A DNA stretch of 64,000 nt. It comes from Candidatus Aminicenantes bacterium. GTDB lineage: Bacteria > Acidobacteriota > Aminicenantia > Aminicenantales > UBA4085. Below are positions 1-64,000 of the stretch, in pieces. A program made the position numbers and the translations under genes. Each line of letters opens with the position of its first letter. Within the stretch, counting starts at the first letter, position 1. The stretch lies in NCBI GenBank assembly GCA_003141555.1, contig PLMN01000028.1, positions 2,785 through 66,784 of the forward strand. The letters run 5' to 3'. Under the pieces are notes generated by a model. It was not told where the DNA came from and did not search any database. It saw only the letters and a list, made by a program, of their open reading frames with translations.

Positions 1-48
1 GAGGAAGCAACTTGAGAAACTAAGCCCATATTTCGCTGGTGTATAAGG

Positions 49-1373
49 ATGTTCGCAATTTGTTTTGAAGGAGGAGCCATCGTAAACTCTCTTCGAAGAC
101 CAATCCGAAAGAGAGGAGGAATTTTACTACGATGGCTCAACCGCATTATAGGACACCGTTCAAAAAAGCGCTATTGCAGTTCATCACGGAGCCGGATCCC
201 TTCCTGGCCATGCTCAAGTGGGTCATGACGGAGATGATGAGGATCGAGGCTGAAGCCAAGGTCGGGGCGACCAAAGGGAAGCACGCGTCAGAGCGGACGA
301 CGTATTTTTCCGGGGTCAGAGTCCGGCGGGTTGATACCCGCATGGGGACGATCTATCTGCTGGTCCCGAAGCTCCGGAAGGGCGGCTATGTGCCGTTCTT
401 CATCTCGGAAAGGCGGAGATCCGAGCAGGCGCTGATCGCCGTCGTCCAGGAAGCCTTTATCAACGGCGTCTCGACCCGAAAAATCGAACGGCTGGCCAAG
501 GCCATGGGCATCGAGAACATCTCCGCTTCCCAGGTCTCGGAGTTCAACAAGGACCTCGACGCCCAAGTCGCTGATTTTCGGACCCGGCCCCTGGCCGAGG
601 AATATCCGTTCCTCTGGATCGACGCCCTGTACCAGAAAGTCCGGGTCGAGGGGCGGGTAATATCTGTGGCCGTGATGATCGCCTGTGGGGTGAACCAGGC
701 CGGAATCCGTGAGATCCTGGCCGTGGAGCCCATGTTCGACGAATCCGAGGACAGCTGGCGATCGTTTTTCCGGAAGCTCAAGAGTCGGGGAATGAAAAGG
801 ACTGCGCTCTGTGTCTCTGACGCTCATGTCGGCATCCAAGCCGCGGTCCGCAAGGAGTGGCTGGGCGCCTCTTGGCAGCGCTGCAAGGTCCACTTCATGA
901 GGAACATCCTGGCCAAGGTCTCCCATCGCGAGAAAGGCCGTTTTGCGGCCCATCTGAAGCAGATCTGGCTCGAGCCCGATAAAAAGGGCGCCCGACGGGC
1001 GGCCGCGGCCCTGATCGAGGACTATGAGAAGCGGTTCCCTGATGCAATCCGATGCTTGGAGGAAGGGCTTGAGGACTCGCTCTCGTTCTACGACTTCCCG
1101 GAGGTTGACAAGAAGAGGATCTCCTCGACCAACGGCCAGGAGCGGCTGAACATGGAGATCCGCCGGCGGAGTCGCGTGGTCGGGGTGTTCCCCTCGCTCG
1201 AGTCCTATGTCCGCCTCACGATCTGCTATCTCGTCGAATACTCGGAAGACTGGGGAAGCGAACGCAGCTACATCCGGGAGGATAAGATCCTCGGATCCTT
1301 GGACAGGCTTCATGAGCTGACGGCTCAAGCGCCTAACTGAAGAGGCTTATGATGGCTCCGAAGTTGCGAACAT
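49..1373 (+). mobile_element. IS256-family insertion sequence; approximate boundaries from imperfect terminal inverted repeats
   Basis: Left end ATGTTCGCAA.. at 49-58 and right end ..TTGCGAACAT at 1364-1373 are reverse complements. A further shared GGAGCCATC / GATGGCTCC inner arm flanks a single mutator-type transposase ORF. No clean target-site duplication seen. Confidence 0.45.
132..1340 (+). CDS. IS256 family (mutator-type) transposase
   Basis: 402 aa. N-terminal MAQPHYRTPFKK...LAMLKWVMTEMMRIEAEAKVGA and overall architecture are typical of IS256/mutator transposases. RBS GGAGGA 8 nt upstream. Confidence 0.9.
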   Translation: MAQPHYRTPFKKALLQFITEPDPFLAMLKWVMTEMMRIEAEAKVGATKGKHASERTTYFSGVRVRRVDTRMGTIYLLVPKLRKGGYVPFFISERRRSEQALIAVVQEAFINGVSTRKIERLAKAMGIENISASQVSEFNKDLDAQVADFRTRPLAEEYPFLWIDALYQKVRVEGRVISVAVMIACGVNQAGIREILAVEPMFDESEDSWRSFFRKLKSRGMKRTALCVSDAHVGIQAAVRKEWLGASWQRCKVHFMRNILAKVSHREKGRFAAHLKQIWLEPDKKGARRAAAALIEDYEKRFPDAIRCLEEGLEDSLSFYDFPEVDKKRISSTNGQERLNMEIRRRSRVVGVFPSLESYVRLTICYLVEYSEDWGSERSYIREDKILGSLDRLHELTAQAPN

Positions 1374-1444
1374 TAGTTGACACGACCCATATTTCCCAGA
1401 TAGAAACCAAAAATTGCTATAATATTAGCTGCAAAGGCTGATGA

Positions 1445-1819
1445 ATAAAGGCTGATGGCGATATTAAAGCAGAAAAACGGAGAGACCTGATAGGTGAGAG
1501 CAAAAAAGAGGTCTTGCGGGTCCAGTTTGACCCCAGTGTGAAGCTGGAATTCCAGGGCGCAAAAATAACCAGTGATGGCGGTCTGCTGCTTTTCAGAGAG
1601 ATGGATGAAGTGATGGGATTGACGGTTTTGGCCGAGAAAATTCTTCAGGATCCGCGCACGGGCCAGAATACCTAGCACACGATGACGGCATTGCTTCGCC
1701 AAGCGGTATATGGACGGTTGGCCGGATACGAGGATACCAATGACGCCGAGCGGCTGCGAGTCGACCCGGCCCTGCAATGGGAGAATTCAATCTGTGATGG
1801 AGGAATCAGATGGCCTTGA
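1445..1819 (+). pseudogene. IS1380/IS4-like DDE transposase, N-terminal fragment with in-frame TAG, truncated after ~120 codons
   Basis: Frame translation ..VLRVQFDPSVKLEFQGAKITSDGGLLLFREMDEVMGLTVLAEKIL..(TAG)..LLRQAVYGRLAGYEDTNDAERLRVDPALQWE matches the conserved N-terminus of IS1380-type transposases. There is no ATG start, an internal stop at 1673-1675, and the gene ends ~330 codons early just before the ALDH gene. Confidence 0.5.
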
Positions 1820-1863
1820 TCGGTCATATGGGAAATCCCGGTTAAAATATGGAGGATTAAACA

Positions 1864-3327
1864 ATGGCAGTTGAACCAGCATCAAGCATGAGCACGCCAG
1901 ATTTCGGCGCCCTCGTCGCCCGTCACCGCAACTACTTCCTGTCGGGCGCGACCCGCTCTGCGGAATGGCGAAAAACCCAGTTGATCGCATTGCGGTCGAT
2001 GATGAAGGACCACGCCGAGGAGTTCTACGCCGCGTTGTGGACGGACCTCCGCCGCAACAGGACCGACGCGGATTGGACTGATGTGAAGTACATGACCAGC
2101 GAGATCGACCACGTGCTTGCTCACCTTCGGCGATGGATGAAGCCGTTAGCGGTGAGCACGCCTCTCGTTCTGACACCATCCCACACGCAGGTGCAGTTCG
2201 ATCCTCTCGGGGTCGGGCTGATTATCGGCACGTGGAACTATCCAGTGATGATGGTACTGTCAGCGTTAGTCTCGGCGATTTCCGCGGGGAACGCGGCTGT
2301 TATCAAGCCATCGGAAGTATCTCTAGCCACCGCCGAAGTGATCGCACGGCTCGTCCCCGAGTATCTGGACCGCAACGCGTTTTCAGTAGTGCTCGGCGCG
2401 GTACCCGAGACTACGGCACTACTGGAGCAGCAATGGGACCACATCTTTTTTACAGGTGGCTCGACCGTCGCCAAGGTGGTCATGACCGCGGCAGCGAAAC
2501 ATTTGACCCCAGTCGTGCTCGAACTGGGCGGGAAGAATCCCACCATCGTGCACTCCTCAGCCAACCTGCGCGTCGCGGCGCACCGCATCGCCTACGGGCG
2601 CTGGTTTAATTCGGGCCAGACGTGCACGGCGCCGGACTATGTCCTCGTGTTCAAGGACGTTGCCAAGGCATTTCTAGGACACCTGAAAGAAACGTTGCTT
2701 CAGTTCTACGGAGAGGATCCGCAGAAAAGCCCGGATTATGGCCGGATCGCCAGTTCCCATCACTTTGACCGTCTGACGAAGCTGCTCAGCAGCGGGACGA
2801 TCTTTCATGGTGGGCAGCACGACGGGACGGACCGTTTTATCGCGCCAACGGTGCTGGTCAACGTGTCGCCGGACTCGCCCGCAATGCAGGAAGAGATTTT
2901 CGGCCCCATCCTACCGGTACTGGAGGTCGCCGACGTTCGGGAAGTGATCGACTTCGTCAACGCGCGGCCGAGCCCTCTCGGTCTGTACTTGTTCTCTGAC
3001 GATCGGTCCGTAACCAAGCAGATCCTGAACTCGACGACATCGGGGGATGCCTGCGTCAACGACTGTACCCTTCAGCCGATCCTCCATGATTTGCCATTCG
3101 GCGGCGTCGGCAACTCCGGAATGGGCAAATATCACGGCGAGTGGGGATTCCGTACGTACACAAACGCGCGCGGTGTTCTGTACCACAGCACGCGACTCGA
3201 CTCAGCCGTCCGTTATCCTCCTTACGACCGTAACCAGAGGCTGCGGGAATTTGTGTTAAAGAGTGCTTCGATGGCTCCAAAATTACGAGCTTCTCTTGGC
3301 TCGTACCGGATTCCACTCGATTCGTAG
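1864..3327 (+). CDS. NAD(P)+-dependent aldehyde dehydrogenase, class 3 / fatty-aldehyde dehydrogenase-like
   Basis: 487 aa. Catalytic-Glu motif ELGGKNP and catalytic-Cys region GQTCTAPDYV are present, plus ALDH3-like overall spacing. RBS GGAGGA upstream. Confidence 0.85.
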   Translation: MAVEPASSMSTPDFGALVARHRNYFLSGATRSAEWRKTQLIALRSMMKDHAEEFYAALWTDLRRNRTDADWTDVKYMTSEIDHVLAHLRRWMKPLAVSTPLVLTPSHTQVQFDPLGVGLIIGTWNYPVMMVLSALVSAISAGNAAVIKPSEVSLATAEVIARLVPEYLDRNAFSVVLGAVPETTALLEQQWDHIFFTGGSTVAKVVMTAAAKHLTPVVLELGGKNPTIVHSSANLRVAAHRIAYGRWFNSGQTCTAPDYVLVFKDVAKAFLGHLKETLLQFYGEDPQKSPDYGRIASSHHFDRLTKLLSSGTIFHGGQHDGTDRFIAPTVLVNVSPDSPAMQEEIFGPILPVLEVADVREVIDFVNARPSPLGLYLFSDDRSVTKQILNSTTSGDACVNDCTLQPILHDLPFGGVGNSGMGKYHGEWGFRTYTNARGVLYHSTRLDSAVRYPPYDRNQRLREFVLKSASMAPKLRASLGSYRIPLDS

Positions 3328-3513
3328 ATCATCGAAGGCTTAATCGAAGACAACCGACTTCACCAATGACGTCATGGACAAAGCGGACTGAATGGAGATC
3401 GAAAGGATATGCTTATTTCCGGCTTTACTTCTATACGCAGCAAGATGAGATATATGATTTAATAGGTCAATTGCTTTTTCGAAGTGATCCGTCGATGACG
3501 AGGATGAATTCAC

Positions 3514-5217
3514 ATGAACTCGATAAAACTTCTCCTGGTTTCTGTCTTCGGGCCCTTCGGGGTGAGGGACGATTACGCTGAGGGAAATGGAATGCAGATG
3601 GAACTCTTCAACAACCAGATCACGAGGCAGCAGGGAGTCCACTCGCCCCGGCAGTCCTACTGGAGTTTCCCGCTGTACCTGCTCGCGGAGAATGTCTCGG
3701 TGCCTGCAACTGTTCTCGATTTTCCCGCCTGGGAAGAATTCACGAGGGAACTGGAAAAGGGTTACACTCACGTGGGCATCACTTTCATCGTCCCCAACGT
3801 CCTGAAGGCTCGAAGGATGGCCGAGCACATTAGATCGAAGCACCCTGAGATGAAGATAATACTGGGCGGCTTCGGCACCATGGTCCCGGCCCTGGAGACC
3901 ATCGTTCTCCACGACGGTGTATGCGACGGCGAGGGTGTGGAGTGGCTGAGGCGGTACTTCGGGGAAGACCCATCGGCACCCATCGTGCATCCTGCCATTT
4001 TCGGCCCAGCCTACGAGTACATCTATGGGGCAAGGATTCCCACGAAGGGGTCGATCCTGCTCACCGGGGTGGGATGCAACAATGCCTGCGAGTTTTGCGC
4101 CACCTCCTTCAAGTTCGGCAAGAAGTATGTGCCCTTCATGTCGACCGGGGCCCAGGTGTTCGATGCCTGTCTGAAGTCCGAAAAGGAACTGGGTTCAAGG
4201 GGATTTGCCATTATCGATGAGAATTTCCTCAAGAAGCCCCAACGGGCCAGGGAACTTCTTGCCCAGTTGGAGGCGCAGGAGAAGACCTACGTCTTCGACA
4301 TATTCTCCTCTGCCGAGGTGATCACCGATGTAGGCATCGATTTCCTCGTGCGACTCGGCATACACGTGATCTGGATCGGTGTCGAGTCGAGGGCGAACAC
4401 CCATGCGAAGCTTAAGGACATAGACATCGGCAACCTGATAGCTCAGCTCCAGGAAAATGGCATCTCGGTGATAACATCCGGCATCCTTTTCCTTGACCAC
4501 CACGACCAAGAGACCATCAGGGAAGATATCGAGTGGATCATTGGTCTCGGTTCCGACATGACCCAGTTCATGAACTACACACCCTACCCATGCACCGGCT
4601 TGTATGCAAGGCTCGCCGGGGAGGGAAGGCTCAAGGACATCCACTTTCGCTTCCACCATGGCGCGGGAGAACTAAACTGGAATCACCCGTACATCGTTGA
4701 TCCAAAGGAACAGGCTAACCTGCTGAAAGAAGCATTCAGGAGGAAGTACGAGGGCAGCGGCCCCGGCATCCTCAACATGGCCATCACCGCCATCCGGGGC
4801 TATGCGAAGGCCGAGGCCAATAGAACACGGAGGGAGGCGGAATCGCTTGTCTGGAACCCCGAGAGTCTGCAATACGAGAAGAGTGACCATCCTGCTGACG
4901 ACGTGTTCATGCGCCAGAGGATCAGACGTCTCCAGAAGATCGCCTTGAACTTGCGCCCCGTCCTGCTTCCTGCCCTCTTGTTCGCACCCAACAGGGCTTC
5001 CAGGATGAAGGCCTGGAATGCGATGAGACTGTATAAGAAAGTCCTTGGCAGATCCGGCCCGAGGGTGATCATAAAGGGGATCTTCCTGGTATTCACGGGT
5101 TTCATGGAACAAATCAAGCTGTGGTTCAGGAGAGCAAGCAGGTATGAGGATATCGTCTTTCAGCCTCCCAGTCGCAGGGTGGAGTACAGGATTCCTCGGT
5201 CGGAAATGGTAAACTGA
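3514..5217 (+). CDS. B12-binding-domain radical SAM protein, function unknown
   Basis: 567 aa. N-terminal Rossmann-like B12-binding-type segment (KIILGGFGTMVPAL) followed by the radical-SAM cysteine triad GVGCNNACEFCATSF (CxxxCxxC). C-terminal ~120 aa is hydrophobic/basic. GC is visibly lower than in neighbouring genes. Confidence 0.7.
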   Translation: MNSIKLLLVSVFGPFGVRDDYAEGNGMQMELFNNQITRQQGVHSPRQSYWSFPLYLLAENVSVPATVLDFPAWEEFTRELEKGYTHVGITFIVPNVLKARRMAEHIRSKHPEMKIILGGFGTMVPALETIVLHDGVCDGEGVEWLRRYFGEDPSAPIVHPAIFGPAYEYIYGARIPTKGSILLTGVGCNNACEFCATSFKFGKKYVPFMSTGAQVFDACLKSEKELGSRGFAIIDENFLKKPQRARELLAQLEAQEKTYVFDIFSSAEVITDVGIDFLVRLGIHVIWIGVESRANTHAKLKDIDIGNLIAQLQENGISVITSGILFLDHHDQETIREDIEWIIGLGSDMTQFMNYTPYPCTGLYARLAGEGRLKDIHFRFHHGAGELNWNHPYIVDPKEQANLLKEAFRRKYEGSGPGILNMAITAIRGYAKAEANRTRREAESLVWNPESLQYEKSDHPADDVFMRQRIRRLQKIALNLRPVLLPALLFAPNRASRMKAWNAMRLYKKVLGRSGPRVIIKGIFLVFTGFMEQIKLWFRRASRYEDIVFQPPSRRVEYRIPRSEMVN

Positions 5218-5460
5218 ATTGTTAGGGCAATGGTAAGCAGAATTCCCATTGTCTGATCCTCTCGATCGTTTCCCAACTTATTGCCCTGTCAAGTTTTTGG
5301 GGTCCACCTCACAATCCGTGGGCGAAACTTTTGAGCTTCTTCGACCGGCTGGGGTGCTTGAGTTTGCGCAGAGCCTTTAAGTTCTTTTCGGAGACAGATG
5401 AAGGATATGTCTTAATATATTGTTGATTGAGGTTCATTCACTATTTTGGCTTCACTGAAT

Positions 5461-6984
5461 TCAATAATACCTATCCATCGCCCGGTACTGGATCGCCTCG
5501 CTTAAATGCGCAGGGCCGATATCTTCCGCCCCCGCCAGGTCCGCGATCGTCCGCGCGACTTTAAGTGACCGGTCATAAGCCCGGGCGCTGAAGCCCAGCT
5601 TGGTCACGGCCGCCTCGAGCAGCCGCTCTCCTTCACGATCGATCCGGCAGAAGGCCTTGACCTCGCGCACGCCCATCTGGGCGTTAGCGAAGATCCGTCG
5701 CGTCTCGAAACGGGCAAGCTGGATCTTTCTCGCGCGCACCACTCGCTCCCGGATGGACATCGAGCTCTCGCCTTCGGTCCGGCCCACGATGTCCTGGAAC
5801 TTCACCCCGGGCACCTCGACCTGGATGTCGATCCGGTCGAGCAGCGGCCCCGAGATCTTGGCGTAGTATTTGCCCCGCTGGACGTCCGTGCATTCCTCCT
5901 CCCGGCGGGCCAGCCCGCGCAGGACATCTTCGCAGGGGTTCATAGCCGCGACGAGCATGAAGGACGACGGAAACGCGACCGTCATCGACGCGCGCGCGAT
6001 CGTCACCTGACCGTCCTCGACGGGCTGGCGCAGGCCCTCGAGCGCCTTGCGGTCGAATTCCGGCAGCTCATCCAGGAAGAGAACGCCGTGGTGGGCCAGG
6101 CTGACCTCGCCCGGCCTCGGGATCACGCCCCCGCCGATCAGCCCCGCTCCGGAAATCGTATGATGGGGAGCGCGGAACGGGCGCCGAACGATCGCCCCCT
6201 GCCCGGGCCGCAGCAGCCCGGCGGCGCTGTGGACCTGGGTCGCGCCGATCATCTCCTCGAATGTCATATCCGGGAGGATCGTGGGCAGGCGCCGGGCGAG
6301 CATCGTCTTTCCGGAGCCGGGCGGCCCGATGAGGAGGATGTTGTGGGCCCCGGCCGCGGCCACCTCGAGGGCGCGCTTTACGTGGGGCTGGCCCTTGACC
6401 TCGCGAAAATCCACCTCATGGTTCGACGCGGAGAGGACCTCGTCGGGCCAGGCCGCGCTCGGGGCGACGCGCCCGGGGTCGGTCAGAAGCTCCACCACCT
6501 GGACTAGGTCCGCCAGGCCGTAGATCGCCAAGCCGTCGACGAGCGCCGCCTCGCGCTCGTTGTCTTTGGGGACGACGAGGCCCCGGAAGCCGGCCGACTT
6601 GGCCAGAAGCGCCGCGGAGAGAACCCCTTTCACGGGCTTTAGCCGCCCGTCCAGGGCCAGCTCCCCGAGGACGAGATAATCCTTGAATCCCGCCGGGTCG
6701 ACGACCCCCAGGAAGGCCAGATGTCCCAGGGCGATCGGCAGGTCGAAGGCCGGCCCCTCCTTCCGCCGGTCCGCGGGCGCGAGGTTGACGGTCACCTTGC
6801 GCGAGGGAAAATCGTACCCACAGTTCTTGAGGGAGGCTTTGACCCGCTGCTGGCTCTCGCGGACCGAGGCGTCGGGCAAGCCGACGACGATATAGCTGGG
6901 AAGCCCCCCGCCGACATCCACCTCGACCTCGACGACATAGGCCTCGATGCCGCACAGGGCCGCGCTGAAGGATTTGATGAGCAT
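5461..6984 (-). CDS. comM: YifB/ComM family Mg-chelatase-like AAA+ ATPase
   Basis: 507 aa. MLIKSFSAALCGIEAYVVEVEVD...VVGLPDASVRESQQRVKASLKNCGYDFP N-domain and Walker A GPPGSGKTMLARRL. Full-length match to the YifB/ComM family. Confidence 0.9.
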   Translation of the reverse strand: MLIKSFSAALCGIEAYVVEVEVDVGGGLPSYIVVGLPDASVRESQQRVKASLKNCGYDFPSRKVTVNLAPADRRKEGPAFDLPIALGHLAFLGVVDPAGFKDYLVLGELALDGRLKPVKGVLSAALLAKSAGFRGLVVPKDNEREAALVDGLAIYGLADLVQVVELLTDPGRVAPSAAWPDEVLSASNHEVDFREVKGQPHVKRALEVAAAGAHNILLIGPPGSGKTMLARRLPTILPDMTFEEMIGATQVHSAAGLLRPGQGAIVRRPFRAPHHTISGAGLIGGGVIPRPGEVSLAHHGVLFLDELPEFDRKALEGLRQPVEDGQVTIARASMTVAFPSSFMLVAAMNPCEDVLRGLARREEECTDVQRGKYYAKISGPLLDRIDIQVEVPGVKFQDIVGRTEGESSMSIRERVVRARKIQLARFETRRIFANAQMGVREVKAFCRIDREGERLLEAAVTKLGFSARAYDRSLKVARTIADLAGAEDIGPAHLSEAIQYRAMDRYY

Positions 6985-7082
6985 GCCGTCCCTGGGAAAG
7001 ACGGCGGGCGCGGGGATTTTATATCAGGCCGCCGCCGTTTTCTTTCCCCGGCTCGGGGCATGCGGCCGATTAAGGCCTCGGC

Positions 7083-8246
7083 TTAAAGCGCGGAAAACAC
7101 CGAGATGTATTTCCCGATGATCGCATCCCAGGTGTAGTTCTCCCGGACATAGGCCAGGCCGTTCCTCCCCAGCAGCTTGCGAAGGCGCCGATCGCGCACG
7201 AGAAGCTCCAGGGCGACGCCGAACTCCTCCGCGGTCCGGTAAAATAATCCGCCGTTTCCGGCAAGGCAGTGCTGGCGCAGGGGATCGGTCGCACCCTGGA
7301 CGAGGATGGGGGTTTGAACCGCCATCGATTCGAGGGCGGCCATGCATAGGCTCTCGAGATGCGAGGGGTGGACGGTGGCCATAGCCTGGGCCATTGCCGT
7401 GTTCTTTTCCTCGGGTGGGACGAAGCCGAGATAGCGGATCCGCGGATGGGCCGGAAGGGGCATGAGAAGGTTCCCGATGAAGGCCAGGTCCAGATCGCGG
7501 AGGCGGGGGCTCGCCCGGAGGAACGCGTCGAGGAGCTCGGCGCAACCCTTGCCGGGCTCGATCCGCCCGGCGTAGAGGAGATAGGGCGCGAAGGCGCGGT
7601 ATTTCGCGGCGAAGGGCGAATCCTCGAGGCCCTCGGGGATATCGACGCCGACGCCGACCGTGTCCTGGTATTTGCCCTCGAACCCGAAATAGCGGCCGAG
7701 CATCGCCTTCTCGGCCTCGGTGTTGAACATGAACGCCGCCGGCGGCGCGAAGACCTCCTTCATGATCTCGAGGTGGAGGGCGGGCTCGTCATGGGCGGTC
7801 GGCACCAGGATCTTGGGCCCCTTGATCGCCTTCAGCCCCCAGTACGTGTTGTAATAAAGGTAGGTGAAGAACACGAACCGATCGTGGCTCCCTTCATCCG
7901 CCTCGAGGGCCCGGATCAGGGCGGGCGCGTACGGGCCCTGCTCCTCCATCCAGCGCAGCTCGTCGTCCCGGCCGTGGGGGTTGAAGAAGATCCAGTCGGA
8001 GTATGCGTTGAAAGACCGGATATCGCGCGGCTTGGCCACGGGAAAGCGGCGGATGACCACACCGTTCAGCACCGACTCGCCCTCGGGGTAGACGTTCTCC
8101 CATGTCACGTAATCCCGGGCCGTGGTCGTGTAGACCGTGCAGTCGTAGCCGCGGTCGGCCAGGCGCTCCGCCACCAGCCGGCAGTGGAGCTCGGACCCGC
8201 CCATGACCTCCTTGCCGTAGCGCTGGACCACGAAGGCGATCTTCAT
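7083..8246 (-). CDS. Glycosyltransferase family 4 (group 1), type A, copy 2
   Basis: 387 aa. Begins [41 protein letters not shown], a typical GT4 N-domain. Paralog of 10382..11551. Start ATG forms an ATGA overlap with the upstream gene stop. Confidence 0.75.
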
Positions 8247-9313
8247 CGGGACCTCAGCTCTTCGAAGCGGGCCAGGAGGAATTCCTCGCGGGGGAAGGCC
8301 TTGAGCCGGGCGAGCTCGCGCCGGCCGGCGGCCCGCAGCCGGTCGCGCAGAGCCGCGTCCCGGGCGACGATGTCCACGAGCTCGGCCGCGCGGTCCGGGC
8401 GGAACGAGCTCACCAGGACCCCCGATTCGCCCAGAGTGTAGGGCACGGCCGTGGACGCCAGGGCGACGACGGGCAGATCGAAGATCATGCTTTCGACGAG
8501 GGGCAGGCAGAAGCCTTCGTGCTCGCTGAGCGAGAGGAAAACGTCCGAAGCCTTATAGACGGCATACATCTCCTCGTCGGGGACGTGACCCAGGAACCGG
8601 ACCTCCTCGGGCTTCAAGTGGAACTCGTCCGCCATCCGGCTGACGCTTTCATAATACGAAGGGAAGGTTCCGGCCTTGCCGACCACGATCAGCCGGACGA
8701 GGGGCGAGATGTATTTTTTGAAGTAAAAGACGGTCTTGATCAGGTTCTCGATGCGCTTGTTGGGCGCGACGCGGCCGACGAACAGGATGTTCACCCGGTC
8801 GTCGCGCAGGAAATCGTACATGAAGCGGCTCATGGGCCGCTCGTACTTGGCGAAGTCGACGAACAGGGGGAAGACGTGCGTGTTGCCGTAGCCCAGAGCC
8901 GCGAGCTCGAGCCGGTTGAACTCCGAGTCCGCCAGGGCGAGGTCGACCGACGGCTCGAGCCACCGCAGCTCGCGCCGGCCGATGCGGGAGATGCGGGCCA
9001 TCTCCGGGTTCAAGCCCTCGAAGAACTCGGGCGGGGTGATGTTGTGATAGAGGATCGCTTTCTTGGACGGCAGCGCGGCCAGGCCCTGGGTCAGCGGGGA
9101 CGGGAGGGCAAAATGGAGGAGGGTGATGTCCGAGGCCGCGGGCGGAGGGAAGTCGCCGAACAGCCGCGCCTCGCCCTCCTGGCCGCGGTCGCGGGTCAGG
9201 CAGTAGATCTCCGACTCGTAGCCCCGGCTCCGGAGAAAGCCCCTGAGCTCGTAGGCCTCGTCGCCGATCGCGTCGCCGCGATGGAAGGCCGGGACCAGCT
9301 GATCGATCCTCAT
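8243..9313 (-). CDS. Glycosyltransferase family 4, type B, copy 2
   Basis: 356 aa when started at [19 protein letters not shown] (ATG 9313..9311, ATGA overlap with upstream stop). The listed 411-aa ORF carries an N-terminal high-GC extension. GT4 EX7E motif [11 protein letters not shown]. Confidence 0.7.
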
Positions 9314-10377
9314 CCCCGACCGATCCTCTCGACGTGCTCGAGCAAGACGCGGCTGACGTTCGACCGGCTGAACTTCTCGAGTGAGCGGAGCTGGCCCTCG
9401 ACGATCCGCGCCCGCAGCACCCTGTCCCGCTGGATCAGGTCGATGGCCGCCGCCGTCCGGAGGAAGTCCTTCCGGCAAAGGACGACGCCTCCGCCGTTCA
9501 TGGTCTCTTCGACCGCGCCGGCGGCGAAGCCGAACACCGGGATCCGGTTGTAGAAGGCCTCGAGGATCGGCACGCCGAACCCCTCGTGCTCGCTCAGGGA
9601 CAGATAGACATGAGCTGCTTTATAGAACGCCAGAAGCTCGGGGAACTCGAGGTGGTTGCTAAAATGGACGTCGGTCAGGCGCAGCCGGGCGGCGAGGTCC
9701 TGGAGCGAGGCCAGGTAGCGCTCCTGGCCCCGGTGGTCCCCGGCCAGGACGAGGCGGGAGTCGGGGTTGAAGTGCTTCTTGTAGAAATAGAAGGTCCTGA
9801 GGAGATCCTCGAACTTCTTGTTGGGGATGACCCGGCCGACGAAAAGGAGCGTTGTCTTGCCGTCGGCGAACAGGCGGGCGGTGACGGGATCGGGCCGGCC
9901 GTCGAACTTGGAAAAATCCATGAGGACGGGCAGGACGCCCGTGGCCTTGTAGCCGACGGCTTCGAGCTCCCGGCGGTTGAAGTCGGAGTCGCCCAGGGCC
10001 AGGTCGACCTTGTCCACGAAGAGGTTGATCTCGAGGCGGCCCTTGTAGCATTCCCGGGCGAGGATGCGGTGGGCGCCGACGAAGAACTCGGGGGGGGTGA
10101 TGTTGTGATAGATCATGATCTTCCGGTCCGGGACGCGGAAGAACATCTTCGAAACCGGCGAGCCGATCGAGAAATGGAAGATGACGACGTTCGACGGGGA
10201 GCTGAACTTCTTGTAATCGCGGTAGTCGCGGACATGGCGGGCCGACCGGGGGTCGAACATCTTGACGAAGATCTCGGACCGGAACCCGTTCTCGCGGAGC
10301 ACGCTCCGGATCTCGAGCATCTCGTCCGAGATCGCGTCGCCATAGCTCAGCGAGGTGGCGAATTGATGGACGTCCAT
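9310..10377 (-). CDS. Glycosyltransferase family 4, type B, copy 1
   Basis: 355 aa when started at MDVHQFATSLSYGDAISDE (ATG 10377..10375). Motif EGFGVPILEAF. Collinear paralog of 8243..9313. Confidence 0.7.
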   Translation of the reverse strand: MDVHQFATSLSYGDAISDEMLEIRSVLRENGFRSEIFVKMFDPRSARHVRDYRDYKKFSSPSNVVIFHFSIGSPVSKMFFRVPDRKIMIYHNITPPEFFVGAHRILARECYKGRLEINLFVDKVDLALGDSDFNRRELEAVGYKATGVLPVLMDFSKFDGRPDPVTARLFADGKTTLLFVGRVIPNKKFEDLLRTFYFYKKHFNPDSRLVLAGDHRGQERYLASLQDLAARLRLTDVHFSNHLEFPELLAFYKAAHVYLSLSEHEGFGVPILEAFYNRIPVFGFAAGAVEETMNGGGVVLCRKDFLRTAAAIDLIQRDRVLRARIVEGQLRSLEKFSRSNVSRVLLEHVERIGRG

Positions 10378-10381
10378 GGGC

Positions 10382-11551
10382 TCAGGCTCCCGTCCCGCGC
10401 AGGACCTCGAGGTACTTGCGTTCGATGATGTCCCAGGTGTAGCGCCCGCGGAAATAGGCCTCCCCGTTTCGCCCAAGCTCCTGCCGAAGCCGGGGCGTGG
10501 CCAGGAGGAGGTCCAGCGCGTCGCGGAATTCCGTGTAGGTCCGGTAATAAAGCCCCCCGTTCGACCGTCGGCATTGCCCCCGGAGGACGTCGCAGTGGGC
10601 ATTGGCCAGCACGGCCTTGCCCAGCGCCCAGGCCTCGAGGGTCACCATGGACAGGCTTTCGTAGAACGAGGGCATGACCAGGAGCTCGGCCCCGGCCAGG
10701 GCGTCGAACTTGTCCTGTTCGGGCAGGAATCCGAGAGGGCGGATATCATGATGGGCCGGGACCGGAAGGACGGCGGACCCGATCAGGACGAGCTTGACGG
10801 GCGACTCCGTGTCCCTCTTGAACTGGAGAAAATAGTCGAACAAGTGGGCGCAGCCCTTGTTGGCGTCGATCCGGCCGAGATAGAGGATGTACGGCCCGTC
10901 CAGGCCGTGTGTCCGGCGGAAGCGCTCCTCCGAGCGGTCGTCCGGGAGCTCGGTCCCGACGCCGACGACGAGCCCCGGGACGTCCCGGTTGCCCGAGAGC
11001 GCCTGGATCATGTCCCGCTCCTCCTCCGAATTGTAGATGAACGCCTTCGGGAGGAGGAACAGGTCCTTGAAGATCCTCATGTGGATCACCGGATCGTGCT
11101 CGGCCGTGGGCACGAGGACGCTTTTGGCCGGCGCGCTTTTGATGCCCCAGTAGGACTGGTAGTATCGGTAGCTGAAGAAAATGAAATGATCGTAATCCGC
11201 CTCATGGTCGCGGATGAAGGCCATCAACCCTGGCGACGTCGGACCCTCCTCGTCGAGCCAGGCGAGCTCCTCCTCAAGCCGGTGCTCGTCCCGGAGGACG
11301 CGGGCCTGGAGGCGGCTGAAGGCGTAAATGTCCCTCGATTTGGACACGGGAAAGCGGCGGACGAGCACGCCGTTGATGACTTCGGTCCCCGCCGGATAGT
11401 GGTCGGCCCAGGTGATGTAGTCATGGGCGCACGTCGTCAGCACTTCGACCGGGCCGTACTTGGCCATGTGCTCGGCCACCCAGCGGCAATGGAGCTCCGC
11501 GCCGCCGCTGATGTCGAGGCCGTAGCGCTGGACGACGAAGGCGAGGGTCAT
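10382..11551 (-). CDS. Glycosyltransferase family 4, type A, copy 1
   Basis: 389 aa. [40 protein letters not shown], paralogous to 7083..8246. Confidence 0.75.
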   Translation of the reverse strand: MTLAFVVQRYGLDISGGAELHCRWVAEHMAKYGPVEVLTTCAHDYITWADHYPAGTEVINGVLVRRFPVSKSRDIYAFSRLQARVLRDEHRLEEELAWLDEEGPTSPGLMAFIRDHEADYDHFIFFSYRYYQSYWGIKSAPAKSVLVPTAEHDPVIHMRIFKDLFLLPKAFIYNSEEERDMIQALSGNRDVPGLVVGVGTELPDDRSEERFRRTHGLDGPYILYLGRIDANKGCAHLFDYFLQFKRDTESPVKLVLIGSAVLPVPAHHDIRPLGFLPEQDKFDALAGAELLVMPSFYESLSMVTLEAWALGKAVLANAHCDVLRGQCRRSNGGLYYRTYTEFRDALDLLLATPRLRQELGRNGEAYFRGRYTWDIIERKYLEVLRGTGA

Positions 11552-12174
11552 TTCAGGGCTGTCTCCTCAAGGGCCCGCTCGCGCTTCTGGAGGTATTCCA
11601 GATCCTTTTCCAGAACCCGGACCTTGCTCTTAAGCATGTCGATCTCGATCTTCTGCGAAGTGGCGACCATGATCAGGTTGTGGGCCAGGTTGTGGAGGAG
11701 CTTGACGTATTCGTGGGTCTTGTTGAGGTCGCGGCGCGCCTCGTCGAGGCGAAGGTCGATGGCGGTGACGTCGCGGTCGATCCGGACGTTGGTCGCATGG
11801 AGGCTCGCCTGCGTGGCTCGGATCTCCTGATGGAGGGGCAGGCCGATCAGGCGCATGATCGGGAAAAAAGGCGAGAGCAGGCGCGCGGCCCGATCCTGAA
11901 GGTTGGATTTCGGGCCGGCGGGAGCGGGCGCCGGGCCCGCCTCCGGGGGCACGGGCGCCGGGCCGGGCTCGTCCGGTGGCGCGGCCGGGGCGGGCGGCGA
12001 AGCGGATTCCCCCGGTTCCGGGGCCGGAGCGGCCGCCGCGGCCTTTTCGATCTGGGCCATGAGGGCCGCGACGTCGACATGCTCGTAATCGATGTCGATC
12101 GCGTCCAGGATGTCCTTGACGGGCGGTTCGGGCTTGTCCATGGGCTTCTCCGCGCGGAGGCGTTCCGGCGTCAT
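11548..12174 (-). CDS. Hypothetical protein with Pro/Ala-rich linker and C-terminal coiled coil
   Basis: 208 aa. Low-complexity APAPEPG...PAPAAPPDEPGPAPVPPEAGPAPAPAGP segment followed by a heptad-like C-terminus (IEIDMLKSKVRVLEKDLEYLQKRERALEE). Start overlaps the GT gene stop, so it is co-transcribed with the GT cluster. Confidence 0.45.
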   Translation of the reverse strand: MTPERLRAEKPMDKPEPPVKDILDAIDIDYEHVDVAALMAQIEKAAAAAPAPEPGESASPPAPAAPPDEPGPAPVPPEAGPAPAPAGPKSNLQDRAARLLSPFFPIMRLIGLPLHQEIRATQASLHATNVRIDRDVTAIDLRLDEARRDLNKTHEYVKLLHNLAHNLIMVATSQKIEIDMLKSKVRVLEKDLEYLQKRERALEETALK

Positions 12175-12395
12175 TCCTTCCGTCCGGCCTTGGGCCGATA
12201 GAGATGATTCTCGTACACGCTCTGGACATCCTGAAGGTCGGGCAGGATCCGGAGCCGCATCTCCTCGATCTCCCGGACCTCGCGCTCGGCGAGCAGGCCG
12301 TCCTTGATGCGGGCGGCGATCCGCGCTTCGATCTCCCTCTCCAGGCGTTCCACCTCGTCATCCCCGAGGCTCGGGATCTTCAGAAAGTCGGTCAT
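12171..12395 (-). CDS. Small hypothetical protein (74 aa), charged and helical
   Basis: ORF with ATGA overlap to the downstream gene. MTDFLKIPSLGDDEVERLEREIEARIAARIKDG... No recognisable family. Confidence 0.35.
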   Translation of the reverse strand: MTDFLKIPSLGDDEVERLEREIEARIAARIKDGLLAEREVREIEEMRLRILPDLQDVQSVYENHLYRPKAGRKE

Positions 12396-12418
12396 GGCAT
12401 TCCCTCCGTCCTCCGGAC

Positions 12419-14428
12419 TCAGCGGATATATCCCAGCGCCCGGAGCTGGTCCTCGAGCGCTTTTGTCAATCCGGATTTCGCCGCGTCCCGGGTCCGGAGG
12501 ACCTTGGCCAAGCCCGAAGCGGCCGAGATGAGCTCCCGGGCGGGCTGGGCCTTCGCCGGATCGCGGGCGAGGTTCGTCTTCTCGCCGGGGTCGCGGGCAA
12601 GATCATAGAGCTCGACGGCCGGCGGGACGGGCGGCGGGGCGGGGAACGCGGCCAGGGCCTCGGGCTTGAACATGTCGTTCATGATGAGCTTGTCCCGGCC
12701 CGAACTCACCGCGATCCGAAACGGCGTCCGGAAACCCAGCACGTTCTCGGCCACGTCCGCCGTCACGGGCCGGTCGGCCGTTTCGCGGCCGTCGATCACC
12801 GGCCGGAGGCTTCGGCCGTCAAAGGCGGCCGGGTCGAACGGGACGCCGGCCTCCTCGAGGATCGTCGGCAGGACGTCGGTCAGGCGGACGGCCGGGGCGA
12901 GCTTCGTCCCGGCGGGCCGTGATCCGGGGAATTTCATGACCAGGGGAACCTTCAGCGACTCGTCATAGACGTTATGGCTGTGGCCCCAGCTCCCGTGCTC
13001 GTAGAACTCCTCGCCGTGATCGCTGAGCACGACGATGAACGTCCCGTCATAGAGGCCGAGCCGCTTCAGCTCGGCGTTCACCGGCCCGATCAAGGCGTCG
13101 TCCGTGTAGCGGATCTCGCCGTCGTAGAGCCCGACGACGTTCCGGCGCTCGTCCTCCGTGAGGGCTTTGAAAAAGGCGAGCTTCCCTCCGAGGTCCTCCA
13201 CGGTGTCGAACTTCTTCCACTTGGCGGAGGGCCCGGTGAACATGGCGTCGTACGGGGGCGGCGAATAATAAGGGCTGTGGACCTGGTAAGTGTGAAGGAA
13301 CAGGAAAAATTCTTTGTCCGCGTTCGCCCGGAGCCAGGAAATCGCCGCGCGCGCCGCGGCCTCCGCCAGGCGCGGGCCGGCGATGTCCCCCTGCCCCATC
13401 TCGTAGCTCGAGAACCCTTTGGAAAAGCCGTAGGCCGGGCTCAGGAAACCGCCGCCGGTGGACGCGCCGCAGAAATATCCCGCGGACCGCATCAGGTCGG
13501 CGAGGGTCGCACGCCCCGGATCCAGGCGCTCGTCCTCGTAGCGGACCTTGTGGTGAACGGCTTCCGTCCCGGTGAGAAGCGTCGCGTGCGAAGGTAGGGT
13601 CCAGGGCGAGGAGGCGTAGGTGTTGAGGAACAGAGCGCCGTCCTTGGCCAGCGCGTCGAGGGCGGGCGTCGTGGCCCGATCATAGCCGTAAGCCCCGACA
13701 TGATCGGCGCGCAGAGTGTCGATCGAGACGAGGATCACGTTGGGCCGCTTCCGAGTGCGGCTGTAGACGACCGGGTTCGTCCAGAAGGAAAAAAGGTCCC
13801 CGCGGCCGCCGGTCAAGAGGACGATCCGGCCTTTGCGCCCGCCGGCCGGAAGGGCGATGTTGTTCTGGGAAAAATTGACCGTCCGGGATTCCCGCAGGGC
13901 GGGCAGATTCAGGTGCCGCTCGAAGAGCGTCCGCCGCCGCCCGCCGATCTCGAGCAGGACGATGAAGTCGACGCCGGCATCCGTCCCGGGGCGGGCCGCG
14001 CGCAACGCCTCGGAACGCGCGTCGCGGACGATCCCGGTCCCGAAATCCAGGGCGCCATTCTCGGGGATATCTACCTCGACGGCATATTCGCTCTTCGGGG
14101 GGGCGAAGAGGATGTCGACCTCGGTGCTTCCGAGGTTCAGCTTTCTTTTTAGCCCGAGGCCGTTCTCCCCCACGCCCATCTCGGTCGCCGGGACGGATTC
14201 CATGGGGAAAAGAGCGGGGTCGGCGGCGGGCTCCCTGCCCAGGAACGGGCTTTCGCGGACGTCGGCGCGACTCAGGCGGTCCGCCAGCCGGGCGGTCCCC
14301 GGCGGCGCAGTCGGCCGGCGCGGCCCGCAGGCGGGCGACGCGATGGCGGACGCCGCCACCCCCGCCGCAAGGCAGACGGCCAAGATCTTTTCATGCACGG
14401 GGGACATTGTAAACGAATCGACGGGCAT
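12419..14428 (-). CDS. Alkaline-phosphatase-superfamily (sulfatase-like) hydrolase/transferase lipoprotein with ~240-aa N-terminal domain
   Basis: Metal-binding VILVSIDTLRADHVGAYGYD. The canonical CxPxR formylglycine site reads T-L-P-S-H (SSPWTLPSHATLLTG), i.e. Thr instead of Cys/Ser. Lipoprotein-type signal after the ATG at 14428 (LAAGVAASAIASPAC). The listed ORF start at 14470 is probably an over-extension. Confidence 0.7.
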   Translation of the reverse strand: MPVDSFTMSPVHEKILAVCLAAGVAASAIASPACGPRRPTAPPGTARLADRLSRADVRESPFLGREPAADPALFPMESVPATEMGVGENGLGLKRKLNLGSTEVDILFAPPKSEYAVEVDIPENGALDFGTGIVRDARSEALRAARPGTDAGVDFIVLLEIGGRRRTLFERHLNLPALRESRTVNFSQNNIALPAGGRKGRIVLLTGGRGDLFSFWTNPVVYSRTRKRPNVILVSIDTLRADHVGAYGYDRATTPALDALAKDGALFLNTYASSPWTLPSHATLLTGTEAVHHKVRYEDERLDPGRATLADLMRSAGYFCGASTGGGFLSPAYGFSKGFSSYEMGQGDIAGPRLAEAAARAAISWLRANADKEFFLFLHTYQVHSPYYSPPPYDAMFTGPSAKWKKFDTVEDLGGKLAFFKALTEDERRNVVGLYDGEIRYTDDALIGPVNAELKRLGLYDGTFIVVLSDHGEEFYEHGSWGHSHNVYDESLKVPLVMKFPGSRPAGTKLAPAVRLTDVLPTILEEAGVPFDPAAFDGRSLRPVIDGRETADRPVTADVAENVLGFRTPFRIAVSSGRDKLIMNDMFKPEALAAFPAPPPVPPAVELYDLARDPGEKTNLARDPAKAQPARELISAASGLAKVLRTRDAAKSGLTKALEDQLRALGYIR

Positions 14429-14561
14429 CTTCAACGCGCCGCACTCCAAGCCGGGGTCAGGTCTTAACATTTAACATGGCGGAGCCGGGTCTCATCGCTC
14501 GACATTTGTGAAGTGTTAAGACCCGCCCCCCCAGGGGAGTATTGAGACCCGACCCTCTTAT

Positions 14562-15317
14562 GTGCTAAGTATGGAAGCGGGAAACAGCATGACGAACATG
14601 AGGATCGTCCTGAGCTACGACGGGACGGATTATTGCGGGTGGCAGCGGCAGCCGGGGAAGCGGACCATCCAAGGCGAGATCGAGGCCGCCCTGGCCCGGA
14701 TCTTCCAGAAGAGCATCGCCCTCACCGGGGCCGGACGGACGGATGCCGGGGTCCACGCCCTCGGCCAGGCGGCCAACTTCAAGGTCGACCGGGACATGCC
14801 GGAAGCCGAGCTCTTCAAAGCCCTGAACGCCCTCCTGCCGGACGATATCCGCGTCGTGAGCCTGGACCGAGTCCCGGCCGGCTTCAATGCCCGCCGCGAC
14901 GCCAAGGGCAAGATCTACCAATACCGGATCTGGACCTCGCGCGCCGTCAGCCCGTTCGCCGTGCGCTATGTCCTCTACTGGCCCTATCCGCTCAACGTGA
15001 GCTGGATGCGGGCCGCGGCGGCGCTCTTCGCCCGGGAGGGCGATTTCACGGGGTTTTCCTCCAATCGCGACCTCCCGGCGGTGCGGAGCGTCGTCCGGTC
15101 CGAGCTCTGCAAGAAAGGCGAAGAGCTCGTCTACACCGTCGAGGCGCGCGGCTTCCTGCGGTACATGGTCCGGACGATGGTCGGGACGCTGCTCGAGGTC
15201 GGCCGGGGCCGGATCCCGGCGGCGGCCATCGAGGAGATATTCAAGGATAAAAAGCGTACCCTGGCTAGCCCCACGGCCCCGGCCAAGGGGCTCTGCCTGG
15301 TGAAGGTCATCTACTGA
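14562..15317 (+). CDS. truA: tRNA pseudouridine(38-40) synthase TruA
   Basis: 251 aa. MRIVLSYDGTDYCGWQRQPG...GAGRTDAGVHALGQAANF contains the catalytic Asp motif. The true start may be the internal MTNM/MRIV. Confidence 0.9.
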   Translation: MLSMEAGNSMTNMRIVLSYDGTDYCGWQRQPGKRTIQGEIEAALARIFQKSIALTGAGRTDAGVHALGQAANFKVDRDMPEAELFKALNALLPDDIRVVSLDRVPAGFNARRDAKGKIYQYRIWTSRAVSPFAVRYVLYWPYPLNVSWMRAAAALFAREGDFTGFSSNRDLPAVRSVVRSELCKKGEELVYTVEARGFLRYMVRTMVGTLLEVGRGRIPAAAIEEIFKDKKRTLASPTAPAKGLCLVKVIY

Positions 15318-15364
15318 TCCGGCGCGGCGGCGCCGCCCCGTCGGATCCCGCGTCCCGCAAATCC

Positions 15365-15799
15365 TTACTCTTTCAAGTCGAGCCCCAGGACGAGCGCGTC
15401 CTCGTCGGGCTTCGTGTAATAATTCTTGCGGACGGCGAGCAGCCGGAATCCCAGCTTCTCGTAGAGCGCCCGGGCGGACGCGTTGGAGAGGCGGACTTCC
15501 AGGGAAACGAACACCCCGCCCGCGGCGCGGGCCCAGTCCAGGACATCGCGGAGCATGGCCTCGCCGACGCCGGACCGCCGGAAATCCGGGTGGACGGCGA
15601 CGTTGTTGATCTGGACGTCGTCCTGGATCTTCCAGACCATGATGTAGCCGACGATCCGCTTCAAGGCCCGGTCGAAGGCCACCATGGGAAACGAAATTCC
15701 GTCGTTCTGGATCTCGCCCTGGAAGGTCGACGCGTGCCAGGGGTTGGAAAAAGAAAGGAGTTCGATGGCCAAGACCGCGTCGAGATCGGCCATCGTCAT
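15365..15799 (-). CDS. rimI: Ribosomal-protein-alanine N-acetyltransferase RimI (GNAT)
   Basis: 144 aa. MTMADLDAVLAIELLSFSNPW... GNAT motifs. Conserved tsaB-rimI adjacency. Confidence 0.8.
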   Translation of the reverse strand: MTMADLDAVLAIELLSFSNPWHASTFQGEIQNDGISFPMVAFDRALKRIVGYIMVWKIQDDVQINNVAVHPDFRRSGVGEAMLRDVLDWARAAGGVFVSLEVRLSNASARALYEKLGFRLLAVRKNYYTKPDEDALVLGLDLKE

Positions 15800-15833
15800 C
15801 CGCCGGAGGTCGAAGGTCCGGCCCGGGCCGGCG

Positions 15834-16511
15834 TTAATGTTTATTCTCCGCCTGGGATGAGCGGAAGTACAGCGGCTCGAGCGCCGCCGCGGAGACGCCG
15901 CCTCCCGCCGCGAGGATCTCGAAGCCCAGCAGCCCGACCTCGACGCCGATGAACGGCGAGAGGGATGAAATCCGGGCCGGCGGCCCCAACGCGGCCGCGA
16001 TCCGGTCCCCGCAGACCCCGATCCCGCTTCCGATCAAGCGGACCGGCCCGCCGCGCGGGACGAGACCCAGGAACCGGTCGGGGATGTACGCCCCCTGGGG
16101 AACGATCTCCTCAAGCCCGCCCGGCCCGACGCGAAATAAGGCCGCGTAGATCTCGCCTTTCTTGGCGTCGATCATGGGCGCCGCGAGGCCGGGATCGTCG
16201 CGGAACTTCCAGGCCAGGGCGCGGAGCGACGAGACCGGCGCCGCCGGCCGGCCCGAGGCAAAGGCGAAGGCCTTGACCGTGCTCAGCCCGATCCGGATCC
16301 CGGTGAAAGAGCCGGGACCCGTCGTGACGGCGAAAGCATCGATATCGCGGATCCCGAACCCCAGGGGCTTAAGCATCGCCTCGACGGAGGCCAGAAGCCG
16401 GGCGGAGTGGGACGACGGCGAGGCGTCCTCGAACTTGGAAAGAAGGCGGCCGTCCTCCAATACGGCGCCGGAGCCGTTGGGAGTCGTCGTATCTACGGCA
16501 AGGAGTCGCAT
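15834..16511 (-). CDS. tsaB: tRNA threonylcarbamoyladenosine biosynthesis protein TsaB (YeaZ)
   Basis: 225 aa. MRLLAVDTTTPNGSGAVLEDGRLL... inactive Kae1/TsaD paralog fold. Sits upstream of rimI. Confidence 0.8.
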   Translation of the reverse strand: MRLLAVDTTTPNGSGAVLEDGRLLSKFEDASPSSHSARLLASVEAMLKPLGFGIRDIDAFAVTTGPGSFTGIRIGLSTVKAFAFASGRPAAPVSSLRALAWKFRDDPGLAAPMIDAKKGEIYAALFRVGPGGLEEIVPQGAYIPDRFLGLVPRGGPVRLIGSGIGVCGDRIAAALGPPARISSLSPFIGVEVGLLGFEILAAGGGVSAAALEPLYFRSSQAENKH

Positions 16512-16571
16512 GGGTACCGTCCGAAAACCCCATCGGACCGCGGCCGCACCGCGGCCCGGGGGATATCCGGC

Positions 16572-17117
16572 CTATTTCGTTCCGGCCGGTTTCCCATACT
16601 TGAACAGGTCTCCGGCCCGGAAGATATCATACTGCACGCCGCCCATCGGGTCGAGGGCGAACACCGCCGGCCGGGTAAGGTTCCCCCCCTTTCCCGTCCG
16701 GACGTCGAACCGGACGACGTCGCCGCTCGCGAGCTTCCTCTGCGCGAGCAGGCGGTCGAGATCGAGGATTTTCAGGACGGGCAGGCCCGAATTGACCGCG
16801 TTCCGGAAATAGATCGCCGAATAGGACGGAGCGAGGATCGCCCCGACCTTGAGGGCGATGAAGCAGTCGACGGCTTGCTGGCGCGAGGAGCCCGCGCCGA
16901 AATTGCGGCCGGCGACGATGATGTCGCCCGGCGCGCACTTCCCGGGAAAATCCGTCCAGCCCTCCAGGTTCCCGAAGGCGAGGGGACCCATCTGGGCGAT
17001 ATCGGAGATGGCCAGGTGGGCGTTGTGGAAGATCTGGTCGGTGTCGATGTCCTCGATGATCCGGCCCGCCGCGTCGAGCAGCACCCAGAGCCGGCCTTGG
17101 CGGATGTCGGTGTCCAT
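16572..17117 (-). CDS. leuD: 3-isopropylmalate dehydratase small subunit (LeuD-type, aconitase family), set 1
   Basis: 181 aa. ...DIDTDQIFHNAHL...GDIIVAGRNFGAGSSRQQA... swivel-domain motifs. Immediately downstream of leuC. Confidence 0.8.
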   Translation of the reverse strand: MDTDIRQGRLWVLLDAAGRIIEDIDTDQIFHNAHLAISDIAQMGPLAFGNLEGWTDFPGKCAPGDIIVAGRNFGAGSSRQQAVDCFIALKVGAILAPSYSAIYFRNAVNSGLPVLKILDLDRLLAQRKLASGDVVRFDVRTGKGGNLTRPAVFALDPMGGVQYDIFRAGDLFKYGKPAGTK

Positions 17118-17118
17118 G

Positions 17119-18321
17119 TTACAGGTCCTCCGGACCGCGGATTTCGCCGGCCACGCACGACGCGGCGGCGACCGCCGGGCCGGCCAGATAAGTCTTGCCC
17201 TTGCCCTGCTTACCCGGGAAGTTCCGGTTCCCGGTGCTGATTTGCGTTTCGCCCTTGCCGGTCAGCCCGGCGTGGCCCTCGGCGCAGCCGCCGCAGCCCG
17301 GGTTGATGACGATCGCCCCGCTCCGGAACAGGGTCTCCAGGATGCCGCGCTCGAGGATCTCCTCGTAGACGCGCCGCGTGGCGGGCACCACCTTCAGCAT
17401 AACGCCCGGCTTGACCTTGCGGCCGCGCAGCACCTCGGCCGCCCGGGCGAGGTCCTCGGTCCGGCCGTTGGTGCACGAGCCGATGAAGCCCGAGTCGATC
17501 TTGATGCCCTTGACCCCGGCCAGGGGTTTGACCGTGTTCGGCGAGGGCGGAACCGCGACCTGGGGCGGGAGGCCGGTGACGTCCACCTCGACGACGGCCG
17601 TGTAGGCGGCGCCGAGGTCGGCCGCCAAGCCGCCCTCCCGGGAGACGAAGCCGATGATCCCGGCCATCTCGGTGATCATGCTGCAGAGCGTGATCCGTCC
17701 GGCGGGCGAGAGCGCTTCCGCCGCGGGCCCGGAGAACTCGGCCGAGCGGAGGGCGATCTTCTTCGTCCCGAGCTCCCGGCAGAGGAAGAGAGTCAGGTCT
17801 TTCGCCCCGGCTTGGGCCGAGGGAGTTCCCTTGAGCACGACCTTGACGCTCTCCGGGACTTCGAACCAAGCCCTGCCCGTCTTGAAGGCGAAGGCGATGT
17901 CTACGTCTCCCATCCCCTGCCCGAAGCATTCCACGGCCCCGAGGATGTTGAGGTGGCTGTCCGTGCCGACCACGGTCGTGCCGGGAGCGGCCAGACCTTC
18001 CTCGATCATGACGTGCGAGCCGATGCCCGCGTCCACGTCATATACCCTGATCCCGTGCTTGCGGGCGAAGTCGCGGCAGAGCTGCTGGTTGTCGGCATAC
18101 TTCAGAGAACAGGCCGGCGCGCAGAGGTCGAAGGTGAAGAAAGTCTTGCGAGCGTCGGCCGGCGATTCGCCCGGGTACTCGCGCTCAAAATTCTTGACGA
18201 CATTCGCCCCGCCGAAGTCGCGGGCGGAGCGGACGTCCAGATCCATCCAGACGATCCGGCCGGGCGCGACTTCGTCGGGCGAGTGCGACTGGATGATCTT
18301 TTCGATGATCGTCTTGGCCAC
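17119..18321 (-). CDS. leuC: 3-isopropylmalate dehydratase large subunit (type II/archaeal-type LeuC), set 1
   Basis: About 400 aa from GTG 18321..18319 (VAKTIIEKIIQSHS, matching LeuC N-termini). The listed 532-aa ORF has a 132-aa Arg/Gly-rich artifact extension. Fe-S ligand cysteines present (GSCTNGR). Confidence 0.8.
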   Translation of the reverse strand: MAKTIIEKIIQSHSPDEVAPGRIVWMDLDVRSARDFGGANVVKNFEREYPGESPADARKTFFTFDLCAPACSLKYADNQQLCRDFARKHGIRVYDVDAGIGSHVMIEEGLAAPGTTVVGTDSHLNILGAVECFGQGMGDVDIAFAFKTGRAWFEVPESVKVVLKGTPSAQAGAKDLTLFLCRELGTKKIALRSAEFSGPAAEALSPAGRITLCSMITEMAGIIGFVSREGGLAADLGAAYTAVVEVDVTGLPPQVAVPPSPNTVKPLAGVKGIKIDSGFIGSCTNGRTEDLARAAEVLRGRKVKPGVMLKVVPATRRVYEEILERGILETLFRSGAIVINPGCGGCAEGHAGLTGKGETQISTGNRNFPGKQGKGKTYLAGPAVAAASCVAGEIRGPEDL

Positions 18322-18335
18322 GGCGCGGCCCCCGC

Positions 18336-19451
18336 TTAGAGCTTGGCCGCCACGGCGGCGCCCATGTCGAGCGTCGTGGCGGCGCCGCCCATGTCGTAGG
18401 TCCGGACCTTGCCTTCCTTGATGACCTCGGCTACCGCCCCCTCGAGCGCGCGGGCCTTGTCCTTCTCGCCCAGCCACTCGAGCATCAGGACCGCGGCCAG
18501 GAACGTAGCCAGGGGGTTGACCTTGTAGAGGCCGGCGTATTTGGGGGCGGAGCCGTGGGTCGGCTCGAAGACGGCGTATTTGTCGCCGATGTTGCCCGCC
18601 GAGGCGAAGCCCAACCCGCCCACGAGCTGGGCAGCCAGGTCGGAGATGATGTCGCCGAACAGGTTCTCGGCCACCAGGACGTCGTAGTCCTGGGGGTTCT
18701 TGACGAGCCACATGCACATGGCGTCGATGTTGGCCTCCTTCATGGGGATGTCGGGGAACTGTTTGGCGATCTCGCGCGAAACGCTCAGCATCAGGCCGCC
18801 GGTCTCGCGGAGGACGTTGGGCTTTTCGACGATGGTCACGGACCGGCGCCCGGCCTTGCGGGCGTATTCGAAGGCCGCCCGGACAATGCGCTCGCAGCCC
18901 TTGCGGGTCATGATCCGGGTCGAGAGGGCGATCTCGTTCAGGGGGACATCCTTAAAGGCCTTCATCTTGGGGTGGATCATCAGCGCGTCCTTGACGGACT
19001 GCGGCAGCGGGAAGAATTCGACGCCGGCATACATTCCCTCGGTGTTCTCCCGGAAGATGACCAGGTCGATGTTGTCCCGATAATTCAGGGGATTTCCCGG
19101 ATAAGCCTTGCAGGGTCGGAGATTCGTATAGAGGTCGAACTCCTGGCGGAGTCGGACGATGGGGCTGAAGTAGGACAGGCCCTTGCTCTGGAGCGCGGGG
19201 GCGAGCTCCCGGTCCGCGTCGGCCCTGGGCTTGGATGTGATCGCCCCGAACAGGCAGCAATCGGTCTCCTTCAGGAGCTTGATCGTCCGATCCGGAAGGG
19301 CATTGCCCTCTTTGCACCAATATTGCCAGCCGATATCGCCGTATGTGTACACGGCGTCGACGGACAGCTTCTTGAGGACGGCCATGGCCGCTTCCACCAC
19401 TTCGATTCCGACGCCGTCGCCGGGCAGAACTGCGATCTTGTATTTCGCCAT
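18336..19451 (-). CDS. leuB: Isopropylmalate/isocitrate dehydrogenase-family decarboxylating dehydrogenase (LeuB-like)
   Basis: 371 aa. MAKYKIAVLPGDGVGIEV... and SPIVRLRQEFDLYTNLRP beta-decarboxylating dehydrogenase signature. Exact substrate (3-IPM vs isocitrate/homoisocitrate) cannot be decided from sequence alone. Confidence 0.75.
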   Translation of the reverse strand: MAKYKIAVLPGDGVGIEVVEAAMAVLKKLSVDAVYTYGDIGWQYWCKEGNALPDRTIKLLKETDCCLFGAITSKPRADADRELAPALQSKGLSYFSPIVRLRQEFDLYTNLRPCKAYPGNPLNYRDNIDLVIFRENTEGMYAGVEFFPLPQSVKDALMIHPKMKAFKDVPLNEIALSTRIMTRKGCERIVRAAFEYARKAGRRSVTIVEKPNVLRETGGLMLSVSREIAKQFPDIPMKEANIDAMCMWLVKNPQDYDVLVAENLFGDIISDLAAQLVGGLGFASAGNIGDKYAVFEPTHGSAPKYAGLYKVNPLATFLAAVLMLEWLGEKDKARALEGAVAEVIKEGKVRTYDMGGAATTLDMGAAVAAKL

Positions 19452-19611
19452 GATGGGCTCCTTTTGGTATTGAAAGGGAAGACTATTTTATCCGCAGGGC
19501 CGAGTGCGGTCAACCTTATCTGAGGCTCAAGTTGACATTGCATCATCAGATTATCCGGCATTTCGAGTCACTGAGATAATAGTTCTAAAAATAGCGCTGC
19601 AATTCGTTGAC

Positions 19612-19653
19612 TTGACAAATCCACATCACTGCTCTATCTTCGTAGAGCAGTGA
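19612..19653 (+). promoter_or_regulatory. Putative promoter (TTGACA-N17-TATCTT) overlapping a perfect 11-bp inverted repeat operator TCACTGCTCTA-N5-TAGAGCAGTGA
   Basis: TTGACA at 19612-19617. The palindrome arms at 19627-19637 and 19643-19653 overlap the GTG start of the GntR gene. This is a typical YtrA-type autoregulatory operator. Confidence 0.45.
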
Positions 19654-20078
19654 TTAGATCCAATAAAATTCTGAATTTCAAAGTTGACGCCAAATCGGCT
19701 ATCCCGGCCTACGAGCAGATTAAACGTGCCATCAAACTGGCCATCGTCTCTGGTTACTTGGAGGAAGGAGACCAACTCATGTCTCTCCGGGAGCTCGCCC
19801 TGAAGCTCACCGTCAATCCCAACACTATAATCAAGGTTTATGACCAACTCGAGACAGAGGATTTCATCTATTCCAAGCCGGGGGCAGGCTATTACGTCAA
19901 GGTTGATCACGCCAGAATCCTACCGAGAAGACGCGATCTTTTTCAAGAAATCACTGAGGAATATATTTCGAAAGCTCTGCAACTTGGATACTCCGGCGAA
20001 GACATGTCCAAAGAAATTTCCCAATTAACTGGCGAGAACATGTTGATTCGGGACAGAAAGGATAAATCTGATGATTGA
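19650..20078 (+). CDS. GntR-family transcriptional regulator, YtrA subfamily
   Basis: 142 aa. Winged-HTH SAIPAYEQIKRAIKLAIVSGYLEEGDQLMSLRELALKLTVNPNTIIKVY and a short C-terminus. Sits upstream of an ABC ATPase/permease. Confidence 0.75.
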   Translation: MIRSNKILNFKVDAKSAIPAYEQIKRAIKLAIVSGYLEEGDQLMSLRELALKLTVNPNTIIKVYDQLETEDFIYSKPGAGYYVKVDHARILPRRRDLFQEITEEYISKALQLGYSGEDMSKEISQLTGENMLIRDRKDKSDD

Positions 20079-20895
20079 ATTAGACGAGGTGTCGTTCAAC
20101 TATGGTAAGAAAATGGTCTTTAAAAACTTCAACCTCCGGATACCCCATGGTCAGGTCTGCCTAATTACCGGAATTAATGGTGTGGGGAAAAGCACGTTGT
20201 TGCGATTGATAGCGGGGGTGCTAAGACCGGCTAAAGGAGAGATCCGGTTTGATCCAGATATGGGAGTTGATCCCAGAGCTAAAATAGGGTTCATCTCAGA
20301 TGCCTTGAGCCTTTATGATAGCCTGACGATCACGCAGGCCATCGATTTCCACAAGTCCGTCTATACCCTTCCTTCATTTGATGATTCCTTAATCCGGCAC
20401 ACTAAAATTGGCCGCGACCAGAAGATTAAAGAGTTATCTACAGGACAACGCACCATATTCCACCTGAGCTTAGTTCTTTCCATCGAACCCGAGATTCTGT
20501 TGATCGATGAGATCATCCATTCTATTGATGCCTATTTGCGAAAAATCTTTCTAGAACAGATTGTCCAACTCTTAATAAAACGATCCGTTACCGTAGTCAT
20601 GGTTAACGTTAACTTCCATGATATCGAACACCTGGTGGAAAGGGTGATTCTGTTGAAGTCCGGTAAGATCGCTGTTGATGAAAAAATTGAAGAGCTCAAG
20701 ACCAAGATCAAGAAGATCATTTCCGGGAACCGCCCGGAATTCATGAATATTCTCTCACAAATCGATTATTCAGACCATTCAGAGTTTTACGTATACCCCT
20801 ATATGGACGATCTCAAAGAGAAAATCGACGGCGAAATTGTTGATCTGAATTTAACGGAGATCGTTTCGGCCTTCATCGGAGGCGAATATGCTTAA
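20071..20895 (+). CDS. ABC transporter ATP-binding protein
   Basis: Walker A GINGVGKSTLL, degenerate signature LSTGQRT, Walker B LLIDEI. Low GC. Confidence 0.8.
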   Translation: MIELDEVSFNYGKKMVFKNFNLRIPHGQVCLITGINGVGKSTLLRLIAGVLRPAKGEIRFDPDMGVDPRAKIGFISDALSLYDSLTITQAIDFHKSVYTLPSFDDSLIRHTKIGRDQKIKELSTGQRTIFHLSLVLSIEPEILLIDEIIHSIDAYLRKIFLEQIVQLLIKRSVTVVMVNVNFHDIEHLVERVILLKSGKIAVDEKIEELKTKIKKIISGNRPEFMNILSQIDYSDHSEFYVYPYMDDLKEKIDGEIVDLNLTEIVSAFIGGEYA

Positions 20896-21616
20896 GAAGG
20901 AATGCTTCGAGGCCATAAAGAAACTCCTCGAATCACTGCTTATCTTGGTTGTTATTCCCCTGGCGATTGTATGGGACAAGCTCGTTGCCCATAGCGGCTG
21001 GCCGTATGCGGATGTTTTCCAAGCAGGATGTATTGCGACACTGGTCATCTATGCCATTTATGCAGGGGCGACGATATTTCAGCCCGAGAGAAAAGATAAG
21101 GCATTTGAATATTTGTTTTCATTACCGCTGACCCGCTCTCGAATCGTTATGGCGAAGGTGTTGCCGCGATTCGTCATTCTCGAGATGCTTTTTCTGCTTT
21201 CGGTGGTACTCATCGGGCCTGGGGTTCTGGCCTCTGGAATAATTTTCATCTTACTTTTCTTTGGGGCCGTTTCTCTAAGCATCGCGGTAAACTCCGTCAT
21301 TCTTAATCTTATCGGAGTATCCTTTATATTTGGCGCTTTCCAGCCGTGCTGTAATATTATGTCCTTTCTTCTTGGGAAGCTCGGCGTGAATTTTCCCAAC
21401 GATTTAGCTTTCATATGCGTACAGATATGCGCTGCGTTGATCCTATTAGTTCCTTTATGGTTGGCGTTCTGGCTGACATTTAAGAAACTGGATGTCAGGC
21501 CCATAAGGCTACAGATGAATACTTACTATTTCATTCTATTACCGAGCTTGGCCGGTCTCGTCGCTTTCATCCTTTTATTTTACAGAAAAGCCATGTATTG
21601 GATCATGGCCCGATAA
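20888..21616 (+). CDS. ABC-2-type permease / polytopic membrane protein
   Basis: 242 aa, about 6 hydrophobic segments, translationally coupled to the ATPase. No soluble domains. Confidence 0.5.
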   Translation: MLKKECFEAIKKLLESLLILVVIPLAIVWDKLVAHSGWPYADVFQAGCIATLVIYAIYAGATIFQPERKDKAFEYLFSLPLTRSRIVMAKVLPRFVILEMLFLLSVVLIGPGVLASGIIFILLFFGAVSLSIAVNSVILNLIGVSFIFGAFQPCCNIMSFLLGKLGVNFPNDLAFICVQICAALILLVPLWLAFWLTFKKLDVRPIRLQMNTYYFILLPSLAGLVAFILLFYRKAMYWIMAR

Positions 21617-21631
21617 GTGATCATTAAGAAA

Positions 21632-21889
21632 TCAGCGATAGACTTTCCCCCGCGGCCGGATCCGGATGACGAGGACAATCAATTCCCGGTCGGAAAACGT
21701 GTAGATGACCCGATAATCGCCGCTTCGAAAACTCCAGAGCAGACCGTCTTTTCCCTTGAGCGGCTTCCCACCGCGAGGATCCGCTAAGAGCTTCTCCCGG
21801 ATTTCCTTAAGGATGCGCCGGGAGACATCCTGCCCGAGTCTTTTGAGGTCCTTCTTGACGCTCTTTTTGAAGAAAAGCCGATAGGTCAT
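21632..21889 (-). CDS. RelE/ParE-family type II toxin
   Basis: 85 aa. MTYRLFFKKSVKKDLKRLGQDVSRRILKEIREKL...DYRVIYTFSDRELIVLVIRIRPRGKVY is the typical RelE/ParE fold signature. Confidence 0.75.
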   Translation of the reverse strand: MTYRLFFKKSVKKDLKRLGQDVSRRILKEIREKLLADPRGGKPLKGKDGLLWSFRSGDYRVIYTFSDRELIVLVIRIRPRGKVYR

Positions 21890-22125
21890 CAGATATCCCA
21901 GCCGAGCTCGGCCAGAAATTCCGTCTCGCTAAGGATCTCGTCCTGCGCATCCTTCAGCCGCTCGACGGCGATCTGGTAGTCCGCCCAGGTCTCGAGATAT
22001 ATTTCGAGCGCATCCCGGACGATTTCGTTCGTATTGCGTTTCCGCGCCTCGGCGATTTCCTCGATCGAGGCGACCATTTTCATCGGCAGCCGCGCGGAGA
22101 TGGTCTTGGTCACTTGTTTTCCCAT
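21889..22125 (-). CDS. RHH-type antitoxin (CopG/ParD-like)
   Basis: 78 aa. MGKQVTKTISARLPMKMVASIEEIA... ribbon-helix-helix N-terminus. Overlaps the toxin start by 1 nt. Confidence 0.6.
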   Translation of the reverse strand: MGKQVTKTISARLPMKMVASIEEIAEARKRNTNEIVRDALEIYLETWADYQIAVERLKDAQDEILSETEFLAELGWDI

Positions 22126-22148
22126 GGAGACATCCTTGATTGTTTACA

Positions 22149-22167
22149 TTGTTTGCATTGCAAACAA
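22149..22167 (-). promoter_or_regulatory. Perfect 19-bp palindrome TTGTTTGCA-T-TGCAAACAA upstream of the antitoxin; putative toxin-antitoxin operator
   Basis: Located about 25 nt upstream of the antitoxin start. Preceded by the partial repeat TGTTTACATTG. Confidence 0.4.
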
Positions 22168-22371
22168 TATCCTAGAAAACCGGCTTCGTCAAGGATGTTT
22201 TTATGCGGAAATCGGTGACACGATCCCAATTCAAGAGAATTGGGTCATGTCACCGAATTCCGCAAATCGCCGATTTCACTCCCGTCCTTTCTTAGGTTTC
22301 TCAACCTTAGAAAGGACGCGTGATCATAATGGCAAATCTCAGTAAAGCGCGGAGGCGCGCCCGCCGCCGAC

Positions 22372-22860
22372 CTATTTCTTCTCGAGCTTCTTCTTCGTCC
22401 ATTCGATCAGGCCGCCGGCCTCCAAGATGCCCAGGACCGACGCGGGCAGCGGCGGGAAGCTGAAGACGCGCCCCTTGGCCAGGATCCGGCCGCCGGCGAA
22501 GTCGATCTCGGCCTCGTCGCCCGCCGCGAGCGCGTCCGCCGCCTCCTCGCATTGGATCACGGGCAGGCCGAGGTTGATCGCGTTCCGGAAGTAGATTCGG
22601 GCGAACGACTTGGCCACGACCGCCTGCACGCCCGCCGCACGCAAGCAGGCCGCGGCCTGCTCCCGAGAGCTCCCGCAGCCGAAATTCTTGCCGGCGAGGA
22701 TGATGTCGCCCGGTTTGACGCCTTTGGCGAAAGCCGGGTCGAGGTCCTCGAGGGCCTTGGCCGCCATCTCCTCGGGCTTCAGCTGCTGGTAAGTGTACTT
22801 GCCGGCGTAGATGACGTCGGTGTTGACGTTGTCCCCGTATTTCCAGATCTTGCCTTTCAT
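22372..22860 (-). CDS. LeuD-type aconitase-family small subunit, set 2
   Basis: 162 aa from ATG 22860 (MKGKIWKYGDNVNTDVIYAGKY...GKNFGCGSSREQA). The listed 436-aa ORF is a read-through artifact. ATGA overlap with the upstream LeuC-type gene. Confidence 0.8.
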   Translation of the reverse strand: MKGKIWKYGDNVNTDVIYAGKYTYQQLKPEEMAAKALEDLDPAFAKGVKPGDIILAGKNFGCGSSREQAAACLRAAGVQAVVAKSFARIYFRNAINLGLPVIQCEEAADALAAGDEAEIDFAGGRILAKGRVFSFPPLPASVLGILEAGGLIEWTKKKLEKK

Positions 22861-24113
22861 CGCACGTAGCTCCTGGGGTCGGTGATCTTTCCCTCGATGG
22901 CGGAGGCCGCGACCGTAGCCGGCGAAGCGAGGTAAATCTCGGAGTCTCGGCCGCCCATCCGCCCCTTGAAATTGCGGTTGGACGTGCCGACCACGATTTC
23001 TCCCGGCGCAAGGATGCCCTCGTGCGCGCCCAGGCACGGGCCGCATCCGGGATTGACCATCACGCAGTTGGCTTCGAGGAAGATCTCGATCAGGCCCTTG
23101 CGCACGGCCGCGAGATAGACTTCGCGCGAGGCCGGCAGGACGAGCGTCCGGATATTGGGATGGACCTTGCGGCCCTTGAGGATCGCGGCCGCGACCTCGA
23201 GGTCCTCGAGCCGTCCGTTGGTGCACGTCCCGATCAAGGCCTGGTGGAAGGGCTTGCCGGCCACGGCCGACACGGGCTTGACGTTGTCGACCGAATGAGG
23301 GCAGGCGATCATGGGCTCGAGCGCCGAGAGGTCGTATTTCAGCACGGCCTCGTAGGCCGCATCGGGATCCGATTTCAGGACGACATAGGGTCCCTTCGCC
23401 CGCTCCTTGAGCCAGGCGAGCGTCTTGTCGTCGACCTCGAAGTACCCGTTCTTGGCGCCCATTTCGGCGGCCATATTGCATAGGACCATGCGCGAGGCGA
23501 GGCTGAACTCCCCCGCCGCCGGCCCGGCGAACTCCACCGCTTCGTAGTTCGCCCGGTCCGCGCCTTGGTCGCCCAAAATCTTGAGGATCGCGTCCTTGGC
23601 GTAGACCCCGGCCGGGAACCGGCCGCTGAACTCGATCCGGAGCGTCTCGGGCACGCGCAGCCAGATTTCGTCCGTGGCCCACAGGCTGGCCGTCTCGGTC
23701 CGGCCGATGCCGGCGGAGAACGCTCCGAAGGCGCCGTAGGTGGTGGTGTGGGAGTCGCTGCCCATGATCACCGCGCCCGGCAGGGCAAAACTCGCCTCGG
23801 AGAAGACCTGGTGGCAGACCCCGGCGTGGATGTCGAAGAAGTGCGGAATCCTCTGCTCCGCCACGAACTCCCGGATCGTCTTGTGGTTCTGGGCGTACTT
23901 CTCGTCGGCCGCCGGGACGATATGGTCCAGGACAATGACGATCTTCTGCGGCGCGACGACTTTCTTCAGGCCCAGCTTCTTGAACTCGCCGATGATAGCC
24001 GAGGAGTTGTCGTGGGACAGATAGTAGTCCGGCGAGACGGTGATCACCTCGCCCGCCCGCACCGGCCGGCCGGCCTTGCGGCCCAGCGCTTTCTCCGAGA
24101 ATGTCAAACCCAT
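22857..24113 (-). CDS. LeuC-type aconitase-family large subunit (type II), set 2
   Basis: 418 aa. MGLTFSEKALGRKAGRPVRAGEVITVSPDYYLSHD..., Fe-S ligands GTCTNGR and MGSDSHTTTYGAFGAF. Paralog of set 1. Confidence 0.85.
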   Translation of the reverse strand: MGLTFSEKALGRKAGRPVRAGEVITVSPDYYLSHDNSSAIIGEFKKLGLKKVVAPQKIVIVLDHIVPAADEKYAQNHKTIREFVAEQRIPHFFDIHAGVCHQVFSEASFALPGAVIMGSDSHTTTYGAFGAFSAGIGRTETASLWATDEIWLRVPETLRIEFSGRFPAGVYAKDAILKILGDQGADRANYEAVEFAGPAAGEFSLASRMVLCNMAAEMGAKNGYFEVDDKTLAWLKERAKGPYVVLKSDPDAAYEAVLKYDLSALEPMIACPHSVDNVKPVSAVAGKPFHQALIGTCTNGRLEDLEVAAAILKGRKVHPNIRTLVLPASREVYLAAVRKGLIEIFLEANCVMVNPGCGPCLGAHEGILAPGEIVVGTSNRNFKGRMGGRDSEIYLASPATVAASAIEGKITDPRSYVR

Positions 24114-24126
24114 CCGATCCCCCTTC

Positions 24127-24669
24127 TTATTCCTTGAAGATGTCGAAGTTGACGAAGTCGGCGTGGTTGATGATGATCGCCTCGATCGTCCGCTTCAGCC
24201 CGTCGCCCTCCTTGGAGTGGGCGGCGATCATATGAACGACGTCCTGGGGCAGGTCGTATTTGTAGGCGAAGGCCGCGCCCGAGATGGGGTGGCGCAGCAG
24301 CTCGCCCTCGCGGCTCTTTTGGAAGACCCCCTGCTCGCGCTTGAACTCGAAGAGCTTGCCCACGTCGTGGAGGATCGCCCCCGACAGGAGCAAATCGCGC
24401 TGGATCGCGATCTTCCCGGCGTAGGACGTGCCCAACGCCTCGGCGATCTGGAGCGCCGTCCGGGTGACGGCCCGGGTGTGGTCAATGAGGCTGATGTCGG
24501 TCTTCTTGATGAGCAGGGTGAAGGGCATCTTCTCCAGATCCGCGGCCGTCCAGCCTCCCTTGCGGGCGGCTTCGACCCAGACCGTCAGCGTCTGTTCGCG
24601 GAGCTTGGCGTCGCCGATCAGCCCGATCTCGGGAATGAGCTTCAGAAATTCGTCCCGCTCGTCCTTCAT
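24127..24669 (-). CDS. HD-domain metal-dependent phosphohydrolase-like protein
   Basis: 180 aa. H..HD..D pattern (IDHTRAV, ILHDVGK, INHAD). Embedded in the operon between the CS-like gene and the LeuC-type gene. Confidence 0.6.
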   Translation of the reverse strand: MKDERDEFLKLIPEIGLIGDAKLREQTLTVWVEAARKGGWTAADLEKMPFTLLIKKTDISLIDHTRAVTRTALQIAEALGTSYAGKIAIQRDLLLSGAILHDVGKLFEFKREQGVFQKSREGELLRHPISGAAFAYKYDLPQDVVHMIAAHSKEGDGLKRTIEAIIINHADFVNFDIFKE

Positions 24670-25445
24670 GGCAGCTTCCTTTCGGGAGGACCGTCGTATT
24701 CGAAATCCTCCGGGTCGATTTTGCGCATGGGCTTCATCCGCGTCTTCTCCTCGTGGACATGGGCCACCAGGCCCGGCACGCGGGAGATGATAAAGAAGGC
24801 GTTCCCGATCTCGGGCGGGATGCCGAGGTCGCAGAGGAGGGCGGCGATCGCCCCGTCGACGTTGATCGGCAGCGTCTTGCCGCCGGCCTGCTCGGCCAGG
24901 GCGGCTTCCACCCCGCGTGCGATCCGGACGAACCGGCCGGACAAATGGAGCTCCTCGGCCAGGGCGAACAGCTTGGCCGTGCGTGGATCCCGAGTGTGGA
25001 TCCTGTGGCCGAAGCCCGAGGCGCGCTTGCCCTTGGCCTTCATCTCGTCGAGCACGGCCTTGATGGCCGCGGGCTCGCCGGCCGCCTCCGGGGCGCGCTT
25101 GGCGATCTCGAGGAACAGGCGCTGGCCGTCCTCGATAGCCCCGCCGTGGAAGCGGTTGATGGCCAGGACGCCGGCCGCGACCGCCGCGTTGAGCTCGGCC
25201 CCGGTCGAAGCGACCGTCCGGGCGGCGAGCACGGACGGAGGGCTCGCCCCGTGGTCGATCGACGAGACGAAGATGGCATCGACGAGCCGTCCGACTTCGG
25301 CCGAGGGAAATTCCCCCTTAAGAGCGAGGTAGATGGCCTGGGCGAAGGAGATCCTGCCCATCAAATCGGCGATGGGGTAGCCGCGCAGGACGATCCTGTT
25401 CGGCTTGATCTCCGTGATCCCGGTCTTCCATTTTTCTTCGGGCAT
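24666..25445 (-). CDS. Small citrate-synthase-family protein, citryl-CoA lyase (CCL)/ATP-citrate-lyase C-domain-like
   Basis: 259 aa. SIDHGASPPSVLAARTVASTG (DHG active-site region as in ACL/CCL) and GFGHRIHTRDPR (citrate-synthase His-Arg signature region). The short, stand-alone form matches CCL rather than a full citrate synthase. Confidence 0.7.
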   Translation of the reverse strand: MPEEKWKTGITEIKPNRIVLRGYPIADLMGRISFAQAIYLALKGEFPSAEVGRLVDAIFVSSIDHGASPPSVLAARTVASTGAELNAAVAAGVLAINRFHGGAIEDGQRLFLEIAKRAPEAAGEPAAIKAVLDEMKAKGKRASGFGHRIHTRDPRTAKLFALAEELHLSGRFVRIARGVEAALAEQAGGKTLPINVDGAIAALLCDLGIPPEIGNAFFIISRVPGLVAHVHEEKTRMKPMRKIDPEDFEYDGPPERKLP

Positions 25446-25458
25446 CGGTCCCTCCGGT

Positions 25459-26352
25459 CTATTTCAGAATTTCCGCCGCTTTCGCCGGGATGTCGGCGAT
25501 CGCCTCGACGACATGCACGCCGACGTCGCGGAGCCGTGCGACCTTGCCGGCGTACGATCCGCGTCCTCCCTCGACGATCGCCCCGGCATGCGAGAAGCGC
25601 GTCCCCGACTTGGCTGCCTTGCCGCCGATATAGGCGATGAGCGGCTTGGTGAACTTCCCCGCGGCGATGAGATCAGCCACCCTCTCCTCCTGGGTCGTGC
25701 CGATCTCGCCGAACATGACCGCCGCCCGGGTCTGGTCGTCGCGCTCGAAAAGCTCCATGATTTCGGGATGGGACAGGCCGACGACGGCGTCCCCCCCGAC
25801 GTGGACGATGGTGCTCTGGCCGAAGCCGGCCCGGGTCAGGTAGTAGGAGATGGCCGAGGTCATCCCCCCGCTGCGGGAGCTGACGCCCAGGACGCCAGGC
25901 TTGAACCATTCCCGGGCGCGCTGGGCTCGGCCGCCGATCATGCCCAAGACCGCCTTCCCGGGGCTGAGCAGCCCAAGGGTGTTCGGGCCGACGAACCGCG
26001 CCCCCGTTTCGCGCGCCGCGCGGGCGATCTCGAGGACGTCGTAGATGGGAACCCGGTCGGGGACGATGACCAGCAGCTTGACGCCGGCGGCGATCGCCTC
26101 GAGCGCGGCGTTCTTGACGAGCGTCGCGGGGATGAAGATGACGCTGATGTCGATCGGGCCCCGCTTCTCGCGGGCCTCTTCGACGGAATCGTAGACCGGT
26201 ACGCCATAGACATCCTGGCCGCCGCGGCCCGGCGTCACGCCGGCCACGACGTTGGTCCCGTAGTCCTTCATGAGCTGGGTCCGGGCCATGCCTTCGCGGC
26301 CCGTGATCCCCTGGATGACGACCCTGGATTTTTCGTCGACGAGGATGGACAT
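25459..26352 (-). CDS. Succinyl-CoA synthetase alpha (SucD)-like CoA-binding subunit; putative citryl-CoA synthetase small subunit
   Basis: 297 aa from ATG 26352 (MSILVDEKSRVVIQGITGREG...VAGVTPGRGG), collinear with SucD. Phosphohistidine region present. Start lies 4 nt after the upstream gene stop. Confidence 0.8.
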   Translation of the reverse strand: MSILVDEKSRVVIQGITGREGMARTQLMKDYGTNVVAGVTPGRGGQDVYGVPVYDSVEEAREKRGPIDISVIFIPATLVKNAALEAIAAGVKLLVIVPDRVPIYDVLEIARAARETGARFVGPNTLGLLSPGKAVLGMIGGRAQRAREWFKPGVLGVSSRSGGMTSAISYYLTRAGFGQSTIVHVGGDAVVGLSHPEIMELFERDDQTRAAVMFGEIGTTQEERVADLIAAGKFTKPLIAYIGGKAAKSGTRFSHAGAIVEGGRGSYAGKVARLRDVGVHVVEAIADIPAKAAEILK

Positions 26353-26356
26353 GGCC

Positions 26357-27916
26357 TCAGCCCTCCCTTTCCCGCAGCCCGGCCCGATATTCGGCAAGGC
26401 CCGGGATGGGCAGCTGGATGTCGATGGCCGCCTTCTCATGGAATCGGCAGAAGATCTCGCAGGCCAGGCACTCGGTGCACTTCCCCTTCCTGGCCTCCTC
26501 GGGGGTGATCGCCAGGGCCGGCCGGCCGTCATCGAGCTTGAGGATCTTCGGGGCGCAGGCTTCGATGCAGCCCTTGGTAGCGCAGGAGGCGCACCGCTCG
26601 CGATCGATGGACAGCTTCCCGGTCAGGGTGTCAAACGCATAGGCGCCCTCGGCGGGCTTGAATGCCGCGAGGGGCTTGACCTCGTGCCGCACTTCTCCGC
26701 CCTCGCGGATCAGCTGCTCGAGGCGGGCCGCGCAGGCCTCGGGAGAGTCGTCGCGGCCGTAGCCTTCGACTTTGCCCGGCAAGCCGCGGCCGTAGGTTCC
26801 CAGGATGCGGATGGCCTCCTCCTCGCAGTTGCCGCCGAGGCGGATGACCGCCGGAATGGCGAGCCTCTCCTCGACGAAGGCCTTGACCATGCCCCGCGCC
26901 GAGTGGAACTGTTCCTGGCTCGCAACGCCCGAGCCCGAGGCGAAGTAGCCGCGGATGCCGGGCTGGGAGAGGATGATCCGGGCTGCCCGGTAGACCTTGC
27001 TCGCGGGCGGGTTGCCGCTCGTGTCGCAGAAGTTGGCCAGCTTGAAGCCCCGGGCGAGCACCGCGTCCATGGACATCATCGAGCCGCCGCCGCCCGCGCC
27101 GTGGAAGCCGATGACCCGGTCGTCCGGGCCGATCGCGTCCGTCATCTGGAAGAAGTAGAACGTCCCGCGGTAGTCCTTCTCCTCGACCTTGTAGGCGATC
27201 TTCTCGAGCTCGGTCGGCGGCCGGTCGAATTCGCGGGCGACCTCGATCCCGAGCTCGGGATGCCGGAAGACGGCGTAATCGTCCACGACGAGGTGGCAGT
27301 CGGCGGCGAAGACCGCATCGTCCGCCGTCAGGACGAGCGGATTGACTTCCGCCGACCGGGCGTCCTTGGAGCGGGCGACCTTATAGAGCTTGGTCAGGAG
27401 CTCGGCGGTCTGGAGCATGATCCCGCCGGAAAGCCCGGTCCGCCGAACGAGGTTGCGGGCTTCGAACTCGCGCAGGCCGGTCCCGACGTCGATCGGCCAG
27501 GTGGCGATCTTCTCGGGGTGAAGCTTGGCGATCGCCTCGACGCCAGTTCCCCCCACGGCGCTGAAGATGAGGACGGGGCACTTCCGGGCGTCGTCCATCA
27601 CCAGGCCGGCGAAGAACTCGGCCTTCACCGCGAGCTTCTCTTCGACCAGGATGCGGTCGACCGTGAAATGCCCGACTTTCATCCCGATCAGCCGCCCGGC
27701 CTTTTCTTCGGCCTCGGCGGCCGTGTCGGCAAACTGGATCCCCCCGAGGCCAGCCCGACCCGTGAGCCAGACCTGGATCTTGAGGACGACCGGCCGTCCG
27801 ATCCTGCGGGCGATGTCTCCGGCTTCGGCCGCCGAGAAGGCGACCTCTCCCTCGGGGACGCGGATGCCGCCTTCCCGGAGGAGCTTCTTGCTCTGATACT
27901 CGTACAGTCTAGCCAC
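26357..27916 (-). CDS. SucC-like ATP-grasp CoA-ligase beta subunit (putative citryl-CoA synthetase large subunit) fused to a C-terminal 2x[4Fe-4S] ferredoxin domain
   Basis: About 519 aa from GTG 27916 (V-ARLYEYQSKKLLREGGIRV matches the SucC N-terminus, with RBS AAGGAAGG 5 nt upstream). The C-terminal ~120 aa carry CASCATKGCIEACAP and CTECLACEIFC cluster motifs. The listed 734-aa ORF has a 215-aa artifact extension. Confidence 0.7.
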   Translation of the reverse strand: MARLYEYQSKKLLREGGIRVPEGEVAFSAAEAGDIARRIGRPVVLKIQVWLTGRAGLGGIQFADTAAEAEEKAGRLIGMKVGHFTVDRILVEEKLAVKAEFFAGLVMDDARKCPVLIFSAVGGTGVEAIAKLHPEKIATWPIDVGTGLREFEARNLVRRTGLSGGIMLQTAELLTKLYKVARSKDARSAEVNPLVLTADDAVFAADCHLVVDDYAVFRHPELGIEVAREFDRPPTELEKIAYKVEEKDYRGTFYFFQMTDAIGPDDRVIGFHGAGGGGSMMSMDAVLARGFKLANFCDTSGNPPASKVYRAARIILSQPGIRGYFASGSGVASQEQFHSARGMVKAFVEERLAIPAVIRLGGNCEEEAIRILGTYGRGLPGKVEGYGRDDSPEACAARLEQLIREGGEVRHEVKPLAAFKPAEGAYAFDTLTGKLSIDRERCASCATKGCIEACAPKILKLDDGRPALAITPEEARKGKCTECLACEIFCRFHEKAAIDIQLPIPGLAEYRAGLREREG

Positions 27917-27993
27917 CAGGACCTTCCTTGTTGCAGATTCGAGGGCGTGAGAAAAGTCTAGTATACCCAAACGCCGAGGCGAAAAAAAGGGGG

Positions 27994-29025
27994 CTATACC
28001 CCCCGCAAAGCCGCGTTCCGAGCCCGTTCGATGAGCCGCCGGATGTGAGCGGGCGGGGTATCCGGGGTCAGGGCGCAGCCGGCATTGACGACCAGCCGGG
28101 GAGAGTCCCGGAACACGTCGAGCAGCCCGTCCACCGCGTCCGCGACGCGCTCGGGCGGCCCGTTGCGGAGAACCCCCGCCGGGTCGATGTTGCCGAACAG
28201 GGTCAGTCGATCGCCGCAGGCGTCGCGGGCCGCCCGGGTCGGCGTGAGGCTGTCCAGCTCGAGGGCATCGGCCCCCGTGGAGGCCATGTCGGGCAGGATG
28301 AGGGAGGCGTCCCCGCAGATGTGGAGCAGGTACGGAAGGCCGAGCTCGTGGGACGCGGCCGCCAGCGCCCGCTCGTAGGGAAGGGCGAACGTCCGGTACA
28401 TGGCCTGAGAGATCATCGACGGCCCCGCCGGGCTGTCGCCGTTCGAAAGCATGTCGACTCCCGAGGCCGCTACGAGCCGCAGGAAGGCGAGGCAAGCGTC
28501 GGCGCAGTAATCGAGCAGCCGGAACGGCCCCTCGCCGCCTTCCACCAGGTCCATGAGCCAATCGGCCGGCGAGCGCATCATGCCCGCCAGAGAGAACGGC
28601 GCTTGATCACAGTTGCCGCGGACGAAAACCGCCGGCCCGAAATGGGCCTTGACCAGGCGGCAGGTCTCGACCCAGACGGCGATCCGCGGGTCGGCGGCGA
28701 GGTCGGGAGGGGGAAGATCGCGGACGGCCTCGAGGCGCAGGATCCGGGGACGGACGACGAGCGCCGGCTCGTCCTCCGGAAAATCGAGGCCGACGCCCAG
28801 CGCGCCGGCGAGAGTCGCCGTATCGAAGTCGATCAGGACGCCGTCGAGGCCGTAGCGCTCGGTCGCGTCAATGAAAGCCCGGGCCGCTTTCGCCGGGCTC
28901 TCCCGGAACTGCCGCATGGTCAATCCCGCTTCCCGGGCGGCCGACCGGAAATTGTGGAGGAGGACGGGCCGGCGGTCGGGCCAGCGGCCTTCGAGAGCGG
29001 CGCGGATGCGTTCGAATCCCGTCAT
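27994..29025 (-). CDS. Uroporphyrinogen decarboxylase (URO-D) family protein; possibly a methyltransferase-like member
   Basis: About 343 aa from MTGFERIRAALEGRWPDRRPV, with a URO-D/MtaA-like TIM-barrel layout. Assignment is by family resemblance only. Confidence 0.6.
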   Translation of the reverse strand: MTGFERIRAALEGRWPDRRPVLLHNFRSAAREAGLTMRQFRESPAKAARAFIDATERYGLDGVLIDFDTATLAGALGVGLDFPEDEPALVVRPRILRLEAVRDLPPPDLAADPRIAVWVETCRLVKAHFGPAVFVRGNCDQAPFSLAGMMRSPADWLMDLVEGGEGPFRLLDYCADACLAFLRLVAASGVDMLSNGDSPAGPSMISQAMYRTFALPYERALAAASHELGLPYLLHICGDASLILPDMASTGADALELDSLTPTRAARDACGDRLTLFGNIDPAGVLRNGPPERVADAVDGLLDVFRDSPRLVVNAGCALTPDTPPAHIRRLIERARNAALRGV

Positions 29026-29198
29026 GCGGCGGTGAGGATTTCGGGGCGCATCCAGGATCTCGGCGGCATGGAGTCCTCCTCTCATCCGGACGGCACGATG
29101 GGCGAGGCCGGCCGCTTCATTTATATCACAAAAACGCCGAGAGCGGACCCTCCGAAGGTCTTTGGCCGGGGATCATCGGCGCCCAGGCCGGCGAGACC

Positions 29199-30209
29199 GT
29201 GGACTTCATCGTCCCCGCCGTGCTGGGGATCGTGCTCATTGGGATCGGCGGCTCGATCGTCAAGCCCTGCATCGCCGGCACGGTCCAGAAGACCGCCGGC
29301 ACGCAGGCGACGCTCGGCTTCGGCATCTTCTACATGATCATCAACATCGGCTCGATCTCGGGCCGGGGCGTCTCCTACATCGTCCGGACCAACCTCGGCA
29401 TCCCGGCCATATTCACCTATGTTTCCACGGTTTTCGCCCTGATCGGGCTGATCGTCGTCCTGTTCATCTACCGCGAGCCCAAATTCGTGAGCGACGGCCT
29501 GAAGGACGGGCAACAGGTCCACAAGAAGACGCTCCCCGAAGCCGTCGTCGGAATCTTCCTCGTCCTGCGGAACCTCAAATTCGTCTTCTTCCTGATCGTG
29601 ATGAGCATGTTCTGGTTCCTGTACGTCCAGCTCTACAACCTAGTGCCCCTCTACCTGCGTTACCTCGACCCCAACGCGCCCGTCGAGCTCTACCAACTGG
29701 CCAATCCGATCATGATCGTCGGCTTCCAGATGCTGATCACGAGAATGGTCAAGCGCTGGACGCCGGTCAAGTCCATCATGCTCGGCGCGGCGGTCGTGAC
29801 TGCGGGCATGGCCCTCAACGTCCTGCCCTCGCTCCTCTCGGGCGATCCGACTCATCGCGTCTCGGTCCTGGGCCTAGCTCTCCCCTTCGCCGGCCTGTTC
29901 ATGATCGTCTCCATCGCTTCCCAGGCCACGGGCGAGATGATGGCCTCGCCCCGCGTCTACGAGTATCTGGGCGCGATTGCGCCCAAAGGCGAGGAGGGGC
30001 TGTTCACGGGCTACGCCAACCTGCCCCTGGCCTTGGCGACCATCGTCGGGGGGAAGATCGGGGGCAAGATGTTCGAGCACTACATCTCGGACCCGCAGAA
30101 GGCCGGGCTGCCGGTGAACACCGTGCCCATGTGGCTCATCATCGCCGGGATCGGGGTGCTGTCGATCATCGGTCTCGGGATATACGACCGCCTCGTCCGG
30201 AAAAAATGA
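29199..30209 (+). pseudogene. POT/PTR2-family (proton-dependent oligopeptide) MFS transporter, N-terminally truncated
   Basis: The POT motif FYMIINIGSISG and about 8 transmembrane segments are present, but roughly 100-130 N-terminal residues (TM1-3) are missing. Only ~110 nt separate it from the divergent URO-D-family gene. The called start is GTG. Confidence 0.45.
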
Positions 30210-30246
30210 GGGAGCCGGGGGATTTCGCCCCGCCGGCGTTGACTGG

Positions 30247-30687
30247 TCAGCTCGGCCGCATGAGGACGAGGTTCTTCAGGCCGTTCTTCTGAAACTCCTC
30301 GTAGTACTGGTCGACCAGCTTGCGCTCCTCGTCCTGGCGCTCGTCGGAACTCATGCCGTCGACCGCCTTCTCCCCGTAGCGGGAGACGAGGTCCCGGTCG
30401 GCGAGCCGGTATTCGAGCTCGTCCCAGAAGGCATCATTCTTATATTCGTCGAGGTCGGCGAGCCATTCGTCCTCGGTCGAGCTCTTGGGATACCAGGCGT
30501 TCTGCTCCTCGTCGTAATAGGTCGTCTTTTCCAGGCCGCAATCCCGGGCTTTGCTGTAGACATAATCCTCGAGGGCGTCCGACTCCTCGTCGATGTCCTC
30601 GGAGTGGAACCCGTTGACCACCCAGTTGCCGAGGTAGACCAGCCGCATCAGCTGGGCGTATTGATCTCTCGTGAACTTGATTTCCAT
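30247..30687 (-). CDS. Acidic hypothetical protein (146 aa)
   Basis: Strongly D/E/Y/W-rich ORF (MEIKFTRDQYAQLMRLVYLGNW...). No family recognised. Confidence 0.4.
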   Translation of the reverse strand: MEIKFTRDQYAQLMRLVYLGNWVVNGFHSEDIDEESDALEDYVYSKARDCGLEKTTYYDEEQNAWYPKSSTEDEWLADLDEYKNDAFWDELEYRLADRDLVSRYGEKAVDGMSSDERQDEERKLVDQYYEEFQKNGLKNLVLMRPS

Positions 30688-30780
30688 CGCATCCGCTCCT
30701 TAGGGGCCGGCGCCCGGCCCGGGAGCATACAATACGCCGTCCGGGCGCGGGACGCAAGGCAGCGGTAGCGATCGGGGGGG

Positions 30781-31167
30781 CTATTCCAGCCAGATCTTGA
30801 GCGAGCCGTCGCGGCCCGTGATCTCGACGAGGGACATCGGGCCGGCCTTTCTCAGATCCGCCAGCAAATCGGCGAGATCGAGGTCGCAGCGCCCATGCCC
30901 GGTGTCGATCCGGGTATGGCCCACGCCGCGGGCGATGATGTCCACGAGGACGAGGGGCAGGGTCATCCGGAGCTCTTCGCCGCCCGTCCGCGAGTCCACG
31001 ACAAGGACTTTCAGGAAGCGGGCCTCAGCTCCGGGCCGGTAATCGGGATTCTCCCGGACGGCCTTCTTGATGATCTGAAAATCGTCCCTTTTCTCCGCGC
31101 CGGCCGAGGGGACGGCCAACGCGACCGCGAGGACGGCGGCCAAGGCCGCAGTCATGATCTTTTTCAT
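30781..31167 (-). CDS. Small secreted protein carrying an unknown C-terminal domain ('IWLE' domain)
   Basis: 128 aa from MKKIMTAALAAVLAVALAVPSAGA (signal peptide). The C-terminal ~70 aa are homologous to the C-terminus of 31199..32059. The listed 253-aa ORF is an artifact extension. Confidence 0.5.
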   Translation of the reverse strand: MKKIMTAALAAVLAVALAVPSAGAEKRDDFQIIKKAVRENPDYRPGAEARFLKVLVVDSRTGGEELRMTLPLVLVDIIARGVGHTRIDTGHGRCDLDLADLLADLRKAGPMSLVEITGRDGSLKIWLE

Positions 31168-31198
31168 GGGGTCTCCTTCGCTCAGCCGGCGGCCCGGA

Positions 31199-32059
31199 TC
31201 ACTCGATCCAGATCCGGAGGGTCGTTCCGGTCTTGAGGTCATTGACTTCGAACACCGTGCCCCGGGCGCTTTGAAGGTCCCGGAGGATCCGGTTGACATC
31301 GTAGCCCTTCTCCCGAATGACGGCTTTCTGCTCCTCGGGGATGGCCGTGAGGGCCAGGTCGGCGAGGGCCCAGGGGATATTGAGCTCGAATTCCACTTTC
31401 TTGGAGGTCGAGTCGAGGACCATGATCCGGAGCATCCGGACCCTTTTCTCCGCCGGCCGATCCTCGAGCCCGGCCAGGGCCTCGGGCGACACGCGAAGGA
31501 GGGCGATTCGCGCCCGGTCCCGGAGCTCGCCGCTCGACTCATCTTCGATGATCCGCTTGAGGACGGGCACGCTCTGGTCGGCGATCCGCTTCTCCTTGAC
31601 GTAGCTCAGCTGGATGGCCGCGTAGTAGCGGACCGCCTTTTCGGGATGGGCAATCCGGCTCTCGACCTCCCGGAGGAACCCCTTGTCGCCCCGGTCGTAG
31701 AGCTTCATGGCCAGGTCGATGACCGAGACTTCGGCGTCTTCGCCCAGGTTCCGGTTCCGGTCCTTGAGCTTCAGATAATCCTTGAACGAGGCCAGGGCCT
31801 CCCGCTCGCGGCCTTCCTGCTCGCCCAGGCACTTCGATCTGTAGTAAACCGCCTGCGGGGCGAGAGGGCTCTGCGGGTAGCGGGCCAGGAAGTCCTCGAG
31901 GCGCGCCTGGGCCTCCGCCCACTTCTCGTCGAACACGAGTTGTTTCGCCTCCTGGAACCGCTTGTCGCCGTCGCCCGTCTGGGCCGGGACGAACGCGGCC
32001 GCGGCCAGGACCAGGCCCACCGCCAGAATGACGCGGAGCGTTTTCATGTCAGACCTCAT
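31199..32059 (-). CDS. Secreted TPR-like protein with the same unknown C-terminal domain
   Basis: Signal peptide MKTLRVILAVGLVLAAAAFVPAQ, a helical repeat region, and C-terminal ...TVFEVNDLKTGTTLRIWIE paralogous to ...SLVEITGRDGSLKIWLE of the neighbouring gene. Confidence 0.55.
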   Translation of the reverse strand: MRSDMKTLRVILAVGLVLAAAAFVPAQTGDGDKRFQEAKQLVFDEKWAEAQARLEDFLARYPQSPLAPQAVYYRSKCLGEQEGREREALASFKDYLKLKDRNRNLGEDAEVSVIDLAMKLYDRGDKGFLREVESRIAHPEKAVRYYAAIQLSYVKEKRIADQSVPVLKRIIEDESSGELRDRARIALLRVSPEALAGLEDRPAEKRVRMLRIMVLDSTSKKVEFELNIPWALADLALTAIPEEQKAVIREKGYDVNRILRDLQSARGTVFEVNDLKTGTTLRIWIE

Positions 32060-32846
32060 TGTCCTGAAGCTCCTTTTTCAGAAGCTCGATCTTCAGGAGA
32101 AGCTGTTTTTGTTCAATGTAGTCCTTGATCCGGGCGGCCTCGGCCTCGGAGAGCTCGCCGCTCACGGCCGACAGCTCGAGGAACAGGACTTCGATCTGGT
32201 TGCAGATTTCCCGGGCCTTGGACATGCGTACGGAATCGAGCTGGCCGTTGATGAGCCGCTTTCTCGACAGCATGTCCCGCACCGGCCCGGCGTCCGGCCC
32301 CTGCTCGAGCAGCCGGGCCCGGCCCGGCGCGGCCTGGACAAAGTCCAGGAGGAGATACTGGCTCTTGTCGAGATAGTCGAGGGTATCGCGCCGGGCCATC
32401 TGGTATTCCACCCGGTCGATGAAGTCCCGGCTCGCCACGACCTTTGTCCCCGCGACCTGGACGCTCGGCCGGCGGCTCAGGACGAGGAATGCCCCCCCCG
32501 CTCCGAGAATGATCCCGGCCAGAAGGCCGGCCATCGCCGGGCGGAACCGAGGGACAAAGAGCGTCCGGCCGGCCGAAGGACGCCGGGCCGGAAGCGGGCG
32601 GGGGCCGCAAAAGGCGGCGTCCGCGATCCGCTCCGCGTGCGCGTTCCAATCGATGTCCGCCATCGCGGCGGAGAGGTCCTCGCGGACCCGGCCGGCGCCT
32701 TCGGCGATCCGCCGGATCTCGTCCCGGCTCCGCCGGCATTCCGGACAGCGCCCCAGATGGCGTTCCAAGGCTCCGTCGTCCCCGCCGTCCGCCTCGCCCG
32801 GGGCGAGCGCGGCCAGCCGCTTTTGGATCTTTCGGCAATCGTTCAT
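32049..32846 (-). CDS. Zinc-binding anti-sigma factor (ZAS-type, single TM)
   Basis: Start MNDCRKIQKRL at 32846 forms an ATGA overlap with the sigma-factor stop. HLGRCPECRR zinc motif. One transmembrane helix (LLAGIILGAGGAFLVL). Confidence 0.7.
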   Translation of the reverse strand: MNDCRKIQKRLAALAPGEADGGDDGALERHLGRCPECRRSRDEIRRIAEGAGRVREDLSAAMADIDWNAHAERIADAAFCGPRPLPARRPSAGRTLFVPRFRPAMAGLLAGIILGAGGAFLVLSRRPSVQVAGTKVVASRDFIDRVEYQMARRDTLDYLDKSQYLLLDFVQAAPGRARLLEQGPDAGPVRDMLSRKRLINGQLDSVRMSKAREICNQIEVLFLELSAVSGELSEAEAARIKDYIEQKQLLLKIELLKKELQDNEV

Positions 32847-33430
32847 GTTTCCCATCCCAGATAGGGCGCCATCAGGGCCCTGAGGTTGCGAATGGCCTTG
32901 AAATGAAGGGATTTCACGGTCCCAAGGGAGATGCCCAGGGCGGCGGCGATGTCCTCGTTCGTCAGCTGGTCGTAATGCCGCATGATGAAGATCGTCCGCT
33001 GGCGCTCGGCGAGCCGGTCGACGCACCGGGTGAGGACGTCCTTCAGATCGCGCGACCGCTCCCCGCCGCCCGGGCTCGTGTCCGGGAGGTCGAGTTCTTC
33101 GACGGTCGCCCCGCTGTCGTGCTCGCGCTGCTTCAAGGTCCGGCGGCCGTAGTGGTCGATGCAGAGGTTTCGGGCGATCTGAAGGAGCCAGGCTTCGAAG
33201 GGATGCCCGGGCCGGTAGGTCCCGACCTTCTGGTAAAGCCTGAGGAAGGTCTCCTGGACGAGGTCCAGCGCGTCCTCCTTGTCCCGGACGAAGCCGTAGG
33301 CTACGGCGAAGACCTTCTTCTGGAAAAGGCGGGTGAGCGCCACGAAGGCTTCCCGGTCTCCGGCCTGGACCCTGCGGACAAGGTCAGGGACGCCGGCGGC
33401 CTCGGCGGCGGAGGCTGTCAACCTGTCCAT
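32843..33430 (-). CDS. ECF (sigma-70 family) RNA polymerase sigma factor
   Basis: Region-2 (FVALTRLFQKKVFAVAYGFVRDKEDALDLVQETFLRLY) and region-4 HTH (DIAAALGISLGTVKSLHFKAIRNL). Confidence 0.85.
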   Translation of the reverse strand: MDRLTASAAEAAGVPDLVRRVQAGDREAFVALTRLFQKKVFAVAYGFVRDKEDALDLVQETFLRLYQKVGTYRPGHPFEAWLLQIARNLCIDHYGRRTLKQREHDSGATVEELDLPDTSPGGGERSRDLKDVLTRCVDRLAERQRTIFIMRHYDQLTNEDIAAALGISLGTVKSLHFKAIRNLRALMAPYLGWET

Positions 33431-33577
33431 GCCGTCCCATGATAATCCAAATGAGATTTCCATTCATCAGCGGATACGGGCGGGCGGGGGAAAAGGTTTA
33501 CGGGGGAGGGACGTTGAAAATCCCCCTTCCCGAGAATCCTCTCGTCCGGGGGGTTATATTTTAGGGACGGGAACCGA

Positions 33578-33868
33578 TTAAAATTTACGGAAGTCTCTTC
33601 TCTCCCCTCCCTCTTTCCGTTCGCGGGGGCGATCGGTTCGGGGACGAGCTTCATTGACGATGATCTTGCGGCCTTCAAGGTCGGTGCCGTTCATCCGGTT
33701 TCGGGCCTCTTCCGAAGCTTCCGGCGTCGCCATTTCCACGAAGCCGAAGCCCCGCCCTTGAAGGATGTTGACGGAGGTAACCTCGCCGAACGGGGAAAAC
33801 GCTTCCTTGAGCTTTTCTTCGGTAGTCTTGTAGTTGAGGTTACCGACATACAATTTTTTAGAGAACAT
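33578..33868 (-). CDS. RRM-domain RNA-binding protein
   Basis: MFSKKLYVGNLNYKTTEEKLKEAF..RGFGFVEM: RNP2 (LYVGNL) and RNP1 (RGFGFVEM) motifs plus an RG-rich tail. Confidence 0.8.
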   Translation of the reverse strand: MFSKKLYVGNLNYKTTEEKLKEAFSPFGEVTSVNILQGRGFGFVEMATPEASEEARNRMNGTDLEGRKIIVNEARPRTDRPRERKEGGERRDFRKF

Positions 33869-34001
33869 TAAAAAAACCTCCTGACCCTCACCTCGCCGTC
33901 GGGTTCCGATTCGCACCGTCGGCCCGCCCGGCCGTCAAAGGGGTCGCTCCATCTTTCCATATTCAAATTTGAAAATCAAGGGTGGAGAAAAGGCGCGGCA
34001 G

Positions 34002-34298
34002 CTATCTTCGGATGATGACTTTTTCGTCCGGTTTCATCAGCCACAGCTGCCGGCGGGCTTCCTTGTCCACGGCCTGCGGGTTCGTCTCGAGGGCCGCGAC
34101 TTCCTTCTCGAGCCGGGCCTTCTCCTGCTTCTTGGCTTCGACGTCCTTGAGCAGGATATCGTACGTCTTTCGGGCCCGGGACATCTCGATCAGGCCTTTC
34201 TTGCCGAAGAAGGACGCGATGAGCAGGATGAAGAGGACGAAAGCCAAGGCCCCGACGGCCGCCTTCATTTTCCAGGCGCCCGGCTTGGCCTCCTTCAC
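34002..34298 (-). CDS. Septum formation initiator (FtsB/DivIC-like)
   Basis: 98 aa. N-terminal TM followed by a coiled coil (KKQEKARLEKEVAALE). Size and architecture are typical of FtsB. Confidence 0.5.
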   Translation of the reverse strand: MKEAKPGAWKMKAAVGALAFVLFILLIASFFGKKGLIEMSRARKTYDILLKDVEAKKQEKARLEKEVAALETNPQAVDKEARRQLWLMKPDEKVIIRR

Positions 34299-35713
34299 CC
34301 GAGCTTCTCCTCAGCGGCCGCCACCAGGCTCTCGAGGTCGGCCCGCGAGCCGGCTTCCGCGTAGCAGCGGATGAGCGGCTCGGTCCCGGAGACGCGGAGG
34401 AGGAGCCAGTCATCGTCGGCCAGCTCGATTTTCCAGCCTTCGATCGCCTCCGCCTTGAGCACCGCCCGGCCCGCCAGGCGGGAGGGCGGATTCTCGACGA
34501 GCTTCCGCAGCTTCCTCTGCCGTTCGGAAGTGAGGGGGATATTTTTCTGGACGCCGAACCGCTCCCCATATTCCTTGAAGAGATCGTCGATCAGCCCGGC
34601 CAGGCTCTTGCCCGAGGCGGCTACCATCTCGGCCACGAGCAGCCCGGCCAGGATCCCGTCCTTCTCCGGGAGGTGGTCCCGGACGGCGATCGAGGCGCTC
34701 TCCTCGCCGCCGAAGATGATCAGGCCGTGAAGGAACAGCTCGGCGATGTATTTGAAGCCGACCTGTGTCCGGTGGAGGGGGAGATCGTACCGGCGGGCGA
34801 TGCGGTCGACGAGATGGGTGGTCGCAACCGATCGCGCCACGCCGCCGCGCCAGCCTTTGACCCCGACGAGGTAATTGAGGACCAGGGAGAGGATCAGGTT
34901 CGGGGAGATGAACCGGCCCCGGTGGTCCACGATTCCGAACCGATCGCCATCGGCGTCGGTCGCAACCCCGAGATCGCATCCCATGTCCGGGACGAGCTTG
35001 ATCAGCTCCGCGAGGTTCTCCTCTGTGCAGGACGGGGCGATGCCGCCGAAGTAAGGGTCGAGATAGCCGTGGATCTCCTCCATGGGGATCTTGTTGTTTT
35101 CGAGGATCTCGTCCAGGTATTCCCGGCTCGTGCCGTAGAGCAAGTCTACGCCGACCTTCAGGCCCGACTTCCGGATGACGTCGAAATCGATCTTGCCCTG
35201 GAGAAAGGCGAGATAATCATCCTTCAGATCGATCCGCCGGATGAAATCCGTCCTGGGGTAGCGCGGCGTGAAATCATAGCCCTTGCTGAGCGCCCGGAAT
35301 TCCGCCTCGATCTCGTCCGTTTCCGCGGGCAGCGCCGGCGCCCCGGTCTCCGTGTTGTATTTCAGGCCGTTGTATTCGGGAGGATTGAAGGACGCCGTGA
35401 AATTGAGGCCGCCCTGGGCCTTTCGCTTGATGATCTGGAGGGCCTGGGCCTGGGAAGGGGCGTCCCGCTCGGCGAGGAACACGCCGATATCGTTGTGGGA
35501 CAGGATCTTGGCCGCTTCCGCGGCATAGCGCTCCGACAGGAACCGGGTGTCGTAATTGACCACGACCGATATGCCGCAGCCCGGAAATTTCCTCTTGAGA
35601 ACATTGGCGATGGCCTGGGTCACGATCCGGACGTTCTGGAAGGTGAATTCCTCCCCCATGACCGCGCGCCAGCCCGATGTTCCGAAATGAACCACTTTCC
35701 AAAAAGTTATCAC
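34295..35713 (-). CDS. Phosphoglucomutase/phosphomannomutase (alpha-D-phosphohexomutase family)
   Basis: 472 aa. Active-site phosphoserine loop TASFNPPEYNG and metal-binding DADGDR. Confidence 0.85.
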   Translation of the reverse strand: MITFWKVVHFGTSGWRAVMGEEFTFQNVRIVTQAIANVLKRKFPGCGISVVVNYDTRFLSERYAAEAAKILSHNDIGVFLAERDAPSQAQALQIIKRKAQGGLNFTASFNPPEYNGLKYNTETGAPALPAETDEIEAEFRALSKGYDFTPRYPRTDFIRRIDLKDDYLAFLQGKIDFDVIRKSGLKVGVDLLYGTSREYLDEILENNKIPMEEIHGYLDPYFGGIAPSCTEENLAELIKLVPDMGCDLGVATDADGDRFGIVDHRGRFISPNLILSLVLNYLVGVKGWRGGVARSVATTHLVDRIARRYDLPLHRTQVGFKYIAELFLHGLIIFGGEESASIAVRDHLPEKDGILAGLLVAEMVAASGKSLAGLIDDLFKEYGERFGVQKNIPLTSERQRKLRKLVENPPSRLAGRAVLKAEAIEGWKIELADDDWLLLRVSGTEPLIRCYAEAGSRADLESLVAAAEEKLG

Positions 35714-35968
35714 AAGCCCGGCCGAAAAGCAATCCGCCCAGGGATCGGGGTAAGGCCGACGGCGGGCCGGGGGGTGAGAAAGAAATCACCCCCGAATTCA
35801 CCTTCCCTGAGGATTGCCCCCACGGCCGGTCCGCGGAAAATGAGTCCCGAATGCGGCAGGTTGCCGGAGGAATCAAGATATGCCAAAAATTGTCAAAATT
35901 GAGTTTGACAATAGGCGAAATTTTTGTTATTCCCAGTAGGGGGAATTATAATTATTACAAAAGCCCGT

Positions 35969-36454
35969 ATGGAAAAAAGCGCGATTTACCCGGGTTCCTT
36001 CGACCCCATCACGAATGGGCACGAAGATATCATCCGACGCGGCGCCAATTTGTTCCCCCGGATCGTCGTCGCCGTGCTCGAAAACCCGCGCAAGGAAACT
36101 CTTTTCTCCACCGCCGAACGCATTGATATCATCCGCGAGATTTTCAAGGATATTCCAGCCATCGAGGTCAAGGCCTTTCACGGTTTACTGGTGGATTTCG
36201 CCCGGGACAACGGCATTCGGATCCTCATCCGGGGGTTGCGCGCCGTTTCGGACTTCGAGTATGAATTCCAGATGGCCCTGATGAACCTGAACCTCAACGC
36301 CGAAATCGAAACGCTGTTCATGATGCCCAGCGCGAAATACGCCTTCCTCAGCTCGAGCCTGGTCAAAGAGGTCTACCGCCTCGGCGGATCGGTCGAAGGC
36401 CTGGTGGCGCCCTACGTCGAGAGCCGTCTCCGTGAGAAATTCCGGAGGGGATGA
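35969..36454 (+). CDS. coaD: Phosphopantetheine adenylyltransferase
   Basis: MEKSAIYPGSFDPITNGHEDII contains the nucleotidyltransferase H/TxGH motif. 161 aa. Confidence 0.9.
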   Translation: MEKSAIYPGSFDPITNGHEDIIRRGANLFPRIVVAVLENPRKETLFSTAERIDIIREIFKDIPAIEVKAFHGLLVDFARDNGIRILIRGLRAVSDFEYEFQMALMNLNLNAEIETLFMMPSAKYAFLSSSLVKEVYRLGGSVEGLVAPYVESRLREKFRRG

Positions 36455-36488
36455 GAGTCATATCCATGAAGCGAAGGACGGTCGGGCG

Positions 36489-37568
36489 ATGTTCGGACTG
36501 AAGAGCAACAAAGCCGTCGTCGGGCTGGATATCGGCTCGACCGCCATCAAGGCCGTCGAGCTGCGGGCCGGGACCAAAGGCAAGCGGGCCGTGTACGACG
36601 TGGCGAAGATCGGCTACGAGGCGCTTCCCCGCGACGCGATCGTCGAGGGGGCGATCGTCGAACCCGCGGCCGTGGTCGAGACGATCAAGACGCTCTTCGA
36701 GAAAAGCAAGATCGGCAACAGGGACGTCGTCATCTCGGTCTCCGGCAACTCGGTCATCATCAAGAAGATCTCCCTACCCGCCATGGAGACCGAAGAGCTG
36801 GCCGAATCGATCATCTGGGAGGCCAAGCACAACATCCCCTATCCCTACGAGGAGACGCACGTCGACTATGCCATCCTCAAGCCCCCGCCGGGAGCCCAGG
36901 AGCGCAACCTCGAGATCCTGCTTGTCGCCGTGAAGAAGGACAAGATCGACGCCCTCCGGAGCGTCATCCACCAGGCGCGCAAAAACCTGGAAGCCGTCGA
37001 GGTCGACGCCTTCGCTTTGTCGAATGCCCTCGAGATCAACTACCCCGAGGACTTCGAAGAGAAGACGACGGCCCTGGTCAACATCGGGGCGAACGTCACC
37101 ACGCTGGTCATCACCGAAAAGGGCTCGCCCCAGCTCTTCCGCGACCTGGCCATCGGAGGCGCCTTTTTCCTGGACAACATCCGCAAGGACCTGAATCTCG
37201 GCCCGGACGCGGCCGAAAGCCTGCTCCGGGGCGACCGCCCATCCGGGATTCCCGCAGGGGAAATCGAAGCCGTCCTCAGCCTGAACATCAAGGGTCTGCT
37301 CGGAGAGATCGAGAAGACTTTTACCTTCTACCAGGCCGAGAACAAGCGGGAGAAGAAGATCGAGCAGATCTATATCTGTGGGGGGCTGGCCGGCCTGCCC
37401 GAGCTGGCGTCCGCCTTTGAGGCGAAATTCGAGACGAAGACGGTCATATTCGACCCGTTCCGCCGGGTCCAATATAATGAGAAGAAGCTGAGCCCGGTGT
37501 ATTACCAGGAGATGGCCTCGTTCTTTGGAGTCGCCGTAGGGCTGGCGACGCGCCAGAAAGAGAAATGA
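36489..37568 (+). CDS. pilM: Type IV pilus assembly ATPase-like protein PilM
   Basis: Actin-like fold start VGLDIGSTAIKAVEL. Followed by pilNOPQ. Confidence 0.85.
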   Translation: MFGLKSNKAVVGLDIGSTAIKAVELRAGTKGKRAVYDVAKIGYEALPRDAIVEGAIVEPAAVVETIKTLFEKSKIGNRDVVISVSGNSVIIKKISLPAMETEELAESIIWEAKHNIPYPYEETHVDYAILKPPPGAQERNLEILLVAVKKDKIDALRSVIHQARKNLEAVEVDAFALSNALEINYPEDFEEKTTALVNIGANVTTLVITEKGSPQLFRDLAIGGAFFLDNIRKDLNLGPDAAESLLRGDRPSGIPAGEIEAVLSLNIKGLLGEIEKTFTFYQAENKREKKIEQIYICGGLAGLPELASAFEAKFETKTVIFDPFRRVQYNEKKLSPVYYQEMASFFGVAVGLATRQKEK

Positions 37569-37572
37569 TCCC

Positions 37573-38205
37573 ATGATCCGCGTCAACCTGGTCAAGTCCG
37601 AGAAGAAGGATGTCGAGAAGCGGCCTTTCTCCGACCAGGAGGAGCAGCCCAAGGAAAAAAAGAAGAAGCCCCCCATCGGCAACCTTCTCATCGCCCTGGC
37701 GATCGTGGCCATCGCCGCCCTCGCCTTCCTCCAGAAAAAATCAATCGATTCGGAGCGCGCCCTTCTCGCTGACGCCCAGGCGGAAAAGGCCAAGCTTCAA
37801 CCCGTGGTGGCCAAGCTCGACCTGGTCGAGCAGGAGAAAGCATTCCTCGAGAAGAAGATCGACCTGATCAGCGGCCTCAAGGCCCGCCAGAGCGGCGCGG
37901 TTCGGATCATGGAGGAGGTCAGCCGCGATCTCCCCGACTGGGTCTGGTTGACGGAAGAGAACCTCCGTCCCCAGGGCCTCGAGCTCAAGGGCCGGGCCTT
38001 GTCCAACATCCAGATCTCCGACTTCATGCGGAACCTGGAGAAGAGCGGGATCTTCGACAACGTCGGGCTCCTGACCTCCGTTCAGCGCAATCAGGGCGCC
38101 AATACCTATCTCGAGTTCACGGTGACGGCCGCCATCACGCCGCCCGCGGCGCCTGCGGCCGCATCGGCGCCGGGGGCCAAGACCAAGGTAGCGGGGAACC
38201 GATGA
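37573..38205 (+). CDS. pilN: Type IV pilus assembly protein PilN
   Basis: Single N-terminal TM then coiled coil. Position in the pilMNOPQ operon. Confidence 0.7.
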   Translation: MIRVNLVKSEKKDVEKRPFSDQEEQPKEKKKKPPIGNLLIALAIVAIAALAFLQKKSIDSERALLADAQAEKAKLQPVVAKLDLVEQEKAFLEKKIDLISGLKARQSGAVRIMEEVSRDLPDWVWLTEENLRPQGLELKGRALSNIQISDFMRNLEKSGIFDNVGLLTSVQRNQGANTYLEFTVTAAITPPAAPAAASAPGAKTKVAGNR

Positions 38206-38804
38206 AAAAGCAGCCCTGGACGACCTACGCCCTCCTAGCCGCCGTCCTGGCCGGCCTGCTCTATTTCCTTTACTACAAGCCCCGGCAGGATGAGCTCTCC
38301 GGCCTCCGCGAGGAGCGCATCGGGCTCGAGGATGAGCTCGGCCAGCTCCGATCGAAGAAGCGCCAGCTCGATACGATCGAGAAAGAGCTCGCCCGGCTGG
38401 GAACGTCCCTGGCCGAGCTCGAAACGATTATCCCTCGCAAGAAGGAACAGAGCGAGATCGTCCGCAACATCCAGCAGATGGCCCTGGACACCGGGATCGA
38501 AACCGTCCTCCGCATCGCCCCGGATCGGGAAGTGAACCGGGAGTTCTACTCGGAGTGGCCCATTGCGATCGAGATCATCGGCAGCTACCATGCCCTGGGC
38601 ACGTTCTTCGACCGGATCCTGCACTTTCCGAGAATTTTCAATATCGACGATTTCTCGATCACGGCCCTTCCCAGCCAGGCGGCCGAGAGCACGATCTCCG
38701 CCCGCTTCACGGCCCGGACGTATTTCTTCATGGAGGAGAGCCAGATCAAGAAGCCCGAGGCCCCCAAGTCCAAGAAGCCCGTGAGTAGCGCCAATGAAAT
38801 CTAA
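38202..38804 (+). CDS. pilO: Type IV pilus assembly protein PilO
   Basis: N-terminal TM, coiled coil, and operon position. Confidence 0.7.
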   Translation: MKKQPWTTYALLAAVLAGLLYFLYYKPRQDELSGLREERIGLEDELGQLRSKKRQLDTIEKELARLGTSLAELETIIPRKKEQSEIVRNIQQMALDTGIETVLRIAPDREVNREFYSEWPIAIEIIGSYHALGTFFDRILHFPRIFNIDDFSITALPSQAAESTISARFTARTYFFMEESQIKKPEAPKSKKPVSSANEI

Positions 38805-39249
38805 GACCATCGCCGGATTCCTGGCGGGAGGCGCTGTCCTGGCCCTCCTTGCGGGCCCCCTGGGCGCCCAGCAAGCCTCTCCGGGGAAGAAGGAAGAGCC
38901 GGCCGCGTTCTCCTACAGCTCCGGCGGCCGGCGCGACCCATTTAAAGACCTGCTCGGCGGCCAGGAGGTGAGGGAGAAGAGGGTCATCACCGGCTTCGCC
39001 GATCTTCTCCTGGACGAGATCAAGATCATGGGCATCGTCGCCACGAAAGCCGACCGGGTGGCCATCGTCGCCCTGCCCGAGGGGTTCCCCGTTTCGGTCC
39101 ACGAAGGGGATCGGTTCGCCGAAGGCTACATCCTTTCGATCGGGGACGGGCAGGTCGTTCTGCGAAAGACGCGGGACCGGGGCATACCGCTCCAGAAGCC
39201 GCGGGACATCGTCAAGGAAATAACGCCTGAGGAGCGCCAAGATGAATAG
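38794..39249 (+). CDS. pilP: Type IV pilus assembly protein PilP (periplasmic)
   Basis: Signal peptide, about 150 aa, operon position. Confidence 0.6.
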   Translation: MKSKTIAGFLAGGAVLALLAGPLGAQQASPGKKEEPAAFSYSSGGRRDPFKDLLGGQEVREKRVITGFADLLLDEIKIMGIVATKADRVAIVALPEGFPVSVHEGDRFAEGYILSIGDGQVVLRKTRDRGIPLQKPRDIVKEITPEERQDE

Positions 39250-41491
39250 GATACTTCACCGGCTCGTTCCCGCCGTTGTGGGCCTGTCGCTCGTCCTGCC
39301 CGGCGCCGGGCTTCAGACCCCGTCTCCTCTCGCGTCGTTGACCAAGGTGTCCCTGACGCCGTCCCGGGTGAGCGTCAAGATCGTCCTCGAGCCCTCAGCC
39401 GCGGTCCCGAACATCCGGGGGGCCTACGCCCAGGACAACCCGGCCGAGCTCATCCTCGACCTCGGCCGCATCCAGCCCCCCGCGGCGCCCGCGGTCCCCG
39501 CCGGCGAGACGCTCGTCCGCGATGTCAAAATCCAGCCGGGAGCCGATTCCCGGGTTTCGCTCCTCGTGTTCCTGAAGGAACCCGTCCCCTACCGGATTTC
39601 ATCTGAATCCGGACGGACGATCATCGAGCTGGCGAGAATCCTGGCCGCGGATGAGCCCACGCTCACCCCCGAAATCCAGGCGGCGCTCGATCAAGCGAAG
39701 GACGCCGACACGCCCGTTGCCTTCGATGTCGCGGACCAGGCCGACCGGACCGACGTCACGGCCCGGCTCGGCCGGAAAGCCGTCACGAACATCTTCGCCC
39801 TGGCCAACCCCCTGAGGCTCGTCGTCGACATCTACGGCGCCGTCCTGGGGGCGCCGACGCGGACGCATCAGATCGGGATCTCCGGCATCGAACAGGTCAA
39901 GATCGGCCAGTTCAAGAGCGCGCCGGCCCCGGCCGTCACGCGCGTGGTCTTCGAGCTCGCGGGCGCCCGGCCGTACACCCTGGTCAATTCCTCGACGGGC
40001 TTCACGATTTCCGTGGCTAAGGACGCACCCGCCGCCGGCGAGCCGCAGCTTCCGGCGGGCACCCCGAAGGATCCCGCGCCCGCCCCGGCGCCGGTCCTGG
40101 CCACGATCGCCGACCCCGCCAAGATCGCGGCCGGCGATCCCCCGCTAATCCAGGACAAGACGGAGAAGAAGGCGGACGAGCCGACCGCGAAAGACGACAG
40201 GACCAAGGCCCGGACCGTCCATGACGCGCAGGAAAAGTATTCCGGCACCCTGATCAGCCCCAAATTCCTGGACGCCGACCTCAAGCAGGTCGTCCTCTGG
40301 CTGGGCGAGTTCGCCGGCTTGAACGTCGTCTTCGACCCCGAGGTCCGGGGCACGGTCACGGTCAATTTCGATTCGATCCCCTGGGATCAGTTCCTAGACA
40401 TCATCCTCAAGATCAACAACCAGGGCAAGTCCCTCGAAGGGAATGTCCTCCGGATCGCGCCCGTGAGCAAGCTGGCCGAGGAGGAAAAGGCCCAGCAAAC
40501 CTTCCGCGACGCCAAGGAGTCGTCCGGCCCCCTGACGACCAAGATCTTCACCCTGTCCTACGCGAAATCCCATGACGTCGTGGAGCTCCTGAAAAACAAG
40601 AAGTCGGCCCGGGGCGAGATCGTGACCGACGACCGGACGAACACGGTCATCGTTTCCGACGTCAAGGAAAGGATCGACCTGATGGAGAGCCTGATCGCCA
40701 CCCTGGACCAGGGGACGCCCCAGGTCCAGATCGAAACGCGCATCGTCGAGGCGACCTCGAACTTCGCCCAGAACCTCGGCATCCAATGGGGCGTCAAGGG
40801 CATTTCCGACCCGTTCTACGGCAACCAGACCTCGCTCCAGTTCCCGAACAAGATCCTCGTCGACGGGGCGATGATCCCCACGGGCACGGTCACGAAGGGC
40901 ATCGGCGGGCCGCTCGGCGGCTACGCCGTCAACCTGCCGGCCGCATCGTTCAACAGCGCCATCGGCCTGTCGTTCGCCAACGTCCTCGACACGTTCCGCC
41001 TGGACGTCGCCCTGAGCGCCCTCGAGTCGTCCGGCGAGGGCAAGATCCAGTCGACCGAGCGGATCACGACCCAGAACAATCAGGAAGGCTACGTCAACCA
41101 AGGCCGCCAGATCCCGGTCCAGACCTCGGCCAATTTCACGGTCACGACCCAGTACGTCAACGCGGGCCTGGAGCTCCGGGTCACGCCCCAGATCACGGCC
41201 GAGGGCACGATCATCATGAAGATCGAGATCAAAAACGACGCGGCCGACTTCGCCAACCTGGTCAACGGCATCCCGCCGATCACCACCCAGAGCGCCAAGA
41301 CCACGGTCACGGTGGCCGACGGCGGCACGACCGTCATCGGCGGCGTCTACCGGATCGAAGATTCGATCACCCATGACAGCGTGCCTTTTCTCCACCAGAT
41401 CCCGATTCTCGGCAACCTGTTCAAATCCTTCTCCAAGACCAAGTCAAATCGGGAGCTCCTGATCTTCATCACCCCGAGGATCCAGAAATAG
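39242..41491 (+). CDS. pilQ: Type IV pilus secretin PilQ with N-terminal AMIN-like domains
   Basis: 749 aa. C-terminal secretin core (..TNTVIVSDVKERIDLMESLIATLD.. and ..VPFLHQIPILGNLFKSFSKTKSNRELLIFITPRI). Confidence 0.85.
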   Translation: MNRILHRLVPAVVGLSLVLPGAGLQTPSPLASLTKVSLTPSRVSVKIVLEPSAAVPNIRGAYAQDNPAELILDLGRIQPPAAPAVPAGETLVRDVKIQPGADSRVSLLVFLKEPVPYRISSESGRTIIELARILAADEPTLTPEIQAALDQAKDADTPVAFDVADQADRTDVTARLGRKAVTNIFALANPLRLVVDIYGAVLGAPTRTHQIGISGIEQVKIGQFKSAPAPAVTRVVFELAGARPYTLVNSSTGFTISVAKDAPAAGEPQLPAGTPKDPAPAPAPVLATIADPAKIAAGDPPLIQDKTEKKADEPTAKDDRTKARTVHDAQEKYSGTLISPKFLDADLKQVVLWLGEFAGLNVVFDPEVRGTVTVNFDSIPWDQFLDIILKINNQGKSLEGNVLRIAPVSKLAEEEKAQQTFRDAKESSGPLTTKIFTLSYAKSHDVVELLKNKKSARGEIVTDDRTNTVIVSDVKERIDLMESLIATLDQGTPQVQIETRIVEATSNFAQNLGIQWGVKGISDPFYGNQTSLQFPNKILVDGAMIPTGTVTKGIGGPLGGYAVNLPAASFNSAIGLSFANVLDTFRLDVALSALESSGEGKIQSTERITTQNNQEGYVNQGRQIPVQTSANFTVTTQYVNAGLELRVTPQITAEGTIIMKIEIKNDAADFANLVNGIPPITTQSAKTTVTVADGGTTVIGGVYRIEDSITHDSVPFLHQIPILGNLFKSFSKTKSNRELLIFITPRIQK

Positions 41492-41503
41492 GAGGGACCA
41501 GCG

Positions 41504-42115
41504 ATGGCTAAAATCCCCACACAACGCACGCCGTGGCTGCTCGCGGCGCTCGCCGCGGGCTTCCTCCTCCTGCCGGCCTGCAACCCGGTGGAAAACACCA
41601 CCACATCGGCGACGCTCTTCCAGGTCGTCAGCCTGACCGGGAAGGACCTCGCCAACCAGGACCAGAATTTCGCCTTGTCGGACGTCCTTTACGTGGATCC
41701 CAATACCGGGGCCCAGTCCTGGGTCGCCGATGTGGCGAAGGTCACCTTCTCGGCCGAGCTCCTCGACCCCAAATCCCTCAACGGCGCGTCCGCCTACAAC
41801 GACATCACGGTGACGCGGTATGTCGTGACGTTCCAGCGCGCGGACGGGAAGAATTCCCAGGGCGTCGACGTCCCCTACTCATTCGAGGGGAACCTTTCGA
41901 TCCTCATCCCCATCGGCCAGGCGACCGCCGCGACGTTCGTCATCGTCCGCGAAATCGCCAAGCAGGAGCCGCCCCTTTTGAATCTCAAGAATGCGCTCCC
42001 GGGCGACGGACTGTATGTCACGGCCAAAGTCGATTTCTACGGCCACGACGGGGCCAACAAGACCGTCAAGGCGACGGGCTACCTGCCCGTGACCTTCGCC
42101 AACTACGCCAATTAA
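41504..42115 (+). CDS. Lipoprotein of unknown function
   Basis: Lipobox LLPAC after signal MAKIPTQRTPWLLAALAAGFLL. 203 aa. Confidence 0.5.
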   Translation: MAKIPTQRTPWLLAALAAGFLLLPACNPVENTTTSATLFQVVSLTGKDLANQDQNFALSDVLYVDPNTGAQSWVADVAKVTFSAELLDPKSLNGASAYNDITVTRYVVTFQRADGKNSQGVDVPYSFEGNLSILIPIGQATAATFVIVREIAKQEPPLLNLKNALPGDGLYVTAKVDFYGHDGANKTVKATGYLPVTFANYAN

Positions 42116-42129
42116 GGAGGACGGGAGCC

Positions 42130-42582
42130 ATGAGAGCACGAACCTTCGGCCTGACGGTCCTCCTGGCGGCCGGGCTGGCCTTCGGGCCGGCCTGCCAGCG
42201 CAGCTCCTTGAGCGAGCCGGGGCCGGTCGGCCCCTCGGCGATCTACCAGACGTTCACCCTGAGCGTCAGCACCGACGTGATCATGGCCGGGACCACCCGG
42301 ACGCCGGTCGAAGTGAAGGCCGTCGTCAAGCAGGGCAACGCGCCGGTGAAAGATGACATCGTCTATTTCACGATCACATCCGGGGTGGGATATTTCTCCG
42401 ATTTCACCACGCGCGTCGCGGTCTCCACGAATGAGAACGGCGTCGCGTCGGTCACATACCTCGGACCGCTCAAAAGCGAGATCGCGTCCGACGTGACCAC
42501 GTATTTCCGGGCCCAGCTCCAGACCGACCAGGTGGAGCCCATCTATAAGGACATCTGGGTCCACATCCTCCTCGGAAGCTAA
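42130..42582 (+). CDS. Lipoprotein of unknown function, predicted beta-rich
   Basis: ATG at 42130 with RBS AAGGAGGA. Lipobox FGPAC. The listed 349-aa ORF in this frame is a read-through artifact. Confidence 0.5.
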   Translation: MRARTFGLTVLLAAGLAFGPACQRSSLSEPGPVGPSAIYQTFTLSVSTDVIMAGTTRTPVEVKAVVKQGNAPVKDDIVYFTITSGVGYFSDFTTRVAVSTNENGVASVTYLGPLKSEIASDVTTYFRAQLQTDQVEPIYKDIWVHILLGS

Positions 42583-44720
42583 TCGAACCGGGTCACCGAC
42601 CTGCGCCCCTGGACCGCTCCCAGGATGAGCTCGAGACCCGCGTCCAGGACTTCCGGATTCTCCGCCTTCAGGATGATCTGTAGTCCTTTTTCCCCCTTGG
42701 CCGCCGAAGGCGGCGCCAGGCCCGGCCCGACCGCTTCGAGCCCGTGCCCGAAATCCCGGGCGAGGCGGACGAGCTCCCGCGCTTTCCGGGCAATCGGGCG
42801 GAGGTCCCGGCCCGGGAGGACGATCTCGGCCATGGCCGAGAAGGGAGGGTAGCCCATAAGCCGCCGGAATCCGATCTCGACCCCGAAGAAGGCTTCGTAA
42901 TCCCGGCGGGCCGCCTCGCGGACGGCATGGTGGTCCGGGGCCGACGTCTGGACGAGGGCGTCTCCGTCCGGCGCGGCGAGGCGCGTCATGCGCAGGATGG
43001 AGCGGAACGTGCGCTGGGCCGATCGGAAGTCCGGATGGGCCAATCGGACCTCGGGATTCAGGACAACCGCGCATCCCGCCCCGGGGAGATCCTGGTGGGC
43101 CAGCATCTCCGTCCCCACGAGGAGGTCGATCCGGCCCGCCGCCCACGACGCCGCGGCCTTCTCCCGGGCGGACCGAGTCCGGACGCGGTCGCTGTCGAAG
43201 CTCGCGATCCGGGCCGCGGGAAAAGCCTTCCGGAGCTCATCCTCGATCGCCTCGACGCCCACCCCGCGCGGCTCCATCACCCGGCCGCCGCATTCGGGGC
43301 AGGCTTTCTCCCGCGGGCGCGAGTCGCCGCAGTAGCGGCAGACCAGCCGTTCGTCCTTTTTATGGTACGTCAGGGCGATCTCGCAGCGCTCACACCGGGG
43401 AACATGGCCGCAGCGCGGGCAGATGAGGAACGAGGCGAACCCGCGGCGCTGGACAAAGATCAGGCTGGGCCTCCCCCGCCCGAGATTATCCCCCAGCCGT
43501 TCCATGACCCGCCGGGCGATAAGGCCGCGCTCGCCCCGGTCGTCCACGATCTCAGCCGGCCGCACCGTCCCCGGCCGCGGCAACGAGATCAGATAGCCGC
43601 CCTCCCGAGCCCGGTGGAAGGCCTCGACCGTCGGCGCGTCGGAGCCCAGGACGAGGAGGGCCCCCCGGTCCTCGGCCGCCATCCAAGCCGCCCGGCGGGC
43701 GTCGTAGGCCGGGCTTTCGGTCTGGACGTGGGATTCGTCGGATTCGTCCTCGACGACGACGAGGCCCAGGCTCTCGACCGGCGCGAAGAGCGCGGAGCGC
43801 GGGCCGAGGACGATCCGCGCTTCGCCGTCCCGGATCCTGCCCCATTCCGCCTCGCGAAGCGCGTCCGGCTGCTGGCCGTGCAGGACGGCGGCGTTCTCAC
43901 CCAGCTTTTTCTCCAAGACCTCCCGGAGCGGGTCCGCCAGGGCGAGCTCGGGGACCAGGACCAGGACCTGGCGGGACCGGGCGAGGACCTTGGGGATGAG
44001 CTGCAGACAGGCGGACAGCCTCGCCTCGGCGTCGCCGAACAGGAGCCACGGCGAAAAGCGGCCCCGGGCGAGGGCCGCGTCGGCAGCGGCCAGCGCGGAT
44101 CGGAGGGCCGGGCCGACGGAGAAGTCGAGCTCGAGCTGGGCCGGTGAGGCCGGAGGGAGCAGCCGGGCCTTCCGGACCGCGGGCACGGCTTTCTCCCGGG
44201 CTTCGAGCCAGCCCTTCTTCCTCATGCGCGAGACCACGGAAACGGGATTCTTGATCCCGGATTTCCGCCTGATATGGAGGAGCGTGTAGGCGTTCGGGCC
44301 GAGAACGTCGGCTGCCTTTTTCTCCTCCGGGGATAGGCTCCCGTCCTTGAGGGCCGCACGCCCCTCTTCCGTGAGAGCGACCTTGGTCGAGGTCCTGATC
44401 TCCCGCGAGGGCGGGAGGCAGGCCGCAAGGAGCTCGCCCCAGGACGAGCCGAAATGGAGGCCAAGGCGGCGGGTGAAGTCCACGGCGCGCGGGGGGACGA
44501 CGGGCTCGGGATCGAGGATCTCGAGGATCTCCTTCAGGACGAGGCCCTCGTCCGGCGGCCGATCGTCGACCGCGACGATGAATCCGGCCAGCGTTTTTCG
44601 CCCGAGCGGGGCCAGCGCGCGCTTCCCCACCAGGGCGTCGACCGCCAGGCGGTCGGGGACGATGTAGCGGAAGCTCCGGGCGAGAGGCAGGGGGAAGACG
44701 AGGTCGGCGAAGAGGGTCAT
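42579..44720 (-). CDS. priA: Primosomal protein N' (PriA helicase)
   Basis: MTLFADLVFPLPLARSFRYIVPDRL... 3'-DNA-binding domain, helicase motifs, and Cys-rich zinc region CPRCGHVPRCERCEIALTYH..CRYCG. Confidence 0.85.
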   Translation of the reverse strand: MTLFADLVFPLPLARSFRYIVPDRLAVDALVGKRALAPLGRKTLAGFIVAVDDRPPDEGLVLKEILEILDPEPVVPPRAVDFTRRLGLHFGSSWGELLAACLPPSREIRTSTKVALTEEGRAALKDGSLSPEEKKAADVLGPNAYTLLHIRRKSGIKNPVSVVSRMRKKGWLEAREKAVPAVRKARLLPPASPAQLELDFSVGPALRSALAAADAALARGRFSPWLLFGDAEARLSACLQLIPKVLARSRQVLVLVPELALADPLREVLEKKLGENAAVLHGQQPDALREAEWGRIRDGEARIVLGPRSALFAPVESLGLVVVEDESDESHVQTESPAYDARRAAWMAAEDRGALLVLGSDAPTVEAFHRAREGGYLISLPRPGTVRPAEIVDDRGERGLIARRVMERLGDNLGRGRPSLIFVQRRGFASFLICPRCGHVPRCERCEIALTYHKKDERLVCRYCGDSRPREKACPECGGRVMEPRGVGVEAIEDELRKAFPAARIASFDSDRVRTRSAREKAAASWAAGRIDLLVGTEMLAHQDLPGAGCAVVLNPEVRLAHPDFRSAQRTFRSILRMTRLAAPDGDALVQTSAPDHHAVREAARRDYEAFFGVEIGFRRLMGYPPFSAMAEIVLPGRDLRPIARKARELVRLARDFGHGLEAVGPGLAPPSAAKGEKGLQIILKAENPEVLDAGLELILGAVQGRRSVTRFD

Positions 44721-45478
44721 GTCCGGCCGAGATGGGCCAGGACCTGCTTCATGTCGTCCCAGACCATCTTCTTGATCTCCCGGTTGCCCTCGTTGCGGAT
44801 GAGATACGACGGATGGAACGTGGGCATGACCGGGATGCCGTTCCAATCGTAGAATCGGCCGCGGATCGACGTCATCCCCCCGAAGGCATGGGGGACGAAG
44901 AAGTCCGTGGCGACTTTGCCGAGGCTGACGAGGATCTTCGGCCGGATCGCGGCGATCTGGGCTACGAGGAACGGCGTGCAGAAGTCGATCTCGTCGCGCT
45001 GGGGAACGCGGTTGTCCGGCGGGCGGCACTTGACCATGTTGGCGATGAAGACCCGGCTCCTCTCGAGCTTCATGGCTTCGATGATCTTCGTCAGGAGCTG
45101 TCCCGCCCGGCCGACGAAAGGCCGCCCTTGAAGGTCCTCATCGCGCCCCGGGCCCTCGCCGACGAACATCAGCTCGGCCGCCGGATTGCCCTCGCCGGGC
45201 ACGGCCTGGGTGCGGCCGGCGGCCAGCCGGCATTTCCGACAGGCCAGGATCTGATCGCGGATGAGGCCGAGATCGAGGGCTGCCGTGGATTTGTCGGGCG
45301 GGACCGGCGGAGCGATCGCTGCCGGGATGGTTGGCACCGCCGGGGCCCCCGTTTTCCGGGCTTTCGCCTCCGGCTTGAAGATGAAGTCCGCGCCGATGTC
45401 GCTGAAAAACTTCAGCCGCTCCTCGAGCTCGGCCCGTTTGCGGTCAGCGTCTCCGGGCATGGGCCTTCTCGATCGCAT
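44717..45478 (-). CDS. Uracil-DNA glycosylase family 4 with ~60-aa N-terminal extension
   Basis: GEGPG motif (ELMFVGEGPGRDED), Fe-S cysteines, and C-terminal HPSYLIRN. Confidence 0.8.
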   Translation of the reverse strand: MRSRRPMPGDADRKRAELEERLKFFSDIGADFIFKPEAKARKTGAPAVPTIPAAIAPPVPPDKSTAALDLGLIRDQILACRKCRLAAGRTQAVPGEGNPAAELMFVGEGPGRDEDLQGRPFVGRAGQLLTKIIEAMKLERSRVFIANMVKCRPPDNRVPQRDEIDFCTPFLVAQIAAIRPKILVSLGKVATDFFVPHAFGGMTSIRGRFYDWNGIPVMPTFHPSYLIRNEGNREIKKMVWDDMKQVLAHLGRT

Positions 45479-46637
45479 CCCAGATTTCGCGGCTCAGCTC
45501 GCGCTTGCTCATCTTGGCCGTCGGCGCCGCGGCGCCCGCGGCGTCGATCAGCAGGGCCTGGTTGTCATCGGAGTCGAAGCCGACCCCCTCGGCCGCGACG
45601 TCGTTGGCCACCATGAAGTCCAGGTTTTTCGCTTTGACCTTGGCCAAGGCGTTCTCCCGGAGGTTTTCGGTCTCGGCGGCGAACCCGACCAGGTACTGGG
45701 TCGTCTTGCGGCCCCCGAGGGACTTCAGGATGTCCGGGGTCCGGACCAGGGCCAGGCTGTCCGGCAGGTCGGGCTTCTTGATCTTCCGGCCCGCGGGCGC
45801 GGCGAAGCGGAAATCGGCCACGGCCGCGGCCATGACGACGAAATCGGCCTGCGGAAACTCCCGCAGGACGGCCGCTTCCATCTCGGCCGCGGTTTCAACC
45901 CGGACGACCTCGGCCTTGGCCGGCGGGAAGATCGCGACCGGCCCGGTCACGAGCACGACGCGCGCCCCCCGGGCGATCGCCTCGCGGGCCATCTCGTAGC
46001 CCATCTTGCCCGACGACCGGTTCGAGAGGAACCGAACCGGATCAAGGGGCTCCCGGGTCGGACCGGCCGTGACGAGCACGGTCCGCCCCCGGAGCGACTC
46101 GCTCCGCCTCAGGAGCTCGAGGCCTCGGGCCACGATCTCCCCGGGCTCGGCCAGCCGGCCGACCCCTTCATCGCCGCAGGCCAGGTACCCCCGGCCCGGC
46201 TCCACGAACTCCACGCCCCGGGACCGGAGCTCGCGGACGTTGGCCTGCGTCTTGGGATGGAGGAACATGGCCGCGTTCATGGCGGGGGCGATCAGCACCG
46301 GCCCCTCCACGGCCAGATAAAAGGTCGAGAGGAAATCGTCGGCGATGCCGCGGGCGAACTTGGCGATGATGTTGGCCGTAGCCGGGGCCACGACCAGGAG
46401 CCCTATTTCCTTGGCCAGGGCGACATGGGCCACCGACCAGGGAAGGTCGTCGGCGAACATGTCGACGATCGCCTTGCGGCCGGAGAGCGAGCTGAACAGG
46501 AGCGGCGAGACCAGCCGGGCCGCGTTCCGGGTCATGACCGCCTGGACCTCGTGTCCCGCTTTTTGGAAGCCGCGCAGGATTTCGCAGGCTTTGTAGATGC
46601 TGACCGAGGACGTGACCCCCAATGCGATCTTGGCCAT
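45444..46637 (-). CDS. coaBC: Bifunctional phosphopantothenoylcysteine decarboxylase/phosphopantothenate-cysteine ligase
   Basis: MAKIALGVTSSVSIYKACEILRGFQKAGHEVQAVMT is the flavoprotein N-domain. C-terminal CoaB ligase domain present. Confidence 0.9.
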   Translation of the reverse strand: MAKIALGVTSSVSIYKACEILRGFQKAGHEVQAVMTRNAARLVSPLLFSSLSGRKAIVDMFADDLPWSVAHVALAKEIGLLVVAPATANIIAKFARGIADDFLSTFYLAVEGPVLIAPAMNAAMFLHPKTQANVRELRSRGVEFVEPGRGYLACGDEGVGRLAEPGEIVARGLELLRRSESLRGRTVLVTAGPTREPLDPVRFLSNRSSGKMGYEMAREAIARGARVVLVTGPVAIFPPAKAEVVRVETAAEMEAAVLREFPQADFVVMAAAVADFRFAAPAGRKIKKPDLPDSLALVRTPDILKSLGGRKTTQYLVGFAAETENLRENALAKVKAKNLDFMVANDVAAEGVGFDSDDNQALLIDAAGAAAPTAKMSKRELSREIWDAIEKAHARRR

Positions 46638-46692
46638 GGCTCTTTCCCTCGCCGGTTCCCCGCGCCCCTCATCCGCCTCGGGCCGGACGGGC

Positions 46693-47292
46693 CTAGGCTC
46701 CGAAGCTCCGGAGGATGGGCCTCACCTGGGCTTTGCGCTCCGAAAGCCGACAGCGGGACGCGAGGATGATCGACTCCAGCTCGAGCACGGCCCGGTCGAG
46801 GCGGTCGTTGATCACGATGTAATCGAACCGGTCGTAGTCCTTGATCTCCAGGCGGGCGGTTTTGAGGCGGCTTTCGACGATCGCGGGCTTGTCCTCGCCG
46901 CGCCCGGCGAGGCGGCGCTTCAGCTCCCGGAAGGCCGGGGGCAGGATGAAGACGAAGACGGCGTCGAGGTCCAGGGCCCGGACCTGCCGGGCGCCCTGGA
47001 CGTCGATATCCAGGAGCACGTCGCCGCCCTTGCCCCGGCTGGTGACCTCGCGCTTCGACGTCCCGTAGAGCTGGCCGTGGACGACGGCCCACTCGACGAA
47101 GGCGTTGCGCCGGATCTTCCGCTCGAACTCCGCCCGGTCGACGAAGTGGTAGTCCCGGCCGTCCTTCTCGGACGGGCGCCGGGGCCGGGTCGTGTGCGAC
47201 ACGGAGAAGCGGACCCCGCGCAGGTCGCGCAGGACGTGGCGGAGGATCGTCGATTTCCCGCTGCCCGACGGGCCGGTGACCACGATCAACAT
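46693..47292 (-). CDS. gmk: Guanylate kinase
   Basis: P-loop VVTGPSGSGKST plus GMP-binding region. 199 aa. Confidence 0.9.
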   Translation of the reverse strand: MLIVVTGPSGSGKSTILRHVLRDLRGVRFSVSHTTRPRRPSEKDGRDYHFVDRAEFERKIRRNAFVEWAVVHGQLYGTSKREVTSRGKGGDVLLDIDVQGARQVRALDLDAVFVFILPPAFRELKRRLAGRGEDKPAIVESRLKTARLEIKDYDRFDYIVINDRLDRAVLELESIILASRCRLSERKAQVRPILRSFGA

Positions 47293-47303
47293 AGGCGCCT
47301 CCC

Positions 47304-48182
47304 CTACTCCAGGTTCTGGACCTGCTGGCGGATGCTCTCGATCTCGCCCTTGATCAGGAGCCCTTCCTTGGTGATCCCGATGTCCTGCGATTTGGAGTTG
47401 AGGGTATTGGCCTCGCGGGTCAGCTCCTGGGCGAGGAAATCGAGCATCTTGCCGGCCGGCTCCCCTTTCGGGGCGGCGACGAGCTTCAGGGCGGTGCCGA
47501 GGTGGCTCTTCAGGCGCTGGATCTCCTCGGCGACGTCGTAGCGCTGGGTCAGGTAGGCCACCTCCTCGGTCAGCCGCTCCCGGTTCTGGGGGGCGGCGCC
47601 GTTCAGCTCCTTGACCTTCTGGGAGAGCCGCTGCTTCACCAGGCGGGGCTGCCGCTTCATAAGCTTCTCGACCCGGCCGACCGCCCGTCCCACGTTCCGG
47701 ACATGGACCCGGATCTGGGCGGCGGTCTTCACGCCCTCGGCCTTGCGCGTCCGGATGACGTCGTCAAGCGTCCGGAGGAAGGCGCGCTCGAGGAAGCCCG
47801 CCTCCGCCGGGCCGAGGTCCTTGCGCCGGAGCTCCACGAGCTGCGGGATCCGGAACAGGCTATCGGCGGAAAAGACCAGGTCCTGCCCCACCTTGCCCGA
47901 GACGCGCCGCATCGAGGCCAGCACCTTTTCGAGAAGCCCCTCGTTGATGCGGAGATCCCAGCTGCCGGCGTCGGGGAAATCCAGGTCGAGTGAGACCTCG
48001 ACCCGCCCCCGGCTGATCCGCTGTTGGCACAGCGTCCGGAGTCGGCCCTCGACCTCGCCGTCCGGGGCGCCCTTGCAGATCCAGTCGAAGAAGCGGTGGT
48101 TCAAGCTCTTGATCGACACCTTCGCCCGCAGCGTCCGCGAAGCGTAGCTCCGCTCGGCGAAGCCGGTCATGCTCTGGATCAT
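47304..48182 (-). CDS. yicC: YicC/YloC family stress-induced protein
   Basis: MIQSMTGFAERSY...SLNHRFFD is the YicC N-domain. C-terminal DUF1732-like region. Confidence 0.8.
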   Translation of the reverse strand: MIQSMTGFAERSYASRTLRAKVSIKSLNHRFFDWICKGAPDGEVEGRLRTLCQQRISRGRVEVSLDLDFPDAGSWDLRINEGLLEKVLASMRRVSGKVGQDLVFSADSLFRIPQLVELRRKDLGPAEAGFLERAFLRTLDDVIRTRKAEGVKTAAQIRVHVRNVGRAVGRVEKLMKRQPRLVKQRLSQKVKELNGAAPQNRERLTEEVAYLTQRYDVAEEIQRLKSHLGTALKLVAAPKGEPAGKMLDFLAQELTREANTLNSKSQDIGITKEGLLIKGEIESIRQQVQNLE

Positions 48183-49990
48183 CGGGAATTCTCCTCGTCC
48201 TCGGGAAACTGGAGGTCGTGCAGTTTGCGGTAGAGACCGCTCTTCCCCATCAGCTCGTCGTGCGGGCCCGACTCGACGATCCGCCCCTTGTCGATGACCA
48301 GGATTCGGTCGGCGCTCCGGATGGTGGACAGCCGGTGGGCGATGATGAAGGTCGTCCGGTCCCGCATGACCGCGGCCAGGGCCGCCTGGATCAGCCGCTC
48401 GGACTCGGAGTCGAGGGCCGAGGTCGCCTCGTCGAGGATCAGGATGGGCGGGTTCTTGAGCAGGGCCCGGGCGATCGCCAGGCGCTGCCTCTGGCCGCGG
48501 GAGAGCTGTCCCCCGCGCTCCCCGATGGGCGCGTCATAACCCAGGGGAAGATCTATGATGAACCGGTGGCATTCCGCGGCCTTGGCCGCGGCCTGGATCC
48601 GGTCTTCGGACACGTTCTCGAGCCCGTAGGCGATGTTGTTCCGGACGGTGTCGTTGAAGAGGACGATGTCCTGGGTCACGAGCCCGATCTGGGACCGGAG
48701 CGAGAGGAGGGTGACGTCGGTGATGTCGATACCATCGATCGTGATCCGCCCCCGGTCGGGCTCGTAAAACCGCGAGAGGAGGTTGATGAGCGTCGATTTC
48801 CCGGCGCCGCTCAGCCCGACCAGGGCCACGGTCTGGCGGGGCAAGGCCTCGAAATCGACGTCGAACAGGACCGGCCGCCCGGGCACGTAGGCGAAGCCGA
48901 CCTTCTCGAACCGGACATGCCCCTGGACCGGGGGGAGCGGGTAGGCCGTCGGCTTGTCCTGAATCTGGGGCGGCACTTGGAGGACCTCCTGGACCCGGTC
49001 CAGGCAGGGGATCGCCTGCTGGATGACGTTGTTCGCCCGGCTCAGGCGCTTGATCGGCTGGAACATGTAGAAGATGGCCGTGGCGAACGCGGCGAAATCG
49101 CCCGGGCTGATGTGGTTCTGGGCGATCCGTTTGGAACCGATGAAAAGGATGAAGGCCCCGACGACGCCTCCGATGAATTCCATGAAGGGCGAGGAGAGCG
49201 ACGAGATCCAGGACAGCCGGATGTTGATCCGGTAATAATTGGCGGTCGACTTCAGGAACTTCCGGAGCTCGAAGGCCTCCATGGTGAAGGCCTTGACGAT
49301 CCGGTTGCCGGTGATCGTCTCGTGGAGGATGTCGTAGAGCTCCGACATCTTGAGCTGGGCCTGGCGGCCCGTCCGCTTGAGCCGGCGGCTGAAGGCGGCC
49401 AGGGGGACGATGGCCAGGGGCATGATGACCAGGGCCATGAGGGCCAGGGTCCAGTCCTTGACGAACATCCCGACGAGGAGCGCGACCAGGATGAACGCCT
49501 CCTCGATGATGTCCGCCATGGCGCTCGAGACCGCGTCCCGGATGCGGTCGACGTCGTTCGTCAGCCGCGACATCAGGTCGCCCGTGGTGGCCTGGTCGAA
49601 GTAGGCCGAGGACTGGCGGATGATGTGCCCGTAGAGATCGTCGCGCATCGTCTTGACGACCCTGTTGCCCACGACCTTCATGCACAGCGAGGACAGGAAC
49701 GTGAACAGCCCCTTCCCGAAGATGACGGCCACCAGGACGAAGGGCAGGACGCTCCGGATGTTCTGGCGGCTGATCCGGAGAAAGTTCCAGAGGAGATCCA
49801 GGGCGCGGGTCGTGGTCGGAGCGGCCGATGCGGCCGAGGCGGCTGCGGGCGCCAGGCGGAGCATGTCGTCGACGATCGGCTGGACGAGGTCGACGAAGAT
49901 GTACGTGAACAGCGAGACGAAGAGCGTGGAGGCGAAGGCCAGGAAGAGCCACTTCTTCTCGCTGAACGTCACCTTCAGGAGTTGGAACAT
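48179..49990 (-). CDS. ABC transporter permease/ATP-binding fusion, MsbA-like lipid exporter
   Basis: 6-TM domain followed by an NBD: Walker A GLSGAGKST, signature LSRGQRQRLAIARALL, Walker B ILILDEATSALD. Confidence 0.85.
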   Translation of the reverse strand: MFQLLKVTFSEKKWLFLAFASTLFVSLFTYIFVDLVQPIVDDMLRLAPAAASAASAAPTTTRALDLLWNFLRISRQNIRSVLPFVLVAVIFGKGLFTFLSSLCMKVVGNRVVKTMRDDLYGHIIRQSSAYFDQATTGDLMSRLTNDVDRIRDAVSSAMADIIEEAFILVALLVGMFVKDWTLALMALVIMPLAIVPLAAFSRRLKRTGRQAQLKMSELYDILHETITGNRIVKAFTMEAFELRKFLKSTANYYRINIRLSWISSLSSPFMEFIGGVVGAFILFIGSKRIAQNHISPGDFAAFATAIFYMFQPIKRLSRANNVIQQAIPCLDRVQEVLQVPPQIQDKPTAYPLPPVQGHVRFEKVGFAYVPGRPVLFDVDFEALPRQTVALVGLSGAGKSTLINLLSRFYEPDRGRITIDGIDITDVTLLSLRSQIGLVTQDIVLFNDTVRNNIAYGLENVSEDRIQAAAKAAECHRFIIDLPLGYDAPIGERGGQLSRGQRQRLAIARALLKNPPILILDEATSALDSESERLIQAALAAVMRDRTTFIIAHRLSTIRSADRILVIDKGRIVESGPHDELMGKSGLYRKLHDLQFPEDEENSR

Positions 49991-50000
49991 CGGACTCCGG

Positions 50001-51029
50001 TCAGACCGCCTTGCCCGTGAGAATCTTCCGGGCCAGCTCGAAGGCATTTAACGCCGAGCCGCGGGTCAGGTTGTCGGCCACGAGCCAGATCCAGGCCGCC
50101 CGCGGATTCCCCGCCTCGGTCTTGAGCTGCCCGACGAAGATCTCGTCCTTGCCCGAGACCGACACCGAGGACGCCGAAACGCCTTCCCGAAACGGGCTCA
50201 TCTTGAAGACGGGGCTCTTGGCGAAGACGGCCTCGAGGTCGCCGATCCCGGCCGCGCGGTCGAGCTCGGCGTAGGTCATGATCGAATAGGTGTGGAAGAC
50301 GGGGGCCTGGATGAAGGACATGGACAGGGGGAAATCCGGGCTCGACAGGACGCGCCGGATTTCCGCCGCGACGCGGAGCTCGTCGGGCCGGAACCCGCGC
50401 TCGTCGGTAGGCCCGGTATGGGACAGGATGTTGTAGGCGATCTGCTCCTTGAAGACCTTTTTCTTGGGCGTATGGCTGTTGAGGAGGGCCACGCTTTGGC
50501 TGGCCAGCTCCTGGATGCCGGGGTCGTCGAACGCCGAAACCGGCTCGAGGACGAAGGTGACGGCCTTGGCCACTCCGAAAGCCGACCGCAGGCGGTCGAA
50601 CATGGGAGCGAGCATGATCGTCGCCGGATGGGGGTTGGCGACGAGGAGCCCGCCCTCCGGACGGACCTTGCCGTCATTGACGCCGGCCACGAGCAGGGGG
50701 ACGTCCAACCGGTCGTTGAATGATTCCGAAAGGTCGATGGCCTTGAGTTCCCCCGCCAGGGCGCGCCGGCCGAAGGCCAGATTCGTCTCCCGATCCGCGG
50801 CCAGAAAGATGAGGTCCATCGCCGCCAGGGCATCCTCTTGAAGCCCATGGATGACCTTGGGCTCCTTCTTGAACTCCGTGAGCTTGCTGTATTCTTCCTC
50901 GACCTCCGGGTCGAAGAACTCGAGATCGAAGGCCGGGAACTTCTTCTGGGCGAACACGTTCTTGATTTCTTTGCCGCGGAGCGAATCCGTGCCGAGGAGG
51001 GCCAGCTTGAATCTTTTCTTGGCTTTCAT
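50001..51029 (-). CDS. USG-1/aspartate-semialdehyde-dehydrogenase-family protein lacking the catalytic cysteine
   Basis: 342 aa, collinear with Asd. The active-site motif position reads ANPHPAT in place of NP-N-C-ST, while the His is retained (VFHTYS). The whole protein contains no cysteine. Confidence 0.7.
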   Translation of the reverse strand: MKAKKRFKLALLGTDSLRGKEIKNVFAQKKFPAFDLEFFDPEVEEEYSKLTEFKKEPKVIHGLQEDALAAMDLIFLAADRETNLAFGRRALAGELKAIDLSESFNDRLDVPLLVAGVNDGKVRPEGGLLVANPHPATIMLAPMFDRLRSAFGVAKAVTFVLEPVSAFDDPGIQELASQSVALLNSHTPKKKVFKEQIAYNILSHTGPTDERGFRPDELRVAAEIRRVLSSPDFPLSMSFIQAPVFHTYSIMTYAELDRAAGIGDLEAVFAKSPVFKMSPFREGVSASSVSVSGKDEIFVGQLKTEAGNPRAAWIWLVADNLTRGSALNAFELARKILTGKAV

Positions 51030-51064
51030 GGCGTCAGTCCGCTAAGAATATCATAATGAACGAC

Positions 51065-52057
51065 TTATTTCAATTTTTGGTTTTCGCCGAAGATACCGAG
51101 CAGACGCGCGGCCAGTTCGGGCCAGGCGAACTCGGCAATCTTCCGGCGGCCCGCTTCGGCGAGGCGCGCCCGAAGCTCCGGATCCCGGGCCAGGCGGCGG
51201 AGCCGGCGGGCAAGAAGGAAGGGCATCGGGAACGGGACGACGAGCGCGGTCCGGCCGTCGAGCGCGAAATCGCGCGTGCCGCTCCGGGTGCAGACGACGG
51301 GCAGGCCGCAGGCCATGGCCTCGGCCGAGGTGTTCGACCAGCCGGCCCGCCGTTCGGCCATGAGGAAGATGTCGGCCCGGGAGAACAGCTCGGCCATCCG
51401 GTCCTGGGGAAGGTCCAGATGGAATTCGAAGGGGACCTTGGATTTGATCAAAGGGCGCGGATCTCGCCGGTCCCGCCCGACGAGGGCGTCAAAGAGAATA
51501 AGGCGGATCGACGGGAATTCGCGACGGAGCCGCTCAACGGCGCGGATCGCCTGCGGCACGCCCTTGCGGCGCCGGGTGATCCGGCCGTAGCACAGGATGA
51601 CAGGCCCGGCGGGATGCGGGCCCTCCGCCGGGAGGGGATGGAAGACGTCAAGGTTCACGCCCCCTGCCGCCCGTCGGCAGACGATGCCGTACTTCCGCTC
51701 CATCCGGCGGCAGATCCCCTCGGAATTGCCCAGGAAGAGAAGGTCTTTTCTCGAGGCGACCACCCGCTCCTGCTTGTGGCCCTCGAGGACGAAATAGAAA
51801 TATTTTGCCCGCGCCCGGAGCTCCTCGAACCGGGGCAGGATGGAATACTCGCTGCAGAGGACGACGTCGAACTCCCGATCTCCAAGCTTCGAGAACGGCA
51901 GGACCTCGCCCCGGAACTCGAACCAAACGGGCGAGCCGCCTTCCGGATGGAAAAGGGTGAATGCGTGCCCGCAGCGGACGAGCTCGTTGCCGAGCTCAAG
52001 GTAGCGGCGGACACCGCCGAAGACTTCGACGTGCGGGAGAAGGGCGGCGATCTTCAT
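51065..52057 (-). CDS. Glycosyltransferase family 4
   Basis: MKIAALLPHVEVFGGVRRYLELGNELVRCGHAFTLF... C-terminal GT4 domain. Confidence 0.7.
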   Translation of the reverse strand: MKIAALLPHVEVFGGVRRYLELGNELVRCGHAFTLFHPEGGSPVWFEFRGEVLPFSKLGDREFDVVLCSEYSILPRFEELRARAKYFYFVLEGHKQERVVASRKDLLFLGNSEGICRRMERKYGIVCRRAAGGVNLDVFHPLPAEGPHPAGPVILCYGRITRRRKGVPQAIRAVERLRREFPSIRLILFDALVGRDRRDPRPLIKSKVPFEFHLDLPQDRMAELFSRADIFLMAERRAGWSNTSAEAMACGLPVVCTRSGTRDFALDGRTALVVPFPMPFLLARRLRRLARDPELRARLAEAGRRKIAEFAWPELAARLLGIFGENQKLK

Positions 52058-52345
52058 GCGATCAGGTCTGGACAGGGGCTATTCTAGCAAAAAGCGGGGC
52101 GGCCGCCTAGGACGAATCGGGGGATTCCGCCCGGAAAAATTTGGTCAGTTTCACCCCTTTTCAGTCAATCTATGGTCAACGTAGAATTTGGTGGCCCATG
52201 TGGAGTATTACAGCGACCAACACAGTATCGATATCACAGGAAGGTTCGACGCTCGGAAATAGCGGGGCGTCAGTAGCAGCAGCGGTGCGGCAAGGCGCCG
52301 CGAATCGACGCCTGCCTCGCTTTCTGTCCCCCCTTCTGCCGGCAA

Positions 52346-54406
52346 CTACTTGACGACTTTCGGCTGCGGCAGGAAGTTCTCCATCACCCACAGCTCAATC
52401 TTGGGAGTTTCAATAATGCTGTACGCAAAGCGGCGGTTGTCCGGATTAAGCGTGAAGGAGTCTCCTATTTTGGGAATGGAGAGATCCAGCTTTAACGGCG
52501 CCCCGCCTTGCGCCGGAACCCGCCAGAATTGCCGATTTTCGGTATAAATCGCCTCGGCGATGATGTAACGGCCGTCCCTCGTCCACCTCAATCTGTACAC
52601 CTGGGCCAAACCGCGGAATAGCTCGCGCGGCTCACCTCCGTTGAGGGACACGATTTTTACGGCGCCATTCACCTGGAACACCACCTGCCGGCCGTCCGGC
52701 GAGAGGTCGTAGTACAACACCCCTGCCTTGGCAACTTCCGACACCTCGCCGGTGTCGAGGTTGCGTTTCATGATGATGTTCCCCCCCTTCACGAACACCA
52801 GGGTCTTCCCGTCCGGGCAGAGCCTGGGGCACTGGCCTTCATCCGCCAATCTCGAGATTTCGCTCGTTTCAATGTCAATTCGGAAGATCGCAGTTTCCGT
52901 GTCTGTGGACGCGGGCGCGATGATGGAGCGGCCGTCCGGTGCCCAATAGAGCGCGCCGACGCTACGAAGACGCGGCGACAGGAAGCGCTCTTCCCCGGTT
53001 GCAGCGGACCAGATTGTAAGGATGTTGTTTCCGGGAATATCTGCACCTGCGCGGGATACATAGAGCAATTTCTTACCGTCGGGTGACCATGATGGCTGTG
53101 ACGGTGGCCCGATATAACGCGTCGTGACCGGCGCGGGGGGGACGGGCACCTTGCCGGTTTCAAGGTCGACCTCACAGATGTAAAGGCCGCCTGAATTGGT
53201 GAAAGTCCCATAGTAAAGCGAGCCGTCGGGTGCAAAGCCAGCGGCTTCTGAATTATAGCCGAAGTCCTTTTTCAAAAGCTCCGGTTCTCCTTGCTGCTTC
53301 CCCTCGCTGATGGGAACGCTCCAGATGTCCCACGTCCCTGCGCGGTCGCTGAAGAAGACGAAGCTTTTCCCGTCCGGAGCCCAGGCAAGCACTTGATCCT
53401 CCGCCGGATGCGCCGCCACAACAACTTCATTCCGGCCATCGGCGGTCATTATGAAGATGTCGTCATGGGTTGGGCTTCCCTTACCCGCGGACGCGAACGC
53501 AACGAATCGCCCATCGGGCGATAAACGGGCGTAAGTGCTTTTGGCAACACCGCCCGGCGCTGCATGAATGTTCTTTAAAAAGCGGACCGAGCCGTCCGTT
53601 GTCGAGATAAAAATTATTTCGTACGCCTCGCCCCCATTGCCCAGGCTGCGATCGCGAATGGCGAAGATGGACCTCCCATCCGGTGACCAGTCCAAGGGAT
53701 AGACCACAGAGTCTTTCTCACTAATAAGTAGGCGGGAGCCTGAGCCATCCAGGTTTCTGATCCTCAGATCGCATCGGACCTCGTCTTCCGAGAACGACAT
53801 GTACGCGATTTGATTTCCGTCGCGCGAGAACGCTTGGAGACCGATGAGTAATTTTTCTTTCTCGTTCCAGGGCAGTCTGTTTTTGATTCGACTCCTCTGT
53901 CGGCTCGCAACTTCAAACTGCACCACGTCACCCGTGTCCCCGTCTATTCCTCTGAAGTACTTGCCATCCGCCGTCAAGGCGTTTTCGACGGCGGGAAGGT
54001 CTTGGACCCAGAGCCTGCGCAGCTGAAAGCCCGTGGGCGGGGAAGCGAAAACAGCACCCCCCGATGTCATCAAGGCGAGTTTTTCCCGGGCGATCATAAC
54101 CGTTTCGGATTGTTCGGGATAATTATCGATAACGGATTGAAAGGCTTTCTGGGCTTCCGTCACACCGGCCTTCTGGTAGCAGAGGCCGATATAAAGCTGG
54201 GATTTCGCGGCGGATTCGCGTTCCTTGGGGAATTTCTGGACAATCTCCCGAAAAAGCTTGATGGCCCCCTCGAGATCCCCGAGGCTTTCCATTGTGTACT
54301 TGGCCTTCTCGAACAGGACCTTCGCATCCGGCGCACTCTGGGCGCCGAACGCCAGGATAAAGCTGAAGAGGATCGCCCCCACCCCCATGATTTTTGTTCT
54401 CATCAT
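52346..54406 (-). CDS. Secreted TPR + TolB-like WD40/beta-propeller repeat protein
   Basis: Signal peptide MMRTKIMGVGAILFSFILAFGAQSA (ATG 54406, RBS GGAAGGAG). Repeated ..SPDG..L/I..F... propeller blades (WSPDGRSI, LSPDGRFV, WAPDGKSF, FAPDGSLY, WSPDGKKL, WAPDGRSI, CPDGKTL, LSPDGRQV). Confidence 0.7.
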   Translation of the reverse strand: MMRTKIMGVGAILFSFILAFGAQSAPDAKVLFEKAKYTMESLGDLEGAIKLFREIVQKFPKERESAAKSQLYIGLCYQKAGVTEAQKAFQSVIDNYPEQSETVMIAREKLALMTSGGAVFASPPTGFQLRRLWVQDLPAVENALTADGKYFRGIDGDTGDVVQFEVASRQRSRIKNRLPWNEKEKLLIGLQAFSRDGNQIAYMSFSEDEVRCDLRIRNLDGSGSRLLISEKDSVVYPLDWSPDGRSIFAIRDRSLGNGGEAYEIIFISTTDGSVRFLKNIHAAPGGVAKSTYARLSPDGRFVAFASAGKGSPTHDDIFIMTADGRNEVVVAAHPAEDQVLAWAPDGKSFVFFSDRAGTWDIWSVPISEGKQQGEPELLKKDFGYNSEAAGFAPDGSLYYGTFTNSGGLYICEVDLETGKVPVPPAPVTTRYIGPPSQPSWSPDGKKLLYVSRAGADIPGNNILTIWSAATGEERFLSPRLRSVGALYWAPDGRSIIAPASTDTETAIFRIDIETSEISRLADEGQCPRLCPDGKTLVFVKGGNIIMKRNLDTGEVSEVAKAGVLYYDLSPDGRQVVFQVNGAVKIVSLNGGEPRELFRGLAQVYRLRWTRDGRYIIAEAIYTENRQFWRVPAQGGAPLKLDLSIPKIGDSFTLNPDNRRFAYSIIETPKIELWVMENFLPQPKVVK

Positions 54407-54491
54407 CCGGCTCCTTCCCATCAACATTCCTTTTGCACTCCCAATATAGCCGGTCGACGCGTCGAAATTGTCAAGGAAGTGTAAAAGATTG

Positions 54492-55184
54492 TCAGACGAG
54501 CCGATACCCCTCGCCATAGACGGACAGGATGTGCTTCGGATGGGCCGGATCCTCCTCGATCTTCTTTCTCAATTTCAGGATATGATTGTCGACCGTCCGG
54601 GTCGTCGGGAATTTTTCATATCCCCAGATTTTTTCAAGGAGCGCTTCCCGGGTGACGACCTCACCCGCGTGTTCGATCAAGTGCTTGAGGATGCTCATTT
54701 CCAGGGACGAGACGTCCGTCCATTTCCCTTTTCGTTGGACTTTGAACGCGGCGAAATCCACTTCGCAGGCGCCGATCCGATGACGGGATCCCGCCGCCCC
54801 GCCGCCCGCCTTCGATCGTCGGAGCAAGGCCTTAATCCTCGCCTGAAGCTCCCGGAGCCCGAACGGCTTGATCATGTAATCGTCGGCCCCGATCTCCAAT
54901 CCGACGACCTTGTCCGCCTCCTCCCCTTTGGCGGTCAACATAAGGATCGGAATCCCGGACCCGGTCTTCCGGATCTCCCGACAGACCTCGAGCCCGTCCA
55001 TCTCCGGCATGCGGATATCGAGGAGGACGAGATCGGGCGCCTCCGTCAAGGCGAGGCGCAGACCCTCTTTGCCGTTTGCGGCCAGGAGGATCTCGTAGCC
55101 CTCATCCGCCAGGTTGAGCTTGAGCCCTTTGGCCAAGTCCATTTCATCCTCGACGATCAGAATCTTTTCGTTCATGACCTTCAT
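54492..55184 (-). CDS. OmpR-family two-component response regulator
   Basis: Receiver domain (ILIVEDEMDL..DLVLLDIRMPEMDG..LTAKG) plus winged-helix C-domain. Confidence 0.85.
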   Translation of the reverse strand: MKVMNEKILIVEDEMDLAKGLKLNLADEGYEILLAANGKEGLRLALTEAPDLVLLDIRMPEMDGLEVCREIRKTGSGIPILMLTAKGEEADKVVGLEIGADDYMIKPFGLRELQARIKALLRRSKAGGGAAGSRHRIGACEVDFAAFKVQRKGKWTDVSSLEMSILKHLIEHAGEVVTREALLEKIWGYEKFPTTRTVDNHILKLRKKIEEDPAHPKHILSVYGEGYRLV

Positions 55185-57280
55185 GCTCCCGGCCCGACCT
55201 GGATGGGCAGGAAAACGGAGAACTCGCTCCCCTTGCCGTATTCGCTCCTTGCCTCGACCCGGCCGCCGTGGGCTTCGACGATGTGCTTGACCAGAGTCAG
55301 GCCCAGGCCGCTCCCGCCCCCGCCTCCGGACGGATCGTTCCCGCCGCGATAGAATTTGTCGAAAATCCGGGGCAGGTCCGTGGGGGCGATCCCTTTCCCT
55401 TTGTCGGCGATCCGGAGAACGGCCTGTCCGTTCTCGAGCGAAAGACGGATGCCGACGTCCTTCTCGTTCGGCGAGAATTTCATGGCGTTGCTCAACAAAT
55501 TAACGACGACGCTGGCGATCGCTTCGCGGTCGAACCGCACGGCCGGAAGATCGGCGGCGATGTCCTCCCGGATCGAGAAGCCTTTCTTTTCCAGATGATA
55601 GCGATAGGATTCCACGGTTTCACTCACCACGGCAGCCAAGTCTCCGAGCCGGAAATCGAATTCTTTCCGCCCCATCTCGATCCTCGAAAAATCAAGAACG
55701 TTGTTGATCAAATGGGACAACCGTTCGCTCTCTTTGGCGATGATCTTCAAGGCATCTTTCTTCTCAGGATCGCCCAAGTTCGGTTTTTGTTCCAAAGTTT
55801 CGGCATACAACCGAATGAGCGTCAGCGGCGTCTTGAGCTCATGGGAGATCGTATGAACGAATTCCGTTTTTTGGGCGGTGACTTGGGCTTCCCGGGAGAT
55901 GCTTCGGATAATAAGCCCGGCCCCGACCGCCATGAGAACGACTACGATCAAAATGAGCAGGATATAAAAGATATTTTCCCGTGCGGCCGCACGGTCGAAA
56001 TCGAGCATGGCGGGCTGGGAAACGACCAGCTTGAACGGCAGCGGAAATTCCCGGAACGAAAAAGGGATCACGCCCGCGGCGACCGCGGGAGTGCCCACCG
56101 ATTCCCCTGGTACTTCGGCAAGGATATTTTTCCCCATGGTATCCAGGAGACTAAAAGTAGCACCCGAACTTTTGTCTAGATCTCCCAGGACGGAAGGAAC
56201 GATAGACTTCATGAGAGATGCCGTTTCCCAACACACTCCGGCGATCGCGGGGCCCTCCGCGCCCGAAGCCGGGACGGGAGCGAAGGAGATGAGAAATGAG
56301 TCTCCATCGCCGGGCAGAAGAAAGCGTCCCGGGCGGTCCCGGGAGATGGAAGGATCGAGGGCGGAAGCTTCCTTGATCCGGAGCACGATCGAGGTTTGGA
56401 GAAGATCGCGAAATCGCAGGTCTTGCTGGAATCCCATCGCGCGGACCTTTATAAGACGATAGGACTTTTCGAGAGCTAGGTAACGAGGATCCTGGATTCG
56501 CGGCTCGACGGTGGCCTCGATCTCCATCCGGAAAAATTGATATCCGGCTAGATCGATCGGCCATACCCCCCCATCGATTTTTCCCCGCAGCTCAATCAGA
56601 ACGGACAATCTCCGTTCCTCGTTTCCCCGGAGGCCTTCGATGTCCGCGATCCGCATCGCGGCGATGATTCCAAAGGGATGGCCGGAGGAATCGCTCAGCC
56701 GCCCGAACTTGGCGGCCAATTCATCGAAATCCGCGAGCGCCCCCGGATAATCCCGGAGTACGATCGCGCACCGGCCTCGCGCCATCAGGGCCAAGGCCCG
56801 GCACCGCTCAGAGGATGATGCTTCGGCCGCCTTTCGATACAATTCCGCGGCCTGGCGAAAATCCTTGGCTTGGTATTCCGCCTTCTCCGCTTCGGCCCAA
56901 TAGCGGCCACCTTCTCGACCAGCCTCCCCGTCGGAACAGGAGAACGAGGCTTCGTCCTTCTTTACTACTTCCGGATTCAGGATCTTATAATCGGCTGAGA
57001 GAAGAAATGTCCGACCCGCATCCGCGTCCGAGGACGCGTCATGTCCTCCGGCGAGCCTGACCCGTTCGAGGCCATGGATTCTATCTTCAATGGATTTCAG
57101 GGCCGCTTCTCCGGATAGATAGAGGCTCATGCCGTAAAGTTTCCGGGCCGCTTCCCGTCGTCTCGAGATGGAATTGAATCCCAGATACCCGACGACGAGC
57201 GAAGGGAGAACGACGGATATCAAGACGATCAGGACGATTCTGCGCCTGCCGGATGTTCCTCGAGCGACTGAGATCGCCAC
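55181..57280 (-). CDS. Sensor histidine kinase with large periplasmic/TPR-like N-domain
   Basis: Two TM segments, H-box HELKTPLTLIRLYAETLE, and ATPase G-boxes (GGSGLGLTLVKHIVEAHGG). Confidence 0.8.
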   Translation of the reverse strand: MAISVARGTSGRRRIVLIVLISVVLPSLVVGYLGFNSISRRREAARKLYGMSLYLSGEAALKSIEDRIHGLERVRLAGGHDASSDADAGRTFLLSADYKILNPEVVKKDEASFSCSDGEAGREGGRYWAEAEKAEYQAKDFRQAAELYRKAAEASSSERCRALALMARGRCAIVLRDYPGALADFDELAAKFGRLSDSSGHPFGIIAAMRIADIEGLRGNEERRLSVLIELRGKIDGGVWPIDLAGYQFFRMEIEATVEPRIQDPRYLALEKSYRLIKVRAMGFQQDLRFRDLLQTSIVLRIKEASALDPSISRDRPGRFLLPGDGDSFLISFAPVPASGAEGPAIAGVCWETASLMKSIVPSVLGDLDKSSGATFSLLDTMGKNILAEVPGESVGTPAVAAGVIPFSFREFPLPFKLVVSQPAMLDFDRAAARENIFYILLILIVVVLMAVGAGLIIRSISREAQVTAQKTEFVHTISHELKTPLTLIRLYAETLEQKPNLGDPEKKDALKIIAKESERLSHLINNVLDFSRIEMGRKEFDFRLGDLAAVVSETVESYRYHLEKKGFSIREDIAADLPAVRFDREAIASVVVNLLSNAMKFSPNEKDVGIRLSLENGQAVLRIADKGKGIAPTDLPRIFDKFYRGGNDPSGGGGGSGLGLTLVKHIVEAHGGRVEARSEYGKGSEFSVFLPIQVGPGA

Positions 57281-57370
57281 GTCTTATTCCCTGCTTGAAT
57301 CTTAACAAATATCTCTCTCGGAATGTCAAAACATTGTAAAAGATTGTTAAGTATCGGATGAGAAAGGCTA

Positions 57371-57399
57371 TTGAATCGATCCCGACAATTGGATATAAT
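57371..57399 (+). promoter_or_regulatory. Sigma70-type promoter TTGAAT-N17-TATAAT for tRNA-Phe
   Basis: -35 at 57371-57376, -10 at 57394-57399, about 21 nt upstream of the tRNA 5' end. Confidence 0.5.
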
Positions 57400-57420
57400 G
57401 CGGCCCGAGTTGACGAACGA

Positions 57421-57493
57421 GGCGAGGTAGCTCAGTCGGTAGAGCGAGGGACTGAAAATCCCTGCGTCGGCGGTTCAATTCCGTCCCTCGCCA
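57421..57493 (+). tRNA. tRNA-Phe (anticodon GAA)
   Basis: 73 nt. Acceptor stem GGCGAGG/CCTCGCC, D-arm GCTCAGTCGGTAGAGC, anticodon loop CTGAAAA (GAA), T-arm GGCGGTTCAATTCCGTC. CCA is not encoded. Confidence 0.9.
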
Positions 57494-57614
57494 TTCCCTT
57501 CCCCCTCCCCGAGAGATGCGCGAAAATCATTGTTTTTATTGATCTTTATACCTGTCTGGAGCCTCGGAAATACCGAGAAAGAGTGAGAAAATAAGCGAAA
57601 CGGGATGAAGTGAT

Positions 57615-57705
57615 TGTGGCGTAAAACTACGCCACAGTCGGCCCCGAGAAATTCTAATTATTGGATTTTGGTGAGGGCTATTGTGGCGTGGTTTTTAGGC
57701 CACAC
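57615..57705 (+). repeat. Two copies of ATTGTGGCGT, each followed by its inverted complement (hairpins TGTGGCGT-N6-ACGCCACA and TGTGGC-N11-GCCACA)
   Basis: Read directly at 57615-57635 and 57680-57705 in the AT-rich leader between the tRNA and the first islet gene. Confidence 0.4.
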
Positions 57706-57855
57706 TCCTGACGCAAGCATTTTTTCAGTTTGAGACACAATCTGGTCACAGTGCCCAAAAATTATTAGAGTAAAAATAGAAATAATTTAAGATTTTTTTC
57801 TCGTTCATCTGTAGCGACTTCCAGAGCCTTTTTTTGCCTCGCCCCGTCCTCTGAT

Positions 57856-57884
57856 TTGACATTTAATATAATATATTATATTAT
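57856..57884 (+). promoter_or_regulatory. Strong sigma70-like promoter TTGACA-N17-TATTAT (islet module 1)
   Basis: -35 at 57856-57861, -10 at 57879-57884. About 20 nt of upstream sequence is identical to the module-2 promoter. Confidence 0.5.
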
Positions 57885-57918
57885 TCATTTGGAAATTAGG
57901 ATTGAAAGGAGAAAAAGG

Positions 57919-58839
57919 ATGAACGAAGCGGAGGACGGAGGAACGGCGAAGGTGCGGCGGGCCAACCTGCAGAAGGGCTACGAAACGGAAAAGTGGGAAA
58001 CCGTATACGCCGGCATGCGGGCCCAGGGCAAAACGATTGCCCAGGCGAAGGCTGAGGCGTGGGCTCTGGTGGATTCCATGCGGCGGGCCGAGGCGATCCA
58101 GGACCGTGACGCCGTGCTGGACAAGGTGTTTGCGGAATCCGCTGGCGCTGACATGGTAGCCGCCGCCGCCCAGGCGCCGGGCTTGGATCCCGCGGCCGCT
58201 TCCCTGGCTTGGGAGAGCAAGGGCCAGGCCGAGTACTGCGAAGGCTGCGGCCAGCAAGCTTGCAACGTGATTCTGAAGATTGGCGAAATCTGTGGCGACC
58301 GGATCGAGCCCGACAGGGCCCTGGACGAGTACGTTGAGGCGAATACGGACCAGGCCCAGCCGATTGAGGACCCGGACACGGATGACGCCGGCTGCCCCAG
58401 CGCGGTTGACGAAAAGTCGCCGGCCCAGCTGGTCCGGTGCCCCAGTTGCGGAATGGCCATGTTGCGGCGCGAGCCCTGCGCGTATTGCGGCGCCCGGTTC
58501 GATGAACCGGCCTCGACCGAAGAAAACCTGGCCGCCGAAATGGCCGCCCAGAATAAGGCCAAGCGGGCCGCCAAAAGAGCCACGTTGAAGGGCGCTAAAG
58601 GCCGCCTCTCCAAGAATGCCATAAAGGAAATTTTAATGGCCTCTAAGGTATTCGCTGAGCCGCCCGCCCGCAAGAAGGCCCGCAAGGCCCGGGTTTCCAT
58701 GAAGCAGCCCAGCGAAGAAACGATCGACAAGTGGATGTTCGATGGCTACTGCAAGGCGACGGACGGCTGCAGGGTCGAGCCGGACGGCACGTGCGAGCAC
58801 GGCTGCAAGTCCTGGGCGCTTGTGCTGAATCTGATCTGA
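57919..58839 (+). CDS. Hypothetical protein with multiple CxxC zinc-ribbon-like motifs (306 aa)
   Basis: ATG 57919 with RBS AAAGGAG. Motifs CEGCGQQAC, CPSCG...CAYCG, and C..GC..C..C. Basic KR-rich segment. No recognisable family. Confidence 0.5.
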   Translation: MNEAEDGGTAKVRRANLQKGYETEKWETVYAGMRAQGKTIAQAKAEAWALVDSMRRAEAIQDRDAVLDKVFAESAGADMVAAAAQAPGLDPAAASLAWESKGQAEYCEGCGQQACNVILKIGEICGDRIEPDRALDEYVEANTDQAQPIEDPDTDDAGCPSAVDEKSPAQLVRCPSCGMAMLRREPCAYCGARFDEPASTEENLAAEMAAQNKAKRAAKRATLKGAKGRLSKNAIKEILMASKVFAEPPARKKARKARVSMKQPSEETIDKWMFDGYCKATDGCRVEPDGTCEHGCKSWALVLNLI

Positions 58840-58852
58840 AAGGGGAAATGCA

Positions 58853-59041
58853 GTGAAAGAATATTACAACGTGGGCGGGATGCAGGACCAAATTGAGAAG
58901 GGTCATTTTGCCATTATCCGGGATCGAAAAAGGCTTATGTCAGGGATGCCGTTGTACAAGGCCAAGGAATATGCAGAGAGATTCGGCGGCAAGGTCGTTG
59001 ACATGGAATCCCCTGCATGGGCCGGGCTGAAAGAGGAATGA
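58853..59041 (+). CDS. Small hypothetical protein (62 aa)
   Basis: ORF with RBS-like GGGGAAATG context. Stop overlaps the next start (ATGA). Confidence 0.35.
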   Translation: MKEYYNVGGMQDQIEKGHFAIIRDRKRLMSGMPLYKAKEYAERFGGKVVDMESPAWAGLKEE

Positions 59042-59460
59042 ACATGAGTGCTTTTATGCTGAGCGACTACGCCCTTTCCAAACTGGCCCGAGCCGCCCTG
59101 GCCGTGGCCCCTGACCTATTCGCTGGCTACAATGACGGGCACAAATCAATGACTATCTATGGCAGCCCGACGCCCGCCGAGTGGTTGGCCACGGACCTCT
59201 TTTTGCTCAACGGCCTGGCCATGCGGGCGCGATACGGCGAGGTCCACGACGCCGCTGAATTCCGCTACGAGGAATCCCGGGGCGGCCACGATACCGACGT
59301 CCGACTTTACAAGTCAATCCGCTGCTTTCTCTACCAGTGCAGCGAGGGCGACGTGCCTGAAAAGCCCTTGTTCAAGCTGATGGAGCAGTTTTCCGCGGAC
59401 GTTGCCGGTGATATAATCTGGGCACTCCCCAGCTGGGACGAGCTGCCCTGGGGGGAATGA
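59038..59460 (+). CDS. Hypothetical protein (about 140 aa)
   Basis: ATGA-coupled to both the preceding and the following gene. No family recognised. Confidence 0.4.
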   Translation: MNMSAFMLSDYALSKLARAALAVAPDLFAGYNDGHKSMTIYGSPTPAEWLATDLFLLNGLAMRARYGEVHDAAEFRYEESRGGHDTDVRLYKSIRCFLYQCSEGDVPEKPLFKLMEQFSADVAGDIIWALPSWDELPWGE

Positions 59461-59654
59461 GGATCAAAAAAATGGGCACAAGAGTCAAGAAAACGGACAA
59501 GCGGCCCCGCGGCAGGCCGGTTTCGACGGGTACCGGGAAGGGGATCTCGCTCTACCTTCCCGTCAAGCTGATACAGGCCTTGAAAGCGAAGGCGCCGAAG
59601 GGCCACACCCTGGAAGCGTTCATCCGGGAGATACTGGAATTCTATCTCTTGTAG
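59457..59654 (+). CDS. AT-hook + ribbon-helix-helix-like small DNA-binding protein (65 aa)
   Basis: KRPRGRPVSTGTGKGISLYLPVKLIQALKAKAPKGHTLEAFIREILEFYL: RGRP AT-hook followed by a beta-alpha-alpha RHH pattern. Paralog of 60761..60946. Confidence 0.5.
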   Translation: MRIKKMGTRVKKTDKRPRGRPVSTGTGKGISLYLPVKLIQALKAKAPKGHTLEAFIREILEFYLL

Positions 59655-60123
59655 TAATCGTACCAGTGGCCGGCCGCTGCGTCATGACGTATATTTCAGC
59701 CCGGATCGTCGCCGGGCCGCCTCCCCCTGCCCCGGTCAGCTCCCGCCAGCTTTTCTGAGGGCCAATCTTCCAGCTTTCCCTAGCTTCACGGCTGCATCCA
59801 AGTCCGGCGCGTTCGTCTGCTGGAAGGCCGCCCTCGATAGATGCTCGAAACACAGGAATCCAAGTCCCGTCATCGTCTGCATGATTTAGACGAGGGAAGG
59901 GGCTTTGAACAATCCCGCCGCCCTACCTGATGATACCATTTTCTCGAGGAAAATGCCTCCCAGGAAGAGACAGAAAGAGACTCAAAAAGACCATTTCTGT
60001 TACAATTTTAGGGACATTCATTTAATTTTCGGCGAGCAAAAACAAAAGATTTTATAAGATTTATTTGTCGTTGTATTTTCATCGATATACAGAACATTTT
60101 CTGGCAGCCGATCCCCTCCTGAT

Positions 60124-60152
60124 TTGACATTTAATATATTCTAATATATTAT
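60124..60152 (+). promoter_or_regulatory. Second copy of the TTGACA-N17-TATTAT promoter (islet module 2)
   Basis: -35 at 60124-60129, -10 at 60147-60152. Flanking CTGATTTGACATTTAATAT is identical to module 1. Confidence 0.5.
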
Positions 60153-60194
60153 ATGGCCATGATAAACAATGAAAAGGAAAAACAGGGGGCTAGA

Positions 60195-60443
60195 ATGGAA
60201 AAGCAGGCAGTCCATAATTCCAAATGCGTGGTCGAGTACGACCCCGAGCGGAAAGAAATTTTCGCTCGGGATTTAACCGACACATTCAACGAGCCGGCCA
60301 TTTATAGCAAAACGAAGCGCGGGATCCGGGCGGCTTGGGATGAGCTGACGAAAACCTTTACGCCTGAAACCCGACTCCACGATGTTGTCAAAACGCTGGA
60401 AGCGAAAAACATCCGGACGCACTACTGGTGCATGGTGGATTAA
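60195..60443 (+). CDS. Hypothetical protein (about 82 aa)
   Basis: ATG 60195 preceded by a GGGGG RBS. The upstream ATG at 60153 abuts the -10 element and is unlikely to be transcribed. Confidence 0.4.
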   Translation: MEKQAVHNSKCVVEYDPERKEIFARDLTDTFNEPAIYSKTKRGIRAAWDELTKTFTPETRLHDVVKTLEAKNIRTHYWCMVD

Positions 60444-60454
60444 AGGGGGGCATT

Positions 60455-60757
60455 ATGCCTGCATTTACAGCGAAGGGGAATGAACTCTTCATCGAGGGCC
60501 GCAAGGTCCTCGCGGGATGGGAATCGTTTTCAGGATGGTACTGGTTCGCGACGGAGAAGTCCGAGGAGCGGAAGCTCAGCGATGGCGGGGGCTCTGTCTT
60601 TGACGGGGTGGCTGTTGATGATACGATATGGTTCGGATTCATACAGGGCCAGGTGTCGGAATGGGGCTATTTCAGCGAAGCCGAGATCAGGCGGCTGGGG
60701 TCCAGAGCGTGGAGGATCAAAGAATGCGATCTCCCGTTCTCTGGCCGGAGAAGATAA
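60455..60757 (+). CDS. Hypothetical Trp/Gly-rich protein (about 100 aa)
   Basis: ATG 60455 with RBS AAAGGGGGG. No family recognised. Confidence 0.4.
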   Translation: MPAFTAKGNELFIEGRKVLAGWESFSGWYWFATEKSEERKLSDGGGSVFDGVAVDDTIWFGFIQGQVSEWGYFSEAEIRRLGSRAWRIKECDLPFSGRRR

Positions 60758-60760
60758 AAT

Positions 60761-60946
60761 ATGATCGCAAAGAAACTGAAATCAGCGAAGCCCCGGCGCG
60801 GCCGGCCTGTGTCCACGGGGACCGGGGTTTCGATTTCGCTCTATCTCCCAAAGCCAATGATGGACGCCCTTTTCAAGATGACGCCCAAGGGATCCACGCT
60901 CGGGGATACGATCCGGAAACTGATCGCCGAAAGGCTGGGCCGTTAG
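60761..60946 (+). CDS. AT-hook + RHH-like small DNA-binding protein (61 aa), paralog of 59457..59654
   Basis: KPRRGRPVSTGTGVSISLYLPKPMMDALFKMTPKGSTLGDTIRKLIAERL is collinear with the module-1 protein. Confidence 0.5.
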   Translation: MIAKKLKSAKPRRGRPVSTGTGVSISLYLPKPMMDALFKMTPKGSTLGDTIRKLIAERLGR

Positions 60947-61246
60947 CTTATTCCATGGCCAGCCGTTCCGGCCGGTCAGATGAACTGGCATCGTCGAGGT
61001 AAGGCAAGCTCCCTCGCTGGAAGGCCGGGGCTGACAGAGTTCGTATTTCGGATATCCGAGGCTCCGCATGGTCCCCATGTGATCAGCGATAATCATTATT
61101 CCCCGTCCAACGACGATTATTTAGATTCCATGAGCCGGGAAATATATTTCACTGATCACGTGAGTTACAAAAAGGTGCATTTCTGCTGAAAATAGAGAGT
61201 AGGGGAGGCTCTCTATGAGGCAAAGAACACTAGTTTCCTTGACGCG

Positions 61247-62425
61247 GTGCATGGAAGCGGTAAAATGAAAGCACGAGTTTGGGAGACATCTGTGAGCGGA
61301 AAAGATTGCGGGCTATCTGGGAAATCCCGCCGAATACCTCTTCGCAGGTTTCCCGCCCTGATCCAGAAAACGACTGTCGCCTTGCTCTTCGGAGGCCGCT
61401 CCGCGGAGCACGAGGTTTCGATCCGCTCGGCCGCCGCTGTCTTTCGCAACCTTGACCCGAAGAAATTCCGCGTCGCCGCGATCTACATCGACAAGTGCGG
61501 CCGCTGGAAGCGAGTCGCCTCTCCCCTGTTGCCTATCGAACGGCTGGCCGCCGGTCCGGCCTCCGATTTCCTGCCCTGGGCCGGGACAAAGTCCGCCCCT
61601 CCGATCCGGGCGGACATCTATTTCCCCGTGCTCCACGGACCTTACGGAGAGGACGGCACCATCCAGGGGCTCCTCGAGATGGCCGACGTCCCCTTCGTCG
61701 GGCCGGGGGTCCTCGGCTCCGCAGTGGGCATGGACAAGGCCGTGATGAAGGTCCTGTTCGAGGCCGCGGGCGTGCCGATCGTCCCCTTTCGCGTCGTCCG
61801 GGAGGCCGCCTGGCGGCGGGACCCTGGCGCCGTCCTCCGCGCCGTCCGGCGCGAGTTCGGGTTGCCGCTCTTCGTGAAGCCGGCGAATCTCGGCTCGAGC
61901 GTCGGTATCACCAAGGTCGCGGACCGCGCGGCGACGCGGGCCGCAATCGAGCTCGCGTTCGCTTACGACCGGAAGGTCCTCGTCGAAAAAGGCATCCGGG
62001 GCCGCGAACTCGAATGCAGCGTCCTGGGCAACGACGCGCCCGAAGCATCGCTCCCCGGCGAGGTCATCCCGCACGGCGAATTCTACGACCAAAACAGCAT
62101 GTACATCGCCGGCCGGACCGTCTTCTATATCCCCGCTCGCCTGCCCGCCGGCGTCGTGCAGGCCGTTCGGAAAGCAGCCGTGGCGGCCTTCACTGCCTGC
62201 GAATGCGAGGGCATGGCTCGCGTCGATTTCTTCCTCGAAGGAGGAAGCGGGCGGCTTTACGTCAATAAGCTCAATACCATCTCGAGCTTCACCGAGATCA
62301 GTATGTACCCCAAGCTCTGGGAGGCTAGCGGCCTGGCCTACCCCCGCCTCCTCGAACGGCTCCTCGGTCTCGGGTTCGAACGGCATAAAGCGAAAAAGCG
62401 ATGCATAGTGAGAACGCGGCCATGA
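61247..62425 (+). CDS. ddl: D-alanine--D-alanine ligase
   Basis: ALLFGGRSAEHEVSIRSAAAV N-domain and ATP-grasp motifs (LFVKPANLGSSVGI). Host-like high GC. The N-terminus as called may be over-extended by about 30 aa. Confidence 0.85.
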   Translation: MHGSGKMKARVWETSVSGKDCGLSGKSRRIPLRRFPALIQKTTVALLFGGRSAEHEVSIRSAAAVFRNLDPKKFRVAAIYIDKCGRWKRVASPLLPIERLAAGPASDFLPWAGTKSAPPIRADIYFPVLHGPYGEDGTIQGLLEMADVPFVGPGVLGSAVGMDKAVMKVLFEAAGVPIVPFRVVREAAWRRDPGAVLRAVRREFGLPLFVKPANLGSSVGITKVADRAATRAAIELAFAYDRKVLVEKGIRGRELECSVLGNDAPEASLPGEVIPHGEFYDQNSMYIAGRTVFYIPARLPAGVVQAVRKAAVAAFTACECEGMARVDFFLEGGSGRLYVNKLNTISSFTEISMYPKLWEASGLAYPRLLERLLGLGFERHKAKKRCIVRTRP

Positions 62426-62522
62426 GGACGTTCTCTGGTCGTCCTATCCCGAAATATCATTTCGCTTTGTTATGGAATCAAATTTCTGCGATAGACTACG
62501 AAGCTCATTCTCATATGTCACA

Positions 62523-62774
62523 TTAATTCCTTTTTCGTTCTAATAGCCCAAAAATAATCCCGTATAGAATTGCGATAACTAAAGCGAGGAGTATTACCGA
62601 AACTGTATTTGTGCTGGCGCTAATGTTAAATATTTTGATTACTGCCTTTGACCAATTCTCCAGCATGTTATAAAAATTAGGAAGGAATTTTCTTATTAAT
62701 TCACTTACCAGTAATCCGAATACAATACTCAATATAAAAGACGAACCATGATGGGCACCATGTCTCAGAGGCAA
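62523..62774 (-). CDS. Small two-TM membrane protein (83 aa), AT-rich
   Basis: Two hydrophobic helices. Lies in the low-GC terminal segment next to clpP. Confidence 0.35.
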   Translation of the reverse strand: MPLRHGAHHGSSFILSIVFGLLVSELIRKFLPNFYNMLENWSKAVIKIFNISASTNTVSVILLALVIAILYGIIFGLLERKRN

Positions 62775-62802
62775 TAAGATGGCTCCTTTAGGATTTAAGA
62801 AC

Positions 62803-63363
62803 TCATCTTTTATTGAGTTTTAAAAGCGGAATTATGTGATCGATAATTCCGAATTTCTTCGCTTCCTTGACGTTTAGCCAGAGATCCCTTTGTATACTCT
62901 TTTCTATTATGTCTTTGGATTTTTTTGTATGAAACGAAAGAATCTTAATCATCCGATCTTCCAGATCGACTATATTTTCCGCAGCTATCTTTAAATCAGA
63001 CGTTGTCCCTGAAGTCTGCGCCCAAGCCTGATGCAGGAGAATCCGCGAGTTCATCGTCGCGTATCTTTTTCCGGATTCCCCAGCTGCAAGAATCCAAGCC
63101 GCCATCGAAAAAGCCGGGCCGATACAAAATGTCGATATTGGAGCCTCAATCATTTGAATACAGTCGTATATTGCTAATCCGGCATAAACACTTCCGCCGC
63201 CGCTTGAAATATAGAGCCGAATATCCGATTTTTTATCAAGACTATTCAATACCAACAAATTGGTAATGACATGATCAGCGCTGGAATTGTCAATCTCGCC
63301 GGAAAGATAAATAATCCGATTCTCTAACAGATGCTGCAGAGGAGACATCGATATTTTTGCCAA
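62803..63363 (-). CDS. clpP: ATP-dependent Clp protease proteolytic subunit (divergent, low-GC copy)
   Basis: 186 aa. Ser-His-Asp triad positions conserved (GPAFSMAAW, RILLHQAW, IQRDLW). Very AT-rich, in contrast to the host genes. Confidence 0.8.
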   Translation of the reverse strand: MAKISMSPLQHLLENRIIYLSGEIDNSSADHVITNLLVLNSLDKKSDIRLYISSGGGSVYAGLAIYDCIQMIEAPISTFCIGPAFSMAAWILAAGESGKRYATMNSRILLHQAWAQTSGTTSDLKIAAENIVDLEDRMIKILSFHTKKSKDIIEKSIQRDLWLNVKEAKKFGIIDHIIPLLKLNKR

Positions 63364-63377
63364 TACAATCTCCTTTC

Positions 63378-64000
63378 TTATCGATACTTTATTTTGGCGA
63401 TTTTTACCCTGTTTTTTTTTAGTTCTCTATCGAACGAAATACTTTCGATCGCATCCCAATCCGAGCCGAGTTTGCATTCCGCCAGAATCGATCCCAATTG
63501 CTCGTCCAAGACGTGGTTAAGCTTTCTGGCTCCATATTCCTTACTAAAACCTTCTTCGATAATGAGATCTATCGCTTTTTCCGATAAAAATAAAATCTTT
63601 TCGTTTTGTTTTTCCAATTGCTGGCGTTTTTGTTCTATAAAGCCCTTCATCATTTCTCTGCTTAATGGTTTCAAAATCAATATTTCATCTATCCTTCCAA
63701 GGAACTCGGGGGGAAATACGTTTCTAACCTCCTCTTGAACCCCGGCTTTTATGTCCTCCCAGCCTTTATTAGCTCTTGGATAATCGATGATGGCATCTCG
63801 GCCGCTGAAGCCGATATTTGCGGTCATAAGAATAGTAGTGCTATCGAAATATAGTTCGTTGCCGAGGTAGTCTAGTATTCTTCCTGCGTCGAATATCTGA
63901 AGGAAAAGCATCCAGATCTCTCGACTCGCTTTTTCAATCTCATCGAGAAGAAGAATCGCGTTTGGCTTGCTGCGGATTTGATAAGTGAGAAAAGGTACTT
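63378..64000 (-). CDS. ClpA/ClpC-type AAA+ chaperone, C-terminal part (5' end lies beyond the window)
   Basis: The D2 sensor-2/small domain PEFLGRIDEILILKPLS and ..EYGARKLNHVLDEQL are present. The frame stays open upstream of the listed ATG through ..ILLLDEIEKASREIW (Walker B) to the window edge. Confidence 0.75.
   Translation of the reverse strand, partial: VPFLTYQIRSKPNAILLLDEIEKASREIWMLFLQIFDAGRILDYLGNELYFDSTTILMTANIGFSGRDAIIDYPRANKGWEDIKAGVQEEVRNVFPPEFLGRIDEILILKPLSREMMKGFIEQKRQQLEKQNEKILFLSEKAIDLIIEEGFSKEYGARKLNHVLDEQLGSILAECKLGSDWDAIESISFDRELKKNRVKIAKIKYR

What the first reader, a model, noticed from the sequence alone, without database searches (positions are those of the whole stretch)
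26357..26750. C-terminal 2x[4Fe-4S] ferredoxin domain fused to a SucC-like ATP-grasp subunit
After the SucC-homologous ~390 residues, the same ORF continues for about 120 residues with no frameshift. This tail contains CASCATKGCIEACAP and CTECLACEIFC, two ferredoxin-type cluster motifs. ADP-forming CoA ligases of the SucCD/ACL/CCS family are not known to carry Fe-S domains. The fusion suggests redox sensing or direct electron coupling of the citrate-cleavage step.
Basis: seen in the sequence. Interest (0 to 1): 0.75.

Follow-up and report, generated by a model that had tools for sequence, protein, structure and literature searches.

The report
Iron-sulfur domain on citryl-CoA-synthetase-like ligase
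A central-metabolism CoA ligase of uncultured anaerobes (Aminicenantes and others) carries a conserved, previously undescribed ferredoxin-type iron-sulfur domain, which in related archaea and bacteria is a separate small subunit, so it is a built-in third part of the enzyme whose role, probably redox control, is still unknown.

Summary
Window 27916..26357 (- strand, GTG start) encodes one 519-aa protein. Residues 1-405 are a SucC/CcsA-like ATP-grasp beta subunit, 406-424 a variable linker, and 425-505 a dicluster ferredoxin-type domain with eight invariant Cys, followed by a conserved LPIPGLxEYR tail.

The fusion is not an assembly artefact or a chance run of cysteines. All 120 closest homologues and 77 of 83 loci keep both motifs, and at least 543 species genomes encode relatives.

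The operon is conserved: beta(FeS), SucD-like alpha, citryl-CoA lyase, HD protein, LeuCD-type aconitase pair, Iso_dh, then a second LeuCD-type pair.

In a sister clade from Archaea and Bacteria, the same Fe-S module is a separate 87-98-aa gene. It lies between a tail-less beta gene and the alpha gene, and an HpcH/CitE-type lyase follows. The module therefore belongs to the ligase itself and is not specific to citrate cleavage.

Pfam Fer4 models hit only below threshold, so routine annotation misses the domain. I found no literature report of it.

Its function is unproven. I favour a non-catalytic redox- or O2-responsive regulatory or structural module. An electron-relay role is the main rival. 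I rate it a new variant of a known kind, of moderately high interest.

The parts
26357..27916 (-). ligB: 519-aa SucC/CcsA-like beta subunit with a C-terminal Fe-S domain (GTG start at 27916, TGA stop at 26357-26359)
27284..27910 (-). ATP-grasp domain (residues 3-211)
   Evidence: Pfam ATP-grasp_2 E 3.5e-49 and ATP-grasp_5.
26702..27112 (-). C-terminal CoA-ligase / acid-binding domain (residues 269-405). It carries CcsA-like motifs HGAGGGGSMM, DTSGNPPASKVYRAA and SGSGVASQEQ.
   Evidence: The best PDB match for this part is CcsA 6hxq_B.
26645..26701 (-). Variable linker (residues 406-424)
   Evidence: Mean pairwise identity is 0.34, against 0.69-0.84 for the flanking domains.
26402..26644 (-). 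Dicluster [4Fe-4S] ferredoxin-type domain (residues 425-505)
26549..26593 (-). Cys motif 1, CASCATKGCIEACAP (C-x2-C-x4-C-x3-C-A-P; C442, C445, C450, C454)
26447..26479 (-). Cys motif 2, CTECLACEIFC (C-x2-C-x2-C-x3-C; C480, C483, C486, C490)
26384..26413 (-). Conserved LPIPGLxEYR segment after the ferredoxin fold. It is shared with the stand-alone subunits and is a candidate docking element.
27988..28004 (-). Terminator-like hairpin plus T-run. It separates the upstream URO-D/MtaA-like gene from ligB, so the operon starts at ligB.
   Evidence: The upstream gene is not conserved in other loci.
25459..26352 (-). ligA: 297-aa SucD-like alpha subunit (CoA_binding, Ligase_CoA; SHAGA phosphohistidine motif). 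It starts 4 nt after the ligB stop.
24666..25445 (-). Citryl-CoA lyase (259 aa, short citrate-synthase-family protein)
   Evidence: NCBIfam NF004869 scores 268 bits, above the 212 cutoff. PDB 6hxp_A E 1.7e-62.
24127..24669 (-). HD/HDIG-domain protein (180 aa), conserved in the operon
22857..24113 (-). Aconitase / isopropylmalate-isomerase family large subunit (418 aa)
22372..22860 (-). LeuD/HacB-type small subunit (162 aa). Its start overlaps the stop of the large subunit.
18336..19451 (-). Iso_dh family dehydrogenase (371 aa). In most related loci it directly follows the small subunit.
16572..18330 (-). Second LeuCD-type large and small subunit pair (about 35% identical to the first). It is conserved downstream of Iso_dh. 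The start of the large subunit is approximate.

Best explanation
The tail is a real 2x[4Fe-4S]-type ferredoxin domain, tethered by a flexible linker to the beta subunit of an ADP-forming, citryl-CoA-synthetase-like ligase. This ligase works with the adjacent SucD-like alpha subunit and citryl-CoA lyase to interconvert citrate + ATP + CoA and acetyl-CoA + oxaloacetate + ADP + Pi. The Fe-S module is a third component of the ligase itself. It is fused in this clade (Aminicenantes, WOR-3, Calditrichota-like and others) and is a separate 87-98-aa subunit encoded between the beta and alpha genes in a sister clade. The ligase chemistry involves no electron transfer, and no ferredoxin-dependent enzyme is conserved in the operon. 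I therefore infer that the clusters do not take part in catalysis. They most likely act as a redox- or O2-responsive structural or regulatory element. In this view the oxidation state or integrity of the clusters, equilibrated with the ferredoxin pool or destroyed by oxidants, controls assembly or activity of a near-reversible, ATP-coupled step in strict anaerobes. Shown here: the domain, its conservation, the fused/split relationship and the operon. Inferred: cluster binding, citrate as substrate and the regulatory role.
Against: No biochemical data exist, and cluster binding itself is only predicted. Most structural neighbours are electron-transfer modules (FwdF/G, FixX, PFOR/OOR delta). FAD_binding_2 flavoproteins flank several sister-clade loci (L086, L089, L094), and a DAO-type flavoprotein precedes the gene in L001. 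These could be redox partners. The full-length AF2 model does not fix the position of the domain on the ligase (pTM 0.60). The ligase as a whole is closer to Thermus SCS (E 2.6e-67) than to CcsA (8.8e-37), so citrate as substrate rests largely on context.
Confidence: 0.45

Rival explanations
1. The module is a working ferredoxin. It is an electron relay held on the ligase complex that donates or accepts low-potential electrons for a partner oxidoreductase. Candidates are 2-oxoglutarate or pyruvate:ferredoxin oxidoreductase in a reductive or branched TCA pathway, or a neighbouring SdhA/FrdA-like flavoprotein. This would form a redox-coupled metabolon.
For: The closest sequence and structure neighbours are electron-transfer ferredoxin modules: OGOR delta-type subunit 8ys5_D (E 1e-3), FixX/EtfX 7koe, and FwdF/G and PFOR/OOR delta. 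Both clusters are strictly retained in the Aminicenantes clade. Ligand variants typical of true ferredoxins (CxxDxxC) occur in split forms. FAD_binding_2 flavoproteins lie next to the ligase genes in L086, L089 and L094.
Against: No oxidoreductase partner is conserved across the loci examined; the Aminicenantes operon holds only non-redox or NAD(P)-type enzymes. Some family members have lost one or both clusters yet keep the domain. The ligase and lyase reactions need no electrons.
Confidence: 0.22
2. The module is purely architectural. The Fe-S clusters only stabilise a small domain that glues the beta and alpha subunits, or higher oligomers, together, with no sensing or electron-transfer role.
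For: The module is encoded between beta and alpha, with overlapping or abutting gene ends in split forms. The conserved LPIPGLxEYR segment looks like a docking element shared by fused and split forms. The domain is kept in members that have lost Cys ligands.
Against: Eight Cys are invariant over hundreds of species in a costly, oxygen-labile cofactor site. That is more constraint than a simple brace would need. SCS, CCS and ACL enzymes assemble without such a domain.
Confidence: 0.2
3. The fusion is an artefact (a frameshift or assembly error joining two genes), or the cysteines are fortuitous and bind no cluster.
For: In the sister clade the two parts are separate genes. The Pfam Fer4 hits are below the curated thresholds.
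Against: The same 519-aa ORF occurs on 4 contigs. All 80 best loci from different species cover the tail. The motifs and their spacing are invariant. The ferredoxin fold is predicted with confidence.
Confidence: 0.02

Closest known systems
Citryl-CoA synthetase CcsA/CcsB plus citryl-CoA lyase of Hydrogenobacter thermophilus (PDB 6hxq, 6hxp)
   Same: It is a two-subunit SucCD-type ligase with a separate short citrate-synthase-family lyase. CCL matches full length at E 1.7e-62. The acid-binding domain shares the GGGGS and GNPPA.K.Y..KIILS.PGIRG motifs and is the best PDB hit for that region.
   Different: CcsA has no ferredoxin-like tail; the tail profile finds no CCS, SCS or ACL chain. Over the whole length the window beta subunit is nearer to Thermus SCS and the alpha subunit to archaeal SCS alpha. 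The operon also carries an HD protein, LeuCD-type hydro-lyases and an Iso_dh.
Succinyl-CoA synthetase (SucCD), e.g. Thermus aquaticus 3ufx
   Same: It is the best overall sequence and structure match of the ligase core (E 2.6e-67, 36% identity). The ATP-grasp and CoA-ligase architecture and the phosphohistidine alpha subunit are the same.
   Different: Scores are below the NCBIfam SucC and SucD cutoffs (236 against 370; 291 against 336). The substrate loop reads SGSGVASQEQ where SCS has NIFGGITR. There is an extra insert at residues 231-268. It has the Fe-S tail and CCL as a neighbour.
ATP-citrate lyase (AclAB / ACLY)
   Same: The order beta, alpha, CCL module is collinear with ACLY. There is a weak Citrate_bind Pfam hit. 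The Fe-S module sits at the beta/alpha junction, where ACLY has its regulatory linker (the linker is from my own knowledge).
   Different: Alpha and CCL are separate genes here. Similarity to AclB and ACLY is much lower (E 7e-25 and 2.5e-3). No Fe-S domain appears in any ACL chain matched here.
Ferredoxin-like Fe-S domains in non-redox proteins: archaeal RNA polymerase subunit D (2pa8_D); ABCE1 (own knowledge)
FixX/EtfX-type small ferredoxin-like subunits (7koe) and delta subunits of 2-oxoacid:ferredoxin oxidoreductases (8ys5_D, 9bt4_H)
   Same: They have a similar size (about 90-110 aa) and a dicluster fold with a long insert between the motifs. They are the top structural and profile neighbours.
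   Different: Those proteins are electron wires inside oxidoreductase complexes. Here the conserved partners are a CoA ligase and a C-C lyase, and no FixABC/ETF or OFOR genes are linked.

Membership tests
Bacterial-type 2x[4Fe-4S] ferredoxin domain (Fer4 clan) | Two four-Cys motifs of the CxxCxxCxxxC(P) type that can cross-ligate two cubane clusters | tested here: met
   Motif 2 is canonical (C-x2-C-x2-C-x3-C). Motif 1 is C-x2-C-x4-C-x3-C-A-P, with two extra residues between Cys2 and Cys3. All eight Cys are invariant in 120 of 120 homologues.
Bacterial-type 2x[4Fe-4S] ferredoxin domain (Fer4 clan) | Significant match to Fer4 profile HMMs | tested here: inconclusive
   Fer4_9 scores E 0.0056 on the whole protein and 4e-4 on the tail alone. 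29 of 30 family members hit Fer4_9 (best 2.3e-5), but the window tail (20.7 bits against 27) and the best member E-values fall short of Pfam's gathering score, and precomputed annotations list no Fer4. NCBIfam HgcB ferredoxin scores E 2e-4.
Bacterial-type 2x[4Fe-4S] ferredoxin domain (Fer4 clan) | Ferredoxin (beta-alpha-beta)x2 fold | tested here: met
Bacterial-type 2x[4Fe-4S] ferredoxin domain (Fer4 clan) | Actual binding of Fe-S clusters | not testable with these tools
   This needs anaerobic purification, Fe/S analysis, and UV-vis and EPR spectroscopy.
Citryl-CoA synthetase (CcsAB) / citryl-CoA lyase system | SucC-like ATP-grasp large subunit plus SucD-like small subunit with a phosphohistidine site | tested here: met
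   The SHAGA motif is in the alpha subunit (the motif assignment is from my own knowledge of SucD).
Citryl-CoA synthetase (CcsAB) / citryl-CoA lyase system | Dedicated short citrate-synthase-family lyase (CCL) as a separate protein | tested here: met
   The 259-aa protein scores above the cutoff for NF004869. It matches 6hxp_A at E 1.7e-62 over its full length. It is co-oriented and 13 nt downstream of ligA.
Citryl-CoA synthetase (CcsAB) / citryl-CoA lyase system | CcsA-type acid-binding domain | tested here: inconclusive
   CcsA is the best PDB hit for residues about 270-334, with shared motifs, and there is a weak Citrate_bind hit. However, the whole protein is closer to Thermus SCS.
Citryl-CoA synthetase (CcsAB) / citryl-CoA lyase system | Citrate-, CoA- and ATP-dependent formation of citryl-CoA | not testable with these tools
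   An enzyme assay is required.
Succinyl-CoA synthetase beta subunit (SucC equivalog) | Score above the curated equivalog cutoff, and an SCS-type succinate loop | tested here: not met
   NF001913 scores 236.6 bits against a cutoff of 370, and TIGR01016 scores 232.9 against 375.6. The loop aligned to NIFGGITR of 3ufx reads SGSGVASQEQ.
ATP-citrate lyase (AclB/AclA) | Alpha subunit fused to the CCL module | tested here: not met
   ligA (297 aa) and CCL (259 aa) are separate ORFs here and in all 83 loci.
FixX-type ferredoxin-like subunit of ETF/FixABCX | Genetic and physical association with FixC/ETF-QO-like and ETF subunits | tested here: not met
   No ETF or FixC genes lie near the fused or split forms. 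Only the fold resembles FixX.

The most novel reading that the evidence does not exclude
The ferredoxin module makes a SucCD-type ligase responsive to, or part of, the low-potential electron economy of anaerobes. Either the redox state of the ferredoxin pool gates the direction and activity of a reversible, ATP-coupled citrate cleavage/synthesis step (an 'ATP-conserving citrate synthase' switch), or the ligase complex carries its own ferredoxin to feed partner oxidoreductases in a redox-coupled metabolon. Either way this would be an ancient three-component ligase architecture shared by Bacteria and Archaea that has gone unnoticed because the domain escapes Pfam thresholds.
Probability: 0.3. 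Interest if true: 0.8.

Novelty: new variant of a known kind. Interest (0 to 1): 0.62.

Why it matters
SucCD, CCS and ACL enzymes are textbook, cofactor-free (apart from Mg-nucleotide) enzymes at the entry and exit of the TCA cycle. This work points to a conserved Fe-S module that belongs to the ligase in hundreds of uncultured anaerobic lineages of both domains. It is fused in Aminicenantes-type citrate enzymes and is a separate subunit in ligases paired with HpcH/CitE-type lyases. That implies an unrecognised layer of redox or oxygen control, or of electron coupling, over ATP-linked C-C bond cleavage and formation. It affects how metagenomic 'rTCA' or 'succinyl-CoA synthetase' calls are read in these phyla, because these genes are currently annotated as SCS beta or as generic ATP-grasp proteins. 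It also defines a clear target for biochemistry. The fused/split pattern gives a clean evolutionary handle on the question.

Tried and rejected
(1) Chance cysteines or an assembly frameshift. Rejected: the motifs are invariant, and the same ORF occurs on 4 contigs and in at least 77 loci.

(2) A locus search with the short tail alignment A2 failed because no stretch was conserved enough. I replaced it with the ligase-core alignment A3.

(4) The upstream URO-D/MtaA-like gene as part of the system. Rejected: a terminator-like hairpin lies between it and ligB, and the gene is not conserved in other loci.

(5) A plain succinyl-CoA synthetase. This is disfavoured by sub-cutoff equivalog scores, a changed substrate loop and the CCL/aconitase synteny. 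It is not excluded.

(6) A vestigial Fe-S tail in H. thermophilus CcsA. The tail profile finds no CCS, SCS or ACL chain in the PDB.

(7) Seven literature searches for an Fe-S or ferredoxin domain in CCS, SCS, ACL or NDP-forming acyl-CoA synthetases, or for citrate cleavage in Aminicenantes, found no relevant report.

(8) The rest of the 64-kb window was annotated with Pfam. It holds only housekeeping genes and no ferredoxin-dependent oxidoreductase.

(9) The full-length AF2 model could not be used to place the domain on the ligase.

Full report
1. Observation

The flagged stretch lies on the minus strand, inside a long frame (28561..26357). The credible start is GTG at 27916, six bases after AAGGAAGG. 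It gives a 519-aa protein that ends ...REREG*. The two quoted strings are present and in frame with the ligase part:
- CASCATKGCIEACAP, residues 442-456, window 26549-26593.
- CTECLACEIFC, residues 480-490, window 26447-26479.

Pfam finds ATP-grasp_2 (3-195, E 3.5e-49), a weak Citrate_bind hit (273-320) and a sub-threshold Fer4_9 hit (441-491, E 0.0056). NCBIfam aligns SucC models to residues 3-374, but below their cutoffs. It also gives a weak HgcB-ferredoxin hit on 434-493.

An AlphaFold model built on 34 homologues (pLDDT 81.8) shows a SucC-like core ending in a helix at 392-406. A low-complexity stretch follows, then a small beta/alpha domain at 426-501 and a terminal helix.

2. The feature is real

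A search of 5.8 billion proteins returned an identical protein and more than 120 clusters at 68-90% identity. Nearly all are 513-542 aa and come mostly from Aminicenantes MAGs. All 120 carry both Cys motifs. In a 34-sequence alignment, C442, C445, C450, C454, C480, C483, C486 and C490 are invariant.

The ferredoxin-like segment is as conserved as the ATP-grasp domain (0.69 mean pairwise identity for each). The linker at 406-424 is variable (0.34). That is the signature of a tethered, selected domain.

The identical product is called on four contigs. A motif-based scan of one genome per GTDB species found 543 confirmed relatives. The 80 best hits carry labels of Aminicenantes, Acidobacteriota, WOR-3, Hydrothermota, Calditrichaceae, Gemmatimonadetes and others. 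All extend through the tail wherever the contig allows, and 77 of 83 loci have both motifs.

3. The tail is a ferredoxin-type domain

- FwdF, 7.4
- FixX/EtfX, 6.9
- FwdG, 6.8
- PFOR and OOR delta subunits, about 6.2-6.3
- OGOR (OorD) delta subunit, 5.7
- Archaeal RNA polymerase subunit D, 4.4

Foldseek ranks FixX, RNAP subunit D and HgcB first. A profile of the family hits the OGOR delta-type ferredoxin subunit 8ys5_D best (E 1e-3), and finds no SCS, CCS or ACL chain.

Fer4 Pfam models hit 29 of 30 family members, but these hits fall short of the gathering score. This explains why public annotations list only ATP-grasp domains.

4. Context

ligB starts its own transcription unit. A terminator-like hairpin at 28004-27988 follows the unrelated URO-D/MtaA-like gene.

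Downstream on the same strand lie:
- a SucD-like alpha subunit (26352-25459), starting 4 nt after the ligB stop;
- a 259-aa citryl-CoA lyase (25445-24666), above the NCBIfam cutoff and E 1.7e-62 to H. thermophilus CCL 6hxp;
- an HD/HDIG protein;
- a LeuCD/HacAB-type aconitase-family pair.

tblastn of these proteins against the 83 loci shows the order beta(FeS), alpha, CCL, HD, AcnL, AcnS, Iso_dh, then a second LeuCD-like pair. This order is conserved in the large majority of loci that are long enough. In the window, a low-GC island separates AcnS from Iso_dh. The island holds a GntR-like regulator, an ABC transporter and a toxin-antitoxin-like pair.

5. Which ligase?

Overall, the beta subunit is closest to Thermus aquaticus SCS (E 2.6e-67). 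That is ahead of H. thermophilus CcsA (8.8e-37) and AclB (7e-25). The alpha subunit is closest to archaeal SCS alpha.

Three results point the other way:
- The SucC and SucD equivalog cutoffs are missed.
- The segment aligned to the SCS loop NIFGGITR reads SGSGVASQEQ.
- When the C-terminal acid-binding domain is searched alone, CcsA becomes the top hit. It shares the GGGGS and GNPPA-K-Y--KIILS-PGIRG motifs.

Together with the CCL and the aconitase/Iso_dh synteny, this supports a citryl-CoA-synthetase-like enzyme that is a lineage separate from the Aquificae CCS. The direction of the reaction is open. ATP-yielding citrate synthesis by ATP-citrate lyase has a precedent in Desulfobacter postgatei (Moller et al. 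1987, cited in PMC12137691).

6. Key result: the module also exists as a separate subunit

An exhaustive HMMER search with the tail found two kinds of hit:
- divergent fused proteins of 491-541 aa;
- stand-alone proteins of 85-110 aa that match the ferredoxin domain and the LPIPGLxEY tail.

Looking up such stand-alone proteins, and then tail-less beta subunits, gave eleven loci:
- In seven loci (L084-L087, L091, L093, L095), the 87-98-aa Fe-S gene sits between a complete tail-less SucC-like gene (415-419 aa, ATP-grasp_2 + Citrate_bind) and the SucD-like gene. The gene ends often overlap or abut, and an HpcH_HpaI/C-C_Bond_Lyase (CitE/malyl-CoA-lyase-type) gene follows.
- In L092 the order is the same, but the contig ends in an unannotated partial ORF where the lyase would be.
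- In L089 the contig starts with only a 55-aa unannotated fragment upstream of the Fe-S gene, but SucD-like and HpcH lyase genes follow as in the other loci.
- In L094 a PIN toxin-antitoxin insertion and two small ORFs separate beta from the Fe-S gene. The Fe-S gene stays directly upstream of alpha, followed by the lyase.
- L090 differs: Citrate_synt, FeS, HMGL-like, SucD-like.

An HD protein follows the lyase in L091 and L094. Hosts include Archaea (labels Bathyarchaeia, Geothermarchaeales, Nitrososphaerales) and Anaerolineales.

This second subfamily (IGGGG... ASQEQW motifs) itself has both fused (P0203, P0217) and split members. The Fe-S module is thus a specific, ancient third component of this clade of ligases, whichever lyase follows.

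Cluster-ligand variants occur in the family:
- CxxDxxC in L093.
- Loss of the first Cys of motif 2 in L095.
- Loss of the motif-1 cysteines in P0147 and P0181. They retain the Cys-Pro at the end of motif 1. P0147 also keeps CxxCxxC of motif 2, the ligand set of a single cluster.
- Loss of nearly all Cys in P0248.

7. Mechanism

Shown: there is a conserved ferredoxin-fold domain or subunit genetically locked to the beta/alpha ligase pair.

Inferred: it binds two [4Fe-4S] clusters. The ligase and lyase reactions are not redox reactions, and the conserved operon holds no ferredoxin-dependent enzyme. Some members retain the domain without full ligand sets. I therefore favour a non-catalytic role, in which the cluster redox state or integrity controls assembly or activity of a near-equilibrium, ATP-coupled step in strict anaerobes. 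This is comparable in principle to the Fe-S domains of archaeal RNAP subunit D or ABCE1 (own knowledge).

The main rival is a true electron-relay function. It is supported by the nature of the structural neighbours and by SdhA/FrdA-like flavoprotein genes next to several sister-clade loci. A purely architectural role is the second rival. None of these can be settled in silico with the tools at hand.

8. Novelty

Seven full-text searches found no description of an Fe-S domain in SCS, CCS, ACL or NDP-forming acyl-CoA synthetases, and none of this enzyme in Aminicenantes. Papers on CCS/CCL in metagenomes do not mention it.

I class it as a new variant of a known kind: a SucCD/CCS-type ligase with a dedicated Fe-S component. 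It is widespread but hidden from routine annotation. Interest is moderately high. It would surprise enzymologists of this family and can be tested directly, but its physiological meaning is still conjecture.

Noticed in passing
window 19600-22400: A low-GC island (0.41-0.55 against about 0.65) interrupts the otherwise conserved AcnS-Iso_dh adjacency. On the + strand it carries a GntR-like regulator (my reading of the sequence), an ABC-type ATPase (my reading) and a membrane protein (19650-21616). On the - strand it carries a RelE/ParE-like toxin with a small antitoxin-like ORF (21632-22125, my reading). It looks like a recent insertion.
   Followed up: partly
window 24127-24669 (-); also L091 4291-4881 and L094 10984-end: A small HD/HDIG-domain protein is conserved between the lyase and the aconitase-type genes in nearly all Aminicenantes-type loci. 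An HD protein also follows the HpcH-type lyase in two sister-clade loci. Its role next to a phosphohistidine ligase is unexplained; a phosphohydrolase or regulator is possible.
   Followed up: partly
window 22372-24113 and 16572-18330 (-), with Iso_dh at 18336-19451: Two different archaeal-type LeuCD/HacAB hydro-lyase pairs (about 35% identical to each other) and one AksF/LEU3-like dehydrogenase are conserved in the same cluster. The dehydrogenase and second-pair matches are all below curated cutoffs, and the first pair passes only family-level (subfamily) cutoffs. The cluster could therefore be a citrate-to-2-oxoglutarate branch or a 2-oxoacid elongation module.
   Followed up: partly
L086 5112-6710, L089 4228-5868, L094 3065-4720; L001 8260-9705: SdhA/FrdA-like FAD_binding_2 flavoproteins lie next to several split-form ligase clusters. 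In L086 they come with CCG and Fer4 subunits, malic enzyme, fumarase and an HdrA-like protein. A DAO/amino-oxidase-type flavoprotein precedes the fused gene in L001. These are possible redox partners of the Fe-S module.
   Followed up: no
L093 6261-6542; L095 6261-6554; L047: There are cluster-ligand variants in the Fe-S module: CxxDxxC (Asp in place of the second Cys of motif 2) in a Geothermarchaeales MAG, loss of the first Cys of motif 2 in L095, and CTESLAC in L047. These suggest 3Fe-4S or Asp-ligated clusters in some lineages.
   Followed up: partly
L090 1345-5036: This is an atypical context for the small Fe-S gene: FAA_hydrolase, a 329-aa Citrate_synt protein, the Fe-S gene, an HMGL-like (homocitrate/isopropylmalate-synthase-type) gene, then a SucD-like gene.
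   Followed up: no
window 27994-29085 (-): A URO-D-fold protein scores best to MtaA/CmuA methylcobamide methyltransferase models (below cutoff). It sits directly upstream of the ligase operon but is separated from it by a terminator-like hairpin, and it is not conserved in other loci.
   Followed up: partly
window 132-1337 (+): A Mutator-family transposase (Pfam Transposase_mut, E 2e-104) lies at the window edge.
   Followed up: no

What the first reader, a model, noticed from the sequence alone, without database searches (positions are those of the whole stretch)
57494..61200. tRNA-Phe-adjacent islet of small genes in two promoter-driven modules, lacking an integrase
Immediately 3' of tRNA-Phe the GC content falls and seven small plus-strand ORFs appear in two units.

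- Module 1: a 306-aa multi-CxxC zinc-ribbon protein, 62-aa and 140-aa proteins, and a 65-aa AT-hook/RHH protein, all ATGA-coupled.
- Module 2: 82-aa and 100-aa proteins and a 61-aa AT-hook/RHH paralog.

Each module is headed by a near-identical CTGATTTGACATTTAATAT..TATTAT promoter. tRNA 3' ends are classic integration sites. However, no integrase, excisionase, replication or structural gene is present. This may be a degraded integrative element, a satellite-like element, or a small self-contained regulatory or defence cassette of unknown function.
Basis: seen in the sequence. Interest (0 to 1): 0.7.

Follow-up and report, generated by a model that had tools for sequence, protein, structure and literature searches.

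The report
Two phage-derived self-regulated gene cassettes
The stretch between tRNA-Phe and the ddl gene holds two tandem phage-type "moron" cassettes, each a strong promoter, a few small phage accessory genes of unknown function and a small DNA-binding repressor gene, not a mobile island with its own integration machinery.

Summary
There are seven plus-strand ORFs in two units after tRNA-Phe. Each unit is headed by the same near-consensus sigma-70 promoter and closed by a paralogous small ribbon-helix-helix (RHH) gene. No integrase is present.

The GC dip comes almost entirely from the AT-rich intergenic DNA; the genes have host-like GC3. No repeat of the tRNA 3' end was found.

The same frame (TTGACAwwTAATAT promoter plus a GRPVS-type RHH as last gene) occurs in two siphovirus-like contigs. 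There it lies in reverse orientation between a glycosyltransferase gene and the tail-completion gene, with different cargo. It also occurs in a related bacterial population, where the cargo is shuffled (O1 + O5-like + O6 + O4-type RHH).

The O1 C-terminal tail, O3, O5 and O6 belong to families without Pfam or PADLOC matches, each found in 15-33 viral contigs. dN/dS against relatives is 0.11-0.50.

Best reading: two moron-type cassettes, each autorepressed by its terminal RHH. They are either what remains of a prophage or were acquired by recombination. Cargo function is unknown, probably phage-host conflict.

It is a new variant of a known kind, of moderate interest.

The parts
57421..57493 (+). 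tRNA-Phe (GAA), left neighbour of the islet
   Evidence: ARAGORN; Rfam tRNA 71.4 bits
57612..57707 (.). Long imperfect hairpin holding two TGTGGC-N-GCCACA palindromes (57615-57636, 57682-57704). Role unexplained; it lies outside the duplicated cassette leader.
   Evidence: z = -3.35; 2 found, 0 expected
57768..57918 (+). Cassette 1 leader. AT-rich upstream region, then promoter TTGACA (57856-57861) - 17 nt - TATTAT (57879-57884). An 18-bp perfect palindrome AATATAATATATTATATT (57865-57882) lies in the spacer and -10 region and is the putative RHH operator. RBS AAAGGAG.
   Evidence: 91% identical to the relative L211 over the 110 nt up to the O1 start and 95% over promoter plus O1 5' end; five-way promoter alignment
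57919..58839 (+). O1, 306 aa. Helical N-terminal part, CxxC/zinc-ribbon middle, Lys/Arg-rich linker, and a conserved ~45-aa C-terminal tail (W..DG..KATDGCRVEPDGTCEHG..SW). The tail is shared with many phage proteins.
   Evidence: 33 viral loci; T4-like contig; dN/dS 0.43 versus L211; no Pfam, PHROG or PADLOC family
58853..59041 (+). O2, 62 aa, GTG start. An orphan whose coding status is uncertain.
   Evidence: Only a self-hit in 1.84 billion representatives; not called on L001; absent from the related cassette
59038..59460 (+). O3, 140 aa, predicted helical, with the invariant motif CFLYQCSEGDVP. Belongs to a family of small phage/plasmid accessory proteins.
   Evidence: 19 viral loci; ANMV-1 virus; long arrays of small orphan genes downstream of a DNA methylase gene; pLDDT 57
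59457..59654 (+). O4, 65 aa. RGRP (AT-hook-like) arm plus ribbon-helix-helix; putative autorepressor of cassette 1.
   Evidence: Sub-threshold Pfam RHH hits; profile best PDB hit is pRN1 ORF56, E 0.005; ortholog P0017, dN/dS 0.12
59677..60033 (.). Spacer between the cassettes, partly GC-rich, with no supported gene. Homology to the related cassette ends at about 59676.
60034..60194 (+). Cassette 2 leader. Promoter TTGACA (60124-60129) - 17 nt - TATTAT (60147-60152). Two copies of the palindromic 8-mer AATATATT (60133-60140, 60143-60150).
60195..60443 (+). O5, 82 aa. Member of a widespread uncharacterised ~80-aa family with the C-terminal motif IRTHYWCMVD.
   Evidence: About 155 representative clusters; 15 viral loci; 66% identical copy in the phage cassette L159; dN/dS 0.21; no consistent Pfam or PHROG family
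60455..60757 (+). O6, 100 aa, Trp-rich and predicted beta-rich domain (WESFSGWYWFA...DTIWFG...EWG.FSEAEI). Elsewhere it also occurs as the C-terminal domain of longer phage early-region proteins.
   Evidence: 15 viral loci; adjacent to an O3-like gene in L116; pLDDT 59; dN/dS 0.11-0.20
60761..60946 (+). O7, 61 aa. RGRP arm plus RHH, paralog of O4; putative autorepressor of cassette 2. Homology with L210 ends about 6 nt after its stop codon, which marks the right edge of the cassette.
61139..61150 (.). Palindrome GAAATATATTTC, containing a fourth islet copy of AATATATT. It lies between cassette 2 and the ddl promoter (61239-61266). It may be an extra RHH site or may be chance in AT-rich DNA.
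   Evidence: I6; 4 of the 6 window copies lie in the islet

Best explanation
The tRNA-Phe-ddl interval carries two tandem phage-derived 'moron-type' expression cassettes. Each has three parts:
1. An AT-rich leader of about 120 bp with a near-consensus sigma-70 promoter (TTGACA-17-TATTAT), whose spacer is filled with TA-rich palindromes.
2. Two or three small cargo genes from uncharacterised families that otherwise occur in accessory or early regions of phages and plasmids.
3. As last, translationally coupled gene, a ~60-aa ribbon-helix-helix protein with an N-terminal basic RGRP arm.

Proposed mechanism (inferred): the strong promoter fires when no repressor is present. The RHH, made last from the same mRNA, binds the palindromic spacer and -10 region as a dimer or tetramer, with the RGRP arm in the AT-rich minor groove. 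This shuts the cassette down to a low steady-state level, which is negative autoregulation as in CopG or pRN1 ORF56.

The promoter + RHH pair behaves as a conserved frame within which cargo is exchanged by recombination. The chromosomal pair is not an autonomous integrative element. It is either what remains of a prophage whose other genes were lost, or was acquired by recombination. It is kept under purifying selection.

Cargo function is not shown. The most likely role is in phage-host or phage-phage conflict (superinfection exclusion or counter-defence).
For: Shown:
- Duplicated promoter/leader: exactly 2 copies, 0 expected.
- RHH paralogs close both units. The RHH profile's best PDB hits are RHH proteins: pRN1 ORF56 (E 0.005), AvtR and HP0222. 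Pfam and NCBIfam RHH hits are sub-threshold.
- The same frame occurs in phage contig L159: TTGACATTTAATAT... promoter, a 76-aa gene, an O5 homolog (66%), then a GRPVSTG-type RHH. It lies antiparallel between the tail-completion gp17 / tail-tube genes and a glycosyltransferase gene.
- Phage contig L212 has the same locus, promoter and RHH, but its cargo is an unrelated 201-aa protein.
- The related bacterial cassette (L211 + L209) has a promoter and O1 5' end 95% identical to the window. Its cargo is O1' - O5-like - O6' - O4-type RHH.
- Homology stops within 6-20 nt after the RHH stop codons.
- The five-way promoter alignment keeps TTGACA, TAATAT and a downstream TA-rich run invariant, while the cargo differs.
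- Cargo families occur in viral contigs: O3 in 19 loci, O6 in 15, O5 in 15, the O1 tail in 33. O6-like and O3-like genes are adjacent in L116.
- Neighbours of these homologs include orphan DNA methylases, DUF932, RadC, LPD29/30, Acb2/Tad1 and RtcB.
- dN/dS is 0.11-0.50 for O1, O4, O5, O6 and O7.
- The moron concept is taken from PMC3594210.
Against: - No transcript, binding or phenotype data exist. RHH-operator binding and autorepression are inferred only from co-conservation and from analogy to other RHH regulators.
- No intrinsic terminator was found at the end of either cassette, whereas classical morons have one.
- The TA-rich palindromes are partly an automatic property of alternating TA tracts.
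- The two phage contigs are short (under 5 kb). The RHH family is very small: six sequences in total.
- The neighbour-function signal rests on a few hits among 140 sampled ORFs.
- AlphaFold models of O3 and O6 were poor (pLDDT 57 and 59) and fold searches were uninformative.
- Whether the locus is an insertion could not be tested. No syntenic relative was retrievable.
Confidence: 0.68

Rival explanations
1. A degraded integrative element (prophage or island) that entered at the 3' end of tRNA-Phe by site-specific recombination, then lost its integrase, att site and all other genes. This concerns origin and is compatible with the cassette reading.
For: The islet lies directly 3' of a tRNA gene. 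All sizeable genes have phage relatives. Phages do use this kind of site: one viral contig carries a 51-nt, 92% copy of this tRNA-Phe 3' part without a tRNA. A second foreign, low-GC islet lies just beyond ddl, so the region accepts foreign DNA.
Against: No direct repeat of the tRNA 3' end occurs within 11 kb. No recombinase lies within about 10 kb. No phage structural, replication or lysis gene remnants were found in the intergenic DNA by tblastx. Gene GC3 is host-like. The exact tRNA 3' 22-mer is absent from IMG/VR, and the contig with the 51-nt match has no islet homologs.
Confidence: 0.3
2. Toxin-antitoxin or abortive-infection/defence modules. The terminal RHH would be the antitoxin and transcriptional autoregulator, and an upstream small protein (such as O6 or O3) the toxin or effector.
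For: RHH antitoxins that autoregulate their operon are common (established knowledge). The RHH is translationally coupled to the gene before it. Weak Pfam similarity to the FitA and CopG antitoxin RHH families. Prophage morons often encode exclusion or defence functions (PMC3594210).
Against: In the retrieved loci, O3, O5 and O6 homologs occur in 49 viral loci (19 + 15 + 15), and only L159 has an adjacent RHH of this family. The same RHH/promoter frame carries unrelated cargo in L212 and L159. An obligate toxin-antitoxin pair would co-vary. There are no PADLOC hits and no recognisable toxin fold or motif.
Confidence: 0.12
3. Counter-defence or host-takeover cargo retained from a phage early or leading-type region. 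Expression would burst on DNA entry and then be shut off by the RHH. This is a specific version of the cargo function under the best explanation.
For: Homologs lie in long same-strand arrays of small orphan genes downstream of a DNA methylase gene, next to Cro/HTH and excisionase-like genes, and near Acb2/Tad1, LPD29/30, DUF932, RadC and orphan methylases. Strong promoter with a delayed repressor.
Against: In L159 and L212 the cassette sits in the late/structural region, not an early region. A chromosome gains no obvious benefit from anti-defence genes, yet the genes are under purifying selection there. No match to any named anti-defence family.
Confidence: 0.2
4. A phage satellite or other small autonomous mobile element.
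For: Small size, tRNA-adjacent location, small regulators.
Against: There is no integrase, primase/replicase, packaging or capsid-redirecting gene, and there are no terminal repeats.
Confidence: 0.03

Closest known systems
Phage morons (independent transcription units inserted between conserved phage genes; Juhala/Hendrix concept, reviewed in PMC3594210)
   Same: - Own strong promoter.
- Small accessory genes unrelated to the neighbours.
- In L159 and L212, placed antiparallel between a glycosyltransferase gene and the tail-completion gene, with different content at the same position.
- Spread between genomes.
   Different: - Carries its own dedicated repressor gene as the last gene.
- No detectable intrinsic terminator.
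- The promoter + repressor frame is conserved while the cargo is exchanged.
- Here two copies sit in a bacterial chromosome with no other prophage gene.
CopG / pRN1 ORF56-type ribbon-helix-helix autorepressors (plasmid copy-control operons)
   Same: - Small RHH (~45-aa core).
- Best solved-structure match is ORF56, and the alignment includes the N-terminal GRP.
- Palindromic DNA overlaps the promoter of the RHH's own operon. On that basis the RHH is predicted, not shown, to bind there and autorepress.
   Different: - In CopG and ORF56 operons the RHH is the first gene and the partner is a replication protein.
- Here the RHH is last, and the partners are small phage accessory proteins.
- There is an extra basic RGRP arm.
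tRNA-linked genomic islands / integrative elements
   Same: Directly 3' of a tRNA gene. Content is of mobile-element ancestry.
   Different: No recombinase, no att repeat, and no compositional deviation of the coding sequence.
Leading-region / early-region anti-defence gene arrays of plasmids and phages; polyvalent-protein domains (from my own knowledge of Iyer et al. 2017 and Samuel et al. 2024, not read here)
   Same: Small orphan same-strand genes. O3, O5, O6 and O1-tail homologs neighbour orphan methylases, DUF932, RadC, LPD29/30 and Acb2/Tad1.
   Different: No named anti-defence family is present. The location is chromosomal, and in phages it is the late region.

Membership tests
Phage moron | Own promoter, independent of the flanking operons | tested here: met
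   TTGACA-17-TATTAT, 11 of 12 to consensus, at both units. The same promoter is present in L159, L212 and L211. This is a consensus match only, with no transcript data.
Phage moron | Own transcription terminator | tested here: not met
   The terminator scan found no plus-strand intrinsic terminator after O4 or O7. The only plus-strand hit, at 59623-59638, lies inside O4.
Phage moron | Sits between conserved phage genes, with variable content among related phages | tested here: met
   In L159 and L212 the cassette lies antiparallel between the GT2/LicD gene and the gp17 tail-completion gene. The cargo is a 76-aa gene plus an O5-like gene in one, and a 201-aa protein in the other.
Phage moron | Resides in a phage or prophage genome | tested here: not met
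   In the window, no other phage gene lies within about 10 kb on either side, and tblastx of the intergenic DNA found no remnants. The chromosomal copies are therefore moron-derived rather than morons in the strict sense.
Ribbon-helix-helix (CopG/Arc/MetJ superfamily) | Sequence or profile match to the beta-strand/helix/helix core | tested here: inconclusive
   Pfam FitA-like_RHH, CopG_antitoxin and RHH_1 hits at E 0.03-0.2, below cut-off. The profile versus PDB gave ORF56 E 0.005, AvtR 0.014 and HP0222 0.07. NCBIfam ORF56 gave E 0.006 for the L159 copy. hhalign versus CopG gave probability 2%. The direction is consistent, but each hit is individually weak.
Ribbon-helix-helix (CopG/Arc/MetJ superfamily) | Binds repeated or palindromic operator DNA in its own promoter | not testable with these tools
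   Palindromes are present (57865-57882; 60133-60150), and the promoter is co-conserved with the RHH across five cassettes. Binding was not tested.
AT-hook | R-G-R-P core flanked by basic residues | tested here: met
   KRPRGRPV (O4), KPRRGRPV (O7), and KRRPGRPV (L159, L212). This is motif level only. ORF56 also begins with GRP, so the motif may simply be the N-terminal arm of this RHH subfamily.
tRNA-integrated island / integrative element | Tyrosine or serine recombinase | tested here: not met
   No such Pfam family in the islet proteins or in the genes within 10 kb.
tRNA-integrated island / integrative element | Direct repeat of the tRNA 3' end at the far border | tested here: not met
None at 12/12, 13/14, 15/17 or 17/20 on either strand within 11 kb.
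tRNA-integrated island / integrative element | Absent from the same locus in close relatives | not testable with these tools
   The ddl-based genome scan gave no syntenic relative: best hits 71% and 64% on short contigs without tRNA-Phe. The long contigs carrying P0002 and P0017 were not retrievable.
Type II toxin-antitoxin | Toxin family is consistently paired with its antitoxin | tested here: not met
   An RHH of this family is adjacent to only 1 of 49 viral loci holding O3, O5 or O6 homologs. The cargo under the same RHH is interchangeable.
Known anti-phage defence systems (PADLOC) | Match to a defence-system protein model | tested here: not met
   No hit for any of the seven proteins at E <= 1.
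Phage satellites (P4-like, PICI, PLE) | Integrase, primase/replicase and packaging or capsid-redirection genes | tested here: not met
   None among the seven proteins.

The most novel reading that the evidence does not exclude
The conserved promoter/operator + terminal-RHH frame may be a portable 'expression shuttle'. Its two conserved ends would serve as recombination handles, letting phage accessory genes be swapped in and out and letting whole cassettes move between phage genomes and bacterial chromosomes without a dedicated recombinase. This would be an integron-like cassette economy for phage accessory genes. The O1 tail, O3, O5 and O6 would be four undescribed families of conflict proteins.
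Probability: 0.12. Interest if true: 0.7.

Novelty: new variant of a known kind. Interest (0 to 1): 0.4.

Why it matters
Morons and prophage remnants are an important source of new host traits, but most described examples come from well-studied enterobacterial and Pseudomonas phages.

Here a defined frame, consisting of a promoter and its own RHH repressor, is seen carrying five different cargo sets. It occurs in phages and in chromosomes of a poorly known, uncultured lineage (Aminicenantes-like). This gives a concrete and testable example of how accessory genes are packaged, regulated and exchanged.

It also flags four protein families or domains with no Pfam annotation. The O5 family has about 155 clusters at 50% identity. 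The O1 C-terminal Cys/His tail is present even in T4-like phages. O3 and O6 are the other two. All four are worth structural and functional work.

None of this overturns current ideas, so the interest is moderate.

Tried and rejected
1. Pfam, PHROGs, PADLOC and NCBIfam scans of all seven proteins gave no family above threshold.
2. PDB sequence searches for O1, O3 and O6 found nothing.
3. AlphaFold2 models were poor: O3 (4-sequence alignment) had pLDDT 57 and O6 had pLDDT 59. Foldseek against PDB gave only noise. No functional inference was drawn from them.
4. An apparent O3-O4 fusion appeared in tblastn hits to the ANMV-1 virus and pMA100. It was rejected because the alignments run past the annotated stop codons.
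5. The genome-contig scan with ddl, meant to find the empty site in relatives, returned no syntenic relative.
6. The metagenome scan with the RHH profile returned two spurious hits.
7. A promoter 20-mer scan of IMG/VR returned 33 hits. All were AT-rich chance matches except the L159 contig itself.
8. The search for an att repeat and for the tRNA 3' 22-mer in viral contigs found nothing. The 16-mer gave 7 loci, none related to the islet.
9. The inverted repeat flanking the islet (57558-57571 / 61052-61065, 13 of 14) was judged to be at chance expectation for 4 kb (my estimate).
10. Minus-strand ORFs in the spacer (59620-59882) have no family hits and were not called as genes.
11. O1 and P0012 (the zinc-ribbon/O6 fusion) share only a generic CxxC motif.
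12. The concatenated-query search failed to return even the exact self-proteins. Its silence on O2, O5 and the RHH was therefore not trusted, and the exhaustive search was used instead.

Full report
**What is there**

ARAGORN and Rfam place tRNA-Phe(GAA) at 57421-57493. Seven plus-strand ORFs lie between it and ddl (about 61292-62425):
- O1, 57919-58839, 306 aa
- O2, 58853-59041, 62 aa, GTG start
- O3, 59038-59460, 140 aa
- O4, 59457-59654, 65 aa
- O5, 60195-60443, 82 aa
- O6, 60455-60757, 100 aa
- O7, 60761-60946, 61 aa

The O2/O3 and O3/O4 junctions are ATGA overlaps. O1 and O2 are 13 nt apart.

The 19-mer CTGATTTGACATTTAATAT occurs exactly twice in the 64-kb window (57851 and 60119), with 0 expected in shuffles. 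Both copies are TTGACA-17-TATTAT promoters matching 11 of 12 consensus positions. Similarity between the two leaders runs over about 120 bp.

O4 and O7 are paralogs (55% identity, E 2e-15). The window is identical to contigs from three independent datasets (ENA, Logan, JGI), so it is not an assembly artefact.

**Composition and integration signals**

The islet is 54.5% GC against 61.8% for the window. The deficit lies in the three intergenic stretches (40%, 48% and 50% GC). Gene GC3 is 0.60-0.80, against 0.67-0.80 for the flanking ddl, response-regulator and histidine-kinase genes.

No repeat of the tRNA 3' end exists within 11 kb downstream, at thresholds of 12/12, 13/14, 15/17 or 17/20 on either strand. 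No recombinase, replication or structural gene lies within about 10 kb. The 22-nt 3' end of the tRNA is absent from IMG/VR. A 16-mer search found one viral contig with a 51-nt attP-like copy, but that contig is unrelated to the islet.

Integration at the tRNA is therefore not supported by any positive signal. It cannot be excluded for an old, eroded event.

**What the genes are**

None of the seven proteins reaches threshold in Pfam, PHROGs, PADLOC or NCBIfam. O1, O3 and O6 have no sequence relative in the PDB. The sizeable proteins nevertheless all have relatives in mobile elements.

- **O1.** It shares only its last ~45 residues (W..DG..KATDGCRVEPDGTCEHG..SW....G.I) with otherwise unrelated proteins. 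This tail occurs in 33 viral contigs. One is a T4-like contig, where the gene lies between the portal and prohead-protease genes.
- **O3.** Its invariant motif is CFLYQCSEGDVP. Relatives occur in 19 viral contigs, in the ANMV-1 virus and plasmid pMA100, and in contigs made of long same-strand arrays of small orphan genes downstream of a DNA methylase gene.
- **O5.** It belongs to a family of about 155 clusters at 50% identity, seen in 15 viral contigs. No consistent Pfam or PHROG family matches it.
- **O6.** It occurs in 15 viral contigs. It also forms the C-terminal domain of longer proteins next to Cro-like and excisionase-like HTH genes. In L116 an O6-like gene is directly followed by an overlapping O3-like gene.
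- **O2.** It has no homolog other than itself, and its coding status is uncertain.

A sample of 140 neighbouring ORFs around these viral homologs gave few Pfam hits. Those found include orphan DNA methylases, DUF932, RadC, DUF3560, LPD29/30, Acb2/Tad1, RtcB, YopX and terminases. These are phage accessory or conflict-type neighbourhoods. The evidence is circumstantial.

**The key comparative result**

The RHH family is tiny. It comprises O4, O7, their orthologs P0017 and P0159, and two phage copies. Both phage copies sit in cassettes with the same promoter.

- **Phage contig L159.** The order is TTGACATTTAATATTATATAG..., a 76-aa gene, an O5 homolog (66% identity), then a 108-aa protein beginning KRRPGRPVSTGKGVSITIYI.
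- **Phage contig L212.** The order is TTGACATTTAATATTATATGTG..., an unrelated 201-aa Cys-rich protein, then a 63-aa RHH.

In both contigs the cassette lies antiparallel between a GT2/LicD glycosyltransferase gene and the gp17 tail-completion and tail-tube genes. That is the classical position and layout of a moron, defined in PMC3594210 as an independent transcription unit disseminated among phage genomes.

- **Related bacterial population (L211 + L209).** The two contigs overlap at 99.5% identity. The promoter and O1 5' end are 95% identical to the window, with -10 = TATAAT. The cargo is O1' (270 aa), an O5-like protein (136 aa), O6' (95 aa) and an O4-type RHH.

Homology to the window stops about 20 nt after the O4-type stop codon. 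In L210 it stops about 6 nt after the O7-type stop codon.

Five cassettes therefore share the promoter and the RHH but differ in cargo. The five-way promoter alignment keeps TTGACA, TAATAT and a downstream TA-rich run invariant. Against these relatives, dN/dS is 0.11-0.50 for O1, O4, O5, O6 and O7, so these are constrained protein-coding genes.

**How it most likely works**

Shown:
- The promoter consensus match.
- The palindromes in the spacer and -10 region: an 18-bp perfect palindrome at 57865-57882, and two AATATATT copies at 60133-60150. Four of the six AATATATT copies in the window lie in the islet.
- The RHH-like nature of O4 and O7. The best PDB hits of the family profile are RHH proteins: pRN1 ORF56 (E 0.005), AvtR and HP0222. 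Pfam RHH hits are below threshold.
- The RGRP basic arm.
- Co-conservation of promoter and RHH across changing cargo.

Inferred:
- The RHH binds the TA-rich palindrome and represses its own promoter, as CopG/ORF56-type regulators do.
- Because the RHH is the last gene, the cassette gives a burst of cargo expression when repressor is absent, then settles at a low autoregulated level.

Cargo function is unknown. Given where the homologs live, I favour a role in phage-host or phage-phage conflict.

A toxin-antitoxin reading is unlikely. The cargo families nearly always occur without this RHH (1 of 49 viral loci), and the same RHH frame carries unrelated cargo.

**Origin**

Two origins fit the data. 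The pair may be the residue of a prophage of the L159/L212 type, whose morons were kept while everything else was lost. Alternatively, the cassettes were acquired by recombination.

In one sequencing run, the window-type contig (L221) starts at window position 58134. That is exactly where the alignment of the shuffled variant's contig (L209) with the window begins. The two contigs thus appear to end at one shared point, downstream of the near-identical promoter and O1 5' segment. The break point is consistent with an assembly-graph branch between two co-occurring variants, which is my inference and fits mosaic recombination. The data cannot decide between the two origins, because no syntenic relative could be retrieved.

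**Comparison with known systems and verdict**

The cassettes work like morons combined with a CopG/ORF56-type autoregulatory circuit. Strict membership of 'moron' fails on two points. No terminator was found. In this window the cassettes are not inside a phage genome.

Membership of tRNA-integrated islands, satellites, type II toxin-antitoxin systems and known defence systems fails on tested defining features.

I rate it a new variant of a known kind, of moderate interest (0.4). The more novel possibility is that the promoter + RHH frame is a general shuttle for cargo exchange between phages and chromosomes. I give that about 0.12 probability.

Noticed in passing
window 62418-64000, continuing to about 66400 (L001 14500-18500): A ~4-kb low-GC islet (36-46% GC against 62% for the host) lies immediately after ddl. 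It encodes a ClpP-like protease (181 aa, minus strand), a Clp/AAA+ ATPase (603 aa, minus strand) and a 282-aa protein with no Pfam hit. It is a much stronger compositional anomaly than the finding itself.
   Followed up: partly
window 57612-57707: Two palindromes of the form TGTGGC-N-GCCACA (57615-57636 and 57682-57704) are unique in the window. They lie 67 nt apart inside a long imperfect hairpin between tRNA-Phe and cassette 1 (z = -3.35). There is no Rfam match and the function is unknown.
   Followed up: partly
window 61139-61150: The palindrome GAAATATATTTC contains another AATATATT motif and lies about 90 nt upstream of the ddl promoter-like site (61239-61266). It may be an extra RHH site that would couple ddl expression to the cassettes, or it may be chance.
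   Followed up: no
O1 residues ~262-306 (window 58702-58836); L002 3965-5560; L126-L158: A ~45-aa C-terminal Cys/His tail (ATDGC[RK]VE.DG.CEHG..SW) is attached to many unrelated N-terminal regions in phage proteins. It occurs in 33 IMG/VR loci and a few plasmids. One case is a 531-aa protein between the portal and prohead-protease genes of a T4-like contig. No Pfam family matches.
   Followed up: partly
window 60195-60443; P0016-P0164: O5 defines an uncharacterised ~80-aa domain family of about 155 clusters at 50% identity. It occurs alone or as a C-terminal domain, ends in IRTHYWCMVD, and has no consistent Pfam or PHROG family.
   Followed up: partly
L116 1575-2245: In one viral contig an O6-like gene (94 aa) and an O3-like gene (129 aa) are adjacent and overlap by 4 nt. 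This links cargo from the two window cassettes.
   Followed up: yes
L209 1685-1843: In the related population, the cassette is followed after about 180 nt by an ORF starting MEAKKTCPFCGSSK...YRCLACGRGF. It is a zinc ribbon with only weak Pfam similarity (Zn_ribbon_8, Lar), and the contig ends inside it.
   Followed up: partly
L217 4259-4309: A viral contig (45% GC) carries a 51-nt, 92% identical copy of the 3' part of this tRNA-Phe without a tRNA gene, which is attP-like. It has no homologs of the islet genes.
   Followed up: yes
window 5414-5421 and 19960-19967: These are the only two other copies of AATATATT in the window. An ATTCTGGCGT near-match to the IG1 repeat lies at 19909-19918, close to the second copy. 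Neither was examined.
   Followed up: no

What the first reader, a model, noticed from the sequence alone, without database searches (positions are those of the whole stretch)
62430..64000. Very AT-rich terminal segment encoding a divergent but intact ClpP and a ClpA/ClpC-like ATPase
Composition drops far below the host level right after ddl. The ClpP retains the Ser-His-Asp triad but is highly diverged from typical sequences. Its ATPase partner runs off the window. A small two-TM protein sits between ddl and clpP. This looks like a horizontally acquired accessory protease/unfoldase pair and possibly the edge of a larger island.
Basis: seen in the sequence. Interest (0 to 1): 0.55.

Follow-up and report, generated by a model that had tools for sequence, protein, structure and literature searches.

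The report
Imported stripped-down Clp protease operon
The last 1.6 kb of the window is the start of a 4-kb low-GC insert in a high-GC (Aminicenantes-like) genome, carrying a foreign three-gene Clp protease module (unfoldase, peptidase, small membrane protein) from a rare, undescribed branch of Clp proteases that lacks the usual gate and substrate-recognition parts and whose distant relatives often sit in antiviral gene clusters.

Summary
Window 62430-64000 has 39.7% GC against 61.8% for the window, the lowest of 1249 sliding windows. On the minus strand it encodes an 83-aa two-TM protein, a 186-aa ClpP and the last 206 codons of a Clp ATPase. Other assemblies of the same DNA extend the contig. 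The ATPase is 603 aa, and the low-GC islet is about 4.0 kb (to about 66,465), followed by mosaic DNA.

Horizontal acquisition is supported. GC3 is 0.32-0.49 in the islet and 0.79-0.90 in host genes. The closest homologues (ClpP 69-89%, ATPase 59-74%) lie on uniformly 35-38% GC contigs, one from a Lentisphaera MAG. Relatives of the host, found through ddl, show no such pair.

The pair is not a standard ClpCP:
- The ClpP keeps Ser86-His111-Asp160 but lacks the N-terminal gating hairpin.
- The ATPase has two intact AAA+ rings but no N-domain, no M-domain and no GYVG pore loop in ring 2.
- It has I-D-Y where ClpC has its ClpP-docking A-G-F.
- Both proteins score below every NCBIfam Clp cut-off.

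The ATPase clade is rare, about 17 of 9181 Hsp100-like representatives. Four more distant loci place clade members in defence contexts: a type III-B CRISPR operon, RT-Cas1, and NADase, caspase, PNP and PRTase genes. Function in this genome is untested. The adjacent ddl looks like a displaced, inactivated copy.

The parts
62426..62522 (.). AT-rich junction between the ddl stop and the end of the imported module. The GC change point lies at about 62,385-62,440.
   Evidence: Change-point estimate. DNA homology to relatives' ddl ends at 62430-62433. DNA homology to the L004 module ends at L002 10824, which is window 62525. No terminator-like site or flanking repeat above chance was found.
62523..62774 (-). 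Third gene of the module: an 83-aa protein with two predicted transmembrane helices, function unknown.
   Evidence: ORF. It is 67-69% identical from end to end to the gene at the same position after clpP in L004 and L006. The N-terminus of a 314-aa protein in L007 is also homologous. No Pfam, NCBIfam or PADLOC match. GC 34.5%, GC3 0.32.
62803..63363 (-). ClpP-family serine peptidase, 186 aa, with a TTG start preceded by AAGGAG at 63370-63375. Triad Ser86 (63106-63108), His111 (63031-63033), Asp160 (62884-62886). The N-terminal axial gating hairpin is absent.
   Evidence: Pfam CLP_protease 2e-60. Below all NCBIfam ClpP cut-offs. Alignments to solved ClpPs start at query residue 10, which matches residue 21-25 of the solved chains. 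All 24 aligned members of the clade lack the 'IPxVVExTxRGE' segment that the 8 canonical ClpPs in the alignment have. In the AlphaFold model (pLDDT 91.9) helix A starts at residue 8. Residue coordinates checked.
63378..64000 (-). C-terminal 206 residues (398-603) of a 603-aa double-ring Clp/Hsp100 ATPase. The gene continues to window-equivalent 65,189. This part contains the ring-2 Walker B (Asp416/Glu417, 63939-63944), sensor-1 Asn458 (63816-63818), the putative ClpP-docking loop Ile468-Asp469-Tyr470-Pro471 (63777-63788), the Arg finger Arg499 (63693-63695) and sensor-2 Gly-Ala-Arg 553-555 (63525-63533).
   Evidence: AAA_2 and ClpB_D2-small hits. Full gene at L002 8160-9971; L002 is identical to the window over the 11,198 overlapping bases. 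Alignments to S. aureus ClpC and to canonical references. AlphaFold model pLDDT 85.2, with residues 469-472 below 50 inside a coil spanning 459-476. The best Foldseek matches are ClpC chains from ClpC-ClpP complexes. Coordinates checked.
61332..62433 (+). Context and left boundary: an isolated 1.1-kb patch of Aminicenantes-type DNA holding a ddl copy (ORF 61247/61361-62425) out of its usual synteny and with altered catalytic residues.
   Evidence: 85.5% DNA identity to L013 and L015 over exactly this stretch, and nothing else in the window matches them. Relatives have HU-ddl-ruvX-mltG. Replacements occur at sites conserved in all seven aligned homologues and in S. aureus Ddl: Glu to Lys in 'VNELNTIPGF' (now 'VNKLNTISSF') and Lys to Met in 'DKY'.

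Best explanation
The segment is the first 1.6 kb of a roughly 4-kb horizontally acquired islet (window-equivalent about 62,440 to 66,465, 42% GC) in an Aminicenantes-like genome with about 65-70% GC in its core genes.

The core of the islet is a three-gene operon: a 603-aa unfoldase, a 186-aa ClpP and an 83-aa two-TM protein. The same three genes occur in the same order in a low-GC lineage, and more distant copies of the pair occur in Lentisphaera-like contigs, where the composition is native.

Proposed mechanism (inferred, not shown). The ATPase forms a double-ring hexamer with both rings hydrolysing ATP. It docks on the ClpP tetradecamer through a flexible ring-2 loop, Ile-Asp-Tyr-Pro, at the position of the ClpC/ClpA/ClpX [LIVA]-Gly-[FL] loop. 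It feeds unfolded polypeptide into a ClpP chamber whose axial pore has no N-terminal hairpin gate.

Both partners are altered at their interfaces. The ClpP has no gate. The ATPase has a non-canonical docking tripeptide, a remodelled ring-1 pore loop and no GYVG in ring 2. The pair is therefore probably a co-evolved, self-contained protease insulated from the host's own Clp system.

Without an N-domain, substrate choice must come from the pore entrance, the short conserved N-terminal peptide, or a partner such as the two-TM protein. Substrates and physiological role are unknown. The contexts of more distant clade members point to conflict or defence functions.
For: Shown directly:
- Composition and codon contrast.
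- The ddl/islet join and the far border are present, with identical sequence, in an ENA megahit contig (170 kb) and a Logan contig (34.8 kb). The same ClpP, ATPase and ddl proteins are also recorded in NCBI, longest contig 207 kb.
- The module is conserved. L004 has the ATPase at 70%, ClpP at 87% and the two-TM protein at 67% identity in the same order. DNA homology covers exactly L002 8244-10824.
- Every homologous locus recovered for the close relatives is 35-38% GC throughout. L012 is a Lentisphaera MAG.
- Relatives of the host, found through ddl, lack the pair.
- Expression signals: TTGACA-18-GATAAT (11 of 12) lies 40-80 nt upstream of the ATPase start, and AAGGAG lies 7 nt before the ClpP TTG start.
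- Catalytic competence. The ClpP triad is invariant. Walker A and B, sensor-1, the Arg fingers and sensor-2 are intact in both ATPase rings.
- The docking-loop position carries I-D-Y, and this is the lowest-confidence stretch of the model apart from the N-terminal 14 residues.
- Other clade members keep IGL, VGL, AGL or GF at that site.
- The fold is closest to ClpC in ClpC-ClpP complexes.

From established knowledge: the N-terminal loops of ClpP plug and gate the axial pore and contact the ATPase (PMC9035409).
Against: - No integrase, transposase, att site or terminal repeat marks the islet borders. The 12-nt inverted repeats found there are at chance level and not collinear.
- The nearest locus whose DNA could be compared (L004) is only 70.8% identical, so the true donor has not been sampled.
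- The ENA and Logan contigs that show the join come from sample pairs that recur together (ERZ27254251 and SRR7151610). They may be different assemblies of the same reads rather than independent observations.
- Ring 2 has no aromatic residue at the canonical GYVG position, and the docking tripeptide lacks the conserved Gly. Conventional translocation and docking are therefore not assured.
- Whether the genome has a housekeeping clpP elsewhere could not be checked.
Confidence: 0.8

Rival explanations
1. The module is the effector, or part of one, of an antiviral or conflict system. An ungated ClpP with a dedicated unfoldase would be switched on by infection to destroy specific or bulk proteins. 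The copy in this window would be such a module, carried in a defence-island-like mosaic.
For: Contexts of more distant clade members:
- L020: an ATPase 46% identical lies inside a type III-B Cmr operon. Its start overlaps the end of a CARF (Cas_APE2256) + HD-CE gene, and Cas6 follows.
- L182: a short-N ClpP (60%) with an AAA_2 protein lies next to RT-Cas1, Cas2 and a DUF433/DUF5615 pair.
- L018 and L019: an ATPase and three short-N ClpP paralogues lie among NADase, cREC_REC, a HerA-like ATPase, Uma2, PARG, caspase and kinase genes.
- L181: an ATPase (41%) lies between PNP_UDP_1 (overlapping start) and a phosphoribosyltransferase.
The window islet sits among orphan genes and other composition islands.
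Against: - These are four anecdotal loci, not a census.
- None of the closest relatives (L004, L007, L008-L012) shows a known defence gene. Their neighbours are Liv-type ABC transporter genes or vWA/FtsZl1 genes.
- PADLOC gives only partial, domain-level ATPase hits (DolB, PDC-M37B) and nothing for the ClpP, the two-TM protein or the 295-aa protein.
- No CRISPR array or cas gene was found in the window or its extension.
- No ClpP-based defence system turned up in the literature searched.
Confidence: 0.22
2. The module is a silent or decaying passenger: acquired DNA that is not used by this host.
For: Composition is far from the host's, with little sign of amelioration. The neighbouring ddl copy has lost conserved catalytic residues, so this region tolerates decay. 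The ATPase lacks the canonical ring-2 pore loop and the docking Gly.
Against: All three ORFs are full length. Their termini are conserved against homologues and every catalytic motif is intact. The unusual loops are shared across the clade, not lesions private to this copy. A strong promoter-like site and a Shine-Dalgarno sequence are in place.
Confidence: 0.12
3. It is the host's native, vertically inherited Clp protease that happens to be AT-rich.
For: No other clpP or Clp ATPase lies in the 64-kb window. The rest of the genome was not available.
Against: GC3 is 0.42-0.47, against 0.79-0.90 in host genes. The closest homologues are all on low-GC contigs. Both proteins fall below every NCBIfam Clp cut-off. 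Relatives of the host show no such genes near ddl.
Confidence: 0.03
4. Assembly chimera: low-GC DNA from another organism wrongly joined to the end of an Aminicenantes contig.
For: The composition switch is abrupt and sits near the window end. One assembly (ERZ28656093) holds the ClpP only on a 771-bp scaffold.
Against: Both borders of the islet lie inside long contigs produced by different assemblers, with identical sequence (ENA k141_58250 of 170 kb and Logan SRR7151610_10205 of 34.8 kb). High-GC DNA resumes beyond the islet. The 771-bp scaffold breaks inside the islet, not at the junction.
Confidence: 0.03

Closest known systems
ClpC-ClpP / ClpA-ClpP (class I Hsp100 unfoldase with the ClpP peptidase)
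   Same: Two AAA+ modules with intact Walker A and B, Arg fingers and sensor motifs, plus a D2-small domain. An adjacent, co-oriented clpP with a Ser-His-Asp triad. Best sequence and fold matches are ClpC (E = 2e-90; Foldseek TMq 0.62-0.73 to ClpC in ClpC-ClpP complexes). The protein is collinear with ClpA residues 165-717.
   Different: No Clp_N domain and no M-domain. The ring-1 'KYR' loop is replaced by '[Y/W]xW-P-E-Y'. The ring-2 'GYVG' is absent. The docking tripeptide is I-D-Y rather than [LIVA]-G-[FL]. The ClpP lacks the N-terminal hairpin. Scores are far below the family cut-offs: 376 bits against 993 for ClpA and 1232 for ClpB; 181-203 bits against 249-309 for ClpP.
N-domain-deleted ClpA (engineered, e.g. 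PDB 6uqe, 578 residues)
   Same: Same domain content (D1 + D2 + D2-small, about 580-600 residues). The query aligns in a single stretch, residues 38-593 to 8-570.
   Different: Those forms are derived from a full-length gene and keep the canonical pore and IGL loops. Here the short form is the native gene of a whole clade, with altered loops.
N-terminally truncated or ADEP-opened ClpP (laboratory-generated open-gate states)
   Same: The N-terminal loops that normally plug the axial pore are absent or displaced (PMC9035409).
   Different: Those are mutants or drug-bound states of canonical ClpP. Here the loss is natural, fixed in a clade of about 50 clusters at 90% identity, and paired with a dedicated ATPase. 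Whether the pore is actually open was not tested.
ClpI of Actinomycetota (Jiang and Schmitz 2023, PMC10149685)
   Same: A phylogenetically distinct extra class of double-ring Clp unfoldase, with subclasses that keep or lack the ClpP-docking motif. The clade here likewise splits between members with and without the hydrophobic-Gly-hydrophobic tripeptide.
   Different: ClpI retains an M-domain and a variable N-terminal domain and is actinobacterial. The ATPase here has neither domain, and its closest relatives come from low-GC, Lentisphaera-like contigs.
Dodola DolB / PADLOC candidate PDC-M37B (ClpB-like ATPases of defence systems)
   Same: Share the AAA_2-type module: partial hits at E = 3e-23 and 3.5e-25.
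   Different: The hits cover only one AAA module (profile positions 117-277 of 375 and 78-294 of 390). There is no DolA partner, and those systems have no ClpP.
CalpL and SAVED-CHAT (proteases signalled by type III CRISPR)
   Same: Precedent for proteolysis as a CRISPR type III output. One clade member (L020) follows a CARF-HD gene inside a Cmr operon (for CalpL and SAVED-CHAT).
   Different: Those are Lon- or caspase-type proteases fused to a sensor domain. The ATPase here has no sensor domain, and the window has no CRISPR-Cas genes.

Membership tests
ClpP (peptidase family S14, Pfam PF00574) | S14 ClpP/crotonase-like domain over the full core | tested here: met
   PF00574 E = 2e-60 over residues 7-178. 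Solved ClpP structures match at E about 1e-41. AlphaFold model pLDDT 91.9.
ClpP (peptidase family S14, Pfam PF00574) | Ser-His-Asp catalytic triad | tested here: met
   Ser86, His111 and Asp160 are invariant columns in alignment A2. Codons verified.
ClpP (peptidase family S14, Pfam PF00574) | N-terminal axial loop (beta-hairpin) that gates the pore and contacts the ATPase | tested here: not met
   Only 7-9 residues precede helix A. Alignments to PDB ClpPs begin at their residue 21-25. The 'IPxVVExTxRGE' segment is absent in all 24 aligned clade members.
ClpP (peptidase family S14, Pfam PF00574) | Score above the curated NCBIfam ClpP family cut-offs | tested here: not met
   Best scores are 202.7 bits against a cut-off of 249 (NF001368) and 181.5 against 308.6 (TIGR00493).
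ClpP (peptidase family S14, Pfam PF00574) | Tetradecamer assembly and peptidase activity | not testable with these tools
   Needs biochemistry or a multimer prediction.
ClpA/ClpC/ClpB class I Hsp100 ATPases | Two AAA+ modules with Walker A and B, Arg fingers and sensor motifs, plus a D2-small domain | tested here: met
   GEPGVGKT with DEIH in ring 1, and GPSGVGKT with LLLDEIEKA in ring 2. RRF, Arg499 and Gly-Ala-Arg 553-555 are present. AAA_lid_9, AAA_2 and ClpB_D2-small hits.
ClpA/ClpC/ClpB class I Hsp100 ATPases | N-terminal Clp_N (double Clp repeat) domain | tested here: not met
   The protein starts about 30 residues before the 'GEDLT' linker. There is no PF02861 hit. The canonical references carry about 150 extra N-terminal residues.
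ClpA/ClpC/ClpB class I Hsp100 ATPases | Coiled-coil M-domain (ClpC, ClpB, ClpE, ClpL) | tested here: not met
   There is a gap opposite ClpC residues about 424-466 and opposite the 60-80-residue insert of the reference sequences.
ClpA/ClpC/ClpB class I Hsp100 ATPases | Canonical pore-1 loops (ring 1 'KYR', ring 2 'GYVG') | tested here: not met
   Ring 1: 'SNSEYPWPEY' stands in place of 'AGTKYRGEFE'; an aromatic residue is kept, and the Trp is invariant among the 19 close members (W122) and Trp or Phe across the wider clade. Ring 2: 'GGSAHPEHPEVPF' stands in place of 'GAPPGYVGxxEGG', with no Tyr. The same holds in all 17 N-less representatives.
ClpA/ClpC/ClpX (the ClpP-binding subset) | ClpP-docking loop with a [LIVA]-Gly-[FL] tripeptide | tested here: inconclusive
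   A flexible loop exists at the right place (coil 459-476, pLDDT below 50 at 469-472), but it reads I-D-Y-P. Other clade members have IGL, VGL, AGL, IGM or GF there. Genetic linkage to clpP argues for docking, but binding was not tested.
ClpA/ClpB/ClpV/ClpK/ClpG named equivalogs (NCBIfam) | Score above the curated cut-off | tested here: not met
   ClpA 376.5 against 993; ClpB 376 against 1232; ClpV 361 against 885; ClpK 298 against 1900; ClpG 285 against 1900.
Known anti-phage systems (PADLOC-DB v2) | Full-length match to a system component, with the partner genes present | tested here: not met
   Only partial AAA-module hits to DolB and PDC-M37B. Nothing for the ClpP, the two-TM protein or the 295-aa protein. 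No DolA-like neighbour.
Type III CRISPR-Cas ancillary module | Adjacency to cas10/cmr/csm genes or a CRISPR array, or a CARF/SAVED sensor | tested here: not met
   No array-like repeats in the window or in L002. No cas or CARF domain among the neighbours scanned. The feature is met only in the distant relative L020.
Genomic island acquired by site-specific integration | Integrase or transposase, plus flanking direct repeats or a tRNA-derived att site | tested here: not met
   tRNA-Phe at 57421-57493 has no repeated 3' segment within 16 kb downstream. The 327-aa ORF beside it has no integrase domain. The repeats at the islet ends are at chance level.

The most novel reading that the evidence does not exclude
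The pair would represent an undescribed, minimal class of Clp protease. Its peptidase is naturally gate-less. Its double-ring unfoldase has no N-domain and no M-domain, lacks the canonical ring-2 Tyr pore loop, and carries a re-coded docking loop. In this reading the class serves as a proteolytic effector of prokaryotic immune or conflict systems. One member appears wired behind a CARF-HD sensor in a type III-B CRISPR operon. The module moves between phyla, here from a Lentisphaera-like lineage into Aminicenantes.
Probability: 0.22. Interest if true: 0.78.

Novelty: new variant of a known kind. Interest (0 to 1): 0.5.

Why it matters
As a case of gene transfer the segment is ordinary. The interest lies in what was transferred.

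Clp proteases are textbook machines and drug targets. Their regulation rests on two features: the N-terminal gate of ClpP, and docking and translocation loops of fixed sequence in the ATPase. This module belongs to a natural lineage that has dropped the gate, dropped both substrate-selecting domains and rewritten both pore loops and the docking loop, yet keeps every catalytic residue and tight operon linkage. That offers three things:
1. A natural experiment on which parts of the Clp design are dispensable.
2. A candidate orthogonal protease pair for synthetic biology.
3. If the defence-island contexts of its relatives hold up, the first ClpP-based immune effector.

The finding also shows that this region of the host genome is a patchwork, down to a displaced and apparently inactivated ddl copy. 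That matters for annotating the MAG.

Tried and rejected
1. Scans of metagenome contigs and viral contigs with the ATPase alignment. The best viral hit, L101, is a 726-aa ClpC with an N-domain, GYVG and LGF in a jumbo-phage-like contig. These scans gave nothing for the clade.
2. The genome-contig scan found a single locus, the Lentisphaera MAG L012. The window's own genome was not returned.
The region past window-equivalent 73,348 is unseen.
4. An island integrated at tRNA-Phe: no integrase domain and no att repeat.
5. Terminal repeats of the islet. Two exact 12-nt inverted pairs sit near the ends (L002 7047/10814 and 7137/10866). About five such pairs are expected by chance in AT-rich DNA of this size, and their order is not that of a terminal inverted repeat.
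6. Phage origin. PHROGs matches the ClpP only to head-maturation proteases, more weakly (5e-36) than Pfam matches ClpP, and gives no meaningful match for the neighbours (only a marginal one, E = 0.005, for the two-TM protein).
7. Annotation of the 295-aa divergent ORF and of the 419-, 297- and 229-aa proteins further on. Pfam, NCBIfam, PADLOC and PHROGs gave no significant match (Pfam and NCBIfam for all four; PADLOC for all four; PHROGs for three of them). No BLAST similarity to the cREC protein of L018.
8. Literature searches for a gate-less natural ClpP, a Clp component in type III CRISPR accessory catalogues, or Clp genes in FtsZl1/vWA operons found no description.
Full report
**1. The observation**

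The sequence from 62430 to 64000 is 39.7% GC, against 61.8% for the whole window. Of 1249 sliding windows of the same length (mean 62.2%, sd 6.0%), none is as low (profiles). The switch is abrupt. A two-segment fit puts it at about 62,385, and homology to related ddl genes ends at 62430-62433, a few bases after the ddl stop at 62425.

Three genes lie on the minus strand:
- an 83-aa two-TM ORF at 62523-62774;
- a ClpP at 62803-63363;
- the 3' part of a Clp/Hsp100 ATPase at 63378 to beyond 64000.

The ClpP start is the TTG at 63363, with AAGGAG seven bases upstream at 63370-63375. The closest homologues begin with the same M[A/S]KISMSPLQ. The triad Ser86/His111/Asp160 is present and invariant across 32 aligned sequences.

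**2. Extending the contig**

The exact ClpP sequence occurs on longer public contigs: ENA k141_58250 (170 kb), Logan SRR7151610_10205 (34.8 kb) and an NCBI contig of 207 kb. Locus L002 overlaps the window over 11,198 bases without a mismatch. L003 is identical to L002 over 15,215 bases.

Window coordinate = 73,349 minus L002 coordinate. With that conversion:
- The ATPase is 603 aa (L002 8160-9971, window-equivalent 63378-65189).
- A sigma-70-like TTGACA-18-GATAAT (11 of 12) lies at L002 8079-8108.
- A 295-aa orphan ORF is transcribed divergently (L002 7091-7978).
- The low-GC block ends at window-equivalent about 66,465, so the islet is about 4.0 kb at 42% GC.

Beyond the islet come:
- a methyltransferase and a signal-peptide protein (56% GC);
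- a sigma-54-type AAA protein (63% GC);
- further orphan genes (47-49% GC).

Both borders of the islet lie inside long contigs built by two different assemblers. That makes a chimera unlikely, although the assemblies probably share the same reads.

**3. Where it came from**

GC3 values:

| Genes | GC3 |
|---|---|
| Islet genes | 0.32-0.49 |
| Host core genes in the window | 0.79-0.90 |
| Homologues on other contigs | 0.25-0.43 |

ClpP homologues at 69-89% identity and ATPase homologues at 59-74% exist. Every such locus with recoverable flanks (L004-L012) is 35-38% GC across the whole contig. There the genes have native composition. L012 is from an 'uncultured Lentisphaera sp.' MAG.

L004 carries the same trio in the same order: ATPase 70%, ClpP 87%, two-TM protein 67%. 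DNA similarity to the window is 70.8% and covers exactly ATPase to two-TM gene, L002 8244-10824. The transferred unit is therefore these three genes. The 295-aa ORF is not part of the conserved module. In a neighbour-joining tree the window ClpP nests with P0002 and P0003 inside this low-GC subclade.

The host is Aminicenantes-like. The named ddl hits are Candidatus Aminicenantes at 62-63% identity, and unnamed relatives reach 72-86%. Three such relatives (L013/L014, L015, L016/L017) share the order pyrK-pyrD-pyrF-Yip1-x-HU-ddl-ruvX-mltG and have no clp genes within 10 kb on either side.

No integrase, att site or meaningful terminal repeat was found. The route of insertion is unknown.

**4. 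What the two proteins are**

*The ClpP.* It is a clear S14 peptidase: Pfam 2e-60, PDB ClpPs at about 1e-41, AlphaFold pLDDT 91.9. It aligns to solved ClpPs only from their residue 21-25. Its helix A begins at residue 8. It therefore lacks the 11-16 residues that form the axial plug and beta-hairpin.

All 24 aligned members of its clade (P0001-P0049, 48-89% identity) share this short N-terminus. The eight canonical ClpPs in the same alignment have 'IPxVVExTxRGE'. The clade also differs in otherwise conserved motifs:
- ISSxGGS for INSPGG;
- GPAFSMAAW for GxAASMAA;
- HQA for HQP;
- RDLW for RDR[FY].

It scores below every NCBIfam ClpP cut-off. In canonical ClpP the N-terminal loops plug and gate the pore and become ordered on ATPase or ADEP binding (PMC9035409).

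*The ATPase.* It has two complete AAA+ modules: Walker A and B, Arg fingers, sensor-1 and sensor-2. It has no Clp_N domain and no M-domain. It is collinear with ClpA residues 165-717, while each ring is most similar to ClpC, ClpB or ClpE. Its AlphaFold model (pLDDT 85.2) matches ClpC chains from ClpC-ClpP cryo-EM complexes best, with TMq 0.62-0.73.

Three functional loops depart from the canon:
1. Ring-1 pore loop: 'AGTKYRGEFE' becomes 'SNSEYPWPEY'. The Trp is invariant among the 19 close members (W122) and is Trp or Phe across the wider clade.
2. Ring-2 pore loop: 'GAPPGYVGxxEGGxLT' becomes 'GGSAHPEHPEVPFLT', with no aromatic residue at the Tyr position. This holds in all 17 N-less representatives.
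3. Docking loop: where S. aureus ClpC has its ClpP-docking A-G-F, the window protein has I-D-Y-P. The site lies in a coil (459-476) that holds the lowest-confidence residues of the model outside the N-terminal 14 residues.

Within the clade the docking site varies. About half the members keep a hydrophobic-Gly-hydrophobic tripeptide (IGL, VGL, AGL, IGM, GF). The window subclade has I-[D/E/N/V/G]-[Y/F/Q/L]-P.

The protein scores far below all curated Hsp100 cut-offs: ClpA 376 against 993, ClpB 376 against 1232.

An exhaustive HMMER pass over 1.84 billion cluster representatives found 9181 Hsp100-like proteins at E no greater than 1e-30. Only about 17 share the N-less, roughly 600-aa collinear form (motifs). 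The clade is rare.

**5. How it probably works**

*Shown:* an operon with its own promoter-like site and Shine-Dalgarno sequence; intact catalytic machinery in both proteins; conserved gene order; a flexible loop at the docking position.

*Inferred:* the ATPase hexamer docks on the ClpP tetradecamer through the I-D-Y-P loop and delivers unfolded chains into a chamber without a gate. Both faces of the interface are altered, so the pair probably works only with itself and is insulated from the host's Clp system.

With ring 2 lacking its Tyr paddle, ring 1 (aromatic residues kept) may do the gripping and ring 2 may act mainly as a docking and ATP-driven ring. This is speculation.

Without an N-domain there is no site for MecA-, ClpS- or McsB-type adaptors. 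Selectivity must lie elsewhere. Candidates are the conserved short N-terminal peptide ('YP...L..D.IL.KVGEDLT') and the co-transcribed two-TM protein, which could tether the protease to the membrane or regulate it. The two-TM protein is conserved from end to end with L004 and L006, and it recurs as the N-terminus of a larger protein in L007.

**6. Context of relatives**

The closest relatives give no clear functional clue. L004 lies beside Liv-type ABC transporter genes. L008-L012 and L007 lie beside vWA and FtsZl1 (Tubulin_2) genes. The vWA/FtsZl1 pairing is a known operon type of unknown function, and its description does not mention Clp (PMC2875224).

More distant members are striking:
- L020 has an ATPase 46% identical to the window's inside a Cmr (type III-B) operon. 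Its start overlaps the end of a 687-aa CARF + HD-CE gene, and Cas6 follows.
- L182 has a short-N ClpP beside RT-Cas1 and Cas2.
- L018 and L019 have an N-less ATPase and three short-N ClpP paralogues among NADase, cREC_REC, HerA-like, Uma2, PARG, caspase and kinase genes.
- L181 has the ATPase between a PNP_UDP_1 gene and a phosphoribosyltransferase gene.

Two different N-less ATPase lineages, 26-28% identical to each other, pair with short-N ClpPs.

These four loci suggest a conflict or defence role for the wider clade, but they are not a census. PADLOC gives only partial AAA-module hits. The window and its extension have no CRISPR array or cas gene. I found no published ClpP-based defence system or Clp accessory of type III CRISPR. 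I give this reading about 0.2.

**7. Comparison with known systems and novelty**

The module works like a ClpCP or ClpAP protease. It fails several defining features of those families: the N-domain, the M-domain, canonical pore loops, the docking tripeptide, the ClpP N-terminal gate and all curated score cut-offs. I therefore file it as a new variant of a known kind, not as ClpC, ClpA or canonical ClpP.

The nearest precedents are:
- laboratory N-domain-deleted ClpA;
- open-gate ClpP mutants and ADEP-bound ClpP;
- the recently named ClpI class, which keeps its N- and M-domains (PMC10149685).

The horizontal transfer itself is ordinary.

**8. The ddl next door**

Only 61332-62433 of the window is similar (85.5% DNA identity) to the ddl regions of relatives. 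The HU gene upstream and ruvX-mltG downstream are missing.

The encoded protein differs from all seven aligned homologues and from S. aureus Ddl at sites conserved in all of them. In E. coli DdlB numbering, recalled from memory:
- the omega-loop Lys (DKY becomes SMY, DdlB Lys215);
- the Mg-binding Glu (NELN becomes NKLN, DdlB Glu270);
- the following Pro-Gly, which becomes Ser-Ser.

A 72%-identical ddl with normal synteny occurs in the same samples. It could belong to this genome or to a co-resident relative. The window ddl is probably a displaced, inactive copy. The 'host level' DNA just before the islet is therefore itself a 1.1-kb patch inside a mosaic that begins near tRNA-Phe at 57421.

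**9. Verdict**

The added value is the anatomy of the pair and the rarity and contexts of its clade.

Confidence is about 0.8 that this is an acquired, self-contained accessory Clp module. The mechanism is inferred and the role unknown. Interest is 0.5.

Noticed in passing
window 61247-62425 (homologous stretch 61332-62433): The ddl copy is out of its conserved synteny (HU-ddl-ruvX-mltG in relatives). It carries replacements at sites conserved in all compared homologues: omega-loop Lys to Met, Mg-binding Glu to Lys, and Pro-Gly to Ser-Ser. It is probably an inactive, displaced copy. A 72%-identical ddl with normal synteny is present in the same samples (L016, L017).
   Followed up: partly
window 132-1340 (+): Intact Mutator-family (IS256-like) transposase, Pfam Transposase_mut E = 2e-104, at the start of the window in a 55-57% GC stretch (1-6 kb).
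   Followed up: no
window about 19000-22000: A second low-GC islet (46-48% GC) holding an ABC ATPase (20071-20895) and an ABC-2 permease (20888-21616). It is inserted between an isopropylmalate/isocitrate dehydrogenase-like gene and an aconitase-family gene.
   Followed up: no
window 57421-61200: tRNA-Phe (57421-57493) is followed by about 3.7 kb of orphan ORFs of mixed GC. They include two paralogous small proteins that share 'RGRPVSTGTG.SISLYLP' (59457-59654 and 60761-60946). Each starts at the stop of an unrelated upstream orphan ORF. No integrase domain and no att repeat were found.
   Followed up: partly
L020 1-11559 (NCBI GCA_965648965.1, CBFGJE010000003.1): An N-less Clp-type ATPase (616 aa, 46% identical to the window's, docking loop T-V-G-F) lies inside a type III-B Cmr operon. 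Its start overlaps the end of a 687-aa CARF (Cas_APE2256) + HD-CE gene, and Cas6 follows. No clpP is adjacent. I found no description of such an accessory gene.
   Followed up: partly
L018 / L019 1-16579: A high-GC (68%) locus with an N-less ATPase (634 aa) and three short-N ClpP paralogues (236, 192 and 192 aa). They are interleaved with NADase_transloc, cREC_REC, a DUF87/HerA-like ATPase, Uma2, PARG, a caspase and a 1023-aa protein kinase. The setting looks like a conflict or defence island.
   Followed up: no
L008-L012 (for example L008 375-8490) and L007 8001-13169: In low-GC Lentisphaera-like contigs the ATPase-ClpP pair lies directly next to vWA and FtsZ-like (Tubulin_2 / FtsZl1) genes. 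This holds in two loci whose ATPases are only 27% identical to each other. The published account of vWA/FtsZl1 operons does not mention Clp genes.
   Followed up: partly
L002 707-5225 (window-equivalent about 68,100-72,600): Three consecutive proteins have receiver-like N-termini (ILLFDDD, ISIVDSS, ILVIDDM). The last is a sigma-54-type AAA protein (631 aa) with no detectable HTH. PADLOC matches only its AAA part to RtcR/PspF-like profiles. The first two have no family match.
   Followed up: partly
L181 1067-4783: A clade ATPase (619 aa, 41% identical) is flanked by a PNP_UDP_1 gene (overlapping start) and a phosphoribosyltransferase gene, downstream of an XRE-type HTH. This is a possible nucleotide-targeting conflict module without a ClpP.
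   Followed up: no
L001 (ERZ28656093 scaffold_134139, 771 bp) = window 62770-63540: A third assembly, labelled WOOD18-1, holds the ClpP only on a 771-bp scaffold that breaks inside the islet at both ends. This suggests low coverage or strain variation of the islet in that dataset.
   Followed up: no
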